Shown: piece after piece, positions 1 through 64,000 of the stretch
How positions within the stretch are numbered: the first letter of the stretch is position 1
Layout: each line of letters begins with the position of its first letter
Assembly (NCBI GenBank): GCA_002314795.1
Contig: DCHI01000007.1
Location: 5,827 to 69,826, forward strand
DNA: 64,000 bases
Source of the DNA: Bacteroidales bacterium UBA1756
GTDB taxonomy: Bacteria > Bacteroidota > Bacteroidia > Bacteroidales > WCHB1-69
Reading direction: 5' to 3'
Made by a program: the position numbers and the translations under genes
The notes under the pieces: generated by a model
Database searches by the model: none
The model's input: only the letters and a program-made list of their open reading frames with translations
Told to the model about the DNA's origin: nothing

Positions 1-1638
1 TTCTTGCAGTTTTTCAAGATATTCCTGTCCCTCTTCGGACGTCGGGTCGTTGCCCAAAAGAATCATCACTTGTTCCAACCGTGTGGTGTCATATCCGTTG
101 ATGGTCAGCAACTGTGTGGCTAACTCAACAGGCTTTTCCACGCGGACGCAACCGTGACTCAATGTCCGGACGCGGCGTTTGAACGCACTTTTATTGTTGG
201 TGTCGTGCAAATAGACCGACTCGGAATTCGGAAAACTGAATTTAATCTGCCCTAAGGCATTGAATTTTCCGGACTCTTGAAAAACCTGGTACGGAATGTT
301 TTTCTGGTTGACTTTCTTCCAGTCGATGCTTTCCGGCGCGACCTCCTTTTTCGTCCGCAAATCAATGATGTGGAGTTTCTCCTTTTGGACGGTTGCGGTG
401 TTGCTTCGGACGAACTTGTAGTAGTATTCGTCTTTTAAAATGCTGGCCGGAATTGACCATATCGGGTTGAGTACAATGTAGTTAATGTCACTCCGCAACA
501 TTGGTGATTCTGTCTTTTGGCTTCGAAGGACGCCATTTCTTCGTATCGTGTCCGCGTCTTTTGGGGCCGGTGATTTTCCGCAACAGACACGCATTTTTAC
601 GATGGAGTCCCCGTGATGAACCTGCAGGGTGAAATCGGCCGTGTTGACGGCAATGAAGGATGCTCCTTTGTTTTTTGTTGCGTTCCAACGAAAACGTTCC
701 AAATTGGCCGACAGTTTGTCAATGTAGTAGTCCGGCTGCCGGTTCAGTTCGTTGATGGTTTCTTCGTCAAGGTGACGACTGCGAGGAATGGCGCGGTTTT
801 CACGGAACTGATTGATGGCGTTCATCAGTACCGAGCCCAACGTGTCGGACGGTCGGTAATTGTCTGCAATTTCGCCCGTTACCTTCAACCGTTCACCGAT
901 GAGGTGAACATTGGTGGCAACGTGTCCGGAATCGGCGTAAATCATTGGCAACTTGCGAATTCCTTTTTCCTTTAGTGCCAAATACTTTTTCAGTTCCTTT
1001 TGCAAGGCCACGTAATTGGAGTCGGTTGGAATGAGTCCCGTAAGAAATTGCGTGGCGCTTCCGCAGGAACTGAGCGCCGTCATTGCGAAATCATCCGGAA
1101 TGCTGTCGGCTTCGAACAGCCATTTCCCTCCGTTTACAACTTTTGGGTCGGTTGCCCCGTAAGCCATTGATTTCGCATATTTTAGATATGCATCCGTCAA
1201 CATAATTTCAAAGCGAGCAAGCGAGTCGTATAACGCATCTTCGCCTTCTATTTCAAGGGACTTGATGGCTTTCGCTTTCTGTGTCAATTTTTCATAAAAG
1301 AAAAAGGAAGGTTCAATCCCTTGTTCTTTTGAGTCTGAAAAAAGAGCAAGCAATGAGTCGATGTGCTGCTCCTGCCAGCCGTTGGCTGTCCAAATCGGTT
1401 CGCCTAAGTCGGCATAGAACTGTTTGACGACGTTACAAAAAATCACGTCGTTGCTGTCCAACGACGTGATTTGGTTTTGTAAGTAAGTGTTGTAGTTTTC
1501 GTTATCGAATTGTCTGTAGGATGAAAACCAGTGGGGAGTCTCTTCAACCGGATGATTGTAGCTTCTATCCTTGCAACTTACCAGCAAGAATAAAAATAAA
1601 AACAAAAGCATACCCCAAAAAATCCCTAACCTCCTCAT
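1..1638 (-). CDS. L,D-transpeptidase family lipoprotein (YkuD domain); 3' end runs off the window
   Basis: Uninterrupted minus-strand frame from ATG (1638..1636) to the window edge. It is absent from the ORF track because no stop lies in the window. My translation starts MRRLGIFWGMLLFLFLFLLVSC (lipoprotein-type signal) and contains the YkuD catalytic motif LSHGCVRV (about 140..160). Confidence 0.85.
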   Translation of the reverse strand, partial: MRRLGIFWGMLLFLFLFLLVSCKDRSYNHPVEETPHWFSSYRQFDNENYNTYLQNQITSLDSNDVIFCNVVKQFYADLGEPIWTANGWQEQHIDSLLALFSDSKEQGIEPSFFFYEKLTQKAKAIKSLEIEGEDALYDSLARFEIMLTDAYLKYAKSMAYGATDPKVVNGGKWLFEADSIPDDFAMTALSSCGSATQFLTGLIPTDSNYVALQKELKKYLALKEKGIRKLPMIYADSGHVATNVHLIGERLKVTGEIADNYRPSDTLGSVLMNAINQFRENRAIPRSRHLDEETINELNRQPDYYIDKLSANLERFRWNATKNKGASFIAVNTADFTLQVHHGDSIVKMRVCCGKSPAPKDADTIRRNGVLRSQKTESPMLRSDINYIVLNPIWSIPASILKDEYYYKFVRSNTATVQKEKLHIIDLRTKKEVAPESIDWKKVNQKNIPYQVFQESGKFNALGQIKFSFPNSESVYLHDTNNKSAFKRRVRTLSHGCVRVEKPVELATQLLTINGYDTTRLEQVMILLGNDPTSEEGQEYLEKLQE

Positions 1639-1643
1639 CTAAC

Positions 1644-1730
1644 AAACTTTATAAACTTTATGAACTTTACAAACTTTACAAACTTTATGAACTTTACAAA
1701 CTTTATGAACTTTATAAACTTTATAAACTC
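1644..1730. repeat. 9-bp tandem repeat, 9 full copies plus a partial one (plus strand AAACTTTAY / GAACTTTAY)
   Basis: Counted directly: units at 1644, 1653, 1662 ... 1716. The array fills the gap between the aminotransferase stop (1729..1731) and the L,D-transpeptidase ATG (1638). Confidence 0.95.
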
Positions 1731-3039
1731 AGTGATTCTCGTGGAAGCACTTTGCGCGTTCTTCCAGGTCTGGGAACTGGTTCCGGTTGACGAGAGAGAC
1801 GCAGGCGCGAAGTCCTTCGGTACGGGTACTGTTGCAGCTGGACAATGAGATGGCGCTGATTCCGTAATAAAGAAGTTCGTGAAGCAATTCTTCTCCGGTA
1901 AGTCCGGGGTAGGAGAGTGTAAAGTAGAATCCGTCTGCAATTTCTTCGTCGCCATCGTGGTCATAGACGATTTTAAAGCCGTTATCGGTGAAGATTTTCT
2001 TCATAATGTGGGCTTTTTCTCCATATTCGCGGACATCGTCCAAATAATTGTAAGTGCCTTCGTTGCAAGCTTTGAAGATGGCGGTCAGTGCGTATTGAGC
2101 CGAGTGGGACGTTCCGGAGCTGACAGCGTAAACGGCACCGTTGATCATCGCACGACGCATAACCGGCGTGCAGAAGTAAGGAACGAGGTCCGGAAATTCG
2201 CGGGCACCAAATTTGTCGGAAATAGCCAAAACAGCAATTCTTTCTCCGGCATAACTGAATGCCTTGGAACCGGAAATCATCAGGGCGTAGTTGTCGGTGT
2301 ATTTGCCAACGGATGGTTGGAACGGAGGGACACCGGGCTTGGAAATGTCGCGACGGAAGTCCATTCCGAAGTAGGCGAGGTCTTCGATGACGCAAACGTC
2401 ATATTGCGTAGCCAATTCACCAATCGTACGAAGTTCTTCGTCGGTGAAACAAACCCAAGACGGATTGTTGGGGTTGGAGTAAATGATGGAGTGAATGTTC
2501 CCTTTTTTCAAATAGCTTTCGAGTTTGGCACGCAGTTTCTCACCACGGAAATCGTAAACGTCGAATGTTTCGTACTTGAGACCGAGGATTTTATGCTGGT
2601 TTTTCTGTACCGGAAATCCGGGGTCAATGAAAAGGGTGGTGTCTTTCTGTTTCTCTCTGCGGGCTAAGGTCATAAAGCTGACGAGACCGGCCATCATTGA
2701 ACCGACGGTAGGAAAGCAGGATTCGGGGGAAACGTCAAGGTCGATGAAGTTTTTGATAAAACGGGAGGCCTCCTTCTTCAGTTCCGGCGTTCCGTCCAAG
2801 TCGGGATAAATGGTGGCGATGCCGTCTTGCAACGCCTTGATTTGTGCATCCACACCGACTTTGCAGGCCGGAATACCCGGAATGCCCATTTCCATACGGA
2901 CGAACTTGGTTCCCGATGCGTTTTCAATGTCGTTAATCAGTCTCTTGATTTCACGGATGGAAGCTTTGCCAACTTCTTTAATGCCGTTTTCGGCAATCAT
3001 CTTGTTTACTAATTCGGAATCAATAGGTGTTTTTTTCAC
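1729..3039 (-). CDS. PLP-dependent aminotransferase, class I/II
   Basis: 436-aa ORF with the fold-type I pattern, including the SGSKAFSYAGERI PLP-lysine region and an NPNNPS block. Confidence 0.85.
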   Translation of the reverse strand: MKKTPIDSELVNKMIAENGIKEVGKASIREIKRLINDIENASGTKFVRMEMGIPGIPACKVGVDAQIKALQDGIATIYPDLDGTPELKKEASRFIKNFIDLDVSPESCFPTVGSMMAGLVSFMTLARREKQKDTTLFIDPGFPVQKNQHKILGLKYETFDVYDFRGEKLRAKLESYLKKGNIHSIIYSNPNNPSWVCFTDEELRTIGELATQYDVCVIEDLAYFGMDFRRDISKPGVPPFQPSVGKYTDNYALMISGSKAFSYAGERIAVLAISDKFGAREFPDLVPYFCTPVMRRAMINGAVYAVSSGTSHSAQYALTAIFKACNEGTYNYLDDVREYGEKAHIMKKIFTDNGFKIVYDHDGDEEIADGFYFTLSYPGLTGEELLHELLYYGISAISLSSCNSTRTEGLRACVSLVNRNQFPDLEERAKCFHENH

Positions 3040-3124
3040 GATAAAATATTTTTTTGTTATGATAATTCGTTGTGAATGAATATTTTATAAGAATAAATTG
3101 AGTTTGCAAATATAGTCAGTTTTT

Positions 3125-4429
3125 CTATTCGTCAAATAAGGTCTTTTCTTTCATTTGCTTGATGGCATTCGTACAATCTTCTGTTCTTTCAGGAATTATA
3201 GTTTGAATATCGTTAAATAATCTAATAAGTGCTCTTCCTATTGCAAAAGCGAGGTTAACAGGGACTGCATTGCCAATTTGCTTATATTTATCTGCGGTGC
3301 TGCCATAGAATTTCCAGTTATCCGGGAATGTTTGTATCCTTGCATATTCTCTAACAGTTAAGGGTCTTGTCTCTGTCGGATGACAACGCTCAGTTTGTTT
3401 TTGGCAAGGAGAACACGTCAATGTTAAAGAAGGTTCATCCAAAGAAAGTCGACGAGCCATACCAGTTTTTCCGCCCTCTAACTCAAAACTGCCTCCAAGA
3501 TAGTCTTTTGCTATCTCGTATGGAAGATTCCTCCAATCTCCACCCATTGGAACAAGTTCCAATACGTTCTTTTTTTTAGGTGGGTAGGACGCTCCTTCTG
3601 ACACAGGGACATCGCAATCGTAAAGAATTCCCTTGAAGAAAGCATCACGTAAGTGAACTATTTTTTTGTACGGGCTTGGCCAGTGAAATTGAACTTTTTC
3701 AGCAATATCGTTCCTGATAGCAATGAGTATAAGTCGTTCCCTTTTTTGAGGAACTTGATACATTATGGCTTTCAGTACACGCGGCTCAATCAATGTGTAC
3801 CCCAATTCAGATATGGCATTCTTTATGGTTTGTAAAGTTTTACCTCCATTGTGTGAGGTAAGACCTTTGACATTTTCTCCCATAAAGACTTTGGGTTGAA
3901 TTTCCTTGACTGCTCTTGCCAATTCAAAAAATAAAGTACCGCGAGTATCACTGAATCCACCTTGCTTACCAGCATAAGAAAATGCTTGGCAGGGAAATCC
4001 TCCAGAAATAAAATCAATCTTTCCTTTTAAAGGTCTGAAATCAATTTTACGAATGTCTCCTTCGATGACATTCCAATTAGGACGATTCATTCTTAATGTA
4101 TTGCAAGCAGTGTGCATCAATTCATTTAGAAGAACGTGCTTGAATCCTGCTTTTTCCATTCCAATGGCTAATCCTCCAGCACCTGCAAATAACTCAATGG
4201 AAGTGTATTCTCTTTTAGGAACCACCTTCATTTCTTTATCCCAATTTGAATTTGTCATATCTTCTACTCCTGGTATTCCTTGGATGGAGGAAATGTCAAA
4301 TTCCCATTTTCCTTCTTTATTCTTTAGTGCTGCAAATGTTCCATTCACCGCCCATTTTTGTACGGTTGCTTTGGAAACTCCAGCAATATCCGCTAAATCG
4401 CTTTCGCATATTGTGTGATTGACCATCAT
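3125..4429 (-). CDS. DNA (cytosine-5)-methyltransferase with N-terminal HTH extension
   Basis: Motif I ELFAGAGGL, motif IV GGFPCQAFS, motif VI ENVKGL, motif VIII QKRERL, motif X QIGNAVPV. The first ~75 aa carry an HTH-like stretch, SDLADIAGVSKATVQKWAVNG. Confidence 0.93.
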   Translation of the reverse strand: MMVNHTICESDLADIAGVSKATVQKWAVNGTFAALKNKEGKWEFDISSIQGIPGVEDMTNSNWDKEMKVVPKREYTSIELFAGAGGLAIGMEKAGFKHVLLNELMHTACNTLRMNRPNWNVIEGDIRKIDFRPLKGKIDFISGGFPCQAFSYAGKQGGFSDTRGTLFFELARAVKEIQPKVFMGENVKGLTSHNGGKTLQTIKNAISELGYTLIEPRVLKAIMYQVPQKRERLILIAIRNDIAEKVQFHWPSPYKKIVHLRDAFFKGILYDCDVPVSEGASYPPKKKNVLELVPMGGDWRNLPYEIAKDYLGGSFELEGGKTGMARRLSLDEPSLTLTCSPCQKQTERCHPTETRPLTVREYARIQTFPDNWKFYGSTADKYKQIGNAVPVNLAFAIGRALIRLFNDIQTIIPERTEDCTNAIKQMKEKTLFDE

Positions 4430-4441
4430 AGTGCTTTCATA

Positions 4442-5179
4442 TTAAAATTGGTCAAATCCATCGTATGTTTTAAATGCAAGGAGGTATAAACTTTTGAATA
4501 TGTCTGGAGAAAAATTGTTTAATTCATCAAATACAGTACTCATAGTTTTGCTTTTTTCTTTGACTACATCATCTAAAATGTCTGGAAGTTTCTTGCACAA
4601 TTTGCAAAAAGTCTGAGAGTAACCTTCAAAAACTATGTCATAAAATTTATCAATTGAAACTCTCCTAATCCGGTCATTGCTATATTGCTCCTTGTCCAAT
4701 TTTATATTCCATACTTCATTTTGTGATTTTTTTGCAATGACTTCAACAAGCATACAGGTTGCCTGTCCATCGTGCAGAATTTTATCTTGCATTTTCATAT
4801 ACGTTTTCTGCGAAGAAGCAGAGTTCATCGTGTTGTGCTTGTTCTTCATTTCAATGAAAAGGTGTTTGTCGTTGTTGATGACATCAAATCCTTCATTGGG
4901 AACTTCCCAACCGTTTCCCGCATACTTAAATAAATTTTGATGAAAATACCCTATGTGATTGTTATTGCTTTTGTCCATTTGCCGAACACACTCGGCAGTG
5001 ATAATTTCCTTTATGGTTTTGCCGTAAATTTTAGAATCAAAAGTCAATTTTATTGGATCAACAATATTTTTGTTGAAACTTTTTAAATCTAATCCGGTGC
5101 TGTATAATTCTACGGTTTCTGCGACGTGAGTATAGATATTCTCATCGGAAATGAATCCCAAATCATATTTTTGTTTCAT
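4442..5179 (-). CDS. Type II restriction endonuclease (PD-(D/E)xK; possibly Eco47II/Sau96I-like family)
   Basis: 245-aa ORF 12 bp upstream of the C5-MTase on the same strand. Candidate catalytic signature GFDV...LFIEMKNKHNTMNS (D...ExK). The family assignment is from memory of the RE_Eco47II pattern only. Confidence 0.65.
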   Translation of the reverse strand: MKQKYDLGFISDENIYTHVAETVELYSTGLDLKSFNKNIVDPIKLTFDSKIYGKTIKEIITAECVRQMDKSNNNHIGYFHQNLFKYAGNGWEVPNEGFDVINNDKHLFIEMKNKHNTMNSASSQKTYMKMQDKILHDGQATCMLVEVIAKKSQNEVWNIKLDKEQYSNDRIRRVSIDKFYDIVFEGYSQTFCKLCKKLPDILDDVVKEKSKTMSTVFDELNNFSPDIFKSLYLLAFKTYDGFDQF

Positions 5180-5198
5180 ACGTCTGATTTTTAGGTCG

Positions 5199-5206
5199 CA
5201 AAGGTA
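5199..5206 (-). promoter_or_regulatory. Bacteroidetes -7 promoter box (TACCTTTG on minus strand)
   Basis: CAAAGGTA on the plus strand, 20 nt upstream of the REase ATG. Matches TAnnTTTG. Confidence 0.5.
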
Positions 5207-5223
5207 TAATAATTAAATGACTT

Positions 5224-5640
5224 TTAGTCATCCATCTTTTTGAAATTCCCGTTTTTATCAAATTCCAAATCCAACCCGTTGTTCAACTCGACATCGTATT
5301 TCCGTCTGTCTTTGTTTATTTTTACAATGAATTGACCGACAAAGTTTTGATTTACATAATTTTGGATGTTGGCGGGCACGATTCCGTTCGGAACGGCATC
5401 CATTTGACAATCCACATCTTCCCATTCTCCTTTTTTGGTGAAATCAACTTCGTAGCCATTGACGAAATGAACATCGTAAGAGTCGTTATCTTTTGTAATG
5501 TACGAAATATCAATGAGTCCGAAATATTGGTCAATGAATTGCTGTGCGTTTTCGGGAAGGTCTTGGCGTTGAACGTTGGTCTCTTTGGTGCAGGAAACAG
5601 CAAGAATTCCTAAGAAAATTACCAATAAATATTTTTTCAT
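5224..5640 (-). CDS. PepSY-like domain lipoprotein
   Basis: Signal plus Cys (LAVSC). Duplicated PepSY-like pattern: YDVHFVNGYEVDFTKKGEWEDVDC ... YDVELNNGLDLEFDKNGNFKKMD. Confidence 0.7.
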   Translation of the reverse strand: MKKYLLVIFLGILAVSCTKETNVQRQDLPENAQQFIDQYFGLIDISYITKDNDSYDVHFVNGYEVDFTKKGEWEDVDCQMDAVPNGIVPANIQNYVNQNFVGQFIVKINKDRRKYDVELNNGLDLEFDKNGNFKKMDD

Positions 5641-5667
5641 TTTTTTATGATTTTAAAGTGATAAAAA

Positions 5668-6093
5668 TTAGTCATCAATGCGTTTGAACTGTTCGTTTTT
5701 GTCAAATTTAAGTTCCAATCCATTGTTTAATTTGACTTCATAACCGCTTGCGTCACGTTCGATTTTTACCACGGAAGCTTTCGGATTATTTTTCTTGACA
5801 TATTCTTGTACTCCTTTGGGGACGAGAACCGTCGGAACCGCACTTTTTTTGCAATCAATCTCTTTCCAATTGCCTCTTTTGTCAAACTCAATTTCTTGGC
5901 CATTTGTAAATTTAACCTCGAAAGAGTCATTGTCACGGGTGCAGTATGAAATCTCTAATGTCTTGAAATGTTGGTCAATAAGATTATTTGAAACTTCGGG
6001 AAGTTCCTTTTTTTGAATTTGTACCTCTTTCTGACCGAAGGATACTTGCGTTGTCAGTAAAATACCGATTAAAATTAAAAGAGCTTTTTTCAT
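5668..6093 (-). CDS. PepSY-like domain protein (tandem paralogue)
   Basis: Same architecture as 5224..5640: FEVKFTNGQEIEFDKRGNWKEIDC ... YEVKLNNGLELKFDKNEQFKRID. N-terminal signal peptide. Confidence 0.7.
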   Translation of the reverse strand: MKKALLILIGILLTTQVSFGQKEVQIQKKELPEVSNNLIDQHFKTLEISYCTRDNDSFEVKFTNGQEIEFDKRGNWKEIDCKKSAVPTVLVPKGVQEYVKKNNPKASVVKIERDASGYEVKLNNGLELKFDKNEQFKRIDD

Positions 6094-6111
6094 AATGTTT
6101 GTATTAAATGG

Positions 6112-6813
6112 TTAAATGTTCATTCCTGCGATAATGCAGCAGCCGTAAAGTGCTGCCGTCTCCGTCCGAAGCCGTCGGTTTCCTAATTTAATTTCCTTGT
6201 AACCAGCGTTTTTGCATTGTGAAATCTCCTTCTCACTGAAATCACCTTCTGGTCCGATGAGTAAGATAACCTCTTGGGTGCTGATTTGTTCATTTACAAT
6301 CTGTTTTGTGTTCGTATCGTCGCACCAGGCAATATATTTGGCGACTTCGTCATTCTTGTTTTCTTCAATAAATTCTTCAAAAGAAAGAACTTTCATTTCC
6401 GGAAGAACCGTGGTCTGCGACTGTTTGAGCGCGGAAACAGCAATTCTGCTCAGGCGGTTGAGGTCAATTTTAGGCCGTTCGGAATGTTCGCAAATGATGA
6501 AAGATATTTTTTCAATGCCGATTTCAACGGCTTTTTCAACGAACCACTCGATTCGATCGGCATTTTTGGTGGGCGCCACGGCTATGTGAAGTTGCAACTG
6601 GCGAGGTTCGGTTTCTTGAAATTGGTGGATGTTCACCACACAGTCTGTTGCCGAAGCAACGACAATTTCACCAAGCGCTAATCCTCCTTTTCCATCGGTT
6701 AGATGAACGGAATCACCCTCCCGATACCGAAGTGATTTTACGCAATGGCGTGATTCTTCAGTATTTAACGTGATGGTTGGTTGGGTTAAGTCGGGATGGA
6801 AAAAGTGCGCCAT
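6112..6813 (-). CDS. rsmE: 16S rRNA (uracil1498-N3)-methyltransferase
   Basis: 233 aa. The N-terminal PUA-like part (EESRHCVKSLRYREGD) and C-terminal LIGPEGDFS...LG.R.LRTETA are typical of RsmE. Confidence 0.85.
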   Translation of the reverse strand: MAHFFHPDLTQPTITLNTEESRHCVKSLRYREGDSVHLTDGKGGLALGEIVVASATDCVVNIHQFQETEPRQLQLHIAVAPTKNADRIEWFVEKAVEIGIEKISFIICEHSERPKIDLNRLSRIAVSALKQSQTTVLPEMKVLSFEEFIEENKNDEVAKYIAWCDDTNTKQIVNEQISTQEVILLIGPEGDFSEKEISQCKNAGYKEIKLGNRRLRTETAALYGCCIIAGMNI

Positions 6814-6816
6814 ATT

Positions 6817-8070
6817 TTAGTTATCGTCCAATTTTATAAAAATAAATAGCAGCGTGGTGAAGCCCCAAAGGGACGAACCTCCGTAACTGATGAAGGGTAA
6901 CGGAATCCCAATAATGGGAACCAAGCCAATGGTCATACCAATATTGACGGCCAAGTGGAAAAAGATGATGGAAGCCACGCAATAGCCGTAAATCCTTGTA
7001 AATGGATTCCTCTGTTTTTCTGCAAGAATGATGAGCCGGATAATGAGCGCCATATAAAGCGCAATGAGCGCCGTACTGCCCAAAAAGCCCCACTCTTCTC
7101 CGATTCCGCAAAAGATGAAGTCGGTGCTTTGTTCGGGAACAAAATTCAGTTTGGTTTGTGTGCCGTGCAAATATCCTTTTCCGAAAAAACCACCGGAGCC
7201 GATGGCAATCTTGGACTGGTTCAGGTTGAAATCCGCACCTTTGGGATCCACACTCTTTCCCAAAATGGTGTCAATTCGTTGACGCTGATGCGGTTGCAAA
7301 ACTTCGTTGTAGGCAAAATTGACGGCAAATACAAATGCGGTGAAGGCAATGAAAATACCGATATTCCGGATGATTTTCATCTTGTCACCGCGCGTAAGCG
7401 GCCAAGCGATAATCAAGATGACCAAGAGCAATGCTACGGCGTAAATCTCATTGGTTATGATGGTTAGGACGAAAAGGAAGGCCGCAAAGATGCCCGCTAA
7501 AAGAACCCAGCCGTTGAATCCTTCTCTATAAAAAAGAATGATGAAGGAGGCAAAAACGAGTGCCGAACCCGTGTCCTTTTGCAAAATGGCGATGACAGCC
7601 GGAATTCCGATGAGAATGAAAGCACGAATCCATTGCGTCTTCCGCTCACTTTCCGTCTTGGCGCTGCTGAAAAATTTGGCGATGGCTAAGGCCGTCGCAA
7701 ATTTCGCAAACTCAATCGGTTGGATGCTGAAACTGCCAATCTTAATCCACGCCTTGGCACCATTGATGTCGGTGCCTATGAACACAACGGACAGGATAAA
7801 TAGCATAAAAAAGGCATAAACCGGATAGGCGTACGTCTGTATCAATTTCGAGTCAATGGCCAGAACGACGAAGGCCAGAATAGCTGCGGCAATAATCCAT
7901 AAAAGTTGACGCCCGTACGGCTGGTCCATATTGAGTGGATTGAATGGAACGCTGGGATCGTAGGCGGAGGAGTAGATGGTGAGCCACCCGACCAACACTA
8001 AGCCGATGTAGTAAACGATCAGCTGGGTGTCAATGCCTTTTATCTTTTTCTGTCGGGTGTCGTTGAGCAT
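6817..8070 (-). CDS. rodA: Rod shape-determining protein RodA (SEDS family)
   Basis: 417-aa polytopic membrane protein of FtsW/RodA pattern (PEQSTDFIF, GEEWGF), 3 bp downstream of PBP2. Confidence 0.9.
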   Translation of the reverse strand: MLNDTRQKKIKGIDTQLIVYYIGLVLVGWLTIYSSAYDPSVPFNPLNMDQPYGRQLLWIIAAAILAFVVLAIDSKLIQTYAYPVYAFFMLFILSVVFIGTDINGAKAWIKIGSFSIQPIEFAKFATALAIAKFFSSAKTESERKTQWIRAFILIGIPAVIAILQKDTGSALVFASFIILFYREGFNGWVLLAGIFAAFLFVLTIITNEIYAVALLLVILIIAWPLTRGDKMKIIRNIGIFIAFTAFVFAVNFAYNEVLQPHQRQRIDTILGKSVDPKGADFNLNQSKIAIGSGGFFGKGYLHGTQTKLNFVPEQSTDFIFCGIGEEWGFLGSTALIALYMALIIRLIILAEKQRNPFTRIYGYCVASIIFFHLAVNIGMTIGLVPIIGIPLPFISYGGSSLWGFTTLLFIFIKLDDN

Positions 8071-8073
8071 TCG

Positions 8074-9879
8074 TTATCGAGTATTAAGTTCCATCATTCG
8101 TTTTTCGAGATCTGTCCGTTTAACTTCCCGACGCAGATAAAATTCTGTGATAAGAGAAGCAATCGGGGCCGCTACGGAAGCGCCCCACCCACCGTTTTCA
8201 ACCAATACGAAGACCGCAATCTTCGGGGAGTCAACGGGGCCGAAGCAAGCAAAGACGGAGTGGTCTTGACCGTGCGGATTCTGAGCCGTTCCCGTCTTGC
8301 CGGCGATTTCCAGACTGTCAATCTGGGCGAAACGACCTGTTCCAGACGTCATTACCAATTTCATTCCTTCGATAATGGGCTCAAAATAGCGGGGCTCGAT
8401 GCCGCTGTTAATCCGTTGGTTGTATCGGGTGTTGGGATTGTCTTTCGTTCCTATTGCCTTCACTACGTGAGGTTTATAGTAGTAACCGCGGTTGGCGATG
8501 ATGGCAATGAGGTTCGCCATTTGGAGGGGCGTGCACGCCACTTGGCCTTGTCCGATTCCCATTGAAACAATGGAGTTTCCACGCCAGTGTCCGCGGTATT
8601 CGCGGTCCAAGTCTTCCACGGTTGGAATGATTCCTTTGGATTCGTACGGAAGGTCGGTGTCAAACTTCTGGCCAATTCCCATCTGATTGATGTAATCTTT
8701 CCATACTTGATAGCCATCCCGAACCGACTTGTATTTCGGATTGGAAACCGTATTGACGAAAGCGCGGCAGAAGTAGGAATTGCAGGAGCAACGCACCGCA
8801 TCTATCAGGTCGGAACCCGCGTGGCCGTGGCATTTAACAATATGATTTCCAATATTATAACCACCGCCACAACTGTAGTAAGTGTATCGTGTGATGACGC
8901 CCTCTTGCTGCGCGATGAGCCCGTTGGCCAACTTGAACGTGGAGCCGGGCGGATAAATGGCTTTTAGTGCGCGGTTATACAAAGGCACATTGACAGAATC
9001 TTTTAGGAGCTTGCTGTAGTTTTTACTTCTGTTTTTCCCAACCAAAAGATTCGGATCGTAAGTGGGTGTTGAAACAATGCAGAGGATTTCTCCGGTCGAC
9101 GGCTCAATGGCAACGATACTCCCTCTTTTGTTGGCCATCAGTTTTTCGCCGTAACGCTGCAACTGCATATCGATGGTGCACCAGAGGTTGCTTCCCGGAA
9201 TGGCCTTTACATCCAATTCCCCGTTTCGGTAAGAACCTTTTTCGCGGTTGTGGACATCAACCAGAACCATTTTTTTCCCTTTCACGCCGCGCAGTTCCTC
9301 TTCGTAGGACTTCTCAATTCCGCTGATGCCGATGTAGTCGCCCATTTGGTAGTAACTGTCCTCTTTCAACAGGGCATCACTGATTTCCCCGATATAACCG
9401 AGGATATGTGCGGCGATGGGTTCCGGATAGGCACGGAGCGTGCGGGGCTGTACATAAAATCCAGGAAATTTGTAAAGCTTCTCCTGTAAATAACCGTAGT
9501 CCTCTTTTCCCAATTGTTGTGCAAAGATGGAAGGCAGAATGGGAGAGTATGTTCTCGCTTTTTCTAAACGCTCAATCAGGTCTTCTTTGGTGATATCCAA
9601 TATTTTACACAAATCCATCGTGTCGAAATCGGATACTTTTTTGGGAATGACCATCAAATCGTAGGCCGCTTCGTTATAGACTAACAGCGAGTCGTTTCGG
9701 TCGTAGATGAGGCCGCGCGGGGGCTGTTGCACCACTTCACGAATGGCATTGCTGCGTGCGAGGTCTTTGTATTTATTGTCAATGACTTGCATAGAAAAAA
9801 GACGCACCAAGTAAATGCCCACGACGAGAATCATAAGGACAATGATGATGATGCGGCGCTGTTCCTTTAGCGGGTTCAT
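8074..9879 (-). CDS. mrdA: Penicillin-binding protein 2 (transpeptidase)
   Basis: N-terminal TM anchor, SxxK (GSTFK) and KTG (AGKTGTAQ). Adjacent to rodA. Confidence 0.9.
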   Translation of the reverse strand: MNPLKEQRRIIIIVLMILVVGIYLVRLFSMQVIDNKYKDLARSNAIREVVQQPPRGLIYDRNDSLLVYNEAAYDLMVIPKKVSDFDTMDLCKILDITKEDLIERLEKARTYSPILPSIFAQQLGKEDYGYLQEKLYKFPGFYVQPRTLRAYPEPIAAHILGYIGEISDALLKEDSYYQMGDYIGISGIEKSYEEELRGVKGKKMVLVDVHNREKGSYRNGELDVKAIPGSNLWCTIDMQLQRYGEKLMANKRGSIVAIEPSTGEILCIVSTPTYDPNLLVGKNRSKNYSKLLKDSVNVPLYNRALKAIYPPGSTFKLANGLIAQQEGVITRYTYYSCGGGYNIGNHIVKCHGHAGSDLIDAVRCSCNSYFCRAFVNTVSNPKYKSVRDGYQVWKDYINQMGIGQKFDTDLPYESKGIIPTVEDLDREYRGHWRGNSIVSMGIGQGQVACTPLQMANLIAIIANRGYYYKPHVVKAIGTKDNPNTRYNQRINSGIEPRYFEPIIEGMKLVMTSGTGRFAQIDSLEIAGKTGTAQNPHGQDHSVFACFGPVDSPKIAVFVLVENGGWGASVAAPIASLITEFYLRREVKRTDLEKRMMELNTR

Positions 9880-9891
9880 TGACTGAAAAAG

Positions 9892-10854
9892 TTATTTGTT
9901 GCGAGAACTCAATTCGTTGGCCAAAGTGATGAAATCGTTTTTCCCGGTTTCGTTTCCTGCCGAAATCTTGCCGAGCTCCACCAATGCTTTTTGTACGTAA
10001 GCTTCAATTTGAGCTTCTGTTTTGTGCTTAATATCAAGCTTTTCGTAGATGTTGGTGACGGCAAGGAATTTTTCTTTTTCATCAAAATTCGTAGAAGAAA
10101 AGTAATGAAGAAGTTGCTGTTTATCAGTATCTTGTGCATCTTGAAGTGAGCGAAGATACAGGTAGGTTTTCTTGTTTTCACGAATGTCGCCGCCGATGGG
10201 TTTCCCGAAAATGTTGGTGTCACCGTAAACGTCCAAAAGGTCGTCTTTGAGTTGGAAGGCGATCCCGATGTTGATGCCGTACTGGTAAATGGCCTCTTGG
10301 TCGGCGGGTGTTGCCCCCGAAAGGATGGCGCCGGCTTTGAGGCAGCCGGCCAGCATAACCGCTGTCTTGTAACGAATCATCTGGATGAAGTCGTCGATGG
10401 AGACGTTTTCAGACGTTTCGAAGTCAAGGTCTTTTTGCTGGCCTTCGCAAATTTCGACGGAGGTCTGCGACAGGAGGTCAGTGAGGGCGATGATGGTTTC
10501 GGGTTGAGCGGGCGTGTGGAGCATTTCCTGAAGTGCGAGCGTGGCAAGCGCGTCGCCGGATAGAATGGCGATGTTGCTGTTCCAGTGCTTATAGACCGTC
10601 GGTTGGCCACGGCGAATCGGTGCATTGTCCATAATATCGTCGTGAATCAGGGTGAAATTGTGAAGCATTTCAAATGCTGCTGCGGGATGAAGTGCCGCTT
10701 CTTCGTCGCCGCCGAAAAAGCGAGTGGACATCATCACGAGTTTGGGACGGAGCCGCTTTCCGCCTTGCGAAAGAGTGTAGTAGATGGGATTGTACAGATT
10801 TGCGGGCTCTCTATTCAAGGAGATTTTTTTGAAATATTCTTCTAACTTATTCAA
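9892..10854 (-). CDS. Polyprenyl diphosphate synthase (trans-IPPS)
   Basis: Two Asp-rich motifs, LIHDDIMD and QLKDDLLD. 320 aa. Confidence 0.9.
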   Translation of the reverse strand: MNKLEEYFKKISLNREPANLYNPIYYTLSQGGKRLRPKLVMMSTRFFGGDEEAALHPAAAFEMLHNFTLIHDDIMDNAPIRRGQPTVYKHWNSNIAILSGDALATLALQEMLHTPAQPETIIALTDLLSQTSVEICEGQQKDLDFETSENVSIDDFIQMIRYKTAVMLAGCLKAGAILSGATPADQEAIYQYGINIGIAFQLKDDLLDVYGDTNIFGKPIGGDIRENKKTYLYLRSLQDAQDTDKQQLLHYFSSTNFDEKEKFLAVTNIYEKLDIKHKTEAQIEAYVQKALVELGKISAGNETGKNDFITLANELSSRNK

Positions 10855-10909
10855 AATAAATAATTTATAATTGTACTATAATGAAGTTTGCTTTATTTTA
10901 AGAAAGTCG

Positions 10910-10917
10910 CAAAATTA
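10910..10917 (-). promoter_or_regulatory. -7 promoter box (TAATTTTG on minus strand)
   Basis: CAAAATTA on the plus strand, ~55 nt upstream of the polyprenyl synthase ATG. Head of the 10854->6112 gene string. Confidence 0.4.
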
Positions 10918-10950
10918 CACTAAATCAACGGATTGACCACGACTTTTTTA

Positions 10951-10985
10951 AAATAAAAAAGGCGATGTCCTAAAAAACACCGCCT
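10951..10985 (-). terminator. Rho-independent terminator after the SIMPL gene
   Basis: Stem GGCGATG/CACCGCC (one mismatch), followed on the minus strand by TTTTTTATTT. Confidence 0.6.
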
Positions 10986-11010
10986 GTAAATCGTTGATTA
11001 TCTACAAAGA

Positions 11011-11754
11011 CTATTTCACGTAGTAGGTCAGTCTCATATTGATGCTGGCGCGTTTGTTCTTGGAGGAGGTGTTGAAAGCCCCGCCCCAGGAGTAGTCTTC
11101 GTCGGAGGAGTTGGGTGCTGTAATTTGGAAAACGCCCATATTGGCGACTTTCAACCCTGCCAATTTTGAACCGGCATTCTTGGTGATGGTTTCGGCACGG
11201 TTGCGAGCATCTTGGGTTGCTTCGGCCAGCATCTCGATTTTCAAGTCAGCCAATTTTGTGTAGTAATAGTCAGGACCATAAGTGTTTACATTGATTCCTT
11301 CGTCCAATAACTCTGCAATATTCTGGTAGAGTTTTTCAACCTTTTCAACATTTTTTGATTCAATACGAACATTTTGTGTGATGGAATAACCTTCAAAAAC
11401 GTCGAAGCTGCGTTCGGAATTCCGGTCGTATTCGTAGCGGTAATTAGGATTGCACTGAATGGCCTTGAAGTGAATTTCGTTTTCCGGGATCCCTTTTCCG
11501 ATGAGGTATTCCTTTACCGTTTGATTCATCTTTTTGATTTGCTCGTAAGCGGTCTTTTGGTCCATATCTTTTGTGCTGTAATTGAAATCCCAGACGATGA
11601 GGTCGGAGGTGAAGTCACGTTCGGCAAGACCGATAACGGAAACGGTTTTGGTCGGGGCTTTGGCTTGGTAGAATGCAACACCGATGGCGATGGAACCTAA
11701 TACGAAACACACACCGACAATGACACTAATGATGATTCTTGTTTTGTCTGACAT
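11011..11754 (-). CDS. SIMPL (DUF541) domain membrane-anchored protein
   Basis: ORF-track frame 11011..11826. I prefer ATG at 11754 (MSDKTRIIISVIVGVCFVL, a TM anchor). SIMPL-like body ending in the NMRLTYYVK pattern. Confidence 0.75.
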   Translation of the reverse strand: MSDKTRIIISVIVGVCFVLGSIAIGVAFYQAKAPTKTVSVIGLAERDFTSDLIVWDFNYSTKDMDQKTAYEQIKKMNQTVKEYLIGKGIPENEIHFKAIQCNPNYRYEYDRNSERSFDVFEGYSITQNVRIESKNVEKVEKLYQNIAELLDEGINVNTYGPDYYYTKLADLKIEMLAEATQDARNRAETITKNAGSKLAGLKVANMGVFQITAPNSSDEDYSWGGAFNTSSKNKRASINMRLTYYVK

Positions 11755-11794
11755 AATGGTGATTTTTAAGGGGTTGATAAAAATAAATTGGACG

Positions 11795-11831
11795 TAAAAC
11801 GGCTTGCACATTCTAATATTGTGCAAGCCGT
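11795..11831 (-). terminator. Rho-independent terminator after EF-G
   Basis: Perfect 12-bp stem ACGGCTTGCACA / TGTGCAAGCCGT with a 9-nt loop, then TTTT on the minus strand. Confidence 0.7.
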
Positions 11832-11862
11832 TCTATTTGTTTTCACATCTTGTATGCCGCCG

Positions 11863-13953
11863 CTATTTCCCTTGCGCTTTGGCACGTTCTTCGTCTTGCC
11901 GTTTCTTGATGATTTCGGCCTGACGGTCCGCCGGCATCTGCATATATTGGTAGAATTCCATCGAATAGTTGGCACGGCCAGAGGTGATGTTGCGAAGCGC
12001 GGTCGCATAGCCGAACATTTCCATCAACGGAATGAAACCGTCCAACTTTTGTGAACCCTTTCTGAAACGACGCATATTTTCAATACGGCCACGGCGCTTG
12101 TTCAAGTCGCGTGTGACATTTCCAATGTAGTCGTCCGGTGTGTTGACTTCCACCTTCATCACCGGCTCCATAATGATCGGGTTGGCTTGGCGGAACGCTT
12201 GTTTGAAACACATAGCGGCACAAGTCTGGAACGCCATATCGCTGGAGTCAACGGGGTGGAAACTACCATCTACTAATACGCATTTGACATCCACAACCGG
12301 ATAGCCGGCGATGGGGCTCTTTTCCATCGCTTTCATCAAACCTTTTTGGATGGAGGGCAAATACTCTTTGGGAACAACGCCGCCTTTGGTAACATCAACG
12401 AACTCAAAACCTTTGCCAGGGTTCGGTTCGAAACGGATGACCGTGTGTGCAAACTGGCCTTTACCACCCGTCTGCTTAACGTGACGATAGTTGCACTCTT
12501 TTTCGGTGGTGATAGTTTCTCTGAATGAGACGGACGGTTCTCCCACCGTAATCGGTACTTTAAATTCATCGCGGATGCGTTCCACGAGGATTTCCAGGTG
12601 AAGTTCGCCCATACCCGCGATGATGGTCTCTTCGGTCTCTTCGTCAAAATGGGAATGGAAGGAGGGGTCTTCGTTCGTGAGCTTGGCGAGGGCCTCACCC
12701 AACTTGTTACGACTTTTTTTGTCGTCCAATTCCAGTTTCATCTCAATAACGGCGGGGGGGACGGCGATAGACTCTAACAAAATCGGTTGGTTCTCATCGC
12801 AGAGCGTATCTCCGGTACGAGTGAGTTTCATTCCGACGAGCGCTACGATTTCACCGGCTTCGGCTTCTGTGATTTCTTCACGTTCTTTGGCCTTGATACG
12901 GAAAATACGACCGATGCGTTCCGTCTTTCCTTTATTCGTATTGTAAACCGTCATACCGCTGGTGATTTTTCCACTGAAGATACGGATGAAGGTTTGCTGG
13001 CCGACGTACGGGTCGTTGATAAGTTTGAATGCTAAAGCGGCTACGGGTTCGTTGGCAGTGGGGTGTAGTTGGAACGTTTTCTCTTCATCGTCCGGATCGT
13101 GGGCAATGACGGCGCCCAAATCGGTAGGAGAGGGGAGGTAGTCGACGACGGCATCCAACAGCAGCTGGATGCCCTTGTTTTTGTAAGCGGCGCCGCACAA
13201 GACGGGCGTCACAAGCAGTTTGATGGTGGATTCTCGGATGGCCTTTTTCAGTTGCTTCTCTTCCACATCCGAACCCTCCAAATAGAGCATCGCGATTTCG
13301 TCATCGAAGTCAGCCAATTTTTCAATCATTGCGTTGCGGGCTTCCTTGGCCTGTGGCAAAAGTTCTTGAGGAATTTCGCTGACGATGCGCTCTTTTTCTT
13401 TGAAAGTGATGGACTTCATTGTAACGAGGTCAATCATTCCCTGAAATTCACTTTCGGCGCCGATGGGCATTTGAATGGGCATTGCGTTGGCTCCGAGGTA
13501 TTTCCCCATTTGAGCGACCACCTCGCCGAAGTTGGCGCCCACGCGGTCCATCTTGTTGACGAAGGCGATACGGGGAACGCGATATTTGTCGGCTTGGTTC
13601 CAGACGGTTTCGCTCTGCGGTTCCACGCCGCCGACAGCGCAGAAAACGGCGACCATTCCGTCGATGACGCGCAACGAACGTTCCACCTCGATGGTGAAGT
13701 CAACGTGGCCGGGAGTGTCAATCAGGTTGATCTGGTGGTCGTTCCAGTGTGCGGTGATGGCTGCGGAGGCGATGGTGATGCCTCGTTCCTGTTCCTGTTT
13801 CATAAAGTCCATCGTGGCTTGCCCGTCGTGGGTTTCTCCCACTTTGCGGTTGACGCCGGTGAAAAACAGGATTCTTTCGGAAACCGTGGTCTTGCCAGCA
13901 TCAATGTGGGCGGCAATTCCGATGTTTCTTAACTTCGAAATGTTATTGCTCAT
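11863..13953 (-). CDS. fusA: Translation elongation factor G (stand-alone copy)
   Basis: G1 [10 protein letters not shown]3 DTPGHVDF and G4 NKMD. Full five-domain length (696 aa). Not next to rpsL/rpsG, so possibly the EF-G paralogue. Confidence 0.9.
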
Positions 13954-14002
13954 TCTTTATCTATTTGATTTATAGTTATTTAATACTCTTGATAATCGGC
14001 CG

Positions 14003-14010
14003 CAAAGATA
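14003..14010 (-). promoter_or_regulatory. -7 promoter box (TATCTTTG on minus strand)
   Basis: CAAAGATA on the plus strand, 50 nt upstream of the EF-G ATG. Confidence 0.45.
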
Positions 14011-14109
14011 CAACTTTCTATTGAATTGCCTCCTTTTTTTAAAATTAATAATTTATAGTTAATTAAGAAACGAAGAAACTAAGTTCGTCCACCGGGGCTG
14101 CATCAAAAA

Positions 14110-14228
14110 AGTAGGAAGTAAGAAGTAGAAAGTAGGAAGTAAGAAGTAGAAAGTATGAAGTAGGAAGTAAGAAGTAGGAAGTAAGAAGTATGAAGTAGAA
14201 AGTATGAAGTAAGAAGTATGAAGTAGGG
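14110..14228. repeat. 7-bp tandem repeat, 17 copies (AGTAGGA/AGTAAGA/AGTAGAA/AGTATGA)
   Basis: Counted directly from 14110 to 14228 (119 bp). Confidence 0.95.
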
Positions 14229-14505
14229 GCTCCACATTGTGCGTTATATCGTGGCCAGCCCCGACGGGGCTGCACATCAGTAACCCCGTACAAGGACGAT
14301 AGTCCGCAGTGCGGGGAGAGTCCGCCGTAGGAACGTCACATTGTGGCGTCCCTTCACAGAGGCGCGGCACGTGCGATAGGATGTAAAAGTCACCGTGCCA
14401 TCTGCCGCGCAAATGACACCGCCGCGCGAAGAGAGACGTTTCATGAAACGTCTGTACGTTTGAAAGCCCGACGGCGACCAACGGGAGCCGGAACGCCCAA
14501 GTGAG
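14226..14505. repeat. GC-rich cluster of hairpin/palindromic elements (REP/BIME-like)
   Basis: Hairpins at 14226..14262 and 14330..14352 (GGAACGTCACATTGTGGCGTCCC). GCGCGGC/GCCGCGC pairing at 14362..14410. Perfect 20-bp palindrome AGACGTTTCATGAAACGTCT at 14434..14453. Confidence 0.6.
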
Positions 14506-14509
14506 TATG

Positions 14510-14550
14510 AAAGTTTGTAAAGTTTATAAAGTTTGTAAAGTTTATAAAGT
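14510..14550. repeat. 9-bp tandem repeat, 4 copies plus a partial one (AAAGTTTGT/AAAGTTTAT)
   Basis: Same unit as 1644..1730, in the opposite orientation. Confidence 0.9.
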
Positions 14551-14591
14551 AATTAGGAGAGGAAAAAGAGGGTAATTCTTGAAATAATAAA

Positions 14592-14626
14592 AATTTCGCT
14601 GAAGAAAACAATAATTTCGCTGAAGA
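14592..14626. repeat. Direct repeat AATTTCGCTGAAGA x2 (21-bp period) upstream of the first TonB gene
   Basis: Exact 14-mers at 14592..14605 and 14613..14626, 60-95 nt upstream of ATG 14687. Confidence 0.8.
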
Positions 14627-14686
14627 TACGTTGTATATCAAATAGCTACAGAAACCCTTTTATTCACCCCTATAAATCCCTTAGCT

Positions 14687-15379
14687 ATGCGTAACAAAAA
14701 AAGTTTTAAAGCAGATTTGGAAAAAAGAAAAATCCTCTTTTTCGCGGTGGGTTGCATCATCGCTTTTTCTCTTTCCTGGATTAGTTTGGACTTGTTAGCA
14801 ACGAAACCAAACGTTAAGCCCGTCTTCTTAGACGAACCCGCCTTGGCGGTTCAAGAGGAGTATCTTCCACCGGAAGTAGATAAAAAAGTGGAAGAACCTC
14901 TCCGTCAGGAGATTCAAAAAATGGCTTCCGAGATGCTTTTTTCCATCGTGAAGAACAATGAAGTGGAGACGTTCTCGAGTCTTTTCCCGGTTGAGTACGA
15001 CCCTGACCTGACCGTAGTGGATTGGGATGAGACGGAAGTTGTGCCGGAACCTATTGATGATGAGATTTATACGTTTGTTGAGGTGATGCCCGAATTTCCG
15101 GGAGGAATGCCCGCACTGAACGACTTTCTCCGTTCCCATTTGAAGTATCCGGCTCCCGCCGTTGAAGCGGGCGCACAAGGTACGGTTCTGGTGGAATTTG
15201 TCGTCGAAAAGGACGGCAGTGTCAGCGGATCCAAAGTCGTTGTCTCAGCGTTCCCAGCCTTGGATGCGGAAGCACTTCGCGTCGTTAGCTCCCTCCCAAA
15301 ATGGAAACCGGGTGCTGCCAACGGACGCCCCGTGCGCGTCTATTACAACGTCCCCATCCATTTCAGTCTAAGTAACTAA
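14687..15379 (+). CDS. TonB family protein (energy transducer, TonB_C domain)
   Basis: N-terminal TM anchor, acidic/Pro linker, and C-terminal FPGGMPALNDFLRSHLKYPAPAVEAGAQGTVLVEFVVEKDGSV... Confidence 0.85.
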   Translation: MRNKKSFKADLEKRKILFFAVGCIIAFSLSWISLDLLATKPNVKPVFLDEPALAVQEEYLPPEVDKKVEEPLRQEIQKMASEMLFSIVKNNEVETFSSLFPVEYDPDLTVVDWDETEVVPEPIDDEIYTFVEVMPEFPGGMPALNDFLRSHLKYPAPAVEAGAQGTVLVEFVVEKDGSVSGSKVVVSAFPALDAEALRVVSSLPKWKPGAANGRPVRVYYNVPIHFSLSN

Positions 15380-15392
15380 TTGATTAGTAGAT

Positions 15393-15431
15393 ATGGAGGA
15401 ATATTTAAAACGAATATTCCTCCATTTTTTT
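15393..15431 (+). terminator. Rho-independent terminator
   Basis: 13-bp perfect stem ATGGAGGAATATT / AATATTCCTCCAT, followed by T7. Confidence 0.8.
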
Positions 15432-15481
15432 GGAAAGAAAATTTTATTTTTTGAGGGTGGCTTCCGTATTCAAAATTTTTA

Positions 15482-15489
15482 TACTTTTG
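15482..15489 (+). promoter_or_regulatory. -7 promoter box TACTTTTG
   Basis: 35 nt upstream of ATG 15524. Confidence 0.5.
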
Positions 15490-15523
15490 CCCGCTATTTT
15501 TGTTCACTATAAATCATTGTCTT

Positions 15524-16216
15524 ATGGCAAATAAAAAATCATTTAAAGCTGACCTTGAAAAGAGAAAAATTATCTTTTTTGCAGTCGGCTGTATTGTGGC
15601 TATGTCACTCTCTTGGGTGTGCTTGGATTTGTTGGCCACCACAGAAAAAAAGGTAGATGTTATCCAAGATGAAGCAGAAGCAGCAACGGTTGACGAATAC
15701 ACGCCACCGGAAACTGACGAAAAACCGCAAGAGCAGAAACAGGAAGAAGTTCAACAGCAAAATACGGAAATCATCCTTAACATTGTAGAAAATACTGCTA
15801 AAGCTGACTTTGATTTCAATTTCGGTCAGGATGTTACGGATGAAATGACGATTGACGAATGGGAAGCTCCCGAAGTCGTTGAAGAAGTTGCTGCCGAAGA
15901 ACCTCCGGTACGCTTTGTAGAACAGATGCCCGAATTTCCTGGTGGTATGCCCGCTTTGAATCAATATCTTCGCGAACATCTCCAGTATCCGGCTGCCGCT
16001 CGTGACGCAGGTGCTATGGGTACGGTGTTGGTTGAGTTCGTCGTTGAAAAAGACGGCAGTGTCAGTAACGCGAAGGTCGTCGTTTCTCAGTTCCCCGCTT
16101 TGGACGAAGAAGCTCTCCGCGTAGTTCGCTCGCTTCCGAAATGGAAACCGGGCGAAAGCAATGGCCGCAAGGTCCGTGTTTTCTACAACGTTCCGATTAA
16201 GTTCGATTTGCAATAA
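15524..16216 (+). CDS. TonB family protein (tandem paralogue)
   Basis: The track ORF starts at TTG 15500. ATG 15524 gives MANKKSFKADLEKRKIIFFAVGC..., colinear with the first copy. The TonB_C domain is conserved. Confidence 0.85.
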   Translation: MANKKSFKADLEKRKIIFFAVGCIVAMSLSWVCLDLLATTEKKVDVIQDEAEAATVDEYTPPETDEKPQEQKQEEVQQQNTEIILNIVENTAKADFDFNFGQDVTDEMTIDEWEAPEVVEEVAAEEPPVRFVEQMPEFPGGMPALNQYLREHLQYPAAARDAGAMGTVLVEFVVEKDGSVSNAKVVVSQFPALDEEALRVVRSLPKWKPGESNGRKVRVFYNVPIKFDLQ

Positions 16217-16239
16217 TCGTTTTACACATAATTATAAAG

Positions 16240-16270
16240 GAGGATGATTCAGCGTCATCCTCTTTTTTTT
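16240..16270 (+). terminator. Rho-independent terminator
   Basis: Stem GAGGATGA / TCATCCTC, followed by T8. Confidence 0.8.
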
Positions 16271-16284
16271 GCCAAAAAAATAAG

Positions 16285-16292
16285 TAAGTTTG
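16285..16292 (+). promoter_or_regulatory. -7 promoter box TAAGTTTG
   Basis: 23 nt upstream of the TTG start at 16315. Confidence 0.5.
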
Positions 16293-16314
16293 CACCCTCA
16301 AATTATCCAAGACA

Positions 16315-18267
16315 TTGAAGAACAAAACACTTTCTCTGGTTTTTACCGGACTCGCTTTCATCGCCTTCCTCCATTTGACGGCACTGCTGCTGCTGACCGT
16401 CGTGAGGATTCTGTTCATCGTTTTTTGTTCCCCCGCAGACGGCAATTCCTTCGGGCTGATACTCCGTTCCATCGCTATCGGTCTGCAATTTGACAACTGG
16501 GTTTTGTCGTTCATCACGGCGCTCCCGTTGACCGTTGTGGGCATTGCTACTTTGGCCGGCGTCGCTCCGAAAAAACTGAAAATTCCGGTCAACGTGTGGT
16601 ATTTTACGTTCGTCATCCCCGTTTTTATCCTCGGAATTGCGGACATCCCCTACTTTTTGTATTTCAATGACCATATCAACATCGGGAGTTTTTCGTGGTT
16701 CGCCTTTGCCAAGGATACCTTCGGAATGATTTTCTTGGATTGGCACAATTACTTGTATTTGTCGTTAGTGGTCATTTTTTCTTTTCTATTCATTTTCAAT
16801 ATTTTAAGAATAGAAAAAATTATTTTTTCAAGACAAGAAGAGGTCGTTCCTGCCCGTCGGCGGCTGAAATGGATTCCGATGTTCTTGCTGATGGGGGCCG
16901 CCTGTTTTGCAGGAATGCGCGGAAGTTTTCAACGGTACCCGCTCCGAATTGGCGTCGCTTATTTCAGTGACAACAATTTTTATAACCGCGTGGGCCTGAA
17001 TCCGGTTTTCAACATCGTGGAAAGTTGCAAATACTATTTCGATGAGTCGGCGCCCGAAATCAGTGAAGTTGATGTGAACCAAGCGTTGCTTTTTGTTCAA
17101 AAAGAGTTGGAAATCAATGTTTCTGATAAGAATTATCATTCTTCTTTTCCTTTAAAAAGAAAGATTATTTTTCAAGAAGAAGGGGAAAAGTACAATGTGG
17201 TTGTTATCCTGATGGAGTCGGTGGCGACGGCTGACCTGGAACGGACTTATAATGGAAAGCCGGTGATGCCGTTCCTTTCACAACTACGAAATAACTCGCT
17301 TTATTTCAGTAATTTCTATTCTGCTGGCAATCACACCAATTGTGGAATTACCGCCACACTTTATGGGTACACGCCCGATTTTGCCAAGCCCACGATGACG
17401 GTGCCTTCTACGCGCTATACCGGTCTGCCCGATGCCCTGAAAAAGTTAGGATACAAAAATCATTTTTTCATTACGGGAAATCCTCAGTACGACCGGATGA
17501 ATTCGTTTTTGTACGACAACCACTTTGAACGGCTTCATTCCTCGTATGATTATCCTAACAGCAAGCAAGTCAATAATTTCGGAGTTGCCGATGACTATCT
17601 TTTTGAGTACGGACTCCAGAAGTTGGATGAATTGGCAAAGAGCACGGCGCCGTTTTTTGCTACTTTCCTCACCGTCAGCAACCACCCGCCGTACATCATT
17701 CCCGACGAGTACAAGAATTGTGGTGCAACCGACCACGAACGGATTTTGGCTTTTGCCGACCATTGTCTCCAACAGTTTGTGGAGTCGGCTCAAAAGCGTT
17801 CGTGGGGACCAAAAACGCTGTTCGTTCTGTTAGGCGACCACGGAAATTTAGATGGTAACAATCTGTATGATATGCCGTTGCAGTACAATCACATCCCCTG
17901 TTTTGTCATCGGTCCTGATGAAATAGTAAAGTCGGAGACTTGTGAAACGCCCGGTAGCCAAATCGACCTCGGCGCCACCTTGATGGGACTGTTGCATCTT
18001 TCATACACCGACAATTCGATGGGAACAAACCTGATGGAACGTCCGAAAAAATATGCTTATTTTGTCGGTGACAATCACATCGGCTGCTGCGACGGAACCT
18101 ATTTTTTCTGTCATAACATCAACAGTAAGAATGACTTTCTATACAAGATTGGTGATTCAGAAAATCTTGCTTCTGCGCTTTCATCGAAAACGGAAGAGAT
18201 GAGACAGTACTGCTATCGGATGATGGCGGTTAACAATGCGGCTAAAAAACAAAAGTGGACAGAATGA
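16315..18267 (+). CDS. LTA synthase / phosphoglycerol-transferase family sulfatase-fold membrane protein
   Basis: About five N-terminal TM helices, then a sulfatase-domain pattern (VVVILMESVATADL...NFYSAGNHTNCGI...LGDHG). The only in-frame start near the promoter is TTG. Confidence 0.8.
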   Translation: MKNKTLSLVFTGLAFIAFLHLTALLLLTVVRILFIVFCSPADGNSFGLILRSIAIGLQFDNWVLSFITALPLTVVGIATLAGVAPKKLKIPVNVWYFTFVIPVFILGIADIPYFLYFNDHINIGSFSWFAFAKDTFGMIFLDWHNYLYLSLVVIFSFLFIFNILRIEKIIFSRQEEVVPARRRLKWIPMFLLMGAACFAGMRGSFQRYPLRIGVAYFSDNNFYNRVGLNPVFNIVESCKYYFDESAPEISEVDVNQALLFVQKELEINVSDKNYHSSFPLKRKIIFQEEGEKYNVVVILMESVATADLERTYNGKPVMPFLSQLRNNSLYFSNFYSAGNHTNCGITATLYGYTPDFAKPTMTVPSTRYTGLPDALKKLGYKNHFFITGNPQYDRMNSFLYDNHFERLHSSYDYPNSKQVNNFGVADDYLFEYGLQKLDELAKSTAPFFATFLTVSNHPPYIIPDEYKNCGATDHERILAFADHCLQQFVESAQKRSWGPKTLFVLLGDHGNLDGNNLYDMPLQYNHIPCFVIGPDEIVKSETCETPGSQIDLGATLMGLLHLSYTDNSMGTNLMERPKKYAYFVGDNHIGCCDGTYFFCHNINSKNDFLYKIGDSENLASALSSKTEEMRQYCYRMMAVNNAAKKQKWTE

Positions 18268-18280
18268 TAGAAAAAAGTGC

Positions 18281-18288
18281 TACTTTTG
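18281..18288 (+). promoter_or_regulatory. -7 promoter box TACTTTTG
   Basis: 37 nt upstream of ATG 18325. Confidence 0.45.
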
Positions 18289-18324
18289 CGGCCTGTTTTG
18301 AATTTTTAAAACAATAATATAATT

Positions 18325-19287
18325 ATGAAAAAGTTTTTCACACTGCTTTGCACCCTTTTGGCTGCACAAATTCTTTATGGACAAACCATTACAAACGCCG
18401 GTTTTGAGGAATGGACGGACAATACCCACGCCGTAGGTTGGAATTCCTCTTTCGAGGCCTCTTTTACTTATTCCTATATGGGTATTCCTCTTCCAATCAC
18501 CATTGATTTTAATGCGGTACAAAAATTTACAGATGCGGTCCACGGAGGTAATTTTGCTGTGGAAGTCATCCCGCAACAGGCGTCCGTTCTGACTTCATCT
18601 TTCAATCTTCCTGGTATCGTGCAATTAGGACAATTTAACACGGACTCTCTCGGTACGATGGATTTCAGCACGATTGATATTGATAATTTTGATTTCACTC
18701 AGTTCATTTATGGTGGAATTGCCTGCGGTCAATTGCCGACCAAAGCGACTGCGTGGGTGATGTACGCGCCGGTTGATGGCGATACGCTTCTGGCGGGTGT
18801 CATCGCCACACGTTGGAACAACGGACAGCGAGAAATCGTTGCACAGGGCGAGTACACCAATAACAATCCTATCGACCAATATACGCAAATAGAAATTCCT
18901 TTTACTGTAAAACCGGGAATGGAGGGCGTGAATCCAGATACTGTCAACATCATTTTCTGTACGTCAAGAAGAAGTACGAACGAAAATACTCGTCTCTATA
19001 TAGATGATGTAGAGCTTGTTATGGGAGGAACAGGCATTTTTGAAGTCGGGAATCTTCCCATTTTCAATGTCCAGCCCAACCCCGCCACCGATTTTATCGT
19101 AGTAACACCTATTTCAGACGAACCTTACGCAGTTCGGATGTACGACCTTAATGGTAAGTTGGTTTGGGCCGAAAACGGCTTGGCAGGAAGTACTCGTTTC
19201 CCCGTTTCTGAAATGGCAAAAGGAACCTATCTGTTGCAAGTGAAACAAGGGGCCAACGTCCGTACGCAAAAAGTCATACTCAACTAA
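18325..19287 (+). CDS. T9SS C-terminal-domain secreted protein (PCMD-like N-terminal domain)
   Basis: Signal peptide and ITNAGFEEWTD (PCMD-like). C-terminus is VQPNPATDFIVV...YDLNGKLV...GTYLLQVK....KVILN (T9SS type A sorting domain). Confidence 0.7.
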   Translation: MKKFFTLLCTLLAAQILYGQTITNAGFEEWTDNTHAVGWNSSFEASFTYSYMGIPLPITIDFNAVQKFTDAVHGGNFAVEVIPQQASVLTSSFNLPGIVQLGQFNTDSLGTMDFSTIDIDNFDFTQFIYGGIACGQLPTKATAWVMYAPVDGDTLLAGVIATRWNNGQREIVAQGEYTNNNPIDQYTQIEIPFTVKPGMEGVNPDTVNIIFCTSRRSTNENTRLYIDDVELVMGGTGIFEVGNLPIFNVQPNPATDFIVVTPISDEPYAVRMYDLNGKLVWAENGLAGSTRFPVSEMAKGTYLLQVKQGANVRTQKVILN

Positions 19288-19292
19288 CGAAG

Positions 19293-20222
19293 ATGGAATT
19301 CTGGCTTGCCCCGTTGCACGGGATTACGAACTTTCATTTTCGGAATTGCCTTAACCGCCACGTGAAGAACCTTTCCGTGGCGGTTACGCCTTTTTTGCCG
19401 GTGGGAGCAACTTCGCAAATCAACGTGCGCCGTTGGGTAGATGTCGCCCCGGAAAATAACCGGTCCGGTGAGGTGATTCCGCAACTCATCGGAAACGAAC
19501 CGACGCATTTCGTAGATACCATTCGGGAATTGCAAAAACTTGGATACCAACGTTTTAATTGGAATATTGGTTGCCCAGCCGCGCAAGTCGTTCGCAAACA
19601 GCGGGGCTGCGGAATTATGCCACATCCGGAGCGCGTGGAAGCGGTAGTCCGTCTTGTTACGCAAGAAACCGACTGCTGTTTTTCCATCAAGATGCGTTTG
19701 GGTTTGAAAAGTCCGGAGGAGGGATTAGCCATTTTGGAACGACTTCAGCCGTATCCTTTGGACTTTGTTGCCGTTCACCCTCGATTGGGCGTCCAGCAGT
19801 ATGAAGGAAAACCCGACTTTTCGATGTTCCGGCGGATGTACGAAACCACGGGACAAAACCTTGTTTATAGTGGTGACATTTTTGACCTTTCATCCTATCA
19901 GTATTTGGTTGACCATTTCCCGAAGGTCCGGCAGGTGATGTTAGGTCGCGGAATTCTGAGAAATCCTTTTTTGGCAGAAGAATTGACGACGGGACAAATG
20001 CTTTCGGACGGCGAGCGGACGGAGCGGTTCGCCGCCTTTTATGCCGACTATATCCAAACGATGCAAGCGGCGCGGGGCGAGCACGGGACTTTGTCCATTC
20101 TCAAGGAGTTGTGGCACTATTTCGCTCACTTTTGCCAACTGTCTCCGGAGGCCTTGCAGGAGTTGCTGCGTATCACTGATTTCAAGGAGTTTAACGAGCG
20201 TGCGGGAAAATATATCGGTTGA
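19293..20222 (+). CDS. tRNA-dihydrouridine synthase family protein
   Basis: LAPLHGITN ... NIGCPAAQV (catalytic Cys context) ... VHPR ... GRG pattern of Dus enzymes. Confidence 0.8.
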   Translation: MEFWLAPLHGITNFHFRNCLNRHVKNLSVAVTPFLPVGATSQINVRRWVDVAPENNRSGEVIPQLIGNEPTHFVDTIRELQKLGYQRFNWNIGCPAAQVVRKQRGCGIMPHPERVEAVVRLVTQETDCCFSIKMRLGLKSPEEGLAILERLQPYPLDFVAVHPRLGVQQYEGKPDFSMFRRMYETTGQNLVYSGDIFDLSSYQYLVDHFPKVRQVMLGRGILRNPFLAEELTTGQMLSDGERTERFAAFYADYIQTMQAARGEHGTLSILKELWHYFAHFCQLSPEALQELLRITDFKEFNERAGKYIG

Positions 20223-20258
20223 AAAAACGAGAACGGTATATTTTTTCTCCGTTATTGG

Positions 20259-21464
20259 TTAGTACAGCAATCCAAACATCCAAAGAGGAATCGTATTTCC
20301 GTGTCCGCATTCGATACCATCCTTTGCCACATAGCTTTCGGGAATGTCGCTGATTTGGTCAAATGTTTTACTCTTTCCTCCAATTTCAAATAGGTATTTC
20401 CCGTCAACCAATGCATCGCCCCGCTTTGGTAGTGTTACATCATAGACGGCCCCAACTTGGTTTAGAAAGAACGTTTCGCGGGCTGTGCCGACATCCGTCT
20501 TCGAGCTAAGTGCGTGGGCGAGATTGGTGTTGTCAAGCAGCACCTTTTCGGGTTTGGACAATTGTTTGTAACTATTGGGCTTCTCTGCGATAAGGGTCAG
20601 CATTTTGGCGCGGTTCAGCGCGTACAACAGTTTAAGACAAAGGTCACGTGTAAGACAGAGTTCAGCACACAATTTGGATATGTTAGGCGTGCAAGGAACC
20701 CTTTCGGCGAGTGTCGCTAACATCTTCTTTGTTTTTTGTATGGTGCTGTATTCGATTTTTTCGGCTGACGGAAGGTCCAATTCAATCACCAAATCAGCCA
20801 CCTCTTTCAAACGAATCAGGTAATCATCCCCAGAATCCTTGTAAAACGGGTAAAAGCCGCTGACTAAATAGTGATCAAAATGTTCGAGAGGTCGGCACAA
20901 TGACAGAACTCTCATAGCGACGTCCGTGTGGCTCTTTACGAGGTTTTCAACACTAATGGATTCTATCGGAGCGATTCCTTCGAAAGCAAGGTATTCACGG
21001 AAAGAAAGTCCGGGAAGTGTGTACAGCGTCTGCCGTCTTGACAAGTCAGCCGTTGAGTTGTCAATTTCCAATAAAGAGGATCCGGTATATACAATTCGCA
21101 AGTCGGGATAGTTGTCATATATGTTTTTCAACGTCAGTGACCATTGTGGATACCTGTGTACCTCGTCAACAAATAAGTCTTGAATCCCGTGCGAATTGGC
21201 ATAATCGGCAAGGTCAATAAGACTGTGTCGTTGGAACCACAAGTCATCCAATGACACATATAAAGCCCGTCCGAGGTCATTGTATTCCGATTTAATGCGT
21301 TGTAATAGCATCGTGGTTTTTCCAACTCCACGAGCTCCTTTTATGCCAATCATTCGGACACCCCAGTTGATTTTTTCATACAAGAATCTCTTGTGTTTTA
21401 AAGATGTTCTTTCAATCTTTCGGCGATATGTTGCAATTAATGGCAGCAAGTCTTCCTGTGTCAT
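20259..21464 (-). CDS. AAA ATPase, COG1373 type (AAA_14 + DUF4143)
   Basis: Walker A GARGVGKTT and Walker B FVDEVH. The track start (21485) is TTG and overlaps the promoter box, so I prefer ATG 21464 (MTQEDLLPL...). Confidence 0.8.
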   Translation of the reverse strand: MTQEDLLPLIATYRRKIERTSLKHKRFLYEKINWGVRMIGIKGARGVGKTTMLLQRIKSEYNDLGRALYVSLDDLWFQRHSLIDLADYANSHGIQDLFVDEVHRYPQWSLTLKNIYDNYPDLRIVYTGSSLLEIDNSTADLSRRQTLYTLPGLSFREYLAFEGIAPIESISVENLVKSHTDVAMRVLSLCRPLEHFDHYLVSGFYPFYKDSGDDYLIRLKEVADLVIELDLPSAEKIEYSTIQKTKKMLATLAERVPCTPNISKLCAELCLTRDLCLKLLYALNRAKMLTLIAEKPNSYKQLSKPEKVLLDNTNLAHALSSKTDVGTARETFFLNQVGAVYDVTLPKRGDALVDGKYLFEIGGKSKTFDQISDIPESYVAKDGIECGHGNTIPLWMFGLLY

Positions 21465-21482
21465 ATCTATTATTTTAGTTTG

Positions 21483-21490
21483 CAAAAATA
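21483..21490 (-). promoter_or_regulatory. -7 promoter box (TATTTTTG on minus strand)
   Basis: CAAAAATA on the plus strand, 19 nt upstream of ATG 21464. Confidence 0.45.
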
Positions 21491-21505
21491 CATTTTTTTA
21501 AGATG

Positions 21506-21555
21506 AAAAAGCGAAAATAGATATTTTTTTCGCTTTTTAAAAAGTGAAAATGGAT
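21506..21555. repeat. 33-bp-period direct repeat (AAAAAGCGAAAATAGAT / AAAAAGTGAAAATGGAT) with internal inverted repeat
   Basis: Copies at 21506..21522 and 21539..21555 (15/17 identical). Inverted repeat AAAAAGCGAAAA (21506..21517) / TTTTCGCTTTTT (21527..21538). Confidence 0.7.
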
Positions 21556-21564
21556 GTTTGGGCT

Positions 21565-21596
21565 AAAAAAAATGGGAAACTATAACTGTTTCCCAT
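21565..21596 (-). terminator. Rho-independent terminator after etfA
   Basis: Stem ATGGGAAAC / GTTTCCCAT, followed by T8 on the minus strand. Confidence 0.75.
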
Positions 21597-21619
21597 TTTC
21601 TATTCGTAAGAAAAAATCT

Positions 21620-22627
21620 TTATTTCTCTTTGATTTCTTTTTGCAAACGTTCGTTCAGCAGCGGAACGACTTTTGCAAAATCGCCGACGATACCGAGATC
21701 GGAAACACCGAAGATAGGTGCGTCTTTGTCTCGGTTGATGGCGATGATGAGGTCGGATTCTTCCATACCGGCGAGGTGCTGGATGGCTCCGGAGATACCG
21801 ATGGCGAAATAGAGGTCCGGACGGACGGTTTTGCCCGTTTGTCCAACCTGAACGTCGTGAGGCATAACGCCGGCGTCAACCATAGAACGGGAGGAAGAAA
21901 CTTGTGCGTTCAGTGTTTCTGCGAGGGCTCCCAATTTGTCGAAACCTTCTTTGCACCCGACGCCACGACCACCGGAGACCAGAATTTTGGCTTCGGTGAT
22001 GTCTTTCTTACCCTTGTTTTCTTTCACCTTCTTGACGAGTTTTACGGCAAATTTGCTGGCGTCAAAAACAGGTTTGAACTCTACGATTTCACCCTTGCGT
22101 GAAGCATCGCGGGACATTTTCTGCATAACGCCCGGACGAACGGTTGACATCTGCGGACGGCGTTCGGTACACATAATGGTTGCCATCAGGTTGCCACCGA
22201 AAGCGGGACGTGTCATCATCAATTCCTTTTCTTCTGAGATTTCCAACTTGGTACAGTCAGCGGTAAGACCGGTAGCCAAACGAGCGGACAATCTCGGGCC
22301 TAAGTCGCGGCCGATGGTTGTTGCACCAAACAGAATGATGTTGGGCAAGAACTTGTCGGAAATCTGTGCAATGGCTTGGGAATATTGTTCGGTCAAATAG
22401 TCCTTCAGTTCGGGGCAGTCAGCGAAAACGACTTCGTCAGCACCGTACTCGATAAGGGTTTGACATTGGTTCTTGATGTTGTGGCCAAGGAAGATGGCAA
22501 CGACTTTTTCGCCCAGGATTTGTGACAATTCGTGGGCCTTGCCGAGCAATTCGAGTCCAACGGGTTGAATGACGCCGTCTCTTTGCTCAACGAATACGAA
22601 TATATTTTTATAGTTTGATTTATCCAT
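21620..22627 (-). CDS. etfA: Electron transfer flavoprotein alpha subunit
   Basis: 335 aa with the typical EtfA N- and C-terminal FAD-binding pattern (VSGGRGVG...AIGISGAIQHLAG). Confidence 0.92.
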   Translation of the reverse strand: MDKSNYKNIFVFVEQRDGVIQPVGLELLGKAHELSQILGEKVVAIFLGHNIKNQCQTLIEYGADEVVFADCPELKDYLTEQYSQAIAQISDKFLPNIILFGATTIGRDLGPRLSARLATGLTADCTKLEISEEKELMMTRPAFGGNLMATIMCTERRPQMSTVRPGVMQKMSRDASRKGEIVEFKPVFDASKFAVKLVKKVKENKGKKDITEAKILVSGGRGVGCKEGFDKLGALAETLNAQVSSSRSMVDAGVMPHDVQVGQTGKTVRPDLYFAIGISGAIQHLAGMEESDLIIAINRDKDAPIFGVSDLGIVGDFAKVVPLLNERLQKEIKEK

Positions 22628-22639
22628 AGTTGAACCTCC

Positions 22640-23425
22640 TTAAATGATGAATTTTTCTTTCAGTTTGGCGATAATGAGTTCGACGGCTTCTTCCGGGGTA
22701 ACGTCATAAACGGCACCGGCAACCTTTTGCGGTTTGGTGAATGATTTTTTCACACGGGTAGGTGAACCATTGAGACCGAGTTTCATTTCTTCGACGTCAA
22801 TCTTGTCGGCGTTCCAGATTTCAATTTCCTTGCTGTCGTATGCGTCAATAATACCTTTGACGGTCATATAGCGAGCTTTGAATGCGGAGGCCAAAACGGT
22901 GAGAAGGGCGGGCGTGTGGACTTCCAACATTTGGTAGCCATCTTCGTCTTCCTTTTTCACAGTCAGTTTGTCTTTTCCGTCGTATTCAACGCCGGCGACG
23001 TAAGAAATCATCGGAGTGTGAAGGTGTTCAGCGATTTGCGGACCCACTTGAGCGGTATCTCCGTCGATGGCCTGACGTCCGGTGATGACGAGGTCGTGTT
23101 CGATGTTACGGAGTGCGCCGGCGAGCGCGTTGGATGTTGCCAAGGTATCGGCACCGGCAAATTTGCGGTCGGTGAGGAGGATGGCACGGTCAGCGCCCAT
23201 AGCCATAGCTTCACGGAGAATGGCTTCGGCCTGCGGAGGTCCCATCGTGATGACGGTGACGTGGGCACCGAATTGGTCTTTCAATTGGAGGGCCACTTCA
23301 AGGCCTCCCTTATCATCGGGATTCATAATGCTCGGAACGCCATCACGAATCAACGTACCGGTTGCGGGGTTGATTTTGATTTCGGTCGTATCCGGAACCT
23401 GTTTGATACAAACTACTATTTTCAT
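22640..23425 (-). CDS. etfB: Electron transfer flavoprotein beta subunit
   Basis: MKIVVCIKQVPDT... and GRQAIDGDTAQVGP are typical of EtfB. Confidence 0.92.
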   Translation of the reverse strand: MKIVVCIKQVPDTTEIKINPATGTLIRDGVPSIMNPDDKGGLEVALQLKDQFGAHVTVITMGPPQAEAILREAMAMGADRAILLTDRKFAGADTLATSNALAGALRNIEHDLVITGRQAIDGDTAQVGPQIAEHLHTPMISYVAGVEYDGKDKLTVKKEDEDGYQMLEVHTPALLTVLASAFKARYMTVKGIIDAYDSKEIEIWNADKIDVEEMKLGLNGSPTRVKKSFTKPQKVAGAVYDVTPEEAVELIIAKLKEKFII

Positions 23426-23465
23426 ATCTTTTTTTTAATTTTCAATTTTCAACTTTCAATTTGGA

Positions 23466-24605
23466 TTAAGCGAACAATTTCGCGGCGATGACCATTCTTT
23501 GGACTTCGCTGGTGCCTTCGTAAATTTCAGTAATCTTGGCGTCGCGCATCATTCTTTCAACCGGATATTCGCGGGTGTAGCCGTAGCCACCGTGGAATTG
23601 AACTGCCTTGGTAGTTACTTCCATTGCGGTTTCAGCAGCAAATAGTTTTGCCATTGCGGCGTCAGCGGAGAAAGGAAGGTGCATATCTTTCTTATAAGAA
23701 GCGGAACGAACCAACAGACGAGCGGCTTGAACCTTGGTTTCAAGGTCGGCCATTTGGAACTGTGTGTTCTGGAATTTAGCGATGGATTTGCCAAACTGTT
23801 TACGTTCTTTGGTATATTTTACGGTTTCGTCGATGGCGCCTTGTGCGATGCCGAGTGCCTGTGAAGCGATACCGATACGGCCACCGTCCAAGGTCATCAT
23901 AGCGATTTTGAAACCTTTACCGAGTTCGCCGAGAAGGTTTTCTTTCGGAACTTCGCAGTTTTCAAAAATCAATTCGCAGGTTGCGGAACCGCGGATACCC
24001 ATCTTTTTCTCTTTTTTACCGATGCTGAATCCCTTGAATCCTTTTTCAACGATGAAAGCGGAAATGCCCTTCGTGCCTTTGGACTTGTCGGTCATAGCCA
24101 TAACTACGAAAACGTGTGCTTCGCTGGCGTTGGTGATGAAAATCTTGGAACCGTTGAGAATCCATTTGTCACCGGCGTCAACAGCGGTCGTTTGCTGCAT
24201 TGCTGCATCGGTACCAGCGTTGGGTTCGGTAAGACCAAATGCTCCAATCCATTCGCCAGAAGCGAGTTTCGGAACATACTGTTTTTTCTGTTCTTCCGTA
24301 CCGTGCTCCATAATCGGGGCGATACACAGGGAGGTGTGAGCAGAAACAACGACACCGGTTGTAGCACATACGCGTGAAAGTTCTTCCACAGCCATAGAGT
24401 ACATTTGGTTCGTTCCGCCTTGTCCGCCGTATTCAACGGGAACCGGAATGCCCATCACACCGAGTTTGCCGAGTTTTTTCACGGTTTCTGTCGGAAATTT
24501 CTCTTCTTCGTCAACTTCCGCTGCAAGCGGCTTGACTTCGTTCTCTGCAAATTCGCGAATCATCTGCAGGAACAATTCTTCTTTTTTTGATAAACTGAAA
24601 TCCAT
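23466..24605 (-). CDS. bcd: Acyl-CoA dehydrogenase (butyryl-CoA dehydrogenase-like)
   Basis: 379 aa with the ACAD pattern (GLTEPNAGTD, YEGTSEVQ). Directly upstream of etfBA. Confidence 0.9.
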   Translation of the reverse strand: MDFSLSKKEELFLQMIREFAENEVKPLAAEVDEEEKFPTETVKKLGKLGVMGIPVPVEYGGQGGTNQMYSMAVEELSRVCATTGVVVSAHTSLCIAPIMEHGTEEQKKQYVPKLASGEWIGAFGLTEPNAGTDAAMQQTTAVDAGDKWILNGSKIFITNASEAHVFVVMAMTDKSKGTKGISAFIVEKGFKGFSIGKKEKKMGIRGSATCELIFENCEVPKENLLGELGKGFKIAMMTLDGGRIGIASQALGIAQGAIDETVKYTKERKQFGKSIAKFQNTQFQMADLETKVQAARLLVRSASYKKDMHLPFSADAAMAKLFAAETAMEVTTKAVQFHGGYGYTREYPVERMMRDAKITEIYEGTSEVQRMVIAAKLFA

Positions 24606-24740
24606 TTCTTTTGTTTATTATGTTTTAATTTAGTGAGCAAAAAAAGGCACACAAGAAAGCACGTTTGTTTGCAGAAATAAATTCTTTAAAAAAACTTTGC
24701 ATTTGTTTGTCCTATGTGATTTATTTGCATAAAGCGGCTG

Positions 24741-24748
24741 CAAAAGTA
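24741..24748 (-). promoter_or_regulatory. -7 promoter box (TACTTTTG on minus strand)
   Basis: CAAAAGTA on the plus strand, ~135 nt upstream of the bcd ATG. Confidence 0.35.
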
Positions 24749-24930
24749 AGAAAAAAAAGTCAATGTTCTACCATCTTTTTAACCCTTTCAACCAACAAGA
24801 AAAAAGCGGATTCTGCAATGTGACACGCCCGTTCGCGAGTATGTCGATGTAATAAACTTATGTCAAATAAAACTATTTCAAATCATTTTATTTCAAATAA
24901 ATCTGCCTTTCACACTTTTGTGTCCCCAAC

Positions 24931-24969
24931 AAAAAAAAGTCGTGTCACTTCATTCATAGCAACACGACT
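24931..24969 (-). terminator. Rho-independent terminator after the C25 peptidase gene
   Basis: Stem AGTCGTGT / ACACGACT, followed by T8 on the minus strand. Confidence 0.7.
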
Positions 24970-24992
24970 TCTATTATTGAAATCCGGTACAA

Positions 24993-27900
24993 CTATTTCC
25001 GGATGATGACCTTTTCGGTGAAACTCTGTCCGTCGCGGGTGCAGACCTTGACAAAATAGATGCCGTTGGTCAGGTCGCGAACGGAAATCTGTGTCGTTTC
25101 CTGTGTGGGAACCACTTTGTGAACAAGACTTCCAACCGCGGAATAGATGTGAATTTCTTTGATGTCGGAACCTTTGATGTTCAAAGTGCTGCTTGTCGGA
25201 TTCGGGAAAATCTCGAATGCATTGGCCTTGTGGTCTTCTACGCCCGTGTTGAGTGAGCTGTTGACCGTGTTGGAAATTCCTGATTCGCCACCCGTGCAGA
25301 TGGTCTTGACCGCGTATGAGTAGGTGACGCCGACAACAGCGCTGGCATCGGTGTATGAGTTCGTCGGGGTGGTTGCGATGGCATTTCCGTTACGATAGAT
25401 GCGGTAGGCGATGGCATTTTCAATCGCATTCCAAGTAAGTCCAATCTGAGTGGAAGAAGCGGTGGCCGTCAGTCCCGTAGGAACATCGCAGGTTTCAACC
25501 GGCACGTCGCCAATGGTAACACAACTGGGCTCGGAAGCCGGTGACTCGATGGTTTCCGTACAGTTGTAAACAAGTGTATAACAGTAGGTTCCGTCTGGAA
25601 CATTGTTGTCCGTGTAAGTTCCGCCGGTGAGGTTTTCGGCAATCAGTTCACCGTTTCTGTAAAGGTTGCAAGTTTGTCCTACGACGGATTGTCCGCTGAT
25701 GACGATGTCATCCACACAGAAAATGTACTGGTCGTTGGAAACGCAATGGATGGCGACGTATTTGGCGTTGGCAGGAACCGTGTAAGTGTATTGTGTCCAA
25801 GTGGTTGTGGTAGTAGTGGCGCTGCTGTTCAGGTTGATGAAGTCGCTTGCGCTGTTACCGCTGGTGGAGTAGGCGGCATAGAATCGTTCGGTGGAATATT
25901 GGCTGGAGTAGGAGCGTGCATAGAACGAGAAGGTGAAAGGAAGGGTGAAGTTAAGTTCTGGACTGATCATCCAGTCGTCGTTTTGTGGATTGGAACCCCA
26001 GTAGCTACTGGAACGAGCGTAAGCGTCGGCGAAGTATTTGTCACCGGAGTGCGCTTCTACGATGCCGGAGCCGGTCATCTGTTCATCATCCAAAACGATG
26101 AAAGCCATCGGAGAACCGGCATTGGTGTAACTGACGTTTTGGAAAGTTCCGGTATTGGCACCGTCACCGTCGATGTAGGTCCAGCCGATGGTACCGGCGG
26201 AGTTGATGGTGCCGTAGGTGTGACCTTCGGCATCGTCGGTCAATGTGATTTCTGTTACGGTGGATTCGTCATCCCAACTGATGACGACATTGTTACCGTT
26301 AGCCGTAGCGGTGACTCCCGTTGGAGCGGTGCAGTCGCTGCCGAGTGCAGTAAGAGTGAATGTGCCGTTCCACGTATTGCCGCCGAGGGTGGCCGTCCAG
26401 CCCAAAGTGAAAATGTGTCCGGTGGTGACGGAGGCATCTACGGAAACTTGGAACTCGTTGTTCATTGCGGCGGTGCCGTTCAAGGCAGCCATAGGAGCAG
26501 CGTACCCCGTTCCGTCAATGATGGTGAGCAACGGATCATCGCAGGAAATGGTGACGGTGGCATATTCCGTAGTGGCAACGCCGCCGATATTGGCTACTGT
26601 GAGCGAAAGGAATGGCGTTTCGCCGGCATTGACAACGGCAGGCGTGTGGTCGGTGAGTGTGAGGTAAGGAACATTGCTGGCCGTGCAGTTGATCGTTTCG
26701 TAAATGGTAGTGGTGTTGAATGCGGTAACGACCAGGAGAGCTTCGCCCGGCGTAAGTCCGTGCGTGATGGAAACGTTTCCGGATGCATCCGTATAAGCAC
26801 TGAAATAGTTGCCATTCTGTGAGATACAAACGAGCGCATCCTCCACCGGCGTCCCGTTGACCGTAACGGTCGTGGTAAAGGGAACGCCTTGCATCACGGC
26901 GCGGTTGGAAAGGGCGAGGGCATCCGGCTGTTTGGTTCTCAACTGCAAGGAAGCGTCTCCAAAAGTGGTCCACGTCTGGAAGGTTTCCAAATCGCTGGAA
27001 GTGCTGCTTTCGGTCAACCCGAGGTTGAAAGCGTTAACTACGATGGAGCCCCAGTGCGTACGTTGCTCGTTTGTGTTGATTCCGCTTTGTCCGGAATATT
27101 GGTTGTAATTAAAACCGCCGACCAGAATATCATAGAAATAGTCCTGACCACGCTGCGGAGGAGTCCACGGTTGATTGATGGTGGACATCAGGGTGACGAC
27201 AGCGCCACCGTTTTCTTTTTTCAGCCACGCTTCAGCGAAACAGTCGCCGCCACTACGGTTGAACTTGCCGTTCACGCAAGCCACTGACACGATGAATGGA
27301 AGTTTGTCACCGTTGGTGGAAGAATTAACGTTGGTATTGCTGTAATTGGTTGTTACAAAATAAGTTTCATCGCCGTGTCCACAATATGCGATGGTGGAAG
27401 CGCCGGCATTGACGTGCGTAGCCAACGTGCTGGCACTGGCATTGTCACCATAGTTGCCGTTTTCAGTGTTGTAGGTGAATGGATCCAAACGTTCAGAATA
27501 AATACGTTGAACGTGGACGTAGTCGATTTCGTTATCGTCACCGCTGCCGCTACCTTCCGAAGAACCAATCCCGATGAAGGTTTCGCGCCAGTTGGCATCC
27601 ATATTCGGATTCTTTTCATAGTTGATGGCCTTGTTCACCTGAACCAGTGCTTGGGCATTGGAACTGCACGAGAAACGTCCGATGGCGATGTCGGGATAGT
27701 TGTCGTTCCCGGCTACACATCCCATCTTCGGGTCGGTAGGAGCGGATTCTCCGTCCACACTGATGGTGTTTGATTTGATGTTGTCCCAGTCACCGAAAAG
27801 TTGTACATACATCAGATTGTTGTTGCTGCTGTAAGCAGTTGCGATGCTGCTTGCAACATTGGTGTTGTTGCTAACGACCTGTTTGGTCACGTTGTAGCCC

Positions 27901-28715
27901 ATCTCTTTTTTCCACTGGATGTACGTGTCGGCGGCACTTTCGTAGGTGGAGGTGGTATAGACGAGAATGTCGCCTTTTTCACCTTGTGCGAGGGCGTCTC
28001 TATTGGGTTCGTAGTTCAAAAAGAGACTTTTGTACATAGCGACGGCCTCTCTGCAAGGACGTGCCGACGCATTTACCAACGGGTTGGTCGCCGCACTTGC
28101 GTTTTCTTCCAAAGTCACCGTAACCTGACGGAAGAAACGTACGGTGCGAGTCACGGGATTGTAATGGAACGGATAGAAATGAACCGTCGTACCACGAACG
28201 TCACGAACGATGAAAGGACTTTCCATTGTGACGATGTTTTCTTCCATTGACGGATAAAATTCGTTCTCAATGGATTCCGGATCAATATGGTAAGGAATCT
28301 CTTCCGGATTTTGGTTCCGATAAATCACGCCGCGAGAGGGAAGAATCGGATTGTCAACGGTGAATTCTACGACGTCTGAGACAAAAATGTGTGCCACCGA
28401 AACATTCTTGTCGGCAGGCAGTTGAATGGAGGCACTCACGTAGGGGAGTTCCGCCCATCCCTTCTTTTGGGAGACGGTGGAGGAAGCGAAATTGATTTTG
28501 CTGTACGTGGTGCCGTTCTTTACAACATCAACAACTTCAACGTTATTGATGGCAAATGAAATTTGATATTCTCCAGGATTGGGCTGGGCAAAAGAAGTCG
28601 TGTATGGCTTTTCTGCCAAGTGTTGAGAAAAATTGTTGGAGAAGGAGACAGGACTTTGCGCTTGTGAGATTAGTAGGAAAAATGCGCAAATCAGAGTGAT
28701 GAAAAAACGTTTCAT
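24993..28715 (-). CDS. C25 (gingipain-type) cysteine peptidase with adhesin-like domains and T9SS CTD
   Basis: Catalytic contexts AYCGHGDETYF (His) and FIVSVACVNGKF (Cys), as in gingipains. DDWMISPELNF cleaved-adhesin-like module. C-terminus is IFPNPTSSTLNI...GIYFVKV....KVIIRK. Confidence 0.88.
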   Translation of the reverse strand: MKRFFITLICAFFLLISQAQSPVSFSNNFSQHLAEKPYTTSFAQPNPGEYQISFAINNVEVVDVVKNGTTYSKINFASSTVSQKKGWAELPYVSASIQLPADKNVSVAHIFVSDVVEFTVDNPILPSRGVIYRNQNPEEIPYHIDPESIENEFYPSMEENIVTMESPFIVRDVRGTTVHFYPFHYNPVTRTVRFFRQVTVTLEENASAATNPLVNASARPCREAVAMYKSLFLNYEPNRDALAQGEKGDILVYTTSTYESAADTYIQWKKEMGYNVTKQVVSNNTNVASSIATAYSSNNNLMYVQLFGDWDNIKSNTISVDGESAPTDPKMGCVAGNDNYPDIAIGRFSCSSNAQALVQVNKAINYEKNPNMDANWRETFIGIGSSEGSGSGDDNEIDYVHVQRIYSERLDPFTYNTENGNYGDNASASTLATHVNAGASTIAYCGHGDETYFVTTNYSNTNVNSSTNGDKLPFIVSVACVNGKFNRSGGDCFAEAWLKKENGGAVVTLMSTINQPWTPPQRGQDYFYDILVGGFNYNQYSGQSGINTNEQRTHWGSIVVNAFNLGLTESSTSSDLETFQTWTTFGDASLQLRTKQPDALALSNRAVMQGVPFTTTVTVNGTPVEDALVCISQNGNYFSAYTDASGNVSITHGLTPGEALLVVTAFNTTTIYETINCTASNVPYLTLTDHTPAVVNAGETPFLSLTVANIGGVATTEYATVTISCDDPLLTIIDGTGYAAPMAALNGTAAMNNEFQVSVDASVTTGHIFTLGWTATLGGNTWNGTFTLTALGSDCTAPTGVTATANGNNVVISWDDESTVTEITLTDDAEGHTYGTINSAGTIGWTYIDGDGANTGTFQNVSYTNAGSPMAFIVLDDEQMTGSGIVEAHSGDKYFADAYARSSSYWGSNPQNDDWMISPELNFTLPFTFSFYARSYSSQYSTERFYAAYSTSGNSASDFINLNSSATTTTTTWTQYTYTVPANAKYVAIHCVSNDQYIFCVDDIVISGQSVVGQTCNLYRNGELIAENLTGGTYTDNNVPDGTYCYTLVYNCTETIESPASEPSCVTIGDVPVETCDVPTGLTATASSTQIGLTWNAIENAIAYRIYRNGNAIATTPTNSYTDASAVVGVTYSYAVKTICTGGESGISNTVNSSLNTGVEDHKANAFEIFPNPTSSTLNIKGSDIKEIHIYSAVGSLVHKVVPTQETTQISVRDLTNGIYFVKVCTRDGQSFTEKVIIRK

Positions 28716-28748
28716 ATTATTATTGTGTTTTGTTTTTCAAAAAGCGGG

Positions 28749-28756
28749 CAAAAGTA
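28749..28756 (-). promoter_or_regulatory. -7 promoter box (TACTTTTG on minus strand)
   Basis: CAAAAGTA on the plus strand, 34 nt upstream of ATG 28715. Confidence 0.45.
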
Positions 28757-28905
28757 CAACAAAATCTTCAATAATGATATGAAAAATTCAGAATTAAAAT
28801 GGTGATTTTCAGTTTGTTGATAAAATACGGAAGATAAAAGTCTGTTTTTCGCTATCCCTATAGCAGCACCAAAGAGTTCCCCTCAAAAAATTCCACCCTT
28901 CTCCC

Positions 28906-28980
28906 CTTTACAAACTTTAAGAACTTTATAAACTTTACAAACTTTATAAACTTTATAAACTTTCCAAACTTTCCAAACCC
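28906..28980. repeat. 9-bp tandem repeat, 7 full copies plus partial ends (AAACTTTAY, degenerating to AAACTTTCC)
   Basis: Units at 28912, 28921 ... 28966. The array ends 2 nt from the GH20 stop codon (28983..28985). Confidence 0.95.
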
Positions 28981-28982
28981 GC

Positions 28983-30884
28983 CTATTCTTTCTGCAAATA
29001 ATAGTCGCGCAGTTTTTCCATACGGCCTGCCGACTCGTGAAGTCCGCCGGGGCGATTGCGTACTACCCACAGCTTTTTGTGCCCGTGGATAACCTTTTCC
29101 AACTCCCGTGCCAGTTCTTTTCTCTTTTCGTATGGAATGGACAAGGTTTCGTAGTCGGAGACACTCAAACGCTCAATACCGAGGTGAATGCTGTGTTTTG
29201 CCAACGCACAGGCCTGTCTCAATTCGGCCATCACGATGGTATGGTCGGCGCACTGCGGGTTCGCTTTGTCCAAAATAGCGAGGGCGCTATCAATCTCTGT
29301 CTCACAACGTTTCAAGTTGGGAATGGTAAGTTCCTTCGTCTGGTAGTTGTACTTCATTTTCCACGGATAACGGTGCATCATCAGATGGAACGCGTTGGCC
29401 ACACCTTCGGGAATCTTGGCATACGTATGGGCAAAACCGAGCTTGATGACGGCTTTTCCCACATTCCCCGTCGGGTCTTTGAACAAATATTGGTTCAGCA
29501 AAAACTCAATTCTGTCAATGACGGAGGTGTCGCAATTCCAAGCATAGCTGCAACCGACCATTATCGGGGCATAGCAAACCGAAAGTGGCTGCCAATGTCC
29601 GTGGTCGCCCCAGTTGGTTACCAGCATACCCGCCGCGCCGTGTTTTACGGCATTGATGGCGGCATTACGTAAATTGGTGAATGCGATGTCATTACGTCCT
29701 AAGATGGACCGCCACGTTGAGGTTCCGGGGCAGACGTAATAGCGAATGCCGGCTTTTTCAAACTTGGCCAATTTCTTATCAAAATTGTATTTGGAGTCAT
29801 AACCCCATACCAATGCGGTCATATCTTTGGGAACGAATGGAATCAGACTGTCGTGGTCAAGGACGATATCGCCCCAGTACTGAGCTTTTTTGCCGTGTTT
29901 CCGAACCTCGTCGTTCAGTTTGAGAAGGAAGTTGAGATAGACACGGCCAACGCCGATGCTGTCACACATTTTCTTGGAATTTCCCAAGCCCAATTCCACG
30001 GTTTCATCACATCCGATATTGAAGTACTCACTATTGAAATTGGGGAGCAGTTCATCATAAAGCCCTTTTACCAGTTCAAAGGATTTCGGGTTGGTCGGGT
30101 CCAACGAGCTGCGGCTGTACGGTCCCCAAACGGTGGCGCAGTCGCTCCCGCAATCGGCCAACGGGAGGTAGGTATCGTAACGCAACCAATTTTCAAAATG
30201 TCCGAAAGAATTTTGATTCGGGACGAGGTCAATGAAACGGTCATTGCAATATTTTTGGAGGAGGGCGATTTCCTTGGGCGTCATCGGAGAAGCGTCAGCC
30301 CAAACCTCCTTGTGGTTTTTATAAGCGAACGTATGTTCCGTATATAATTGAAATTCATTGATTTTCCACGAAGCGAGAAGATCCACAATCTGATAAAGGG
30401 TTTTCATCGTCGGCACTTTGTTGCGACTGATGTCCAACATAAAACCGCGCCGTTGCAAAGCCGGCGAGTCGGAAATCAGCAATTCGGGGATGGCTCGTTT
30501 CTCAGCAAGGGCATACTCCACTAACTGGCGCAGTGTCTGCACTCCGTAAAACAGTGCTTCGTTGGTGCCGCCGACAATGGAAACCGACTGCCCCTTCACC
30601 AACAATTCGTATTCCTGGTGACGAAAACGAGGATCGACACGCATTGTAAAATTGACGATATGCTGTTCCGAATCGTGAAAACGGACATCTTTTTCCCAAT
30701 TGTTTTTATTGAATTGAGAAAAGAAATTTTGCATTTGCAATAGCAATGGTTCTGAATAAATGATAGCATCATTTTGTTCAATATCAATGTGTTGCGGTGT
30801 TGGAATTAGATAGTTTTTCAAGTCTGCCGCGGATGCTGAAATCACGAATGCTGTCAGAACGAGCATTACAAAAAATCGTTTCAT
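28983..30884 (-). CDS. Glycoside hydrolase family 20 (beta-N-acetylhexosaminidase-like)
   Basis: RRGFMLDISRNKV and FNIGCDE (catalytic D-E pair context). I prefer ATG 30884 (MKRFFVMLVLTAFVISASA signal) to the track start 30968, which would overlap the promoter. Confidence 0.88.
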   Translation of the reverse strand: MKRFFVMLVLTAFVISASAADLKNYLIPTPQHIDIEQNDAIIYSEPLLLQMQNFFSQFNKNNWEKDVRFHDSEQHIVNFTMRVDPRFRHQEYELLVKGQSVSIVGGTNEALFYGVQTLRQLVEYALAEKRAIPELLISDSPALQRRGFMLDISRNKVPTMKTLYQIVDLLASWKINEFQLYTEHTFAYKNHKEVWADASPMTPKEIALLQKYCNDRFIDLVPNQNSFGHFENWLRYDTYLPLADCGSDCATVWGPYSRSSLDPTNPKSFELVKGLYDELLPNFNSEYFNIGCDETVELGLGNSKKMCDSIGVGRVYLNFLLKLNDEVRKHGKKAQYWGDIVLDHDSLIPFVPKDMTALVWGYDSKYNFDKKLAKFEKAGIRYYVCPGTSTWRSILGRNDIAFTNLRNAAINAVKHGAAGMLVTNWGDHGHWQPLSVCYAPIMVGCSYAWNCDTSVIDRIEFLLNQYLFKDPTGNVGKAVIKLGFAHTYAKIPEGVANAFHLMMHRYPWKMKYNYQTKELTIPNLKRCETEIDSALAILDKANPQCADHTIVMAELRQACALAKHSIHLGIERLSVSDYETLSIPYEKRKELARELEKVIHGHKKLWVVRNRPGGLHESAGRMEKLRDYYLQKE

Positions 30885-30917
30885 AGTGATAAACTTTTGA
30901 TTAAGGTTAATGGGTCG

Positions 30918-30925
30918 CAAAGGTA
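30918..30925 (-). promoter_or_regulatory. -7 promoter box (TACCTTTG on minus strand)
   Basis: 34 nt upstream of ATG 30884. Divergent from the box at 30948. Confidence 0.5.
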
Positions 30926-30947
30926 CATTATTTTTTGAAAAATTGCG

Positions 30948-30955
30948 TAAGTTTG
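30948..30955 (+). promoter_or_regulatory. -7 promoter box TAAGTTTG
   Basis: 23 nt upstream of ATG 30978. Confidence 0.5.
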
Positions 30956-30977
30956 CGCCCGCTAACATTTTAACAGT

Positions 30978-32108
30978 ATGGTGAACGATTTTGATATTAA
31001 AACTAAAATCAGTCAGTTTTCTTCTTTCTCAGATTTTGCAGATGCTTTCCAGCTCAATGCCAACGACTTGGTTATCACACGGGCTTCCATTTACGAACCT
31101 TTCATTCAAAAGCTTCATCTGGACTGCCATTTCATTTTGCAGAACCAATATGGCAATGGCGAACCCTCCGACGAAATGATGAACCGAATGTTGCGTGATT
31201 TGCAAGGTGTTCGCTACGACCGTGTCATCGCTATTGGCGGCGGCACGGTGATTGACATCGCTAAGATTTTTGTAATCAAAGATATACAAAATGCAACGGA
31301 CGCCTTCGAACGCAACATTCCCATTGTAAAGGCGAAGCAGTTGGTTGTACTTCCCACCACTTGCGGAACCGGCAGTGAAGTCACTAACATTTCCATTGCT
31401 GAAATCAAAGCCCGTCACACCAAGATGGGTCTGGCTGACGACGCACTTTTGCCCGACCACGCCGTACTTATTCCGCAACTGATGGAAAATCTTCCTTTTA
31501 AGTTCTTCGTTTTCAGTGCCATTGACGCGCTCATCCACGCAACAGAATCGTACGTTTCGCCCAAAGCTACCGCTTTCACCCGTCTTTTTTCAAAAGAGGC
31601 CATCCACATTATTTTAGATGTTTTCAAAGCCGTTGCAGAAAATGGCAGCGAGTTCCGTCATCAGCGATTGGCGGATATGTTGTTAGCCGCCAATTATGCC
31701 GGAATCGCTTTCGGGAAAGCGGGTGTTGGTGCCGTCCACGCGCTTTCGTATCCGTTGGGCGCCAACTATCACGTGCCGCACGGAGAATCCAACTACCAAT
31801 TTTTCATTGAGGTTTTCAAACTCTATAATGAAAAACAGCCGACCGGATGTATTCAGGAGGTGAATCGTATGTTGGAAAAAGAATTGCAGATTGACGCCCA
31901 CGGGGATTATCGACTTCTTTATGAAAAATTGTCTGCACTTTTAAGTCACCTCATCCAACGCAAACCACTTCACGAATACGGAATGCAACGTGAGGAAATT
32001 GCCACTTTCGCCAACAACATAATCGTATCGCAACAGCGGCTGCTGAAAAACAACTACATTCCTCTGACGGAGGAGGAAATCAGAAAAATTTACGACAGGT
32101 TGTTTTAA
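30978..32108 (+). CDS. Iron-containing alcohol dehydrogenase family; probable NAD-dependent 4-hydroxybutyrate dehydrogenase
   Basis: GGGTVIDIAK, PTTCGTGSEVTN and GVGAVHALSYPLGANYHVPHGE. Long blocks match my recollection of clostridial/Porphyromonas 4HbD (GEPSDEMMN..., RKPLHEYGM..EEI..FA......QQRLL.NNY). Confidence 0.75.
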   Translation: MVNDFDIKTKISQFSSFSDFADAFQLNANDLVITRASIYEPFIQKLHLDCHFILQNQYGNGEPSDEMMNRMLRDLQGVRYDRVIAIGGGTVIDIAKIFVIKDIQNATDAFERNIPIVKAKQLVVLPTTCGTGSEVTNISIAEIKARHTKMGLADDALLPDHAVLIPQLMENLPFKFFVFSAIDALIHATESYVSPKATAFTRLFSKEAIHIILDVFKAVAENGSEFRHQRLADMLLAANYAGIAFGKAGVGAVHALSYPLGANYHVPHGESNYQFFIEVFKLYNEKQPTGCIQEVNRMLEKELQIDAHGDYRLLYEKLSALLSHLIQRKPLHEYGMQREEIATFANNIIVSQQRLLKNNYIPLTEEEIRKIYDRLF

Positions 32109-32238
32109 CGATGTAGAGGACGTCATTTCCGATTATCGCGCAACATTTAGAAAACGATATTTTGTGACTTTTTAATTTGCAAAACTTGTAAAATCGGTCG
32201 TTTTTTCTTGAATTTAACTAATGATTTAAAAACAATCA

Positions 32239-32267
32239 GTAGGACCACCACAATGTAACGGCCCTAC
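32239..32267. repeat. Hairpin element, reverse-orientation member of the GTCACATTGTGGCGTC family
   Basis: GTAGGACCACCACAATGTAACGGCCCTAC: an 8-bp stem with one mismatch, and a loop carrying CCACAATGT. Confidence 0.55.
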
Positions 32268-32501
32268 ATTGATGCCTAAAATTCTTCTTTTGTACGGCAT
32301 TGCACAATTTTATCAAATTGCATATATGTTATTTAATAAAAAAAAGAATATATTATATTATTGTTAATATTGAAAAACAAACTAGCATATGGTTGTTGAT
32401 AATTCTATGCAAAGAAAAATTAAATCTTATTAACGATTCCCTATTTTGTGGCTTTGAAAGTTAGCAGATTCTGCAAGAAATATTCATCAAATACCACATA
32501 A

Positions 32502-33662
32502 ATGACACGTAAGTTTTTGTGTTTCTTTTCAACGGTTTTCATTTGTTTTCTTTGTTTTACAACTTCTGCACAAGGCACGGTGACGCGCTCGTTCACATCG
32601 ACCAGCACGACTCCGCAAGGGCTCGCCTCGTCCGTGGGACAGCCTTTCAACCAGCACGTCCCCTCGGTTTCGGAAGGCCTTCTGCAAGGTTACACGACCG
32701 TTTCCTACGATACGCTGCTGCTGCTGCAGGAGGAGATGGGAAGCTACACGCCCGGCGTGAACGAGGTCGACACGCTCACCCCCGAAGGATACGATGAGAC
32801 CATCTATCGCTATGTCTATCAGATGACCTGTCAGGGTGACGTCGTGCACACGATGACGCAGCCCGGTGTGCCGACCTATTCGGTGACGCTTTCGGAACCG
32901 GAGATTCTTCCCGTCGGCTCCGTCTTCCCGTACGGACCGGTGACACTGCTCCTGGACCGTTCCAACCCCTACGACTATCCCGTCGGTGTGACGACGGAAG
33001 CCGTCTGGACGGCATCGGTTGCGGCACAGGACAAGGAGTGCCGTCCGAAGGTCACCATTCACCATTTCGACTGTCCGACCAATTACCCGCTGGTTTATGA
33101 CTACGACGGAAACCTGTATCCGGTTGTGAACCTCGGCTACTACTGCTGGACGGCGAAGAATATGCGGACGCGCCACTACACGGACGGTTCCGTTGTCGCG
33201 AACGTGATGACCTATCCGTCGCAGTACGCGCCTGCCGGAACGGATGTGGAGGAAACGTTCGGTAATCTTTACACGTGGGACGCCGCCACCGGCTACAATA
33301 TCTCCGGCACGCAGATGCAGGGCGTCTGCCCGAACGGCTGGCACGTTCCAACAAGGACGGAAACGGAGTACCTCTTGGCCAATTTCGATGCTAAACAGCT
33401 GATGTCCGCCGATACACAAATCCGCTGGATTCCTCAGAACGGCACGGACGACTACGGTTTCGCATTCTTCCCGGCGGGCTACTACAATCCGGGCCTCAAC
33501 CGCTACGAGTCAATGTACGTGCGCGCCTACTTCTGGACGACGGAAACGGAGGGAAGCACCATCGCCTACGCGTGCGAGTTCGGTTCTGCGTGCGGCACCA
33601 TCGCCATCGTGCCCGCCGAACGCAGTTCCGGTTTTAGCGTGCGGTGCGTTTCAAACTATTAA
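32502..33662 (+). CDS. Secreted protein with C-terminal FISUMP (Fibrobacter succinogenes major paralogous) domain
   Basis: Signal peptide. C-terminal pattern YYCWTAKNMRT..YTDG...LYTWDAA...CPNGWHVPT..E...L....GFAFFPAGYY......YFWT....GFSVRCV. Confidence 0.8.
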   Translation: MTRKFLCFFSTVFICFLCFTTSAQGTVTRSFTSTSTTPQGLASSVGQPFNQHVPSVSEGLLQGYTTVSYDTLLLLQEEMGSYTPGVNEVDTLTPEGYDETIYRYVYQMTCQGDVVHTMTQPGVPTYSVTLSEPEILPVGSVFPYGPVTLLLDRSNPYDYPVGVTTEAVWTASVAAQDKECRPKVTIHHFDCPTNYPLVYDYDGNLYPVVNLGYYCWTAKNMRTRHYTDGSVVANVMTYPSQYAPAGTDVEETFGNLYTWDAATGYNISGTQMQGVCPNGWHVPTRTETEYLLANFDAKQLMSADTQIRWIPQNGTDDYGFAFFPAGYYNPGLNRYESMYVRAYFWTTETEGSTIAYACEFGSACGTIAIVPAERSSGFSVRCVSNY

Positions 33663-33736
33663 TAATGAATAATTTATAACATTTCCATAAGATTCCAATT
33701 TTTAAGTTGCAAGTCAATAATCTAAACCAAATATCT

Positions 33737-35638
33737 ATGAAAAAAACAATCCTGTTATTAACCATCATTTTTGCGTCTCTTGTGGCGGTCTTCGCGCAGA
33801 CGACGCCAACGTTCCCTTACACGGCCGTGGTACGGAATGCGAACAACCGTCTCGTGCAGGACTCCACGTTCCTCGTCACCGTCCAGGTCTTTGAGAATAC
33901 GGTCGAAAGGTACAGCGAAACGCGCCTTGTGACGACCGACCAGAACGGTCTCGTCTCGTTCAACATCGGAAGCGTGGAGACGGGAGTCTATCCGTCGGGG
34001 TCTCTGAACGACGTGACGGACTGGAGCAAGGTGAGCTTCACGCAGACGTTTCATCTGGCCTCCGGTGATGTGGTCGTGACCGACTCCGTGCATCCCGTTC
34101 CGTACGCGCTTCAGGTTGCCAACGCTACCGGCGACTATGTTACCATTGGCACCGACCAGACGATTACGGGAGACAAGACCTTCGAAGGGAATAACGACTT
34201 TACGGGCGTTACCGATTTGACAGAAGGTGTCACCAAGGTGGCTTCCGCTTTTGAAAGTACGGTCTATTTCGATACCAACTTGGTGGTGAACGTCTCCGAC
34301 CTGTTAGCCGTTTACGATACGTTGATGAGCAAGATTGCCGACTTGCAGAGACAAATCGACTCTTTGAAAGGAGCAGGTCCGACTCCTCCTGGTCCGACTC
34401 CCACGGCAGAACTTACCATTGATCCCAGCACTTCCGATCCGAAACTATGCGGCGCTTCCACTCAGATTTTGTGCACCGCTATTCTTACGGGGGATGAAGC
34501 AGATTCTTACGAGTGGAGTGTATCCGGAACGGGTGCCACCGGCTCCAGTACAACCAATACGCTTACGGTAGAGGTGACTTCGGTTGGAGAGGTAACTGTG
34601 ACGTGCGCAGCTTTGGACGCTCTGTCTCTCCCCTTGGCTTCCGACACTATCACTATTGTTGTAACGGCGGGAGGAAGCACGCCCGCGACACTGTTATTTT
34701 GTGAAAACTGGACGATGGGTTCCGTCACGGTTAAAGAGAGTAATTGCAGTACGTTGCAGTGGGTGAACAATGAGGATCCGACCATCGTGGTTTCATCTTC
34801 AGGAGTTACAGGTACTGTCTTTTCCGTCAGTTCCTCCGCTCCCGCCGGTGTCTATACGGTTAGGGGCACGAATACGGATGGTTGCACTGTTTCGCGGACG
34901 GCCACGTTGGGAAAAGCCACGGCGCACCCGTGTACGGTCTCCTCGCTGAGAGAGGGAGTCTATAATTCGTGGACTGACACGTGGTACAACCACGAATTTG
35001 GTGAAGGCACTCGTTTGGATGCCGTTTCCGACCACGAAGGCAATGTGTATAGGGTGGTGCAAATCGGTTCACAATGCTGGTTGGCAGAGAATATGCGTGC
35101 AACGACCACGCCGAATGGTACCAATATATTGATTTATGATAATGATTATTCCCTTACAGAACCATACGCTTACTATTATGACAATAATCCAGTTAATGCG
35201 AACAAATATGGGTGCCTGTACAACTACCCGGCAGCAATGATCCAAGGCATTTGTCCGAAGGGGTGGCACGTACCAAATGACCCAGAATGGACCACGATGG
35301 AAACTGAAGTGGGCGTTTCACACGACTACAATGTGGGTACGGGTGCGGGTAAGTTAATCGGCGGGTGCGACTGGGCACCCATTGTCTTCGAGGCACCAAC
35401 CGCTCCTGGCAACTATTCCTATTCAGAACGTAATTCCAGCGGTTTCTTCGCACTTCCTGCTGGCTCATTCCGCGGGAATTTGTTCGCTGGGATCGGCCGC
35501 GAAACCGGCTTTTGGACTTCTACGGCTCAAACTGATGAATACGCCAATTATCGCTTTTTCTTATTTAATTCACAATACATAGAACACGCCAATGTACCTT
35601 ATTTTCGCGGTTATTCTGTCCGTTGCGTTCGCGATTAA
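33737..35638 (+). CDS. Secreted protein with C-terminal FISUMP domain and Thr/Ser-rich Ig-like repeats
   Basis: The track start 33707 is TTG. ATG 33737 gives the MKKTILLLTIIFASLVAVFAQ signal. C-terminus is QCWLAENMR...CPKGWHVPN..EW..M......GFFALPAG......GFWTS....GYSVRCVRD. Confidence 0.8.
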   Translation: MKKTILLLTIIFASLVAVFAQTTPTFPYTAVVRNANNRLVQDSTFLVTVQVFENTVERYSETRLVTTDQNGLVSFNIGSVETGVYPSGSLNDVTDWSKVSFTQTFHLASGDVVVTDSVHPVPYALQVANATGDYVTIGTDQTITGDKTFEGNNDFTGVTDLTEGVTKVASAFESTVYFDTNLVVNVSDLLAVYDTLMSKIADLQRQIDSLKGAGPTPPGPTPTAELTIDPSTSDPKLCGASTQILCTAILTGDEADSYEWSVSGTGATGSSTTNTLTVEVTSVGEVTVTCAALDALSLPLASDTITIVVTAGGSTPATLLFCENWTMGSVTVKESNCSTLQWVNNEDPTIVVSSSGVTGTVFSVSSSAPAGVYTVRGTNTDGCTVSRTATLGKATAHPCTVSSLREGVYNSWTDTWYNHEFGEGTRLDAVSDHEGNVYRVVQIGSQCWLAENMRATTTPNGTNILIYDNDYSLTEPYAYYYDNNPVNANKYGCLYNYPAAMIQGICPKGWHVPNDPEWTTMETEVGVSHDYNVGTGAGKLIGGCDWAPIVFEAPTAPGNYSYSERNSSGFFALPAGSFRGNLFAGIGRETGFWTSTAQTDEYANYRFFLFNSQYIEHANVPYFRGYSVRCVRD

Positions 35639-35690
35639 TTGGATGGTGAGCAGTGAACTGTGATTGGTGATCTGGTATTTACTATAAAGT

Positions 35691-35724
35691 GGGCTTCGTC
35701 TGAAAGGCGGGGCCCTTTTTTTTT
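35691..35724 (+). terminator. Rho-independent terminator
   Basis: Stem GGGCTTCG / CGGGGCCC (two G-U pairs), followed by T9. Confidence 0.75.
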
Positions 35725-35730
35725 GATGGG

Positions 35731-35774
35731 TTTGTAAAGTTTATAAAGTTTGTAAAGTTTATAAAGTTTGTAAG
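35731..35774. repeat. 9-bp tandem repeat, 4 copies plus partials (AAAGTTTAT/AAAGTTTGT)
   Basis: Units at 35736, 35745, 35754 and 35763. Confidence 0.9.
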
Positions 35775-35777
35775 GTA

Positions 35778-35850
35778 GGGACGTCACATTGTGGCGTCCG
35801 ATAAGCGTCACATCGTGGCGTCCGATAAGCGTCACATTGCAGTGTCTTCC
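35778..35850. repeat. 24-bp tandem repeat (~2.7 copies) of hairpin unit GTCACATTGTGGCGTCCGATAAGC
   Basis: Copies at 35783..35806 and 35807..35830, with a partial copy from 35831. The first copy forms a 10-bp stem: GGGACGTCAC-ATT-GTGGCGTCC(C). Confidence 0.85.
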
Positions 35851-35856
35851 CCGTTG

Positions 35857-37554
35857 TTACTGCCGAAGCACCTTGATCGCCTCCGACCAACCATTTGTCC
35901 CTTTCACCGACAACAGATACAGTCCAGTTGCCCATTTTTCAGTATTGACGACCGCTTCTTGTGAAATGGTCTTATTATAAACCACTTTGCCAGACATATC
36001 GAAGACGACAATGTCTTTCGTATCGGTGGCGGCATTACGGATGCTGAACTGGTCGTGACAAGGATTCGGATAGACGGAAATGTCACCCAATAATTGGCTT
36101 CCCAAAATGCTGACGGTGGTGTCACGGTTTTCAAGATAGACACGGTAAAAATCGGGAATGCCATAGCCCATCACGGTGTCTGGAGCAGAGAATATGTGAC
36201 CGGCTTCCCGAATCATCTGCATAATTTCTAAAGAACTGTACTGGGGAAGTGCCTGCCATAAACACGCAGCCAAACCCGCTAAACACGGCGTGGCAGCCGA
36301 TGTCCCGTCAATGGGGTCAATATAAGTGAAAAGAAGGTCTCCTGACGGAAGGGGAAGTGTAAGTACATTGACCGCCTGACACTGACTTCCTACGGAAGCG
36401 ACATCCGGTTTGACGCGGCCATCAGAGCTCGGGCCGACACTTGAAAAGGTGGCGGGGATACTGTCAACGCCCACGGCGCCTACCGCCAAGATGTCTTCCG
36501 CATCAGCGGGACGGGAAATGCGGTGCCAGGCAGCATCTCCTTCATTGCCAGCCGCCACACAAACTACCATTCCCTTGTGCGCGGCCAACGTGGCGGCACG
36601 GGAAGCCAAACTCGTGTGTCCATCCAATGAACTGTATTCAATGGTCGTGTCGGAATTGTCAAATAACGTGTACCCTAAGGATGCCGTGAGCACATCCGTT
36701 CCCAAACTGTCAGCGAGCTCCGCTCCAGCTACCCAAAAATCCTCTTCCATAAGTTGCTCGTTTTCAGAAATTTCGGTACGAATAAATACGGCGTTTGCAT
36801 TGGGTGCCGTGCCTACAAAATTCAACGGCAGATTGTCCAACGCACTAATCATATTGATGTTGCTAAAAATAACGGAAGCGCAACTTGTTCCGTGCGAATT
36901 GCCGCTATAGATATCGCTTTGGCCGGGTACGAAATTGTAGGTTCCCAAAATCTGGTTGTTTTCGTAAAGGTTGGCAAAATATTCGCTGCGGTTGAAACTC
37001 AGCCACCCTGCGTCCAACATCGCAATCAACATTCCGTCGCCTTTATATCCTTCATTATGAAGAAGATGTCCATTGTGAATGGCGATTTGCGGAAACGCGA
37101 CCCCGTACTGCAATGAATCGGTAGTTGGTTCCAAAACGTCACCGGGGATGTCAATATCTATCGTATCCGACTGCTCACTGATATCTGCAAGATAGCCGAC
37201 GGGGACGAGGCTGTCCACGAAATCAAGTTGTCCGATGGCCGAAAGGGCTGTTGTTTCGGGGCATCGCACCACCACCGTATTGAACCAGCGGGAAGTCGCC
37301 ATCACAAGCACGCTGTCGCCGGTTTGGCGAATGGCTTGAACGTACGCCGGATTGACGGGCAAGTCCTCTTCCGTGATCCGGATGTCGAAACGGGCTCGCT
37401 TGGCGATGGCTCTATCGGACAAAAAGTCCTGTGGATTATTAATGGAATAGGGCGTATTCGCTTTATCGTGAAGGTAGATGCGGTAACAATTCACCTGTGC
37501 TTTTCCCAACAGCAAGCAAGTAGCAAAAAGCAAAAACAAGGAGAGTTTTTTCAT
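35857..37554 (-). CDS. S8 (subtilisin-family) serine peptidase with T9SS CTD
   Basis: Catalytic triad contexts AMLDAGW (Asp), NSHGTSCAS (His) and DGTSAATP (Ser). C-terminus is VYPNPCHDQFSI...GLYLLSVK. Confidence 0.88.
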   Translation of the reverse strand: MKKLSLFLLFATCLLLGKAQVNCYRIYLHDKANTPYSINNPQDFLSDRAIAKRARFDIRITEEDLPVNPAYVQAIRQTGDSVLVMATSRWFNTVVVRCPETTALSAIGQLDFVDSLVPVGYLADISEQSDTIDIDIPGDVLEPTTDSLQYGVAFPQIAIHNGHLLHNEGYKGDGMLIAMLDAGWLSFNRSEYFANLYENNQILGTYNFVPGQSDIYSGNSHGTSCASVIFSNINMISALDNLPLNFVGTAPNANAVFIRTEISENEQLMEEDFWVAGAELADSLGTDVLTASLGYTLFDNSDTTIEYSSLDGHTSLASRAATLAAHKGMVVCVAAGNEGDAAWHRISRPADAEDILAVGAVGVDSIPATFSSVGPSSDGRVKPDVASVGSQCQAVNVLTLPLPSGDLLFTYIDPIDGTSAATPCLAGLAACLWQALPQYSSLEIMQMIREAGHIFSAPDTVMGYGIPDFYRVYLENRDTTVSILGSQLLGDISVYPNPCHDQFSIRNAATDTKDIVVFDMSGKVVYNKTISQEAVVNTEKWATGLYLLSVKGTNGWSEAIKVLRQ

Positions 37555-37599
37555 AGAATAATTGATTATTTTGTAAAAAATATTGCTTAAGAAATTGAA

Positions 37600-38574
37600 T
37601 TATGAGACTTCGCTGATGCATTTATTTCTAATCAGAATCCTAAAATAGGGATAGTGACCATTGATTGACAAATCTTTTCCGTCATCTCCTTTTCGAAATC
37701 TTACAATTTCAAATTGATGAGGATTATATTTGTGGAGAAATGTGAGAGGAACTCCCATCATACCGTGATAATCTTTAGGAATATCTTGCGTTTTACTCAC
37801 GTTAATACCATCGCAATTATCATATTGCGGATAAAGTGCTTCGTTTCCTTTATAGTACTTGGTAAGTACAATAAAGTTATTCCGTTGTGATGTTTCTAAA
37901 TTAGTGAGCCAAAGACAATTATTGGTTGAAACGATATTATTCCCGTTCTCGTCTTTGTGAACTTCCGTTCCATATAAATCGTAATGCTCAGGGACGATAA
38001 AGCCAGAAATCCCTCTTCCCAAATTCACTCCTAACCAGGCTTTGTTCTGTTGAATCAAATCGAAAATTTCCTTGTAAGTAATCGAATTAATATTGCCAAT
38101 GATCAAGAATTGCTTATTGTATTTTACGAGCTGTGCAACAAATTCACGAAATAACGAAAAGGGGGGATTTGTAACAACAATATCAGCTTGTTTTAATAAT
38201 TCAACACTTTCAGAACTTCTAAAATCGCCATCTCCTTTAAAATAGGATATTTCCAAAGTTTTTTTATCATTTTCTCCTGAATACTCACAAAAGAAACCAT
38301 TTTCACGTTCCGAAGAGTTGAACAAATCAAATTCGGACTCTTTATAGCAAGCAGCAATCAATTTTTTCAATCCTAAAGAATGAAAATTATCTACAAAATA
38401 TTTAAAGAAATTGCTCACAAACGGGTCGTCACAGTTACAATACACAACTTTTCCTTTGAAATGGGAGGTATAGTGTTGTAATTCTCGTTCAATATCAGGA
38501 AGTAGCGTGTAGAATTCATCACTTTTAGATTTCCTTGCCTTTTGCAATAGTTGGTTTGTCGCTTTTCTTGCCAT
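37600..38574 (-). CDS. N6-adenine DNA methyltransferase, EcoRI-methylase family
   Basis: NPPF catalytic motif (VVTNPPFSLF). The N-terminus MARKATNQLLQKARKSKSDEFYT and the ~325-aa length resemble M.EcoRI as I recall it. Lies 8 bp downstream of the EcoRI-like endonuclease. Confidence 0.88.
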   Translation of the reverse strand: MARKATNQLLQKARKSKSDEFYTLLPDIERELQHYTSHFKGKVVYCNCDDPFVSNFFKYFVDNFHSLGLKKLIAACYKESEFDLFNSSERENGFFCEYSGENDKKTLEISYFKGDGDFRSSESVELLKQADIVVTNPPFSLFREFVAQLVKYNKQFLIIGNINSITYKEIFDLIQQNKAWLGVNLGRGISGFIVPEHYDLYGTEVHKDENGNNIVSTNNCLWLTNLETSQRNNFIVLTKYYKGNEALYPQYDNCDGINVSKTQDIPKDYHGMMGVPLTFLHKYNPHQFEIVRFRKGDDGKDLSINGHYPYFRILIRNKCISEVS

Positions 38575-38582
38575 AACAATTG

Positions 38583-39419
38583 CTATTTTGTGTGTGTTAG
38601 TTGTTTAAACAAATCGCTTCCTAATGTTTTGAGAGAGGTTTCTGATATTTCCATCATAATATCAAACATCATTTGGGGATTCCAATTATTCCCATTTCCA
38701 GGTGTAAATATGGAGGCCGCTTGCAGCATTATTGTTTTGTCTTTCGGTTTTACATACTTGTTTTCACAAAGGTTAGTATTTATTGGCATTCCATAATTTG
38801 CTGCTGTCAATCTGTCCAATCTGTTCAATAGTCCAGAATTATACTCAAGCGTTACCACTCTTCCATCAGGGCGGGCTACGGAAATCGTTTCTGTTAAAAA
38901 GTTCGTCCCCTCAAGAAATAATACGTATGGGAAATGTGATTCTGCCAACATATAATTGGCAATTTCTGAAATGTTTTTATGTGCTCTCTCAATGGCATTT
39001 CCTGCTGCCATTAAATCTTGATCCTTGTTTTTACCAACAAGTTCTCCTTTTTTTATGTTTTCAATATCCTTTCCTTGATGTTTCGCTTCAGAAACGAGAA
39101 CAACTCTCCAATTCCCATTATCGTCTTTTACCTCAATAATTCCTCCGTCAGGGATTATACTTGAGTGGGTGACATAGAGAGTTTGGCCTAAATAGGGATC
39201 GATACTATTTAAAACTTCGTTAATCTCTTTTTTATCAATGCTTTTTCTACAGCGGAATTCCAATTGCGGATATTTTTGCTGCAACGTATCTTTAACAATG
39301 ATTGAAATTTCACCTACAGTAATATCGTGCTTTTTAGCTTCTTCTCCAAAAATACCGACAACACCTTTACTTTCTTTATGTTGTTTTGTTAATCTTGCTG
39401 ATTGGTTTTTCTTAGTCAT
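38583..39419 (-). CDS. Type II restriction endonuclease, EcoRI family
   Basis: From ATG 39419 (278 aa; the track start 39479 overlaps the NRPS stop). Long blocks are identical to the R.EcoRI sequence as I recall it: PDGGI.EVKDD, EAKHQGKDI, DQDLMAAGNAIER.HKNISEIAN, HFPYVLFLEG.NFLTE, RPDGRVV.LEYNSG.LNRLDRLTAANYGMPIN.NLC. Confidence 0.9.
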   Translation of the reverse strand: MTKKNQSARLTKQHKESKGVVGIFGEEAKKHDITVGEISIIVKDTLQQKYPQLEFRCRKSIDKKEINEVLNSIDPYLGQTLYVTHSSIIPDGGIIEVKDDNGNWRVVLVSEAKHQGKDIENIKKGELVGKNKDQDLMAAGNAIERAHKNISEIANYMLAESHFPYVLFLEGTNFLTETISVARPDGRVVTLEYNSGLLNRLDRLTAANYGMPINTNLCENKYVKPKDKTIMLQAASIFTPGNGNNWNPQMMFDIMMEISETSLKTLGSDLFKQLTHTK

Positions 39420-39471
39420 AAAGCGATTGTTTATAATCAAAAGAGATACTCTCTTCCCGCATTTCCTTTCC

Positions 39472-42400
39472 TTACTCAAAAAATCTCAAACTATCAATCT
39501 GCTTGAGGAATTTGTCAATGTAGTCCCACGACGTTTGGCTCCATCTGAAACCGAGGCGCAGCAACATCTGCAAAGTGTAACGATTGTCCGCGCCAATCAT
39601 CTGCACGTAGTCGCTCTCCTTCTTGCCTTCGTACGCTAACATAGCCGATAGCTTTTCCTGCTTGCTTTCGTCGGCTTTCGCTTGGTTCAGAATATCCACA
39701 AAATCAGCATCTTCCACCAAATGAATGGTCTTGCCAATCGTTCCCATCTCGTGCAAAACATCACCCAACATTTGATGGTGACTGTTGTACGGATGGAAAA
39801 CGGTGCAGCACGCCGGCGTCTGCGCTAACAGACAGATGGCTTCGGACGTTTCGTCAATCGGCGAAAATTCAACCGGTGACTGATACGCGGAGTAGGGCAA
39901 CGCTCCCAACATCTGGTAGATACGCAACCGCCCCATAAAACTGTTCGTCTTGACATTAATCTGGAACTCACCGTCCTCCGAACGCGCCGAAAGGTTGCCA
40001 ACACGCATAATTTTTCCATCCAGTCCCCGATTGGCAACTGCATCCAACAAACAACGCTCGCCCATAATCTTGGAATGAATGTATTGATTGTGAATCCGTT
40101 GTCCGAGGAAAAGCATTTGTTCGGTGTAGGCAGATATGGCCGGTTCACCATTGACCGCCGCGCCCGCCACCGAATAGGTACTAATCTGGATAAGACGTGC
40201 TTTCTGACTGATACAGAAATCGATACAGTTTTTGACGCCGCCCACGTTCACATCCTCGATTTCGGTTCCTTGTGAAAAATGCTTCACAATAGCCGCACAG
40301 TTGATAACCGTATGGATGGGTGCCGTAATGTTGATGGGAGCAGTGACATCGCCTTCGATGACAAACACCCGCTTCCCAAATTCTTCAGCATAGTTCTTTT
40401 CAAAATAGTAGAAAACCATCTGACGCAGACGCTCCTCAGCCGAAATGCCTCGTTTCGAACGCAACAAACAGTAAATCTTGGAGTCAGGATATTTTTCCAT
40501 CAGACAACGGAAAACGTGAATGCCTAAAAAGCCCGTCGCACCCGTCAGTAACACATTTCCTAATGGCCGTTCTGCCAAGCGGTCGGCAACGGCTTGCGCC
40601 TGTTCCAATGTGTTTTCTTGCAACTGCTTGTTGATGGCCGTGTAGTCGAAATCGCGGATGTCCGCGTCCGGATCCGTCTGCGAATCGGTTCCCGTTCCTA
40701 CCAATTTGGCCAACTGCCGCGGTGTCGGATTCGCAAAAACGTCCGCGTAGGTGACGGAATAGCCCGCCTTTTGCGCCACAATTACCACGCGCATCACCAC
40801 CAACGAAGTTCCGCCCAACTCGAAGAAGGAGTCGGTGGCTCCCACTTTGTCAAGATTCAGAATTTCGGCAAAGGTGTTGGCAAAGAATTTTTCCGTCGGA
40901 TTGGCGGGCTCCACATAGTCGCCACCAGCTTGTGCCAACTTGGGGTCCGGAAGATGACGGAAATCGATTTTCCCGTTCGGCGTTATCGGAAACGCATCCA
41001 TTTGCAAATAAGCCGTCGGAACCATATAAGCGGTGAGTGTGTGACCGATGTTTTTTTTCATATCGTTGATATCAATCTCGTGCTCAGCAACATAGTATGC
41101 GCTGAGGTGGTCGCGTCCTTGCAAGTTGCAAATTTTCACCAACACATTTTTCACCCCTTCCACCTGCGAAATAGCACTTTCAACCTCCCCGAGTTCAATA
41201 CGAAGTCCACGCAGTTTCACCTGATTGTCGGTTCGGCCCAAGATTTCCACCTCTCCGTTCGGAAGCCAACGGGCGTAGTCACCCGTTTTAAAGGCACGCA
41301 TTCCGCGGTAGGTGATGAATTTTTCGGCTGTTTTTTCCGGCAGATTATTGTAACCTTGCGTTACGCCTTCGCCGCCCACACAAAGTTCGCCCGTCACACC
41401 GATAGGAAGTTCATTGTTGTCTTTGTCAATAATCCATTCCGTATAATTCGGAATCGGTTTTCCAACCGTCAACACTTTGGCATTCTGCAAATTAACGGAA
41501 TTACAACCGATGGAAATTTCGGTTGGTCCATAGCCGTTGAGAATCACACAATGGTTGTTGATCTTTCTTATTTTTTCTAAAAGAATTTCAGAAAATTTTT
41601 CACCACCTTGAAGAATGCATTTGAAATTCGGCATAATTGCCATAAATTCAGGAAGTTCCATATATTGCAACATTCTGGAACTGGTACAACCGAAATAATC
41701 GGCCTTCGTGCGCGTAAGCAAACTGGTCAGAAGGATGGGGTCTTTCGATTCCTCCTCATTTGAGAAAACAAACGTGCGCCCATTGAAAAGCGTCATTCCA
41801 TATTCAAAAATGGAGGCGTCAAAGGAGATGGTGGCGACGCAGCAGATACGCTCGCACTCTTCCATCATTATGCGCATCGGATGCTGCGGGCTGGAGGTCA
41901 CGAATGTGGTGATGTTGCGGTGAGCCACCCGTACGCCCTTCGGACGACCCGTACTTCCGGACGTATAAATATAGTACGCCAAGTCGTCCATCGTCACCTC
42001 GACGGCGGGCTGCTTTTCATCGGTTTCGGACAGCAAGTCAACGATGTCGATTCCCCGTTCTCCGTATTGCGCCACCAAATCATTGGTAGTCACCACGTAT
42101 GGCGCCGCCGAATCTTCGGCAATGAGTTGGATTCGTTCGGTCGGGTATTCCGGGTCGCACGGAATGAAGGCGCCACCCGCTTTCATAATACCGAAAATGC
42201 AAGCGATGGTCGTGCTTCTTCGTGGCAACAAAACAACGACGGCGTCTCCTTTTTTCAAACCCCGTTTCACCAACGCATTGCCAATACGATTTGCCAATTT
42301 ATCAAACTCACTATATGTCAATGTGTTATCTGTGGCAATAACGGCTAATTGGTCGGGAGTTGCTTTCGCCCATTTTTCCATTCCCCCGTGGAACAAACGA

Positions 42401-45400
42401 ATGGGAAGCGGTGCCGTACCGATGCAATTCATCGATTCCACCTCTGCTTTTTGTCTGTCAGAAAGAATGGAAATCGAAGATATTTTGGTCTCCGGATTAT
42501 TTATCATATTGATAATCACCTGATTCAAGGATTCCAACATCCGGTTCATCATTTCGGAAGAGTAGAGAGCGTCGTTGTACGAAGCTACTAATGAAATCTT
42601 TCCTTCTTTTTCTTCTACCAAAATCGTAACCTTGAACTTCGGTGCGGAAAGTTCCAACTCTTCCATCGTAATTTCTTGATTATCAACGATGAAATGATCA
42701 ATCACACCGACTTCGTAAACAAATACCAATTCTGGATTCAGGCTGAATTTGTTGGAAATTTTGGCAAACGGATAACTCTCGTTTTCAAGCGTTTTGTTGA
42801 AATTGGCCGCCACGTCGTGTATGTAGTCGGTAACACTTTTATCCGTTATGTGCGAAACCAAGGCCAACGTATTGACGAACATACCGACCGTATCCGCGAT
42901 TTTCACATTGCCGCGTCCGGAGGAAACGGTGCACAAGCAAACGTCTTTCGTATTTCCGTAACGAGCCGCAATATACTCAATAGCAGAAAGATAGACAGCC
43001 GCCGGTGTAACACCCAACTTCTTTGCAAAAGCTTCAACCGCAGGGTGATTGACGGGAAGAATGGCCTCCGCCGGTTTTCCTTCCTGCTCTTTTCCGTGCA
43101 AGTCCGCGGGGAAAGATGTCCCCTCATCAATAGAAGAAAGTTGCTCGTTGAAATAGGTCTCCGCCTCCGAATTGTCCGCCTTCTGTTCTTCTTTTGCATA
43201 CTCAAAGAACGTGCAACTTTCGGGGGTAATTTCTTTATTTTCAAGAATATCGCATACTTGATGCAAAAACAGACTCACCGAACTTCCGTCCATTGCCAAA
43301 TGATGACCGTCCATCAGCAGGGTGCTGCCACAAATCACGGCACGGGAAAGCGGGCCGTTCAGCAAATCAAAAGGTTGCACGAAGGTTGCTTTCACCTCTT
43401 CAATATTCTTGTCTGAAATGGTCACCGCGGCTTGCGTGTCAGGAGCGACCACTTGAACGGGCGGATCGACGGTGTTGTCGAAATGGGCCAACAGCAACGG
43501 ATGCATCATTATCACTTTTTCCACCGCGGTTTTCAGCTGTTCCGACGAAACCGAGTTCGGAAAGTTGACGAGGAAAGGAACGTTATACGCTGTTGATTCC
43601 ATATTCTTCATACATTCGTAGAAGACGCCCAATTGTGCATTTGACAAAGGTGCTGACAGCGTGGCATCGGTATTTTTCTGTTCTTCAACCGGTGATTCTT
43701 CAACCGTTTTTTTATCGGTTAAAAGATTTTCAAGTATCAGATTTTCAATAGATTGAAGAGTAGCCGACTTGGTTAGTTCCTTATTGGAAATAGAAATGCC
43801 GTAGCGTTTATAAAGTTCGGTCGCCAATTTGATGCTGCTGATGGAGGTCAGTCCGATGTAAGTCAACGGGGTGGTGATGGGGAAATGGCTGCAGTTCGTG
43901 AGCTTGCCAATCATCTCCATCAGTTCCTCTTCCAAACGATTGAGCGGTGCGGCGGGTGCGTCCGTCTCGTTCACTTCTTCCGTCTGAATTTCGGGTTTGG
44001 GCAACCGTTTTTTGTCAACCTTGCCGTTCACGTTCAACGGAATTTCATCAATCTGCATTGAGACGGCAGGAACCATATACGGCGGTTTCTGTTCTAAAAT
44101 AAAATTATTAAGTAACTTTATATCAATCTTTTTGGAAGAAACGAAATAGGCAGCGATGGCCTTTCCACCTGCTTCCAAGTCAAAGGCCTGCACCGTAACG
44201 TTTTCAATATCGGGGAAGTCGCGGATGACGGCTTCCACCTCTTTCAATTCGATACGGAACCCGCGGATTTTCACTTGTCCGTCTTTACGTCCGATGAACT
44301 CGATGGCTCCGTCTTCGCGATAGCGCACGATGTCGCCGCTGCGGTAAGCCCTTGCAAAATCGGGATTGCCGTCTGTGAACGGATTTTCAACAAAAGCGGC
44401 TGCCGTTTTTTCGGGAAGTTTCAGATATCCTTTCGCTTCTTGCGAGCTGGAAATCCACAATTCGCCTATCGCGCCCATCGGAACTCGTTGTAAATCTTTA
44501 TTAACCACATACAAACGAGAACTTTGTGAAGCAAATCCAATCGGAATGTTTTTCTCGTTCTTGCACACATCGTACGAAGCAACGTAAGCCAATGATTCCG
44601 TCGGGCCATAGCCGTTGATAAAACGGTAACGCGGCGGGTCCATACTCACCAACTTTTCACCCCCCACGAAAAGCACCTTCAATGAAGGGATGTCGGGAAA
44701 ATTGTTGGCCATTTGCGTTCCCACTTGGGTGGTCATAAAGGCGTGCGTAATTTGCTCATTGACAAAGTAATCGTGCAATGCCACCAAGTCGTAGCGAATC
44801 TCTTCACTGACAATGTGCAAAGAAGCGCCGGTCGTCATTGCGGCCCACAAATCCATCAAGTAGGCATCAAATCCGTATGAAGCGTAGGCTGCAATACGAC
44901 AATGAGCATCTATCTGTTGGTCAGCAGTATGTGCCAGCGACAGCGCCAAAATATTGCGATAGGTCAGCATAACGCCTTTCGGGGTTCCTGTCGTGCCGGA
45001 AGTGTAAAGCAGCGCAAAAACATCGTTCAGGTCAACGTTTACCTTTGAGGTTTTTTCGTTTCCTTGAATATCATTTATTGTATTGATAGTCAATGTTTCA
45101 CCAACGTACTCATCCACCATTCCACGAAAATCGTCGGGACAGATGAGGAGTTGCGCTTCTGCATCGGCAATCATAAAATTGAGACGTTCCTTCGGGTAAC
45201 TGGAGTCGAGCGGTTGGTAGGTACAGCCGGCTTTCACGATGGCAACGGGCACGACGAGCATCAGTTCGTTGCGGGGCACGATGAAACTCACCACGGGCAA
45301 TGTTCCGTTCGTACGGGAAACTTTCTGCTGGATGGATGCCGCCAAACGGTCCGTAAATTCGCCTATCTGCTTGTATGTAAATCTTTTATTTTCAAAAACG

Positions 45401-46785
45401 CAGCACTCGTTATTCGGATACTTTTCAACATTTGCATTAAAAAAGTCGATAACGGTTTTGTCAAGCGGGTAGGGCATTGGTTTTTCCGGGTTGCGTTCAT
45501 CTAACCACTGGAGTTGTTTTTCAGAAGAAGCTGCCAATTGGCCAATGGTTTCGGCAGTCGCCATCGAATTGAGAATGGCGGCGTAGGCATCGGCCATTTC
45601 TGCCACCATTTCCGTTGAGTAGAGGGCGCTTTGATAACTTATTCTCAAATTATAATCACTGGATTCCGTGGCATCGGGGGTAACCAAAAGTTGGCCGTCG
45701 AGTGTAATGCCGGGCCGCGCGATACGCAAATCCTGCCCCTTGATTTGGAGGCCGCCGGCGGTGAAATCAAAAACGGTGGTAGGCACGATGCGTCCGTGGT
45801 AGGCAAAAATGATGTCGCTACGCAGGTTCAGGTCTTGGTGAATATCGGAAAACGAGTAAACGCTTTTTTCGCGGGTAGCTTTCTGCTGTTCGACGATGGA
45901 AAGCAGCCAGTCGCTCACCTTTCTGGACGAAGGCATTTCCATAAAAACGGGCATCGTATGCACCATCATCGTCATAGCTTGGCGGGTACGTTTGTCGGTA
46001 CGGCCGGTGTAAATATTTGCAAAAAACGCTTTGTCTTCGGCGGTGAAATTGGCTAAAAGCTTTCCCCAAGCCGCTTGAAAAACGGCACCTTCTTTCACAT
46101 TGAATTTTGAACTAATGGTTTCCAGTGTGGCCAATTTAACGGGAATTTGAAAATTCGTTTCCACCAAACCGCGGTTATTGTCGGCTCTATCGATGTTGGA
46201 AGGGATGGGCATCGAGTCGGTTTCTTCTGCGTTGGCAAATTCCTTAAGATACCATTCTCGTTGGCTTTTCCACTCGTCGCTTTGTCGGAGTTCCCATTCT
46301 TCGTTGGCGATTTCGGCGCCATCGATAATTTCGCCCAAGGCCGTGCCTTCGTCGTAGGCGCGACCCATTTCCGACATCAGTACAGACCAACAGCTGCCAT
46401 CCACGATGATGTGGTGAAAATCGAGGTAGAGATAATTGACGGAGGGGGTTTTATAAATTTCCATACGGAAAAGACGATCGTGCATCAAATCCATCGTACG
46501 GCAGAAGGTGGGACGCGCCTCGTCAATACTTTTAACTTCTTGAATTTCAACAATATCGTCTGAAAACGTGCCGGGGTCCATCAGCAGAACATCGTCTTGC
46601 AAAACGATTTTAGACAAGATGTACGGATGAGCTTTGATGAACAATTCCAGGGCGTTTTTTATTCTATTAACATCAATAGAATCAGGTAATTCGTATAAAA
46701 CCGGGACTTGATAGTTGCCGTCGTTTTCTTCCAAATTCTGGCAGGCATAAAAGATGCCGAGTTGTGATTGTGAGAGTGGTGACAT
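39472..46785 (-). CDS. Non-ribosomal peptide synthetase, two modules with terminal reductase (C-A-T-C-A-T-R)
   Basis: C1 HHIIVDG (aa 124-130). A1 LYTSGTTGTPKG / NGYGPTE / GRKDGQVKIRGFRIEL / NGKVDKKRL. T1 IGLTSIS (~aa 981). C2 HHLAMDG (aa 1161-1167). A2 YTSGSTGRPKG / NGYGPTE / GRTDNQVKLRGLRIELGEVE / NGKIDFRHL. T2 LGGTSL (~aa 1994). R domain LLTGATGFLG ... YIHSK (aa ~2075-2437; nt ~39475..40563). Confidence 0.95.
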   Translation of the reverse strand: MSPLSQSQLGIFYACQNLEENDGNYQVPVLYELPDSIDVNRIKNALELFIKAHPYILSKIVLQDDVLLMDPGTFSDDIVEIQEVKSIDEARPTFCRTMDLMHDRLFRMEIYKTPSVNYLYLDFHHIIVDGSCWSVLMSEMGRAYDEGTALGEIIDGAEIANEEWELRQSDEWKSQREWYLKEFANAEETDSMPIPSNIDRADNNRGLVETNFQIPVKLATLETISSKFNVKEGAVFQAAWGKLLANFTAEDKAFFANIYTGRTDKRTRQAMTMMVHTMPVFMEMPSSRKVSDWLLSIVEQQKATREKSVYSFSDIHQDLNLRSDIIFAYHGRIVPTTVFDFTAGGLQIKGQDLRIARPGITLDGQLLVTPDATESSDYNLRISYQSALYSTEMVAEMADAYAAILNSMATAETIGQLAASSEKQLQWLDERNPEKPMPYPLDKTVIDFFNANVEKYPNNECCVFENKRFTYKQIGEFTDRLAASIQQKVSRTNGTLPVVSFIVPRNELMLVVPVAIVKAGCTYQPLDSSYPKERLNFMIADAEAQLLICPDDFRGMVDEYVGETLTINTINDIQGNEKTSKVNVDLNDVFALLYTSGTTGTPKGVMLTYRNILALSLAHTADQQIDAHCRIAAYASYGFDAYLMDLWAAMTTGASLHIVSEEIRYDLVALHDYFVNEQITHAFMTTQVGTQMANNFPDIPSLKVLFVGGEKLVSMDPPRYRFINGYGPTESLAYVASYDVCKNEKNIPIGFASQSSRLYVVNKDLQRVPMGAIGELWISSSQEAKGYLKLPEKTAAAFVENPFTDGNPDFARAYRSGDIVRYREDGAIEFIGRKDGQVKIRGFRIELKEVEAVIRDFPDIENVTVQAFDLEAGGKAIAAYFVSSKKIDIKLLNNFILEQKPPYMVPAVSMQIDEIPLNVNGKVDKKRLPKPEIQTEEVNETDAPAAPLNRLEEELMEMIGKLTNCSHFPITTPLTYIGLTSISSIKLATELYKRYGISISNKELTKSATLQSIENLILENLLTDKKTVEESPVEEQKNTDATLSAPLSNAQLGVFYECMKNMESTAYNVPFLVNFPNSVSSEQLKTAVEKVIMMHPLLLAHFDNTVDPPVQVVAPDTQAAVTISDKNIEEVKATFVQPFDLLNGPLSRAVICGSTLLMDGHHLAMDGSSVSLFLHQVCDILENKEITPESCTFFEYAKEEQKADNSEAETYFNEQLSSIDEGTSFPADLHGKEQEGKPAEAILPVNHPAVEAFAKKLGVTPAAVYLSAIEYIAARYGNTKDVCLCTVSSGRGNVKIADTVGMFVNTLALVSHITDKSVTDYIHDVAANFNKTLENESYPFAKISNKFSLNPELVFVYEVGVIDHFIVDNQEITMEELELSAPKFKVTILVEEKEGKISLVASYNDALYSSEMMNRMLESLNQVIINMINNPETKISSISILSDRQKAEVESMNCIGTAPLPIRLFHGGMEKWAKATPDQLAVIATDNTLTYSEFDKLANRIGNALVKRGLKKGDAVVVLLPRRSTTIACIFGIMKAGGAFIPCDPEYPTERIQLIAEDSAAPYVVTTNDLVAQYGERGIDIVDLLSETDEKQPAVEVTMDDLAYYIYTSGSTGRPKGVRVAHRNITTFVTSSPQHPMRIMMEECERICCVATISFDASIFEYGMTLFNGRTFVFSNEEESKDPILLTSLLTRTKADYFGCTSSRMLQYMELPEFMAIMPNFKCILQGGEKFSEILLEKIRKINNHCVILNGYGPTEISIGCNSVNLQNAKVLTVGKPIPNYTEWIIDKDNNELPIGVTGELCVGGEGVTQGYNNLPEKTAEKFITYRGMRAFKTGDYARWLPNGEVEILGRTDNQVKLRGLRIELGEVESAISQVEGVKNVLVKICNLQGRDHLSAYYVAEHEIDINDMKKNIGHTLTAYMVPTAYLQMDAFPITPNGKIDFRHLPDPKLAQAGGDYVEPANPTEKFFANTFAEILNLDKVGATDSFFELGGTSLVVMRVVIVAQKAGYSVTYADVFANPTPRQLAKLVGTGTDSQTDPDADIRDFDYTAINKQLQENTLEQAQAVADRLAERPLGNVLLTGATGFLGIHVFRCLMEKYPDSKIYCLLRSKRGISAEERLRQMVFYYFEKNYAEEFGKRVFVIEGDVTAPINITAPIHTVINCAAIVKHFSQGTEIEDVNVGGVKNCIDFCISQKARLIQISTYSVAGAAVNGEPAISAYTEQMLFLGQRIHNQYIHSKIMGERCLLDAVANRGLDGKIMRVGNLSARSEDGEFQINVKTNSFMGRLRIYQMLGALPYSAYQSPVEFSPIDETSEAICLLAQTPACCTVFHPYNSHHQMLGDVLHEMGTIGKTIHLVEDADFVDILNQAKADESKQEKLSAMLAYEGKKESDYVQMIGADNRYTLQMLLRLGFRWSQTSWDYIDKFLKQIDSLRFFE

Positions 46786-46791
46786 TATATT

Positions 46792-47811
46792 TTACTTGTT
46801 TTTGTTTATTTTATTGAGGTCCGTATCTAATTGCTTAATGCTTTCAAAATGTTCAATTTCCCGTTCTGCGGTTTTGTATTTATTATACTCAATCATTGCC
46901 TTTTCCATTGCCATTTGATGTGATATTTTTCCGGCATCTTCCAAAATCGATTTTTTGTTCATAGATAGAACCATTTTCAATCGTTCAATCCAATCATTCA
47001 TATACATTGGAGTATGTGATAAAGCTTGTGCTTCAGCAAATGCAAGAAATTGTTCAACAATAAGTTTTAAGGCACCTATTTCTTCTTCATTAAGATAGTT
47101 CTTGCCCACGGCAATATCTGATTTAGCGACCTTTCCGATATTTTCAGTTGAAGTCAAGCCCATCATTGGCAATGAAGCATTTGCTCTATAATAGACCAAT
47201 TCTGCGGCTGTTTTGCCACTCACTGCCCATAGCAGTTTGTTTTGAATCTCCTTAAAAAACTGTAATGTGATTTCATCTGACGGATTATAGTCAATGCTCG
47301 TGGCGTAAATATCCTTTATTTGTTGATAGAAAACTTTTTCCGACAATCTTATATCTCGAATACGTTCAAGTAACTCCTTGAAATAATTCATTGAGTTGCC
47401 CTTTTTGAAACGTTCATCATTCAATGCCACACCTTTGATGATATATTCTCGTAGCCGTTGTGTCGCCCAAATTCTGAATTGCGTTCCCTGATGAGATTTA
47501 ACTCGGTAACCAACTGATATGATGACATCCAGGTTGTAATAATTAGTTGGTTTTGTAGAAAAATCGGGAATTCCGATTTTTCTCATTGTCATCGATTCCA
47601 CAAGCTCTTTTTCTTGGTAAATATGTAGTATATGCTCATTGATTGTTGACCGAGATTTCCCAAACAACAAACACATTTGGTCAATACTCAGCCATACAGT
47701 TTCATTTTCAAAAAGCACATCAACTTTGATTGTACCATCCTGAGATTGGTATAATAAAAACTCATCGTTGGAAGTAAGCCCAAAAGTTGTTGTATTTTTT
47801 TCGTTATCCAT
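46792..47811 (-). CDS. RhuM family protein (virulence/defence-island associated, function unknown)
   Basis: 339 aa. The pattern VWLSIDQMCLLFGKSRSTINEHI ... YYNLDVIISVGYRVKSHQGTQFRIWATQRLREYIIKG is typical of RhuM-family proteins. The stop lies 6 bp before the NRPS ATG. Confidence 0.8.
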   Translation of the reverse strand: MDNEKNTTTFGLTSNDEFLLYQSQDGTIKVDVLFENETVWLSIDQMCLLFGKSRSTINEHILHIYQEKELVESMTMRKIGIPDFSTKPTNYYNLDVIISVGYRVKSHQGTQFRIWATQRLREYIIKGVALNDERFKKGNSMNYFKELLERIRDIRLSEKVFYQQIKDIYATSIDYNPSDEITLQFFKEIQNKLLWAVSGKTAAELVYYRANASLPMMGLTSTENIGKVAKSDIAVGKNYLNEEEIGALKLIVEQFLAFAEAQALSHTPMYMNDWIERLKMVLSMNKKSILEDAGKISHQMAMEKAMIEYNKYKTAEREIEHFESIKQLDTDLNKINKNK

Positions 47812-47959
47812 TCGTCAATAGCTTAAATTTATAGCACTTCTCTGAATTGTTTATGTTTTTTTTTCATTAGATAGATAATTACAAAATTCTCATCAAATCT
47901 TCAAATAAAAAATACAAAGTTGGAATTCAAAGTTAAAAAGACATCATTTTTAAAAGGCG

Positions 47960-47967
47960 CAAAAGTA
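47960..47967 (-). promoter_or_regulatory. -7 promoter box (TACTTTTG on minus strand), candidate promoter of the RhuM-NRPS-RM block
   Basis: CAAAAGTA on the plus strand, ~150 nt upstream of the RhuM ATG. It is the only TAnnTTTG match between gdhA and RhuM on this strand. Confidence 0.35.
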
Positions 47968-48058
47968 CGCAAATTTCGCCATAAAATTTGTTAAAAAAGA
48001 GGGTGATTTTTCTTTTAAAATAATAATGAAAACGGGTACGCAATTCAAAAAATAATCA

Positions 48059-48066
48059 TACTTTTG
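48059..48066 (+). promoter_or_regulatory. -7 promoter box TACTTTTG
   Basis: 48 nt upstream of the gdhA ATG. Confidence 0.5.
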
Positions 48067-48113
48067 CCGCCCGTTAATGAACACTAATTCTAACAACTTA
48101 AAAAAGTTATATT

Positions 48114-49457
48114 ATGGAAGTTAAAAAAATCATGGCTAACCTGGAAGCCAAACATCCTGGTGAAAAAGAGTATTTGCAGGCAGTAGAAGAAGTCCTCGTA
48201 ACCATCGAAGACATTTACAACCAGCATCCTGAATTCGAAAAGGCAAAAATCATCGAAAGATTGGTTGAACCCGATCGTATTTTCACCTTCCGCGTTACTT
48301 GGGTAGATGACAATGGCGAAGTTCAAAACAACATCGGTTACCGTGTACAATACAATGCTGCTCTCGGCGCATACAAAGGCGGTCTCCGTTTCCACCCCGC
48401 AGTTAACGTTTCAATGTTGAAATTCTTAGGTTTCGAACAGATTTTCAAAAACAGCTTGACCAACCTTCCTCTCGGTGGTGGTAAAGGTGGTGCTGATTTC
48501 GATCCTACTGGAAAGAGCGATGCTGAAATTATGCGTTTCTGCCAAGCTTTTATGTATGAATTGTGGCGCAACATCGGTGCTGACCAAGACAGCCCCGCTG
48601 GTGACGTAGGTGTTGGCGGTCGTGAAATCGGCTACCTCTATGGCGCTTACAAGAAACTCGCTCGCGAACACAGCACCGGCGCTCTCACTGGTAAGAGCTA
48701 CGGTTGGGGTGGTTCTTTGATCCGTCCTGAAGCTACCGGTTTCGGTGCTATCTACTATGTAGAAAGAATGGTTAAACAAAACGGTGACAAGATGGAAGGC
48801 AAGAGAATCGCTCTCTCTGGCTTCGGTAATGTTGCTTGGGGTGCTGCTACCAAAGCTACCGAACTCGGTGCTAAGGTTGTCGCTCTCTCTGGTCCCGACG
48901 GCGTTTGCGAACTTCCCGAAGGCGTAAACAAAGAAATGATTGACTATATGCTCGTTATGCGTGACTCACGTCGTAACAAAGTTCAGGATATGGCTGACAA
49001 ATTCCCAGGAAAAGCTATCTTCACTCCTGGCAAGAAAGCTTGGAGCGTAAAATGTGACATCGCTTGTCCTTGCGCATTCCAAAACGAAATGAGCGAAGAA
49101 GACGCTAAAGAACTTCTCGCTAACGGCGTTAAATACGTTGCTGAAGTTTCCAATATGGGTTGCCAACCTGGCGCTATCGCAGCTATCCAAGGTGCTGGTA
49201 TTCCTTTCGCTCCTGGTAAAGCAGTTAACGCTGGTGGCGTTGCTACTTCCGGTCTCGAAATCTGCCAAAACGCAGGTCACATCAACTGGACTGCTCCTGA
49301 AGTAGATGCTAAATTGCACAAAATTATGAACGACATCTATGATATGTGCGTAGAATACGGTAAAGATGCTAAAGGTAACATTAACTACGTTAAGGGTGCC
49401 AACATCGCTGGTTTTATGCGCGTTGCTAAAGCTATGCTCGCTCAAGGTATCATCTAA
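48114..49457 (+). CDS. gdhA: NADP-specific glutamate dehydrogenase
   Basis: 447 aa. LPLGGGKGGADFDP catalytic Lys motif and GFGNVAWG dinucleotide fold. Confidence 0.93.
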   Translation: MEVKKIMANLEAKHPGEKEYLQAVEEVLVTIEDIYNQHPEFEKAKIIERLVEPDRIFTFRVTWVDDNGEVQNNIGYRVQYNAALGAYKGGLRFHPAVNVSMLKFLGFEQIFKNSLTNLPLGGGKGGADFDPTGKSDAEIMRFCQAFMYELWRNIGADQDSPAGDVGVGGREIGYLYGAYKKLAREHSTGALTGKSYGWGGSLIRPEATGFGAIYYVERMVKQNGDKMEGKRIALSGFGNVAWGAATKATELGAKVVALSGPDGVCELPEGVNKEMIDYMLVMRDSRRNKVQDMADKFPGKAIFTPGKKAWSVKCDIACPCAFQNEMSEEDAKELLANGVKYVAEVSNMGCQPGAIAAIQGAGIPFAPGKAVNAGGVATSGLEICQNAGHINWTAPEVDAKLHKIMNDIYDMCVEYGKDAKGNINYVKGANIAGFMRVAKAMLAQGII

Positions 49458-49482
49458 TCGATTGATTCCTTTTTATACAGAA

Positions 49483-49515
49483 AACGCCTTCCGAATTCGG
49501 AGGGCGTTTTTTTTG
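49483..49515 (+). terminator. Rho-independent terminator
   Basis: Stem CGCCTTCCG / CGGAGGGCG around loop AATT, followed by T9. Confidence 0.85.
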
Positions 49516-49686
49516 TGAGGGGAGGATAGTCTAAGGTCTGTCGATTTTGCGTGTTTCGAAACCAAATTTCTTCCAAAAGTTCTACCGACAATAGAATGCT
49601 TATAATAATAATTTACAACTTATTATATGTAATTTATTGATAAACAAGCTTGTGAATATACCTATAGATAGATGAAAATATTATCA

Positions 49687-49694
49687 TAAATTTG
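49687..49694 (+). promoter_or_regulatory. -7 promoter box TAAATTTG
   Basis: 36 nt upstream of ATG 49730. Confidence 0.45.
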
Positions 49695-49729
49695 CGATGC
49701 TTTTTTTTCAATAAAAACCCTTAATCTTT

Positions 49730-51184
49730 ATGCTTTTTAATTCCTTTGCCTTTGCCATATTTTTACCGCTTGTATTCATTTTATATTGGGCAGTTTTCAA
49801 TAGAAAGAATGTAAAATTAAGGAACGCATTTATATTAGTCGTTAGCTATATTTTTTATGGTTGGTGGGATTGGCGTTTTTTAATATTGATTGCCATAACT
49901 AGTTTCTGTTCGTGGGGAAGCGGGTGGCTTATTCAAAAGTCCTCGTATACCTCCGAAGAGAAGAAATTGGGTCCTAAATTTTGGCTGATTTCCAATTTGA
50001 TTTTGAATTTAGGTATTTTGGCCGTATTCAAATATTTCAATTTTTTTGTTGATTCATTTGTAACTGTTTTGACTTCAGTTGGTGTTCCCATCCATTCAAC
50101 AAGTACACTCAACATAATTCTTCCCGTCGGTATCTCTTTTTATACATTTCAGGCATTGAGTTATGGAATTGATGTTTATCGGAAGGATGTGGAACCGACA
50201 CGTGATTGGCTGCAATTTTTCGCATTTGTAAGTTTTTTCCCACAACTCGTTGCTGGGCCTATTGAGCGAGCCAAAAATTTGTTGCCGCAATTTGAGACAA
50301 TCAAAAAACCTGATTATGATATTTTCCGTTCTGCAATGTTGCTGATTGCGTGGGGATATTTCAAAAAGTTAATGATAGCCGACCGACTTGCTGTTTTTGT
50401 TGAAGCTACTTTTGACCACGGTGCTACATCATTTCCAATGTTACTAGGTGCAATTTTCTTTGCGTTTCAACTTTACCTGGATTTTTCAGCATATTCTGAT
50501 ATAGCTATCGGATGTGGGAAGTTGTTTGGTTTTAATTTGATGACAAATTTCCGTCGTCCCTATTTCAGCACATCGTTCAGTAATTTTTGGAAACGTTGGC
50601 ATATTTCTTTGTCATCTTGGTTTATGGACTATCTGTACATTCCTCTTGGTGGAAATCGGAAGGGAAAGACGCGGAAAATGTTGAACTTAATCATTGTTTT
50701 TGCCGTTAGTGGTCTATGGCATGGCGCAAGTTGGAATTTTGTAATTTGGGGTGTCGCTAATGCTTTGTTTATGATTATACTGGATCCATTTTTGAAGAGG
50801 TTACAGTCAGAAAACTTTTTTGCTCGTTTCTTCAAGGCAACTATTATTTTCACGGGTTGGATGCTGTCTCTGGTTTTCTTCCGCGCGAAGGGCTTTGATG
50901 TTGCTACCGATTGTTTCTCCAATCTTGGATTCAGTAATATAGGAGAAATTACAAATTACGGATTGAATTCACGTGAACTATGGCTTATTGCCATAACAAT
51001 CGGCATATTGTTCATAAAGGAATTGATATGTGAACGGAATGAACAAACTCTTCGGAACTTATTTTTCAACAAGATTCCACTGATTTTCCGATGGTGCTTC
51101 TATGTTGCATTCATTCTATCAATAGTCTATTTTGGCCAGTACGGTGGCGGCAATGAACATTCATTTATTTATTTTCAGTTCTAA
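49730..51184 (+). CDS. MBOAT family O-acyltransferase (AlgI/DltB/PatA-like)
   Basis: 484-aa polytopic protein with FWKRWHISLSSWFMDYLYIPLGGNR (conserved His region) and SGLWHGASWNF. Confidence 0.88.
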   Translation: MLFNSFAFAIFLPLVFILYWAVFNRKNVKLRNAFILVVSYIFYGWWDWRFLILIAITSFCSWGSGWLIQKSSYTSEEKKLGPKFWLISNLILNLGILAVFKYFNFFVDSFVTVLTSVGVPIHSTSTLNIILPVGISFYTFQALSYGIDVYRKDVEPTRDWLQFFAFVSFFPQLVAGPIERAKNLLPQFETIKKPDYDIFRSAMLLIAWGYFKKLMIADRLAVFVEATFDHGATSFPMLLGAIFFAFQLYLDFSAYSDIAIGCGKLFGFNLMTNFRRPYFSTSFSNFWKRWHISLSSWFMDYLYIPLGGNRKGKTRKMLNLIIVFAVSGLWHGASWNFVIWGVANALFMIILDPFLKRLQSENFFARFFKATIIFTGWMLSLVFFRAKGFDVATDCFSNLGFSNIGEITNYGLNSRELWLIAITIGILFIKELICERNEQTLRNLFFNKIPLIFRWCFYVAFILSIVYFGQYGGGNEHSFIYFQF

Positions 51185-51188
51185 AACT

Positions 51189-52655
51189 ATGTCTAAAAGC
51201 AATTATAAATCACCGGTTCAAAAAAAATGCGGGCAACCTGTGTCAAAATCTGTTGAGAACAAAAAGTTCCCTTGGGTGAAATTTTTTCTTAAACTTTTCT
51301 TCCTTTTTCTAATAATATTTACAGTAGTATTTATTACTGATAAAAAAGAGTATTTCGTTGGTGATCAGTCGAATAATCATAGTGGTCGAAAATGGCAAGC
51401 CTTTTATAAATTTGCAGAGAAAAAATCTAAAAATGTAGATATTTTAGTTCTCGGAAATTCTCACGCTTCTGCAGGAATTGAACCATATATTCTTTCTGAA
51501 AATACAAATTCTTACTGCTTTATCTTGAATACACCTGGTGCAGGTTCTGTTGATTTGTATTATAACTTGGTGGAAGTCCTTAAATATTGTAAACCCAAGC
51601 TGGTCATTGTCGAGACAAGTTGTCTCATTGGAGACGGAATTGGAAAAGAGTGGGCTTGCATACAAAGTATTGAATCAAAAAAAGGTCTTTTGAATAAGTT
51701 TAGTTTAATTCCACATTATTTGTCATCAGATGATTGGATTAAGGCTGTGTCTCCAACAATTCGAAACCACTCATTCTTACTGACTGACACAGCACGTATT
51801 GCATTCAATGTCAAGAATGTAGGAAAGGATAAAAATCCGCCAAGAAATGATTTTGAATTAGGACGATTCAGTCACGGAAATGACGGTATGTCAGACTCTA
51901 TCTATAGTTTGTATAAGAAAAATCCTGGACCGCTCAAATGCAGCCATTGCTATATTGTGGACAAAACACGAAAATATGTTCATAAGTTATATGACTTGTG
52001 CCAAGAAAATGGTATTGAACTGATGTTCATTACGGTTCCAATGCATCCATTAGCTTATGAGGATTACAATTACTTGAAAAAAGTCAATCAAGAATTTATC
52101 AATGAATTTCCAAAGGCAAAATGGTTGGATCTGCAACAAAATTGTGACACTACGATTTATACCCGTGCTGCATTTAATAACGAGTATGGCGGTTGGCAGC
52201 ATAACACATATTTAGGTATGACCTTAAATACGTATCAATTATGCGATTTCATCTATAAAAACTATACAAGCAAATTGCCAAATCGTGCATCTGATAAAAG
52301 ATGGATAGATGATTTTAGCAAAGACGATAATTTCATTTATAACCAACCTGTACCTGATAATTTGAAAGATTACTTAATCATTGCTAAAAATGTGGATGTA
52401 AATGGCTTACACGTTAGAGAGTGCTTTGTTAAACAAGAAAAGGATAGAAACACTTTGGTGCTTAAAGTTGACAAAACCGAAAAGTTGCCGAATACATTAA
52501 GGTGTGTGATTGGATTGGAGGAAAATAATCAGTTGGCCATAGTGGATTTGTCCACAAGTCCGACTATTAATCCACCGCAATACAAAGTGTATATGATTGG
52601 ATTGATAAAAGAAGCGCACGTCAGAGAATTGGTAAGTCTCAATGTAAGGCAATAG
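51189..52655 (+). CDS. Membrane-anchored hypothetical protein, possible SGNH-like partner of the MBOAT
   Basis: ATG 51189 lies 5 bp after the MBOAT stop (the track start 51132 overlaps the MBOAT gene). N-terminal TM anchor. DILVLGNSHASAGIEP resembles SGNH block I with Asn replacing Asp. No other motif recognised. Confidence 0.5.
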   Translation: MSKSNYKSPVQKKCGQPVSKSVENKKFPWVKFFLKLFFLFLIIFTVVFITDKKEYFVGDQSNNHSGRKWQAFYKFAEKKSKNVDILVLGNSHASAGIEPYILSENTNSYCFILNTPGAGSVDLYYNLVEVLKYCKPKLVIVETSCLIGDGIGKEWACIQSIESKKGLLNKFSLIPHYLSSDDWIKAVSPTIRNHSFLLTDTARIAFNVKNVGKDKNPPRNDFELGRFSHGNDGMSDSIYSLYKKNPGPLKCSHCYIVDKTRKYVHKLYDLCQENGIELMFITVPMHPLAYEDYNYLKKVNQEFINEFPKAKWLDLQQNCDTTIYTRAAFNNEYGGWQHNTYLGMTLNTYQLCDFIYKNYTSKLPNRASDKRWIDDFSKDDNFIYNQPVPDNLKDYLIIAKNVDVNGLHVRECFVKQEKDRNTLVLKVDKTEKLPNTLRCVIGLEENNQLAIVDLSTSPTINPPQYKVYMIGLIKEAHVRELVSLNVRQ

Positions 52656-52681
52656 TTTCGTATAGTCATTAAAAATATACG

Positions 52682-52987
52682 TTATTCCTCAATCGTCATA
52701 GTTTGCGTCAGACCGGACATATCAAAGACTTCCAATACGGCGGGCTGGATGTGACGAAAAACCAATTTCCCTTGTTTGGAGGCAGCAACTTTGAGCAAAG
52801 TCAGGAAAGTGCGGATGCCTTGCGAAGAAGTATAGGCCAACTGTTCCAAATCAAGAACCAAGTTCATTTGTTCCTTTTCCATTTGCTTGTTCACAACGTC
52901 CTGGAAAGCCGGTGCCGAAGTGCTGTCCAACATTCCGTTTAAAGCGATGATTGTTTGATTGTCTTTTTCGGTAACTTTAATTTCCAT
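52682..52987 (-). CDS. STAS-domain anti-sigma-factor antagonist (SpoIIAA/RsbV-like)
   Basis: 101 aa. LDLEQLAYTSSQGIRTFL (phosphorylatable Ser context). Overlaps the upstream gene by 11 nt. Confidence 0.85.
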   Translation of the reverse strand: MEIKVTEKDNQTIIALNGMLDSTSAPAFQDVVNKQMEKEQMNLVLDLEQLAYTSSQGIRTFLTLLKVAASKQGKLVFRHIQPAVLEVFDMSGLTQTMTIEE

Positions 52988-55229
52988 TTCTTTTATACTT
53001 TAGTTTTAAAATATTTTGTTGATTTTCAAATTTATATGATAATTCATCCATAATTTGCCGTGTGAAATGAATGCCCAAACCGCCTAATTGCCGCTGGGAT
53101 ATGTCAGCATTCGTGTCCGGAGTTTTGGCTTCCAACGGGTTGAATGGGCGTCCTTTGTCAGCTAATGTTATGACTACACGACCGGAAGCGTCGTTCCGCT
53201 CAATCAAAACGTCCAACGGGCCATCGGCAGAATAAGCGTAGTCGGCAACGTTTTGCACCGGTTCTTCCACCGCCAACCGCAACCTCATATCATTTTCCAA
53301 TCCACACGAAGCGAGAATATCATTGACGATATTGGAAACATTGCCTTTTATTTTATCATAATGCAATGATTGACAACTGTTTGAAATACTTATTCCACGA
53401 TATTCAATGCAAAGAATCGTGATGTCATCGTGCTGTTCCGCTTTGGTGGTAAAAGCATCTAAATTCTGCAAAACACAATCCACCAATTGACTAAATGGAA
53501 GTTGCTGAATTTTTTGCAGGAGCGCGAGTGTTTTCTGGGAGCCGAAAAATTCATTTTTCAAATTTTTGGCTTCGGTTACGCCATCAGTGTAGGCAAAAAT
53601 GCGGTCGCCCGGAGCCAGGTTGATGCACTCTTTTTGATAAGGATAACTATCAAAGGCATAGACTGGCATATTCGGTTTTATTTTCATAAATGCGGCGTCG
53701 CCATTCTGAATAAGGATGGGCGGGTTGTGGCCAGCGTTACAAAACTCGAAATGTCCATTTGCAAGATGGAGGACGCCGACAAAAAGGGTGCAGAGAACGC
53801 TATCGTCGCTACGCTCCATCACCGCGTTATTCAACGAGCTCACAATCACTTGCGGATTCGTTTCCGTGCGGACGATGTGACGGAAGAGACTACAAATCTC
53901 ACTCATTACTAAAGCGGCGGGAAATCCTTTTCCACTCACATCCCCGATACAAAAACAGAGGACATCGTCCTTCAGTACGAAATCGTACAAGTCGCCGCCA
54001 ACGGACTTTGCCGTCCGTTGGAAGCCGAAAACATCGTATGGGAGATTGGGGTCAGCACCAGCGGGTTCCGGATTGGGCGGAAGAAATTTTCGTTGTATGG
54101 AGGACGCGATTCTCAATTCATTGGTCATTCGCGAATGGGCGTCGTTTTTACGTTTATAAGTGAAAAAAGCGTACAGCATACAAAGGAGCATCAGCAGCAA
54201 GCTGCAAATCATCACCCCGAAAAAGATATGCTGGATGCGGGCAACTGTTTGGTAAATCGCCTTGTAGGGCTTGATAATCAACAATGTATAATCTGTCGCC
54301 TTGATTGGTTCCACATAGGAATAATAGACATTGTTACGAAAAGAGAATTTGAACGTTGAGTTCTTCTTCTCTTTGTTTTCCTTCACAAACTGACTGAATA
54401 TTTGAGCAAATTCTGCATCAAAAGTGCATTGAGCGGCCTCTTTGATGGGCGTTCCGCAGAACTCGCGATTCGAAGCTAAAATAACGTTATAATTTGCATC
54501 CAAAACCCAGACAAACAGATCGTTTTTTGATTTATACATAGAGAATGCCTTGGCGAAAGTTCCGGGCTTGCAATCTGTCCAAAATTCTCCTACTACATTC
54601 CCCTCAGTGTCCAACAGAGGAACTGCGTAGGTTATCGCCCAAACATCATTCTCTTGGATTTTTCCAGCTTCAACGTGCGCTTTTGGGGAGGCGGCAGTAT
54701 TCTTGTAAAGAGCACTTTCAAATATATCGTAGTTATCCAACAAATTATATCGAGTGGTGTCATTTATGTGCATAGAGATAGCGATACCTTCATCGGAAGT
54801 ACCTTCCCAAACGCCCGGTTTGAGAATCAGGGAGGCAGAAATGAATTCTTTATTGTAATCTACAAACGATGATAAGAGTTCATTGATATCTTCCTTTTGA
54901 AAATGTTGCAATCGTTCTGGAACGACGATATGATTAACATAGGTGTCGCCCGTCACGGAATCGGTTACAAGATCGACGTCGCAAATATTGACCAAAAAAC
55001 TATTAACCACCCATTCCGTTGATAAGAACATAAGGTTGGTCACGCGCGACATCGTCTTCACATTTCTTTCAGATTCAGCGACGGCTTTTTTTTCCAACTC
55101 TTGTTGCGACAGTTTTGTAAGCACAAACATTGCCACCAACGGAACGATGACGGAAAGCGCCATCACCAACAGGACCCGTACGATGCTACGGCGCCAAATC
55201 GCCTTGACCTTTTTTATTTCCTGGTTCAT
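52977..55229 (-). CDS. Membrane sensor fused to a PP2C (SpoIIE/RsbU-type) phosphatase and a C-terminal RsbW-type HATPase kinase domain
   Basis: TM1 (aa ~15-40), a ~300-aa extracytoplasmic domain, then TM2. PP2C motifs GGDLYDF, IGDVSGKG, YTDGVTEA and DDITIL. C-terminal HATPase_c pattern EEPVQNVADYAY...ADKGRPFNP...GGLGIHFTRQIMD. Confidence 0.85.
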   Translation of the reverse strand: MNQEIKKVKAIWRRSIVRVLLVMALSVIVPLVAMFVLTKLSQQELEKKAVAESERNVKTMSRVTNLMFLSTEWVVNSFLVNICDVDLVTDSVTGDTYVNHIVVPERLQHFQKEDINELLSSFVDYNKEFISASLILKPGVWEGTSDEGIAISMHINDTTRYNLLDNYDIFESALYKNTAASPKAHVEAGKIQENDVWAITYAVPLLDTEGNVVGEFWTDCKPGTFAKAFSMYKSKNDLFVWVLDANYNVILASNREFCGTPIKEAAQCTFDAEFAQIFSQFVKENKEKKNSTFKFSFRNNVYYSYVEPIKATDYTLLIIKPYKAIYQTVARIQHIFFGVMICSLLLMLLCMLYAFFTYKRKNDAHSRMTNELRIASSIQRKFLPPNPEPAGADPNLPYDVFGFQRTAKSVGGDLYDFVLKDDVLCFCIGDVSGKGFPAALVMSEICSLFRHIVRTETNPQVIVSSLNNAVMERSDDSVLCTLFVGVLHLANGHFEFCNAGHNPPILIQNGDAAFMKIKPNMPVYAFDSYPYQKECINLAPGDRIFAYTDGVTEAKNLKNEFFGSQKTLALLQKIQQLPFSQLVDCVLQNLDAFTTKAEQHDDITILCIEYRGISISNSCQSLHYDKIKGNVSNIVNDILASCGLENDMRLRLAVEEPVQNVADYAYSADGPLDVLIERNDASGRVVITLADKGRPFNPLEAKTPDTNADISQRQLGGLGIHFTRQIMDELSYKFENQQNILKLKYKRNGN

Positions 55230-55648
55230 AACTGTTTTAATTTCAATATGATGCTTTCATCGGCTGGGAGCCATTTTACCGTATTCAACTGGTTTTTCGA
55301 GAGCCAACGCGCACTTTGGTGTTCCAAAAGTTTCAGTTCGCCATTCAGAAGGGAACATAAAAAGCATTGCATCGAGAGATGGAAGTCGGGGTAGTCGTAC
55401 TGTACGGTTGCAAACAGTTCGCCGACGGCGACGTCCGAAGCCAGCTCTTCACGAATTTCACGTCGCAGGGCATCTTCAGGGGATTCGCCTTTTTCCACTT
55501 TTCCTCCTGGAAATTCCCACCACCCTTTCCAATCGCCATAACCCCGTTGGGTAGCAAACACCTCGCCGTCACGGACAATGATGGCGGCCACAACGGAAAT
55601 TGTTCTCTTATCTCGTTTTACAACAATATTTTCATTCATAATGAACAT
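55226..55648 (-). CDS. NUDIX hydrolase (MutT-like)
   Basis: Nudix box GGKVEKGESPEDALRREIREELA. The track start 55720 lies inside the promoter box, so ATG 55648 (or 55639) is preferred. 4-nt overlap with the downstream sensor gene. Confidence 0.8.
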   Translation of the reverse strand: MFIMNENIVVKRDKRTISVVAAIIVRDGEVFATQRGYGDWKGWWEFPGGKVEKGESPEDALRREIREELASDVAVGELFATVQYDYPDFHLSMQCFLCSLLNGELKLLEHQSARWLSKNQLNTVKWLPADESIILKLKQL

Positions 55649-55717
55649 TTTGCCGAAAAAAGACCTTATTTCATCAACGATGATGAAAAATCTTCTTCTT
55701 TTTTGCAAAAAACGTGG

Positions 55718-55725
55718 CAAAAATA
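55718..55725 (-). promoter_or_regulatory. -7 promoter box (TATTTTTG on minus strand)
   Basis: CAAAAATA on the plus strand, ~70 nt upstream of ATG 55648. Confidence 0.45.
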
Positions 55726-55853
55726 CGATTATTCCTCCAAAAACATACTTTCAAATTGGCGCAATTAATCGCCGGTACTGAAAAAAAAGTGCCATTTAAA
55801 AGAATTGTTCATAAAAAGGTGACGAATAGCCGCAGAGAATAAAATAATAGTTG

Positions 55854-55861
55854 TAATTTTG
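55854..55861 (+). promoter_or_regulatory. -7 promoter box TAATTTTG
   Basis: Upstream of the T9SS cargo gene: 32 nt before ATG 55893 and 80 nt before ATG 55941. Confidence 0.4.
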
Positions 55862-55940
55862 CCCCTGTTTTTTATCCCTTCTAACGCACACAATGACAAT
55901 AGAATACATAAATATTAAACCACTTTTAAAAACAATCCTT

Positions 55941-57716
55941 ATGAAAAAGTTTTCTAAAATTCTGGCAGCACTGCTGACGGTTGTGCTGTGTGCAGGAATC
56001 AACTTTGCTTCCGCACAAGTTATTTTCTCACAAGATTTTTCCAAAATCACCAAAACCGGTTCGCAGCAATGTAGCACTTCATCGTCTGTTATGGACATCC
56101 GTGACAGCTTGCCGGGTTGGGAATCAGAGAGACTCTATCCTGCTGGAGGAAAAGTAAAACTCAGTACCGGTTCCGTCGCTGGTTGGATTAAAACTCCCGC
56201 TATCGATCTCTCCGGTAACAGCGGCAACTTCGTTCTCTCTTTCGATGCCAAAGCTTGGTACGCAGCAAGTGAAAATCAGAAAATTTGGGTCTTCGTTGAT
56301 AACGACTCCACACTCGTAGAAGGCGTAACCATCGGTTCTTCCAACTCCGATTGCAACTTGGTACATTTTTCACTGAATATGACGGGCGGCACCGATTCTT
56401 CCCGTATTATGTTCAAAGGTTTTGCTGCTACTAACAGCCGTTTCTTCTTGGATAACATCGTCATCACCGATGGTACCGAAGTGGCGCTCAACGTATCACC
56501 TTCAGCAGTTTCTATGAACAACGTCATCCTCGGAACGAGCGGCAATGCGACGATCAACGTTTCCGGACGTAACCTCGATGCTACTCTCAGCACCACCGTC
56601 ACCCTCGCCGGTTCCTCCGCATTCACTACCACTTCCACCGCTATTGCTAATGCTGACATTCTTGCAGAAGATGGCGCTGACCTCGTCATTACCTATACTC
56701 CTACTCAAACCGGCAACGATACCGCCGTCGTCACTTTGACCAACAACCAACTTGAAGAACCGGTTACCGTTACAGTTATTGGTCGTTGCATCGCTGCCTC
56801 CCGCGAAATTTCAACCATCGCCGAATTGAGAACCCTTTATGACTGGAGCAACGCTTCTGCCAATACTACGGACACCATCATTTACAAATATGTTGGTCAC
56901 GCCATCATCACCGAAGCTTTCGAAGAGGGTTCCAGCAATGAAAGTTTCAACAAATGGATGCAAGACTCTACCGGCGCTATCCAACTCTATGACCCGTCAC
57001 ACGTTCTGACCAACCTCTCCGTTGGTTGCGAAATCACCAACGTTTTTGGTAAACTTTCCAACTACTACGGCTACCTTGAATTTGAAGCTCAAACCGCTAT
57101 TGCACCTACCGACATCAATGCTTTCCCCACTTGGACGGTAACTCCTTTGGATATCACAACGGCACAGCTCAACGATGTGGAATATATGCACAGCATTCAA
57201 GCACAATTGGTTCGTTTAAGCAATGTTACCTTTGATGCTACCGGCAATTTCCAAAGCTACTATCTTTACACGGTAAACGGTGGTGACACCGCAGTTTGCT
57301 TCACCGCTTCCTGCACACTTCACGGTCTCGGTGCCATTCCTACCGGCGCTACTACCGTTGTTGGTGTCAATGTTTTCACAAAGAGCTACTATGCTGGTTA
57401 TGATGCCGGACGTGTTTCTTATCCAAGATATTACGTTCGTCCGCAATCTGTCGGAGGTTCTATCGGTATTGCTGAAAACGAAATGGCTAACGTCAACGTT
57501 TATCCGAATCCCGCCGAAGGCAATGTTACTCTCTCCGTTGATACCGAAGTTTCACACGTTGCCATTTACAACGTAATGGGTTCACAAGTTGCTTCACAAT
57601 CCATTGCTACCGGCAACAACGTCATCGGAATGGAAAACCTCACTCCTGGTGTTTATTTTCTCCGTATTTTCAACGGCAACCAACTCGTTGGAACGACGAA
57701 AGTCATCCGCAAATAA
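55941..57716 (+). CDS. T9SS C-terminal-domain secreted protein, function unknown
   Basis: ATG 55941 gives the MKKFSKILAALLTVVLCAGINFASAQ signal (the alternative is 55893). C-terminus is VYPNPAEGNVTL...YNVMGSQV...GVYFLRIF...TKVIRK. Confidence 0.7.
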   Translation: MKKFSKILAALLTVVLCAGINFASAQVIFSQDFSKITKTGSQQCSTSSSVMDIRDSLPGWESERLYPAGGKVKLSTGSVAGWIKTPAIDLSGNSGNFVLSFDAKAWYAASENQKIWVFVDNDSTLVEGVTIGSSNSDCNLVHFSLNMTGGTDSSRIMFKGFAATNSRFFLDNIVITDGTEVALNVSPSAVSMNNVILGTSGNATINVSGRNLDATLSTTVTLAGSSAFTTTSTAIANADILAEDGADLVITYTPTQTGNDTAVVTLTNNQLEEPVTVTVIGRCIAASREISTIAELRTLYDWSNASANTTDTIIYKYVGHAIITEAFEEGSSNESFNKWMQDSTGAIQLYDPSHVLTNLSVGCEITNVFGKLSNYYGYLEFEAQTAIAPTDINAFPTWTVTPLDITTAQLNDVEYMHSIQAQLVRLSNVTFDATGNFQSYYLYTVNGGDTAVCFTASCTLHGLGAIPTGATTVVGVNVFTKSYYAGYDAGRVSYPRYYVRPQSVGGSIGIAENEMANVNVYPNPAEGNVTLSVDTEVSHVAIYNVMGSQVASQSIATGNNVIGMENLTPGVYFLRIFNGNQLVGTTKVIRK

Positions 57717-57734
57717 TCGGGATTTTTCCTGTCA

Positions 57735-57768
57735 CAAAAAAAGCGTGCCGATCAGCACGCTTTTTTTG
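57735..57768. terminator. Bidirectional rho-independent terminator
   Basis: A8, stem AGCGTGC / GCACGCT, then T7. Confidence 0.8.
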
Positions 57769-57879
57769 TATCATACAAACTACGCAATAGAACTTTTCAA
57801 ATGAGACCGGAACAGTCAACGGCATCATTTAGCAAAAATAGAGTTGCGCCGGATTCCTTCAATTTTTCGTTTTCTAACA

Positions 57880-57948
57880 AAAATGTGTAAAATCACACGA
57901 AAAGTCGTTCTGAAAATGTGTAAAATCACACGAAAACCGAACGAAAGG
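57880..57948. repeat. Tandem 33-bp repeat (2 copies) with core AAAATGTGTAAAATCACACGAAAA
   Basis: Copy 1 at 57880..57912 and copy 2 at 57913..57948. The first 25 nt are identical. The core contains the inverted repeat TGTG-N7-CACA. Confidence 0.9.
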
Positions 57949-57969
57949 TTTTTTTATATAAAATTATAG

Positions 57970-57977
57970 TATCTTTG
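57970..57977 (+). promoter_or_regulatory. -7 promoter box TATCTTTG
   Basis: 33 nt upstream of ATG 58010. Confidence 0.5.
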
Positions 57978-58009
57978 CCGCCGTTTATGAACCCATAGAT
58001 ATTCGCAAT

Positions 58010-59332
58010 ATGAGTCAGAATATTACAGAACTCAATAGAGATTTTTTGCAGGAACTTGTTGACTGGAAATCCAAGCGTAAGCGCAAACCACTAATTTTGC
58101 AAGGGGCGCGTCAGGTTGGAAAATCCTGGTTGCTAAAAAAATTAGGAGAAACGGCTTTCGACAATTATCTTGTTGTAAATATCGATCGCGATGTGGCTGT
58201 ACGAGAATTATTTGAGCGCACGAAAGATCCTCATCGTTTGGTAGAACAAATTTCTTTAATCAAGGGTCAGCCTATCCGTCCAGAAACGACTTTACTTATT
58301 TTTGACGAAATTCAAGACTCAGACGAAGTCCTCAACTCTTTGAAATATTTCAATGAAGATGCTCCTGAATATGCTGTGGCGTGTGCGGGTTCTTTGCTTG
58401 GGGTGGCAATGAAAAAAAAGGGGCGCTCTTTTCCTGTTGGAATGGTTGATTTCAAATATTTGTACCCGTTGAGTTTTACAGAATTTTTAGACTCCAGCGA
58501 ACCTCGTTTAGCGAACCTCGTGCGCAATTGGGACAAGAATGAGCCGCTTCCTACTATTCTATTGGAAGAACTGTGTGAGAAACTCAAGATTTATATGGTT
58601 GTGGGAGGAATGCCAGAAGCCGTAACCGACTGGATAGAGACTGGAGATATGCACGTAGTAGATGAAACATTAGACAATATTTTGCGTGCCTATCCCATTG
58701 ATTTTTCGAAGTATGCCACACCTACAGAAATGATGCGCATCCAGCAAGTTTGGGATAGTATGCAGCGACAATTAGCAAAAGACAACAAAAAGTTCAAATA
58801 TTCCGATATTCGGCAGGGAGCGCGTGCCCGAGAATACGAAATGGCCGTGGACTGGCTTTGCAGAGCTGGCTTAACACATAAAGTAAACAATACTGAAACT
58901 GCTCGTTTCCCCATTGATTCCTATAAAGACGAATCCATCTTCAAACTATATTTTAATGATATTGGTTTACTGCGAAAGATGTTTCATCTTGATGTTTCGA
59001 CCATTATACAAGAAAACCGATTGTTCACAGAATTCAAAGGAATTATGGCTGAAAACTATGTTGCGCTTTGCTTATTACGACAAGGACACCATCCTCTCTA
59101 CTGGTCTTCTGGAAGCAAGGCGGAAATTGAATTTCTGATTGAATATCAGAATGGAATCATACCCGTTGAGGTGAAATCAAGTGTCAGCATTCAGTCCAAA
59201 AGTTTAAGCGAATATAGGAAAGTAAACAATCCACCGTTATCCATACGATTGTCTATGAAGAATTTGCAATTGCGTGACGGCCTTTTGAACTTACCATTAC
59301 CGCTTGCCGATCGCCTGACAGAATTTCTATAA
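58010..59332 (+). CDS. AAA ATPase, COG1373 type (AAA_14 + DUF4143)
   Basis: Walker A GARQVGKSW and Walker B LLIFDEIQ. C-terminal EIEFLIEY...IPVEVK (restriction-endonuclease-like fold pattern). Confidence 0.82.
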   Translation: MSQNITELNRDFLQELVDWKSKRKRKPLILQGARQVGKSWLLKKLGETAFDNYLVVNIDRDVAVRELFERTKDPHRLVEQISLIKGQPIRPETTLLIFDEIQDSDEVLNSLKYFNEDAPEYAVACAGSLLGVAMKKKGRSFPVGMVDFKYLYPLSFTEFLDSSEPRLANLVRNWDKNEPLPTILLEELCEKLKIYMVVGGMPEAVTDWIETGDMHVVDETLDNILRAYPIDFSKYATPTEMMRIQQVWDSMQRQLAKDNKKFKYSDIRQGARAREYEMAVDWLCRAGLTHKVNNTETARFPIDSYKDESIFKLYFNDIGLLRKMFHLDVSTIIQENRLFTEFKGIMAENYVALCLLRQGHHPLYWSSGSKAEIEFLIEYQNGIIPVEVKSSVSIQSKSLSEYRKVNNPPLSIRLSMKNLQLRDGLLNLPLPLADRLTEFL

Positions 59333-59338
59333 TCGTTT

Positions 59339-59369
59339 ATGTGTAAAATCACACAAAAACCGAACGAAA
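59339..59369. repeat. Third copy of the 31-bp repeat ATGTGTAAAATCACAC(A)AAAACCGAACGAAA
   Basis: 30/31 identical to 57916..57946. Fills the 39-bp gap between the convergent stop codons at 59332 and 59372. Confidence 0.9.
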
Positions 59370-59371
59370 TC

Positions 59372-60535
59372 TTACGCGCCGCACAGAATGTGTAGCACCT
59401 CCATATTCTTTCCGCGTTGTGCCTTGTTGCAGAAATTGCTCAGAAAAACCACGAAAATATCCTCTTGCGGATAATAAAGCATCACGTGGTGAAAGCCACG
59501 CCACAACCCACCGTGATAAACCAACATCCCGTAGGACGGATTCTCTTCCAAATGAAATCCGTAACCGTACAGCTCTTCCGGCAAACGTCCGTTTTTCAGC
59601 ACGTTTTGCGGAAGAATGGCGCGTTCCACCCACTCTTCGGGAAGAATCTTGTAATCATCAAAGAGCGCCTTTTTCCATAAAAAAAGATCATTGACCGTGG
59701 AGTATAATCCTTTGTCGCCAATGGAGCCGTCCAAATAGTAGAGCGGCAGCGGCACTCCGTTAGCGTAATGACCATTGGCAATACTGCATTCGGGATGCTT
59801 CTCCCGTTGCGTTACATAAAACGTACGGGACATACGAGCCGGCACGAAAACGTTGAGCATCATATAATTTTCAAACGGCATTCCGGATACTTTTTCCACG
59901 ATGGATGCTAACAACATATAATTGGTGTTGATATAACTGTATTGCGTTCCCGTTCGGAAAACAAGGGCGGCCTTACGTTTGGCCATCGCCTGAATAACAT
60001 CGTTATTGTCAATTAGTTGCTTTGAATTAGCAAATGTTTTTTCCCCCCAGTTGAAATATTCTGGAAGTCCAGATGTGTGCGTTAAAAGATGGTGAATGGT
60101 GACACCGGAGTAGGGGAGTTCCGGAAAAAACTTGGTAAGCGTGTCGTTCAAAGAGAGTTTTCCCTTGCTCGCCAACTGAAGAATGGCTATTGCCGTGAAC
60201 TGCTTGGAAACGGAAGCCAATTCATAGCAAGTTGTATCCGACAAACGCTGATTGAACTGCTTGCAATTCAGTTTCTTATAACCAAAAGACATCTTTAGTA
60301 CCACCTCCGGACCTTGTGCAATCAGGACGGAACCATTGAGTCGGATGAACATTTCACTGACAAATGCGTCCAGTGCCTGTTTTTTATAAGAGGCATTCAC
60401 CTCATCAAAAAGGATGTTCAACTCATTGGCAGAAAGCGACTTCAGCGGTTTTGTCGGCTTGTTTTTAGGATAAACCGCCGAAAAAGAAAAAAAGGAGATA
60501 CACACCAGCAAGCTGGCGAGAAAAAAACGTCTCAT
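59372..60535 (-). CDS. Serine hydrolase, beta-lactamase (class C / PBP4*-like) family
   Basis: Signal peptide, SxxK (ASVSKQF) and a YxN-type motif (YINTNY). 387 aa. Confidence 0.85.
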   Translation of the reverse strand: MRRFFLASLLVCISFFSFSAVYPKNKPTKPLKSLSANELNILFDEVNASYKKQALDAFVSEMFIRLNGSVLIAQGPEVVLKMSFGYKKLNCKQFNQRLSDTTCYELASVSKQFTAIAILQLASKGKLSLNDTLTKFFPELPYSGVTIHHLLTHTSGLPEYFNWGEKTFANSKQLIDNNDVIQAMAKRKAALVFRTGTQYSYINTNYMLLASIVEKVSGMPFENYMMLNVFVPARMSRTFYVTQREKHPECSIANGHYANGVPLPLYYLDGSIGDKGLYSTVNDLFLWKKALFDDYKILPEEWVERAILPQNVLKNGRLPEELYGYGFHLEENPSYGMLVYHGGLWRGFHHVMLYYPQEDIFVVFLSNFCNKAQRGKNMEVLHILCGA

Positions 60536-60557
60536 ACGGGTTTAGGTTAATGGGCGG

Positions 60558-60565
60558 CAAAGGTA
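60558..60565 (-). promoter_or_regulatory. -7 promoter box (TACCTTTG on minus strand)
   Basis: 23 nt upstream of ATG 60535. Confidence 0.45.
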
Positions 60566-60583
60566 CATAATTTTCATTATATG

Positions 60584-60618
60584 AAAAAAGTTCCGTTTCA
60601 AACGAGACGGAACTTTTT
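60584..60618 (-). terminator. Rho-independent (bidirectional) terminator after the S8 peptidase gene
   Basis: 11-bp stem AGTTCCGTTTC / GAGACGGAACT with a 4-nt loop. A6 and T5 flanks. Confidence 0.8.
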
Positions 60619-60638
60619 ATTATTCTTTGTATAGCCCC

Positions 60639-63600
60639 CTATCGGACGACCAATCGGTGCGTCAAGCAACGATGTGCCGACTGCACTTTGACGATATAAA
60701 CACCCGCGCTCAGTGCCGTTTGGAAATTGACTTCTTCCGTGTGAGCGTCCAAAAGACGAGAATCTACGACTGCTCCACGAACATCGTAAATACGGCAAAC
60801 AGATTCTTCATCCATTCCATTGATTTTCAATGTAAATGAACCATTGTTCGGATTTGGATAGAGTGAGATGGCTTCCTGACCATATTCGTTGATGCCCACT
60901 TCACTGACGAAAGTTGCCACAATGGTGTGGTTGTCCGTAACATCGGTGAAGCTGTAGCTGCTATTTATTAGCTGATTCGTCACATCGGTACCATCCACTT
61001 TCACACTACTGATGCTATAATTGATGTTGGAAGAAATGGTGAACGTTTGGTTGGAATGGGCCGCCACCGTTACAGCTCCAGACGGCGTAATGGTTCCACC
61101 GATTCCGTTGACCGACGCCGTTATCGTGTAATTGGAAGCTGACTGCGAAGTAAAGTACGCCACTAAAGTGCGATTTCCCGTAACCGTAAAGCTATAGGTA
61201 GCATTTGTAGAAACTACGTTCCCGTTTTCTTTCCAGCTTTGGAAAACATAGCCCGCGTTGGGAGTCGCTGTCAGAACAGCCGTTGCTCCAGAATTGTAAC
61301 TACCTGCGCCACTGACCGTTCCCGCATTTGTTGGATTGGCAGTAGCCGAAATCGTGAAACTTGACTGGCTTTGTGGACGTGTCACCGATACGCAATAACT
61401 ATTGTTGCTTAAATCCGGGTCGTTGCCGTTGTAAGTAACATTGATACAGACATTGAAAGTTCCATAAATTCCGGCGGAATCCAACTGGTCTGCAGTGATT
61501 GTAAAGGAGTACGGTGATGGAAAAAGGTAGAAGGAACCCGTGTTGAGTGAATCGAACGTTTCATTGAAAAATTCAACGCTGCCAGCGGTGATGGTGATGG
61601 TGAAATCGTCGGCGGCAAGGTCCGGCCCCGCGTTAGTAACGATGGGAACGGTAACAAAATCTTGAGTAGCCGTTAATGAAACGGAAGTCATCACTTGTTC
61701 GTTGGCATCATACAACTCGACGGACAAATCGGAAGATTCCACGTAAGGCTGACCATCGGAGAGGTAATAAGCCAAAACAAATTCCACACTTCCCATCGTG
61801 ACAGATGTTTGAGTCGCGTCGGTGTACATAGCACGATAATTCAGTCTCAAATAGTCCGTATTGTCGGTCGTGGCGGTGTAAAGATAGTGTCCGGACGCGA
61901 GCGTGTAATCGGCAGAGTAACTGCTGGCGGACACGGTCGTTTCATTATCCAAATCATAAAGGAAGCAAGTAGGTCCATTGGCTACTACTTCAATCCAGAA
62001 GGTATTGTTCCCAATCGTGTAGGGCGTGGTCAAATCCACGACATTGATACCTGCGGACGGCTGGGTGTAGTTTTGGGTATAGACTAACGTTCCCATACGG
62101 GATGAAATACTGGCATCGGAGCCGTTGCTCAGCAAGGTGGAACCGACGTTACTTCCTTCATAAATCTTGATAGTGAAGCTGTTATTATTGTATGAAGGAA
62201 GACTTGTATGTAGGTAGGTGCCGAATTTTACTTTTGTGATTTGGTTGCCGACAGCATAATTGCCATAGGTTTCAGGACGGATGATGATGGACTTTCCCGT
62301 TTCTGTTTGCAAGATATATCCGTATTCATCGTAGTTGCCGTACCATCCTGGCTCATTTGTCTGCGGATCATCGCCGCCGCCGCCGCCACCACCGGCGAGG
62401 TCCAAAGCACATTGAACGGAGGCCGCTGCATTGATGTAGCCGGCATTGCCCGTAATGGTATTGGAACCAGAGGCCAACGGATTCGCATTGTTAATCAGGC
62501 ACTGCTTTACTTGGTCGGGCGTGATGTCCGGGTAAGCGGACGCCATCAAGGCACACAAGCCGGCAGCCACCGGACAAGCCATCGAGGTTCCTTGCATTCC
62601 GTCGTAATATTTTCCGTTCAAAGCCGTGACACCGTAATTTCTCCAATACTGGCAAGTACAATAGGTTGTACTTAACATATTGGAAAGATATTGATTTCCA
62701 GAAACATAGAAACCACCAGGAGAAGCGATATCGGCGCGTCCGTTTCCGTGTTGTGAAAAGTAGGACAAGCTTCCGTCTGAATCGATGGAAGCGACTCCGA
62801 TAACGGAAGAAAAAGCGGCCGGGTAGGTAAGTAGGTTGTCCTCATCGCCTTCATTTCCAGCGGCGGCCACCAAAATGACGCCGTACTCGTAGGCCGTCTG
62901 CATAAACTGTTCTTCTGAGGTGCCGTATTCGGAAGCTCCCCACGACATACTCACTACCTTGGCCCCTTGGTTGATAGCCCAGCTCACCCCCTCGTAGCAA
63001 TAGTACATATCACCATTATCGTCGGCGCCGCGCACTCCGAGCAAAGTGCAACCGCCACCCAAGGAAGAGATTCCTTTTGAATTGTTATTGGTGGCGCCTG
63101 CGAGACCGGCACAGTGTGTTCCGTGCGACCAGCTGTAGGCCGGACAGTTTCCGTATGAGATGTCCGTAGTAGAACAATTATAAGTCGCCGATACGGAAGT
63201 GGGAGGAGCTGCATTGCCAACAACGGCCGTTCCCGTAGCATAAGAACACATATTGGACGAAGCGATGTTCAAATCCTCGTGTGCTCCCCAGACGGCGTTA
63301 TCGACGATGGCCAACTTGATGGAAGAGGAGCCCGTCTGCAAATCCCACGCGCCCGATGCGTTAATCAGGGACAAGTACCACTGGTTGGGAGCGCCGTTCA
63401 ATAATGACCCCGTAGAGTATGTATCGTTGTAGTTGACGCAAAGGTGCGGAAGCGGAATCTTTTCCGCATATTCAACATCCGGCAGATTTTCCAATTCTTT
63501 AATGAAATTCTCGATTGCTGCGGCATCGGTAAATTTAAGGCGGATGATGCGGGCCAACTTGGGATCATTGAAAATGTACAGCGGGCGAGTGATTTGAACG

Positions 63601-63806
63601 ACGCCATATTTTTCAAACAAAGGAGCCAACTTCGGTAATTGGTCAAAATCTACTGAAGTATTTTCATTTACCTGATAATCAATCTTATAACTATCTTTAA
63701 ATTTAAAATAAAGGTGTCCGTCAATGTATTTCGGATAGATGGTTTGTGCCAACGCCGAAGCTACAACGAACAAACAAATGACGATGGATGTAACTATTTT
63801 TTTCAT
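60639..63806 (-). CDS. S8 serine peptidase with Gly-rich linker, Listeria-Bacteroides repeat domains and T9SS CTD
   Basis: Catalytic contexts AIVDNAV (Asp), SHGTHCAG (His) and QGTSMACP (Ser). GGGGGGGDD linker. Two ATANPTNAGTVSG.GSY..G....L.A.PN.GY.F..W-type repeats. C-terminus is LYPNPNNGSFTL...GVYIVKV. Confidence 0.88.
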   Translation of the reverse strand: MKKIVTSIVICLFVVASALAQTIYPKYIDGHLYFKFKDSYKIDYQVNENTSVDFDQLPKLAPLFEKYGVVQITRPLYIFNDPKLARIIRLKFTDAAAIENFIKELENLPDVEYAEKIPLPHLCVNYNDTYSTGSLLNGAPNQWYLSLINASGAWDLQTGSSSIKLAIVDNAVWGAHEDLNIASSNMCSYATGTAVVGNAAPPTSVSATYNCSTTDISYGNCPAYSWSHGTHCAGLAGATNNNSKGISSLGGGCTLLGVRGADDNGDMYYCYEGVSWAINQGAKVVSMSWGASEYGTSEEQFMQTAYEYGVILVAAAGNEGDEDNLLTYPAAFSSVIGVASIDSDGSLSYFSQHGNGRADIASPGGFYVSGNQYLSNMLSTTYCTCQYWRNYGVTALNGKYYDGMQGTSMACPVAAGLCALMASAYPDITPDQVKQCLINNANPLASGSNTITGNAGYINAAASVQCALDLAGGGGGGGDDPQTNEPGWYGNYDEYGYILQTETGKSIIIRPETYGNYAVGNQITKVKFGTYLHTSLPSYNNNSFTIKIYEGSNVGSTLLSNGSDASISSRMGTLVYTQNYTQPSAGINVVDLTTPYTIGNNTFWIEVVANGPTCFLYDLDNETTVSASSYSADYTLASGHYLYTATTDNTDYLRLNYRAMYTDATQTSVTMGSVEFVLAYYLSDGQPYVESSDLSVELYDANEQVMTSVSLTATQDFVTVPIVTNAGPDLAADDFTITITAGSVEFFNETFDSLNTGSFYLFPSPYSFTITADQLDSAGIYGTFNVCINVTYNGNDPDLSNNSYCVSVTRPQSQSSFTISATANPTNAGTVSGAGSYNSGATAVLTATPNAGYVFQSWKENGNVVSTNATYSFTVTGNRTLVAYFTSQSASNYTITASVNGIGGTITPSGAVTVAAHSNQTFTISSNINYSISSVKVDGTDVTNQLINSSYSFTDVTDNHTIVATFVSEVGINEYGQEAISLYPNPNNGSFTLKINGMDEESVCRIYDVRGAVVDSRLLDAHTEEVNFQTALSAGVYIVKVQSAHRCLTHRLVVR

Positions 63807-63820
63807 TTCAAATTGGCAAT

Positions 63821-63861
63821 AACAAAATGAGGGTATCTTTCGACACCCTCACAATTTTTTT
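63821..63861 (-). terminator. Hairpin terminator after gcvH
   Basis: Stem TGAGGGT / ACCCTCA. T-rich tracts follow on both strands. Confidence 0.6.
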
Positions 63862-63871
63862 ATCTAATCAA

Positions 63872-64000
63872 ATTATTTAATGAGGTCAGCGTACTGAGCT
63901 GCGGTGAGCAAAGTATCGGCTTCGGCTGCATTGGTGGGTTTGATCTTGATAATCCAACCAGCGTTGTAAGGATCGCTGTTGATGAGAGCCGGGTCACCGT
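63872..64000 (-). CDS. gcvH: Glycine cleavage system H protein, C-terminal fragment (5' end off the window)
   Basis: My translation of the minus strand gives ...[41 protein letters not shown], the typical GcvH C-terminus. Confidence 0.85.

Follow-up and report, generated by a model that had tools for sequence, protein, structure and literature searches.

Comparative evidence that a dimodular, reductase-terminated non-ribosomal peptide synthetase of an uncultured Bacteroidales bacterium belongs to a conserved unit with a sensor phosphatase/kinase and a STAS protein

The window, the 64-kb stretch of DNA that was analysed, encodes a large non-ribosomal peptide synthetase (NRPS) at 39472..46785 on the minus strand. 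The gene is a single intact open reading frame with an ATG start, and its product of 2437 amino acids has the domain order C-A-T-C-A-T-R. The N-terminal condensation domain, C1 (aa 1-435; 45481..46785, minus strand), is putatively N-acylating and carries HHIIVDG at aa 124. It is followed by the adenylation domain A1 (aa ~445-935; 43981..45453, minus) and the carrier domain T1 (aa ~950-1020; 43726..43938, minus), in which the phosphopantetheinyl serine, Ser981, lies within GLTSI. The second module consists of C2 (aa 1045-1448; 42442..43653, minus), with HHLAMDG at aa 1161, A2 (aa ~1470-1950; 40936..42378, minus) and T2 (aa ~1966-2032; 40690..40890, minus), where Ser1994 is found in GGTSL. The polypeptide terminates in R, an SDR-type thioester reductase (aa ~2076-2437; 39472..40560, minus) with TGATGFLG at 2081, YIHSK at 2235 and the residues T2203, Y2235 and K2239. 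A sequence-only reading of this DNA had described one 2437-aa frame with all the core motifs and without a thioesterase or an epimerisation domain, and that description is borne out. Pfam assigns two Condensation, two AMP-binding and two PP-binding domains together with NAD_binding_4 (aa 2080-2317), and detects in the protein neither a thioesterase nor a third domain of the condensation or epimerisation type.

Both adenylation domains contain the A3, A5, A7, A8 and A10 motifs, with A5 appearing as NGYGPTE at 724 and 1750. Within a 49-sequence family alignment, the condensation residues H125, D129, H1161, H1162 and D1166, the carrier serines S981 and S1994, and the reductase residues G2082, G2085, G2088, T2203, Y2235 and K2239 all occupy invariant columns. 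The best-supported reading of the protein is that it represents an intact, functional-looking dimodular member of the gut- and rumen-associated C-A-T-C-A-T-R family. The specificity codes, read by alignment to GrsA 234-335 with the GrsA fragment checked against 1AMU, are DAMFFGGAYK for A1 and DAFGLGGIGK for A2. The codes proposed earlier were wrong at position 278 in both domains, where Q becomes F in A1 and S becomes G in A2, but their remaining positions stand.

Around 70 homologues with the C-A-T-C-A-T-R order were found, among them proteins from Muribaculaceae and Methanobrevibacter, and with these named homologues the window NRPS shares 32-34% identity. The Bacteroidales branch comprises ~18 proteins with identities of 58-84%, and dozens of others fall at 30-50%. 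A genome-contig search with the NRPS protein alone returned as its only match a Nostoc NRPS at 26%. The closest known grouping is the gut-microbiome dipeptide-aldehyde/pyrazinone NRPS family, reportedly described by Donia in 2014 and by Guo et al. in Cell in 2017, of which BGC0001686 and the rup cluster (ruminopeptin) are examples. The arrangement that defines this family, a dimodular (C-)A-T-C-A-T-R on one polypeptide lacking TE and E domains, is what the Pfam and motif analyses reveal here. The window protein and the family have in common the two modules, the terminal reductase, the N-terminal condensation domain and an anaerobic host-associated lineage, and in the relatives L009, L012 and L013 a MATE exporter and a PPTase adjoin the NRPS. 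This likeness is supported indirectly, through architecture and through unnamed, Methanobrevibacter and Muribaculaceae homologues. Whereas the characterised members in the available literature are from Firmicutes, the window NRPS is from an uncultured Bacteroidales. A Clostridium cluster, BGC0001686, is known to yield N-octanoyl-Met-Phe-H, and another known product, ruminopeptin, is an N-acyl Leu-Glu aldehyde (PMC8518294). Protease inhibitors of the pyrazinone and dipeptide-aldehyde types have been linked to the C-A-T-C-A-T-R order, which is also referred to, with a citation of Guo et al., as the canonical pyrazinone architecture (PMC10979478).

The resemblance that had been claimed both to this gut family and to AusA/PznA of Staphylococcus aureus (A-T-C-A-T-R) holds, as seen in the domain order and in a homologous reductase with the same catalytic triad, and reductive release of a dipeptide would be a further shared feature. 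Among NCBIfam models the AusA equivalog NF047350 ranks first, aligning over aa 718-2430, but the score of 1274.5 bits falls far short of the cut-off of 2500, and this, together with the added N-terminal condensation domain, places the protein outside that equivalog. A further difference from AusA is that no ausB-like PPTase adjoins the window gene.

The closest solved structure to R is the PCP-R of Mru_0351 from Methanobrevibacter ruminantium (6VTJ), which is matched at E=3.7e-63 and comes from a protein that differs from the window NRPS in its archaeal host and its four modules. AusA-R (4F6C) is matched at 2e-38. R aligns over its full length to both structures, with TGxxGxxG and the T/Y/K triad in register. 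The reductase Tyr/Lys pair, on which the earlier prediction of aldehyde release depended, is thus intact, as the Thr/Tyr/Lys residues line up with those of 6VTJ and AusA-R and do not vary within the family. It is known that NRPS R domains of the same fold, MxaA and Mtb-R, release alcohols, and that no sequence rule tells two-electron from four-electron reduction (PMC8024701). R could accordingly be imagined to undertake a four-electron reduction giving an (N-acyl) dipeptidyl alcohol, which is not a protease-reactive warhead, and MxaA-R is indeed also matched, at 2e-11. Such an outcome is nevertheless improbable, since the closest R domain of known product is the aldehyde-releasing AusA-R, far above the alcohol-forming MxaA-R, and the characterised C-A-T-C-A-T-R products in the literature are aldehydes (PMC8518294).

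C1 shows two features expected of a starter condensation domain, an intact HHxxxDG and no carrier domain upstream in cis. Its strongest profile matches are to Bacitracin synthase 3 (1e-44), TycC6 (1e-40) and the first C domain of PvdL (1e-34), which is located downstream of AL-T and is among the top solved matches. The canonical starter domains give weaker matches than the elongation-type domains (SrfAA 1e-18, CDA-C1 3e-14 and RzmA 8e-13, against 1e-44), and a canonical starter-C identity for C1 is hence unsupported. N-acylation by the leading condensation domain, as had been proposed, is plausible rather than proven because C1 is nearer to elongation-type domains such as those of Bacitracin synthase 3 and TycC6 than to the canonical starter group. 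In its favour, the His and Asp of HHxxxDG are invariant in the 49 homologues, which suggests that C1 is under selection as a catalyst, and in some relatives a FAAL-ACP is fused ahead of C1, P0045 having the arrangement FAAL-ACP-C-A-T-C-A-T-R. The window C1 is a better match to the C1 position than to the C2 of proteins of this fused type, and its match to the first C domain of PvdL also speaks for acylation. A different view is that C1 is naturally idle and that, as for AusA, the free dipeptide aldehyde is released and closes on its own into a dihydropyrazinone or pyrazinone ring. This would be in keeping with the canonical pyrazinone architecture mentioned above, with the divergence of C1 from the starter type and with the lack of an acyl-activating gene or ACP near the NRPS within the window. 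An idle C1 is nonetheless rather unlikely in view of its invariant His and Asp, the existence of relatives with a FAAL-ACP fusion and the N-acyl products documented for C-A-T-C-A-T-R enzymes (PMC8518294).

Two further minus-strand genes in the window encode a membrane sensor of 750 amino acids (52977..55229) and a single-domain STAS protein of the anti-sigma-factor antagonist type with 101 amino acids (52682..52987). The sensor contains a first transmembrane segment (~aa 17-40), a dCache_1 domain and a second transmembrane segment (~aa 332-358), and its cytoplasmic part is composed of a PP2C/SpoIIE phosphatase domain (aa 421-610) and an RsbW-like HATPase_c_2 kinase domain (aa 631-743). The phosphatase is matched by PF07228 at 3e-50, with GDVSGKG, TDG and DDIT visible, while the kinase is matched by PF13581 at 1.5e-16, gives a weak match to RsbW and has both a GGLG G2 box and an E..N N-box. 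The STAS protein scores 76 bits with TIGR00377, against a cut-off of 53. The putative counterpart of SpoIIAA Ser58, a serine identified by alignment, is invariant in seven STAS proteins.

The window sensor is an orthologue of sensor genes that lie next to the NRPS in relatives, and its best database homologues are on contigs that match in size those bearing NRPS homologues. A dCache-PP2C gene adjoins the NRPS in all 12 independent family loci, a STAS gene is present in 11 of the 12, and an RsbW-like kinase domain is found in most. With HMMs built from the clade, which very distant STAS or PP2C proteins could escape, no such gene was detected beside any of 81 control NRPS loci. These controls derive from a metagenome-contig search with the family alignment, in which the generic A3 motif drove the matching and most hits were soil and marine NRPSs unrelated to the family; L013 was the only family member recovered and the other loci were reused as negative controls. 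The composition of the unit varies between lineages. The NRPSs of P0013/15/17/18 carry HATPase_c_2 as an N-terminal fusion, and the PP2C gene there lacks this domain; in L009 it is fused to MatE. In L093, whose NRPS is 80% identical, there is only a PP2C paralogue and STAS is absent. As shown by comparison of these loci, the NRPS is a member of a conserved three-part unit with the dCache-PP2C/RsbW-like sensor and STAS. The sequence-only reading had called the NRPS an orphan single gene, a label that has to be dropped because the conserved sensor and STAS pair belongs with it and has its window copy at 52682..55229.

In L095, the closest relative, the order is sensor, STAS, 57 nt and then NRPS, and the amino-acid identities to the window proteins are 61% for the sensor, 84% for STAS and 84% for the NRPS. 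The DNA of L095 and that of the window are co-linear on either side of a gap of ~5.9 kb, which corresponds to 46786..52681 between the window STAS and NRPS genes and is absent in L095. The segment contains rhuM (46792..47811, minus strand) and, on the plus strand, an NADP-GDH (48114..49457), an MBOAT (49730..51184) and an ORF of unknown function (51132..52655). At its borders, the search for target-site duplications and terminal inverted repeats gave only short repeats at chance level. As judged from the co-linearity with L095, a 5.9-kb insertion has split the sensor and STAS genes from the NRPS in the window genome, leaving the latter 6 nt behind rhuM. Since the NRPS is here outside the sensor/STAS operon, the coupling may be weakened. 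On the other side, directly downstream of the NRPS, are an EcoRI-type restriction endonuclease (38583..39479 if a TTG start is used, 38583..39419 as called by JGI; minus strand) and, beside it, a methylase (37600..38574, minus). The GC content is low both in rhuM and in this restriction-modification pair, which on account of its GC is probably a mobile insertion outside the pathway.

Such surroundings could be taken to mean that the NRPS is a stranded and effectively silent remnant, cut from its sensor/STAS operon and flanked by mobile defence genes. The 5.9-kb interruption relative to L095 and the low GC on both sides would fit a remnant, as would the absence of PPTase and MatE from the 64 kb; the earlier statement that the window holds no PPTase, MbtH or transporter is upheld, as none of these, nor a MATE or other exporter, was detected among ORFs of at least 150 aa or the small ORFs tested. 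However, the 7.3-kb ORF is undisrupted and retains all the invariant family residues, an unlikely state under neutral decay, and the closest clade (L003, L004, L005 and L007) likewise has no adjoining PPTase or MatE. Moreover, a Bacteroidetes-type -7-like motif (TAACTTTG) is present 5' of rhuM, and with the NRPS only 6 nt behind rhuM co-transcription is plausible. A silent remnant is therefore very improbable.

The best explanation overall, and one we consider fairly probable, is that the gene encodes a functional dimodular NRPS that makes an N-acyl dipeptide aldehyde and is tied to the sensor/STAS unit. A PPTase encoded elsewhere would prime Ser981 and Ser1994, after which A1 and A2, with their glycine-rich hydrophobic pockets, would each load an L-amino acid whose side chain is large and non-polar. 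C1 would place an acyl group on the first amino acid, the donor for which, not being encoded at the locus, is probably an acyl-ACP or acyl-CoA of primary metabolism, and C2 would then make the dipeptide. Using NAD(P)H, R would release the dipeptide as an N-acylated aldehyde, which is a reversible covalent warhead against cysteine and serine proteases; if N-acylation does not occur, ring closure to a dihydropyrazinone or pyrazinone would follow. Of the earlier assignment, the part concerning a maker of (N-acyl) dipeptide aldehydes or pyrazinones stands as the best-supported reading, on homology, but its orphan status and its peptidase link do not. Gut anaerobes make peptide aldehydes that potently inhibit proteases, both those of the host and those of microbes. 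The producers characterised in the available literature are Firmicutes, and the present locus brings to light a sizeable and uncharacterised branch in Bacteroidales with new substrate codes.

Peptide production would be gated by the partner-switching pair upon an extracytoplasmic signal, and the pair may act directly at the protein level, on the synthetase or the exporter. No sigma-factor Pfam family was found among the annotated window genes or the called genes of the 12 related loci. Partner-switching modules with non-sigma outputs are known in Pseudomonas (SiaABCD) and Vibrio (SypE/SypA). The HenR/STAS system of Anabaena is likewise a partner-switching module with a non-sigma output (PMC13555669; reviewed in PMC8256260). 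Like these systems, the unit described here comprises a PP2C phosphatase, an RsbW-type kinase and a STAS-type phosphoprotein without an adjoining sigma factor gene, and its output is plausibly an enzyme or exporter rather than transcription. Unlike them, its putative output is an NRPS or a MATE exporter, and the kinase domain is variously fused to the sensor, the NRPS or the exporter. It is possible, though we put this forward tentatively, that the dCache-PP2C/RsbW-like/STAS module acts as a post-translational switch directly on the assembly line and exporter and not on a sigma factor. In that case the RsbW-like domain, which according to lineage belongs to the sensor, the NRPS N-terminus or the MATE, would be the docking site of unphosphorylated STAS, and this contact would switch synthesis or export of the dipeptide aldehyde on or off in response to an extracellular ligand. 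To our knowledge, such a direct switch, if it proved true, would be the first demonstrated case of an NRPS under partner-switching control. A literature search on partner switching and NRPS gave only the 2010 M. ruminantium genome note, and no description of an NRPS or MATE output was found. The surroundings of Mru_0068 (mru0068) in that archaeon contain serine phosphatases, an anti-sigma antagonist and MatE (Leahy et al., PMC2812497), and in this they resemble the neighbourhood of the window family. As judged from the compared loci, the association of the NRPS with the sensor and STAS genes is conserved and putatively regulatory, and a gut dipeptide-aldehyde-type NRPS is in itself of an already known kind. 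The timing of cluster switch-on is the usual obstacle to product discovery, and the conserved sensing phosphatase/kinase/STAS unit is a concrete handle on when such cryptic clusters turn on. The kinase-domain fusions, in turn, suggest an unusual protein-level control of the NRPS.

Three peptidases reported earlier in the window are confirmed, a C25 peptidase (24993..28715) and two S8 peptidases (35857..37554 and 60639..63806), each with a T9SS sorting domain. The suggested functional link between them and the NRPS is not conserved and is rejected as an association, as no relative has a C25 or S8 peptidase adjoining its NRPS. The Bacteroidales context that had been proposed agrees with the clustering of the window GDH at ≥90% with proteins of NCBI 'Bacteroidales bacterium' MAGs and with the presence of T9SS cargo genes. 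Peptidases of other families occur sporadically near the NRPS, in L007 and L008 only.

The NRPS encoded at window 39472..46785 (-) is, judged from its sequence, a new and uncharacterised representative, in the Bacteroidales, of an NRPS family already known, and what the present analysis adds is a conserved sensor/STAS partner-switching unit together with its separation from the NRPS by an insertion in the window genome. The enzyme is encoded by one uninterrupted ORF of 2437 aa, in which Pfam recognises two Condensation, two AMP-binding (with AMP-binding_C) and two PP-binding domains followed by a C-terminal NAD_binding_4/Epimerase domain, giving the order C-A-T-C-A-T-R; no thioesterase, third condensation or epimerisation-type domain was found by Pfam within the protein. 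The condensation motifs HHIIVDG and HHLAMDG lie at aa 124 and 1161, motifs A3, A5, A7, A8 and A10 are found in A1 and A2 alike, the carrier serines are S981 (in GLTSI) and S1994 (in GGTSL), and the reductase contains TGATGFLG at aa 2081 and YIHSK at aa 2235. Across 49 aligned full-length homologues the His and Asp of C1 and C2 and both carrier serines occupy invariant columns, as do the three glycines of the reductase NAD(P)H motif, T2203, Y2235 and K2239. Because the motifs are complete and the catalytic residues fall in invariant columns, the enzyme looks functional. The ORF, domain order, core motifs and lack of a TE or E domain are thus as described in an earlier sequence-only reading, and the reductase Tyr/Lys pair on which that reading depended is present. 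An identical NRPS is also carried by contigs from a JGI metagenome, NCBI and Logan.

All family A domains were aligned to a GrsA fragment (verified as residues 234-335 of 1AMU), which gives Stachelhaus codes of DAMFFGGAYK for A1 and DAFGLGGIGK for A2. The codes previously read by eye agree at nine of the ten positions in each domain, the exception being position 278, which is F in A1 and G in A2 rather than Q and S. The pockets of A1 and A2 are hydrophobic and glycine-rich, that of A2 the more so, which argues for substrates with large non-polar side chains. In the homologue P0021 (locus L007), the C1-A1 part (residues 1 to about 900) shares 66-88% identity with the window NRPS, identity drops to 18-46% over T1-C2-A2-T2-R, and the break point is the A1/T1 junction. 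The A2 code in this comparison changes from DACGLGGIGK to DMSMIGGQAK, the flanks of L007 and L003 (the locus of P0004) are syntenic, and P0021 has the appearance of a module swap that arose naturally.

The entire R domain, C-terminal subdomain included, can be aligned with the PCP-R structure of Mru_0351 from Methanobrevibacter ruminantium (6VTJ; E=3.7e-63), and it matches the reductase of the Staphylococcus aureus aureusimine synthetase, AusA-R (4F6C; 2e-38), whose catalytic Thr, Tyr and Lys line up with its own. The match to the alcohol-forming MxaA-R is much weaker than that to AusA-R; an alcohol is nevertheless a rival product, since 2-electron and 4-electron release are inseparable by sequence (PMC8024701). 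The AusA equivalog is the nearest curated family to the whole enzyme, yet the score of 1274 bits is far below its cut-off of 2500. The catalytic residues of C1 are conserved among the 49 homologues, P0045 and like relatives carry a FAAL-ACP in cis ahead of their C1 homologue, and the best matches of C1 among solved structures include the first C domain of PvdL, preceded there by an acyl ligase and a carrier domain. A starter role for C1 is no more than plausible, since elongation-type domains far outscore the canonical starter C domains of SrfAA, CDA-C1 and RzmA. N-acyl dipeptide aldehydes are known from the same architecture: BGC0001686 yields N-octanoyl-Met-Phe-H, and ruminopeptin is an aldehyde of N-acylated Leu-Glu (PMC8518294, PMC12327764). 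The best reading of the window NRPS product is likewise an N-acyl dipeptide aldehyde, with two large hydrophobic residues as its building blocks. Another rival view is that a free dipeptide aldehyde would be released and then cyclise to a pyrazinone, as happens with free dipeptide aldehydes of the same architecture (PMC10979478, PMC8210680). With its domain order and its R domain aligned with 6VTJ and AusA-R, the enzyme class and likely chemistry first proposed hold good.

The NRPS had also been called an orphan, a description at odds with the loci of its relatives, which were compared across 34-84% identity to the window NRPS. A membrane dCache-SpoIIE(PP2C) phosphatase gene adjoins the NRPS in every Bacteroidales-type locus examined, all but one of these loci also have a gene for a STAS protein (about 100 aa), and an RsbW-like HATPase_c_2 domain occurs in most. 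The order is NRPS, PP2C-HATPase, STAS in L003 (NRPS P0004) and L007 (P0021), NRPS, PP2C, STAS in L004 (P0011), and PP2C-HATPase, STAS, NRPS in L095 (P0002); PP2C and STAS are divergent from the NRPS in L008 (P0034), and L093 (P0003) has PP2C alone, without STAS. HMMs made from the family STAS, PP2C and HATPase sequences, with L012 and L013 left out of the building, match all family loci including those two, and have 0/81 matches in the other NRPS loci (L002, L011, L014-L092).

The kinase-like HATPase_c_2 domain changes its protein partner from locus to locus, and in the majority of family loci it forms one protein with the phosphatase. In L005/6 (P0016) the order is a stand-alone HATPase_c_2 gene, NRPS, PP2C, STAS, the first overlapping the NRPS start in L005, and in L094 (P0013) an NRPS carrying the fused domain is followed by PP2C and STAS. 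This N-terminal fusion is found in P0013/15/17/18 (residues 32-131 in P0013), and the two phosphatases visible at such loci, P0180 and P0182 beside P0013 and P0015, are without HATPase_c_2. In a Muribaculaceae MAG (L009/10, P0061) the order is STAS, PP2C-HATPase, MatE-HATPase fusion, NRPS, PPTase, where the fusion gene (L009 7364-9088, the same in L010) encodes a MATE efflux protein with a C-terminal RsbW-like HATPase_c_2. L012 (P0025) and L013 share the order PP2C-HATPase, STAS, AlgE-like porin, NRPS, MatE, with a PPTase after MatE in L012; the AlgE-like (Alginate_exp) outer-membrane beta-barrel gene (L012 6631-7977, L013 8557-9942) together with MatE suggests that these lineages have a complete path for export through the inner and the outer membrane. 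The conserved neighbourhood and the gene fusions are strong comparative evidence that the sensor/STAS genes are functionally linked to the NRPS.

The window has its own pair, a sensor at 52977..55229 (-), with TM1, dCache, TM2, PP2C (aa 421-610) and HATPase_c_2 (aa 631-743), and a 101-aa STAS protein at 52682..52987 (-) that scores above the TIGR00377 cut-off and conserves the serine aligned with SpoIIAA Ser58. The best homologues of the sensor among 5.8 billion proteins are 46-35% identical and lie on contigs matching in size those with NRPS homologues P0004, P0009, P0020, P0006, P0008, P0012, P0011, P0013, P0015 and P0016, after which scores fall to generic sensors. In the closest relative, L095 (NRPS 84%, sensor 61% and STAS 84% identical), sensor and STAS are followed after a 57-nt gap by the NRPS, and the DNA is co-linear, L095 1046-2619 corresponding to window 54256-52683 and L095 2678-10002 to window 46785-39473. 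This contiguity and alignment show that about 5.9 kb (46786..52681) has come between STAS and NRPS in the window; no target-site duplication or inverted repeat was found at the segment borders. The segment contains rhuM on the - strand and, as a + strand block, gdh, an MBOAT acyltransferase gene and an overlapping ORF of 507 aa (called by JGI at 488 aa) without a Pfam/NCBIfam match, the latter two at 49730-52655. The RhuM-family gene (46792-47811, -) ends 6 nt ahead of the NRPS start codon and has a Bacteroidetes-type -7-like motif, TAACTTTG, upstream at 47935-47928. The NRPS is probably now co-transcribed with rhuM and may be transcribed from its promoter.

The PP2C motifs (GDVSGKG, TDG, DDIT) and the kinase N-box and G2-box of the window sensor are intact, and neither the window nor any related locus examined has a sigma factor gene close to the NRPS. 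Partner-switching modules such as SiaABCD and SypE/SypA have non-sigma outputs. Further modules of this type are documented (PMC8256260, PMC13555669), and with an RsbW-like domain fused both to the NRPS and to MatE, direct protein-level control of the synthetase or exporter by partner switching is a reasonable hypothesis. For the M. ruminantium NRPS mru0068, Leahy et al. (2010; PMC2812497) remarked on flanking genes for two serine phosphatases, an anti-sigma-factor antagonist and MatE; the association of NRPS with phosphatase and STAS is therefore an ancient one that extends across the family. A literature search for a functional study of it found none.

Annotation of every substantial window ORF indicates that the region is ordinary Bacteroidales chromosome, with housekeeping genes for EF-G, PBP2/RodA, polyprenyl synthase, TonB paralogues, a Bcd/Etf set and NADP-GDH, the last clustering at 90% or more with NCBI-named 'Bacteroidales bacterium' MAG proteins. 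In agreement with the first reading, the 64 kb yielded no homologue of a PPTase, of MbtH, of MATE or of an outer-membrane exporter, and the immediate NRPS neighbours, rhuM on one side and an EcoRI-type pair on the other, include no tailoring gene. The genes for an acyl-CoA dehydrogenase and for the alpha and beta subunits of an electron-transfer flavoprotein (21620-24605, -) make up a set of the butyryl-CoA dehydrogenase/Etf type that might supply short acyl-CoAs; nothing links them to the NRPS.

Five window proteins have a type IX secretion system (T9SS) C-terminal sorting domain: a gingipain-like C25 peptidase of 1240 aa with propeptide (24993-28715, -), two S8 subtilases (35857-37554 and 60639-63806, both -), a protein of 320 aa (18325-19287, +) and one with an ASH domain (55893-57716, +). 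The peptidases were thus correctly recognised, but the suggested link to the NRPS was rejected, as a C25 or S8 gene adjoins the NRPS in none of the relatives' loci examined; their proximity reflects local chromosome content rather than a conserved association. Protease inhibition remains what would be expected of peptide aldehydes in general, and the locus holds no pointer to a particular protease target.

GC content is only 0.38 in the regions flanking the NRPS, compared with about 0.48 in the NRPS gene, and the patch directly downstream holds an EcoRI-type endonuclease and methylase (37600-39479, -). A second pair, an Eco47II-type endonuclease and C-5 cytosine methylase (3125-5179, -), occupies the lowest-GC stretch (0.35), beside two tandem PepSY_like proteins of 138 and 141 aa (5224-6093, -). 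GAATTC has no site within the 7.3-kb NRPS gene and is under-represented in the window, with 21 sites against 33.3 +/- 5.4 expected.

What the first reader, a model, noticed from the sequence alone, without database searches (positions are those of the whole stretch)
57880..59369. COG1373 ATPase gene bracketed by 31-bp direct repeats (possible single-gene cassette)
ATGTGTAAAATCACACGAAAACCGAACGAAA (57916..57946) recurs 30/31 identical at 59339..59369. The second copy sits exactly in the 39-bp gap between the ATPase stop and the convergent hydrolase stop. A further 25-nt partial copy lies in tandem upstream (57880..57904). The repeat contains a small inverted repeat (TGTG-N7-CACA). At 31 bp it is too long for an ordinary target-site duplication. 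It looks more like attL/attR-type sites or a cassette boundary, yet no recombinase lies between the copies.
Basis: seen in the sequence. Interest (0 to 1): 0.6.

Follow-up and report, generated by a model that had tools for sequence, protein, structure and literature searches.

The report
Defence-gene operator repeat duplicated downstream
The 31-bp repeat is real, but it is best read as a promoter-linked protein-binding palindrome that precedes a very common, uncharacterised candidate anti-phage ATPase-nuclease gene family, with one extra copy placed just after this gene, not as an integrase att site.

Summary
ATGTGTAAAATCACACGAAAACCGAACGAAA (57916-57946) recurs 30/31 at 59339-59369, inside the 39-bp gap between two convergent stop codons. 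A 24-nt tandem partial copy lies 33 bp upstream (57880-57903).

The gene (58010-59332) is an AAA_14+DUF4143 ATPase that matches PADLOC PDC-S01, an abundant candidate defence family for which I found no experimental validation.

The repeat core is a 16-bp palindrome (TGTGT-N6-ACACG). Pairs of it spaced 33 bp lie upstream of all seven related ATPase lineages examined, which sit in unrelated genomic contexts. The proximal site usually starts 53-56 nt before the Bacteroidetes -7 box.

In a sample of 35 distant homologues chosen without reference to the motif, the best upstream repeat has a 32-33-bp period or a multiple of it in 16 loci. The unit sequences differ between subfamilies. None of the 35 has a 3' copy.

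3' copies do recur in a few lineages. One sister lineage has a 73-nt bracketing repeat, and ATPase-less relatives carry a lone pair in the same slot. That lone pair is inverted, one flank is not syntenic, the breakpoints of truncated modules vary, no recombinase is nearby, and identical genes occur in only one context.

Verdict: these are operator/iteron-like control repeats plus a local 3' duplicate. The cassette/att reading is only partly supported.

The parts
55893..57716 (+). Left neighbour: T9SS-secreted cargo gene (Por_Secre_tail).
   Evidence: Pfam.
57734..57769 (.). Perfect hairpin with A/T runs on both sides. It is a bidirectional terminator-like element ending the cargo gene and marks the left limit of the ATPase module.
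   Evidence: Inverted repeat I6, 18-nt arms, 94% complementary. Only spurious sRNA-type Rfam hits fall on it.
57880..57903 (+). Distal repeat unit AAAATGTGTAAAATCACACGAAAA. The 16-bp palindrome TGTGTAAAATCACACG is at 57884-57899.
   Evidence: 24 nt identical to 57913-57936, offset 33 bp. Aligns with the distal motif of L006, L007 and L085.
57913..57946 (+). Proximal repeat unit. It contains the reported 31-mer (57916-57946) and the palindrome at 57917-57932, whose centre lies 45.5 nt before the -7 box.
   Evidence: The same geometry is seen in seven of eight lineages.
57970..57977 (+). Bacteroidetes-type -7 promoter box TATCTTTG, 33 nt before the ATG.
   Evidence: Read from the sequence. The same TAnnTTTG box is at the equivalent place in L006, L049, L081, L085, L089 and L117. 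The promoter consensus comes from established knowledge and PMC7366714. The transcription start site is inferred, not mapped.
58010..59332 (+). 440-aa ATPase gene: AAA+ domain, winged-helix-like module (~238-315) and C-terminal PD-(D/E)XK-type fold. Matches the PADLOC candidate defence family PDC-S01.
   Evidence: Pfam AAA_14 2.5e-23 and DUF4143 4.6e-32. PADLOC PDC-S01 8.9e-163. Invariant G37-K38, D99-E100, E372, E387, K389 in 34 homologues. AF2 model pLDDT 88.8. Foldseek matches 2qen, ORC/Cdc6 and STAND NTPases.
59339..59369 (+). 3' copy of the proximal unit (30/31), palindrome at 59340-59355. It fills the gap between the convergent stop codons.
   Evidence: It is not a significant hairpin or terminator (z -0.5).
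59372..60535 (-). Right neighbour: convergent beta-lactamase-family serine hydrolase. Its stop codon is 2 nt from the 3' copy.
   Evidence: Pfam. The region past its stop codon is variable in 72%-identical orthologues.

Best explanation
The 31-mer is one unit of a family-wide cis element of PDC-S01-type ATPase-nuclease genes.

The element is a short palindrome (here TGTGT-N6-ACACG, flanked by A-tracts phased about 11 bp apart). It is present as two copies 33 bp apart (three helical turns, so on the same DNA face) just upstream of the gene's promoter.

The most likely mechanism is binding of a dimeric DNA-binding protein to both sites to control transcription of the ATPase gene. This step is inferred.

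The unit sequence changes between ATPase subfamilies while the 33-bp phasing stays. The most economical binder is therefore the ATPase's own winged-helix module, acting as an autoregulator in the manner of iterons and their initiators. This is also inferred, and a separate trans-acting regulator is the alternative.

The third copy, 6 nt after the stop codon, is a recent local duplicate of the promoter-proximal unit plus its 14-nt tail. It was probably produced by duplication/deletion or short-tract recombination between units, the same turnover that leaves orphan, truncated or tandem modules in other genomes. It is not the product of integrase-mediated insertion.

Whether the 3' copy is still bound is open. 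If it is, it could act as an auxiliary operator or as a roadblock between the two convergent genes, which have no terminator between them.
For: - Same architecture in three genomes: motif, 33 bp, motif, about 40-55 bp, TAnnTTTG box. The ATPases are only 48% identical, and one case precedes an unrelated gene.
- All five homologue lineages fetched by protein look-up alone carry the pair 80-130 nt before the ATG. The proximal motif starts 53-56 nt before the -7 box in seven of eight lineages.
- Of 72 metagenome loci holding the 19-mer, 30 have a partner at +/-32-33 nt. In 14 the motif lies directly 5' of an intact ATPase: 10 AAA_14-DUF4143 and 4 AAA-ATPase_like/PDDEXK_9.
- Unbiased sample of 35 distant homologues: the best upstream direct repeat has a period of 32-33 bp in 12 loci and 65/66/99 bp in 4 more. 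In control 3' flanks, 0 of 34 have that period. Units differ by subfamily.
- A second PDC-S01 gene in L020 carries a different 33-bp-phased repeat.
- The unit is absent from the 3' flank in 0 of 35 unbiased loci.
- The protein model has a helix-helix-beta-hairpin module and ORC/Cdc6-like fold matches.
- Tandem and partially duplicated modules exist (L012, L051, L010). Truncated modules break at heterogeneous points.
Against: - No binding protein was identified, and no transcription start site was mapped.
- In the human-gut L012 class the only TAnnTTTG box lies upstream of the pair, so the geometry relative to the promoter is not universal.
- Two different ATPase families share the same pair in one genome. 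This fits a shared trans-acting regulator better than strict autoregulation.
- 3' copies recur independently (window; L026/32/34/35/49; L037/63; L051). Each time they cover the motif region but not the promoter, which hints at a function or a recombination role for the 3' copy.
- The 30/31 identity and sharp edges of the window's copy are also what a single-crossover insertion would give.
Confidence: 0.55

Rival explanations
1. Cassette or att-site reading, as proposed by the first reader. On this view the motif-bearing repeats are crossover sites. A circle carrying one repeat plus promoter plus ATPase integrates at a resident copy, either through a trans-acting recombinase or through homologous recombination, and this leaves the gene bracketed. 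Excision leaves a solo copy.
For: - The window's 31-bp repeats have sharp edges.
- A sister lineage has a 73-nt 5'/3' repeat whose 3' copy starts 3-6 nt after the stop.
- ATPase-less relatives with the same right flank carry exactly one pair in the slot, and homology to the filled locus starts inside the pair.
- The same slot holds PDC-S02 in another relative.
- Arrays of the form pair-gene-pair-gene-pair exist.
- The number of units varies by one 33-bp step.
Against: - No integrase or transposase is in or near any locus.
- The solo pair is inverted relative to the bracketing pairs, and the left flank is unrelated ordinary chromosome.
- Most relatives lack any 3' copy.
- Identical proteins occur in one context only: 5 contigs for the window's protein and 23 for P0026.
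- Truncated modules break at different positions.
- The motif has a fixed geometry to the promoter.
- The motif is absent from plasmids and phage genomes, and a related 19-mer gave one isolated hit in viral contigs.
Confidence: 0.2
2. The 3' copy is a selected, functional second binding site. On this view the same protein binds 5' and 3' of the gene. It either loops the 1.4-kb module or blocks transcription running in from the convergent hydrolase gene, replacing a terminator in the 39-bp gap.
For: - There is no intrinsic terminator in the gap.
- Orphan 3' copies were seen only where the downstream gene is convergent: 3-4 of 9 such loci against 0 of 6 co-directional ones.
- In three lineages the 3' copies cover the motif but not the promoter.
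Against: - The orientation association is not statistically significant, and many convergent cases lack a 3' copy.
- None of the 35 unbiased loci has a 3' copy.
- In the sister lineage the 3' palindrome can itself fold as a strong hairpin, which is a different mechanism.
- Near-identity that includes the non-conserved 14-nt tail points to recent copying, not to long-term selection.
Confidence: 0.15
3. The repeats act at the RNA level, as a 5' leader or 3' stabiliser/terminator hairpin, and not as DNA sites.
For: - In the L012 class the pair lies between the only recognisable -7 box and the ATG, so it would be transcribed.
- The upstream pair region folds slightly better than shuffles (z -2.0).
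Against: - In the window's subfamily the pair lies upstream of the -7 box.
- The stems are only 4-5 bp. The 3' copy has z -0.5 on either strand.
- There is no Rfam match.
- The motif works in either orientation, and the 33-bp helical phasing is a feature of DNA, not RNA.
Confidence: 0.04
4. The repeats are a chance similarity or an assembly artefact.
For: None.
Against: - No such match is expected in shuffles.
- The same three copies are present in independent assemblies from three different samples.
Confidence: 0.01

Closest known systems
Iterons and archaeal ORB boxes next to the gene of their AAA+/winged-helix binder (plasmid Rep proteins; Orc1/Cdc6)
   Same: - Short repeats phased by whole helical turns sit directly upstream of the gene for a protein with a winged-helix module.
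- The repeat sequence diverges together with the protein subfamily.
- The predicted fold matches ORC/Cdc6 and the P. abyssi Walker ATPase 2qen.
   Different: - The genes are chromosomal and multi-copy, and the protein carries a PD-(D/E)XK nuclease fold.
- Nothing suggests replication.
- The period is 33 bp, whereas classical iterons are spaced about 22 bp (from my own knowledge).
- Binding was not tested.
CRP/FNR-type operator palindromes (E. coli CRP consensus TGTGA-N6-TCACA; class I sites near -61.5 and -92.5)
   Same: - It is a 16-bp palindrome with GTG-N8-CAC spacing.
- The inferred centres lie near -58 and -91 relative to a start site deduced from the -7 box, on the same helical face.
   Different: - The half-site is TGTGT, the centre is A/T-rich and flanked by A-tracts, and the sites come as obligate 33-bp pairs.
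- Unit sequences differ between subfamilies, which a single global regulator would not explain.
- No Crp-family regulator was identified.
- The resemblance rests on the consensus as I know it. It was not tested here.
attL/attR of integrative elements, and integron attC gene cassettes
   Same: - An accessory single ORF is flanked by direct repeats that contain an imperfect palindrome.
- A solo copy sits in the equivalent slot of relatives.
- Array-like arrangements occur.
   Different: - There is no integrase.
- The gene has its own promoter.
- The repeat is conserved across unrelated insertion sites and tied to the promoter.
- Most family members have no 3' copy, and breakpoints are heterogeneous.
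PADLOC PDC-S01 (single-gene phage defence candidate; COG1373, AAA_14+DUF4143)
   Same: The gene itself is a clear member (E 8.9e-163) with intact Walker A, Walker B and E...ExK motifs.
   Different: - I found no published description of cis elements for this family. A search for papers holding both AAA_14 and DUF4143 found none, DUF4143 with Bacteroides gave only the PD-(D/E)XK catalogue, and the two PDC-S01 papers I read did not mention any.
- Anti-phage activity of the family is reported as not yet validated.
REP/BIME palindromes flanking RAYT genes (REPtrons)
   Same: Short extragenic palindromes flank the gene of a nuclease-type protein, and orphan copies are found elsewhere.
   Different: - There is no HUH transposase.
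- The copy number is very low: three in 64 kb, all at this gene.
- The repeats lie mainly 5' of the gene and in fixed register with the promoter.

Membership tests
PDC-S01 / COG1373 ATPase-nuclease (the gene) | Match to the family HMMs and the AAA_14 + DUF4143 architecture | tested here: met
   PADLOC PDLC04786 E 8.9e-163 over residues 8-437. Pfam AAA_14 and DUF4143 both score above their cut-offs.
PDC-S01 / COG1373 ATPase-nuclease (the gene) | Intact Walker A/B and PD-(D/E)XK catalytic residues | tested here: met
   G37-K38, D99-E100, E372, E387 and K389 are invariant in 34 homologues. DUF4143 is catalogued as PD-(D/E)XK in PMC3424549.
PDC-S01 / COG1373 ATPase-nuclease (the gene) | Protection against phage | not testable with these tools
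attL/attR of a site-specific integrative element | Direct repeats at both ends of the inserted segment | tested here: met
   31 nt, 30/31 identical, with sharp edges.
attL/attR of a site-specific integrative element | Tyrosine or serine recombinase encoded in or next to the element | tested here: not met
   The only ORF inside is the ATPase. The neighbours are a T9SS cargo protein, a hydrolase, an S8 peptidase, a NUDIX protein and a SpoIIE-type phosphatase. No recombinase is present in the related loci either.
attL/attR of a site-specific integrative element | Empty site with one repeat copy joining the same two flanks in a related genome | tested here: inconclusive
   Window: the closest hydrolase orthologues (72% identical) are not syntenic. 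Sister lineage: one pair sits in the same slot with a collinear right flank, but it is inverted and the left flank is unrelated.
attL/attR of a site-specific integrative element | The same element is found at different sites with the same ends | tested here: not met
   Identical proteins occur in one context only. The nearest other homologue is 78% identical.
Integron gene cassette | Promoterless ORF followed by an attC site, next to intI/attI | tested here: not met
   The gene has its own TAnnTTTG promoter. No intI is present. The repeat is mainly 5' of the gene.
Transposon target-site duplication | Short duplication flanking terminal inverted repeats and a transposase | tested here: not met
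   The repeat is 31 nt. No terminal inverted repeats were found inside the copies, and there is no transposase.
Operator/iteron-type protein-binding repeats | Dyad symmetry, helical phasing, fixed register to the promoter, and conservation above that of the flanks | tested here: met
   The core is a 16-bp palindrome. The period is 33 bp in the window and 32-33 bp or a multiple of it in 16 of 35 unbiased loci, against 0 of 34 controls. The proximal site starts 53-56 nt before the -7 box in seven of eight lineages. The motif is near-identical between ATPases that are only 48% identical.
Operator/iteron-type protein-binding repeats | Demonstrated binding by a cognate protein and an effect on transcription | not testable with these tools
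   A winged-helix-like module is predicted in the ATPase. This is an inference only.
Intrinsic terminator (for the 3' copy) | Stable GC-rich hairpin followed by a U run | tested here: not met
   No terminator-like site falls in 59333-59371. The fold z-scores are -0.5 and -0.4.
Known Rfam RNA family | Covariance-model match | tested here: not met
   No match at the repeats even at E up to 10. No match at gathering score anywhere in the window.
Bacteroidetes LexA-like SOS box | GGA-N5-TCC or CTAA-N5-TTAG palindrome | tested here: not met
   The motifs reported in PMC8565304 differ from TGTGT-N6-ACAC.

The most novel reading that the evidence does not exclude
The ATPase-winged-helix-nuclease encoded here recognises its own subfamily-specific, 33-bp-phased palindromes. 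These sites would then do more than regulate. They would mark the ends of the single-gene module and act as preferred recombination points, so that PDC-S01 and related ATPase-nuclease genes are swapped, duplicated, inverted or lost at defence hotspots without a dedicated integrase. This would be an iteron-bounded, self-recognising defence cassette.
Probability: 0.12. Interest if true: 0.8.

Novelty: new variant of a known kind. Interest (0 to 1): 0.45.

Why it matters
PDC-S01 is reported as one of the most frequent candidate defence genes in prokaryotes and as the most frequent single locus in rumen genomes. Neither paper I read reports its mechanism or regulation.

A conserved upstream pair of repeats, phased at 33 bp and specific to each subfamily, gives a concrete handle on the family. 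It predicts sequence-specific DNA binding, possibly by the protein's own winged-helix module. It also supplies ready-made probes for footprinting, reporter assays and ChIP.

The occasional 3' and orphan copies, and the slot that holds PDC-S01, PDC-S02 or only a repeat pair, show how fast these single-gene modules turn over.

For the original question the practical message is more modest. Direct repeats bracketing a gene need not be att sites. Here they are copies of the gene's own control element.

Tried and rejected
- **Generic intergenic repeat:** rejected. There were 3 single hits in the species-genome collection, and a related 19-mer gave one isolated hit in viral contigs. A blastn of the 141-bp upstream region found nothing in plasmids or phage genomes.
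- **Empty site for the window's own locus:** not obtainable. Contigs with identical proteins all have the same arrangement, and 72%-identical hydrolase orthologues are no longer syntenic.
- **FopS sRNA family link** (recalled from memory): rejected after reading PMC11697453.
- **Bacteroidetes LexA-like SOS box:** rejected, because the motifs differ.
- **'PM2' near-palindromic promoter of B. thetaiotaomicron:** could not be tested, because its sequence is not in the text.
- **Rfam families, tRNA or tmRNA as an integration target:** none found.
- **Intrinsic terminator or RNA hairpin role for the 3' copy:** not supported.
- **Degenerate 3' remnant in L085 related to the 31-mer's tail:** the similarity is not significant, since 20 of 500 shuffles score as well.
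- **Link between 3' copies and a convergent neighbour:** suggestive, but the numbers are too small.
- **L010 as another bracketed case:** it is a 1,066-bp, 98%-identical partial tandem duplication of a whole module.
- **Naming the organism:** cluster look-up returned no names.
- **Related solved structure by sequence:** none.
- **My own error:** my first partner-motif count had an off-by-one error. It was redone.
Full report
**1. Observation**

The region was read directly.
- The 31-mer ATGTGTAAAATCACACGAAAACCGAACGAAA lies at 57916-57946 and recurs at 59339-59369 with one change (G57932/A59355). No such match is expected by chance.
- Identity ends abruptly on both sides.
- The second copy occupies the 39-nt gap between the ATPase stop codon (TAA, 59330-59332) and the stop codon of the convergent hydrolase (59372-59374). 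The gap is 6 nt + the 31-mer + 2 nt.
- A tandem partial copy lies 33 bp upstream. It shares 24 identical nt (57880-57903 = 57913-57936).
- The 15-nt core occurs only at these three places in the 64-kb window. So do all sites of the form yGTGT-N6-ACACr with an AT-rich centre; 0.025 are expected.
- A-tracts recur about every 11 bp from 57879 to 57944.

Two details need correcting: the dyad is TGTG-N6-CACA, not N7, and the partial copy is 24 identical nt.

**2. The gene and its surroundings**

- The only ORF between the copies (58010-59332) has AAA_14 and DUF4143 domains. It matches the PADLOC single-gene candidate PDC-S01 at E 8.9e-163.
- DUF4143 is catalogued as a PD-(D/E)XK fold (PMC3424549).
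- In an alignment of 34 homologues, the Walker A lysine, the Walker B DE and an E...ExK triad (E372, E387, K389) are invariant.
- An AlphaFold model (pLDDT 88.8) shows three parts: an AAA+ domain, a helix-helix-beta-hairpin module at about 238-315, and a C-terminal alpha/beta domain.
- Its best structural matches are the P. abyssi Walker ATPase 2qen, ORC/Cdc6/Orc1 proteins and STAND NTPases. No solved structure is related by sequence.
- The literature describes PDC-S01 as very abundant. [quoted passage not shown]
- The neighbours are a T9SS cargo gene ending in a strong bidirectional hairpin (57734-57769) and a convergent beta-lactamase-family hydrolase. No recombinase is nearby.
- A Bacteroidetes -7 box (TATCTTTG, 57970-57977) lies between the repeats and the ATG.

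**3. How common the repeat is and what it flanks**

A 21-nt pattern covering all three copies hits only three of about 186,000 species genomes, once each.
- In a Paludibacteraceae MAG, the motif is one of a tandem pair upstream of a 48%-identical ATPase. The promoter layout is the same and there is no 3' copy.
- In a Prevotella MAG, an inverted pair precedes unrelated small genes next to a VapE-like gene.

A 19-nt pattern finds 72 metagenome loci.
- 30 loci have a partner motif at +/-32-33 nt.
- In 14 loci the motif lies directly 5' of an intact ATPase gene. Ten of these genes are AAA_14-DUF4143 type and four are AAA-ATPase_like/PDDEXK_9 type.
- In 6 loci the pair lies just 3' of an ATPase with no gene following.
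- 12 loci are one isolated copy inside a single coding sequence, which is the chance type.

A related 19-mer gave one isolated hit in viral contigs. A blastn of the 141-bp upstream region found nothing in phage genomes or plasmids.

**4. Close homologues**

Proteins 68-76% identical to the window's ATPase were fetched by protein identity alone. They sit in entirely different neighbourhoods.
- Each carries the motif pair 80-130 nt before its ATG. The second site is often embedded in a longer palindrome, GTGCCAAAAAyGTG...CACATTTTTGGCAC.
- The proximal site starts 53-56 nt before the -7 box in seven of eight lineages.
- If the start site is taken to lie a few nt after the box, the two centres fall near -58 and -91. 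This is an inference.

**5. Unbiased family sample**

I scanned viral contigs with the protein alignment and obtained 70 loci with 22-45% identical homologues. I analysed 35 non-redundant ones.
- The best direct repeat in the 300 nt upstream has a period of 32-33 bp in 12 loci.
- In 4 more loci the period is 65/66/99 bp, a multiple of 33. Further loci show weaker repeats at the same period.
- In control 3' flanks, only 4 of 34 show any comparable repeat, and none has that period.
- The unit sequences differ between subfamilies, although many share an AAAA-GTGT-AAAA-like core.
- A second PDC-S01 gene on locus L020 carries yet another 33-35-bp-phased unit.
- None of the 35 loci has its unit in the 3' flank.

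The 5' phased pair is therefore a feature of the whole family. A 3' copy is exceptional.

**6. Where 3' copies do occur**

- **Sister lineage.** In L026/L032/L034/L035/L049 the ATPase is 70% identical to the window's and the context is different. The gene is bracketed by a 73-nt direct repeat of its own motif pair at about 88% identity. The 3' copy starts 3-6 nt after the stop and excludes the promoter. L049 has one unit fewer, a 33-bp step.
- **L012.** The downstream copy is simply the control region of a second ATPase gene in tandem.
- **L051, L037 and L063.** A pair, or a truncated pair, follows the last ATPase gene with no gene after it.
- **L010.** A 1,066-bp, 98%-identical partial tandem duplication of a whole module.

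Truncated modules in human-gut contigs break off at different points: after the second motif, just before the ATG, about 8 codons into the gene, or inside the second motif.

**7. Empty-site tests**

- **The window's own locus.** The nearest hydrolase orthologues (72% identical) have different neighbours on both sides, so no empty site could be obtained. The segment just past the hydrolase stop codon is variable among them, and none of these loci contains a motif-like site.
- **The sister lineage.** Relatives with an 85%-identical S1/P1 nuclease and the same genes to its right have no ATPase. They have exactly one motif pair in the slot. Another relative has a PDC-S02/DUF1016 gene there and no motif.
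- **Limits of that comparison.** Homology between filled and unfilled loci begins inside the pair. However, the solo pair is inverted relative to the bracketing pairs, and the left flank of the filled loci is unrelated ordinary chromosome: M6 peptidase, DUF2461 and sulfatase.

The slot behaves as a defence-gene hotspot and a synteny breakpoint. It is not a clean attB.

**8. Interpretation**

The shown facts fit a control element best. These facts are dyad symmetry, whole-turn phasing, a fixed register to the promoter, conservation well above that of the protein, presence 5' of nearly all relatives, and subfamily-specific sequence. I read the element as operator- or iteron-like repeats bound by a dimeric protein.

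The sequence diverges by subfamily while the 33-bp phasing is kept, and the protein has a winged-helix-like module with ORC/Cdc6-like fold matches. For these reasons I infer that the ATPase itself is the most likely binder. A shared trans-acting regulator remains possible and would better explain two ATPase families sharing one pair.

The window's 3' copy is most simply a recent local duplicate of the proximal unit and its tail. It fits the duplication, deletion and recombination turnover seen elsewhere. Whether it is bound is open. If it is, it could act as a roadblock or looping site between two convergent genes that have no terminator between them.

The att/cassette reading keeps some support: the sharp edges, the recurrence of bracketing and the solo pair. 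It fails on the recombinase, on evidence of mobility, on the rarity of 3' copies and on the heterogeneity of breakpoints.

**9. Comparison with known systems, and novelty**

- The gene is a clear PDC-S01 member.
- The repeats work most like iterons or ORB boxes, or like CRP-type operators. Membership in any named operator family cannot be claimed without the binder.
- They are not attL/attR sites, attC sites, a target-site duplication, a terminator, an Rfam RNA or a Bacteroidetes SOS box.
- I found no description of cis elements for this family in the searchable literature.

I rate this a new variant of a known kind and of moderate interest. The bracketing itself is probably a by-product. The family-wide phased repeats are a useful and apparently undescribed handle on a very common, uncharacterised defence candidate.

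Noticed in passing
L104-L109 (about 3743-3901 in L104), L110 5774-7274, L034 6005-7600: The slot beside a conserved S1/P1 nuclease gene holds a PDC-S01 gene in L034, a PDC-S02/DUF1016 gene in L110, or only an orphan motif pair in L104-L109. This looks like a defence-gene hotspot that is also a synteny breakpoint.
   Followed up: partly
L020 about 3400-3800 (minus strand): A second, distant PDC-S01 gene on the same contig has a different upstream repeat, CTTGGAAAAACGGACAAAA. It occurs 2-3 times with a period of about 33-35 bp around a TAttTTTG box.
   Followed up: partly
L010 4308-5371 and 7851-8916: A 1,066-bp direct duplication at 98% identity (period 3,543 bp). It is a partial tandem duplication of a module made of a 42-bp palindrome, a 185-aa ORF and a PDC-S01 gene.
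   Followed up: partly
L009, L025, L029, L038, L042, L054, L057, L071, L073 (for example L025 about 1410): Many human-gut contigs have the L012-type ATPase control region or 5' end interrupted, at two different positions, by the same sequence starting GTAAATATTTATATCCATAATTAGC. It is probably the end of an insertion element.
   Followed up: no
L012 1-1600 and L051 380-2600: An AAA_14-DUF4143 gene and an AAA-ATPase_like/PDDEXK_9 gene lie in tandem. Each is preceded by a nearly identical control region of about 110 nt. In this class the only TAnnTTTG box is upstream of the motif pair, not downstream of it.
   Followed up: partly
window 57958-57987 and 60548-60577: The ATPase and hydrolase promoters share a 30-nt similarity in inverted orientation around TAnnTTTGCCGCC. 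This is probably just two strong Bacteroidetes-type promoters.
   Followed up: no
window 57734-57769: A perfect 18-bp-arm hairpin flanked by A and T runs lies after the T9SS cargo gene. It looks like a bidirectional terminator, and it draws weak, spurious sRNA/miRNA Rfam hits.
   Followed up: partly
L093-L096 about 8211-9964 versus L101 about 3349: In 72%-identical orthologues of the window's hydrolase, the gene's 3' side either abuts a TPR gene directly or holds about 2 kb with an Rpn-like (HTH_Rpn_C) gene and an ORF6N gene. This is another variable slot.
   Followed up: no
L022 about 4870-5771: A single motif copy lies about 300 nt upstream of an RloB/AbiLii-like gene. The motif may therefore also occur near other defence-type genes.
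   Followed up: no
L016, L037, L063, L065 (for example after L037's pair): Orphan motif pairs are followed by short hairpin repeats of the type GCTGGATTTGCAATCCAGC / GCGGATTTGCAATCCGC. This looks like a separate family of small palindromic repeats in human-gut Bacteroidales.
   Followed up: no
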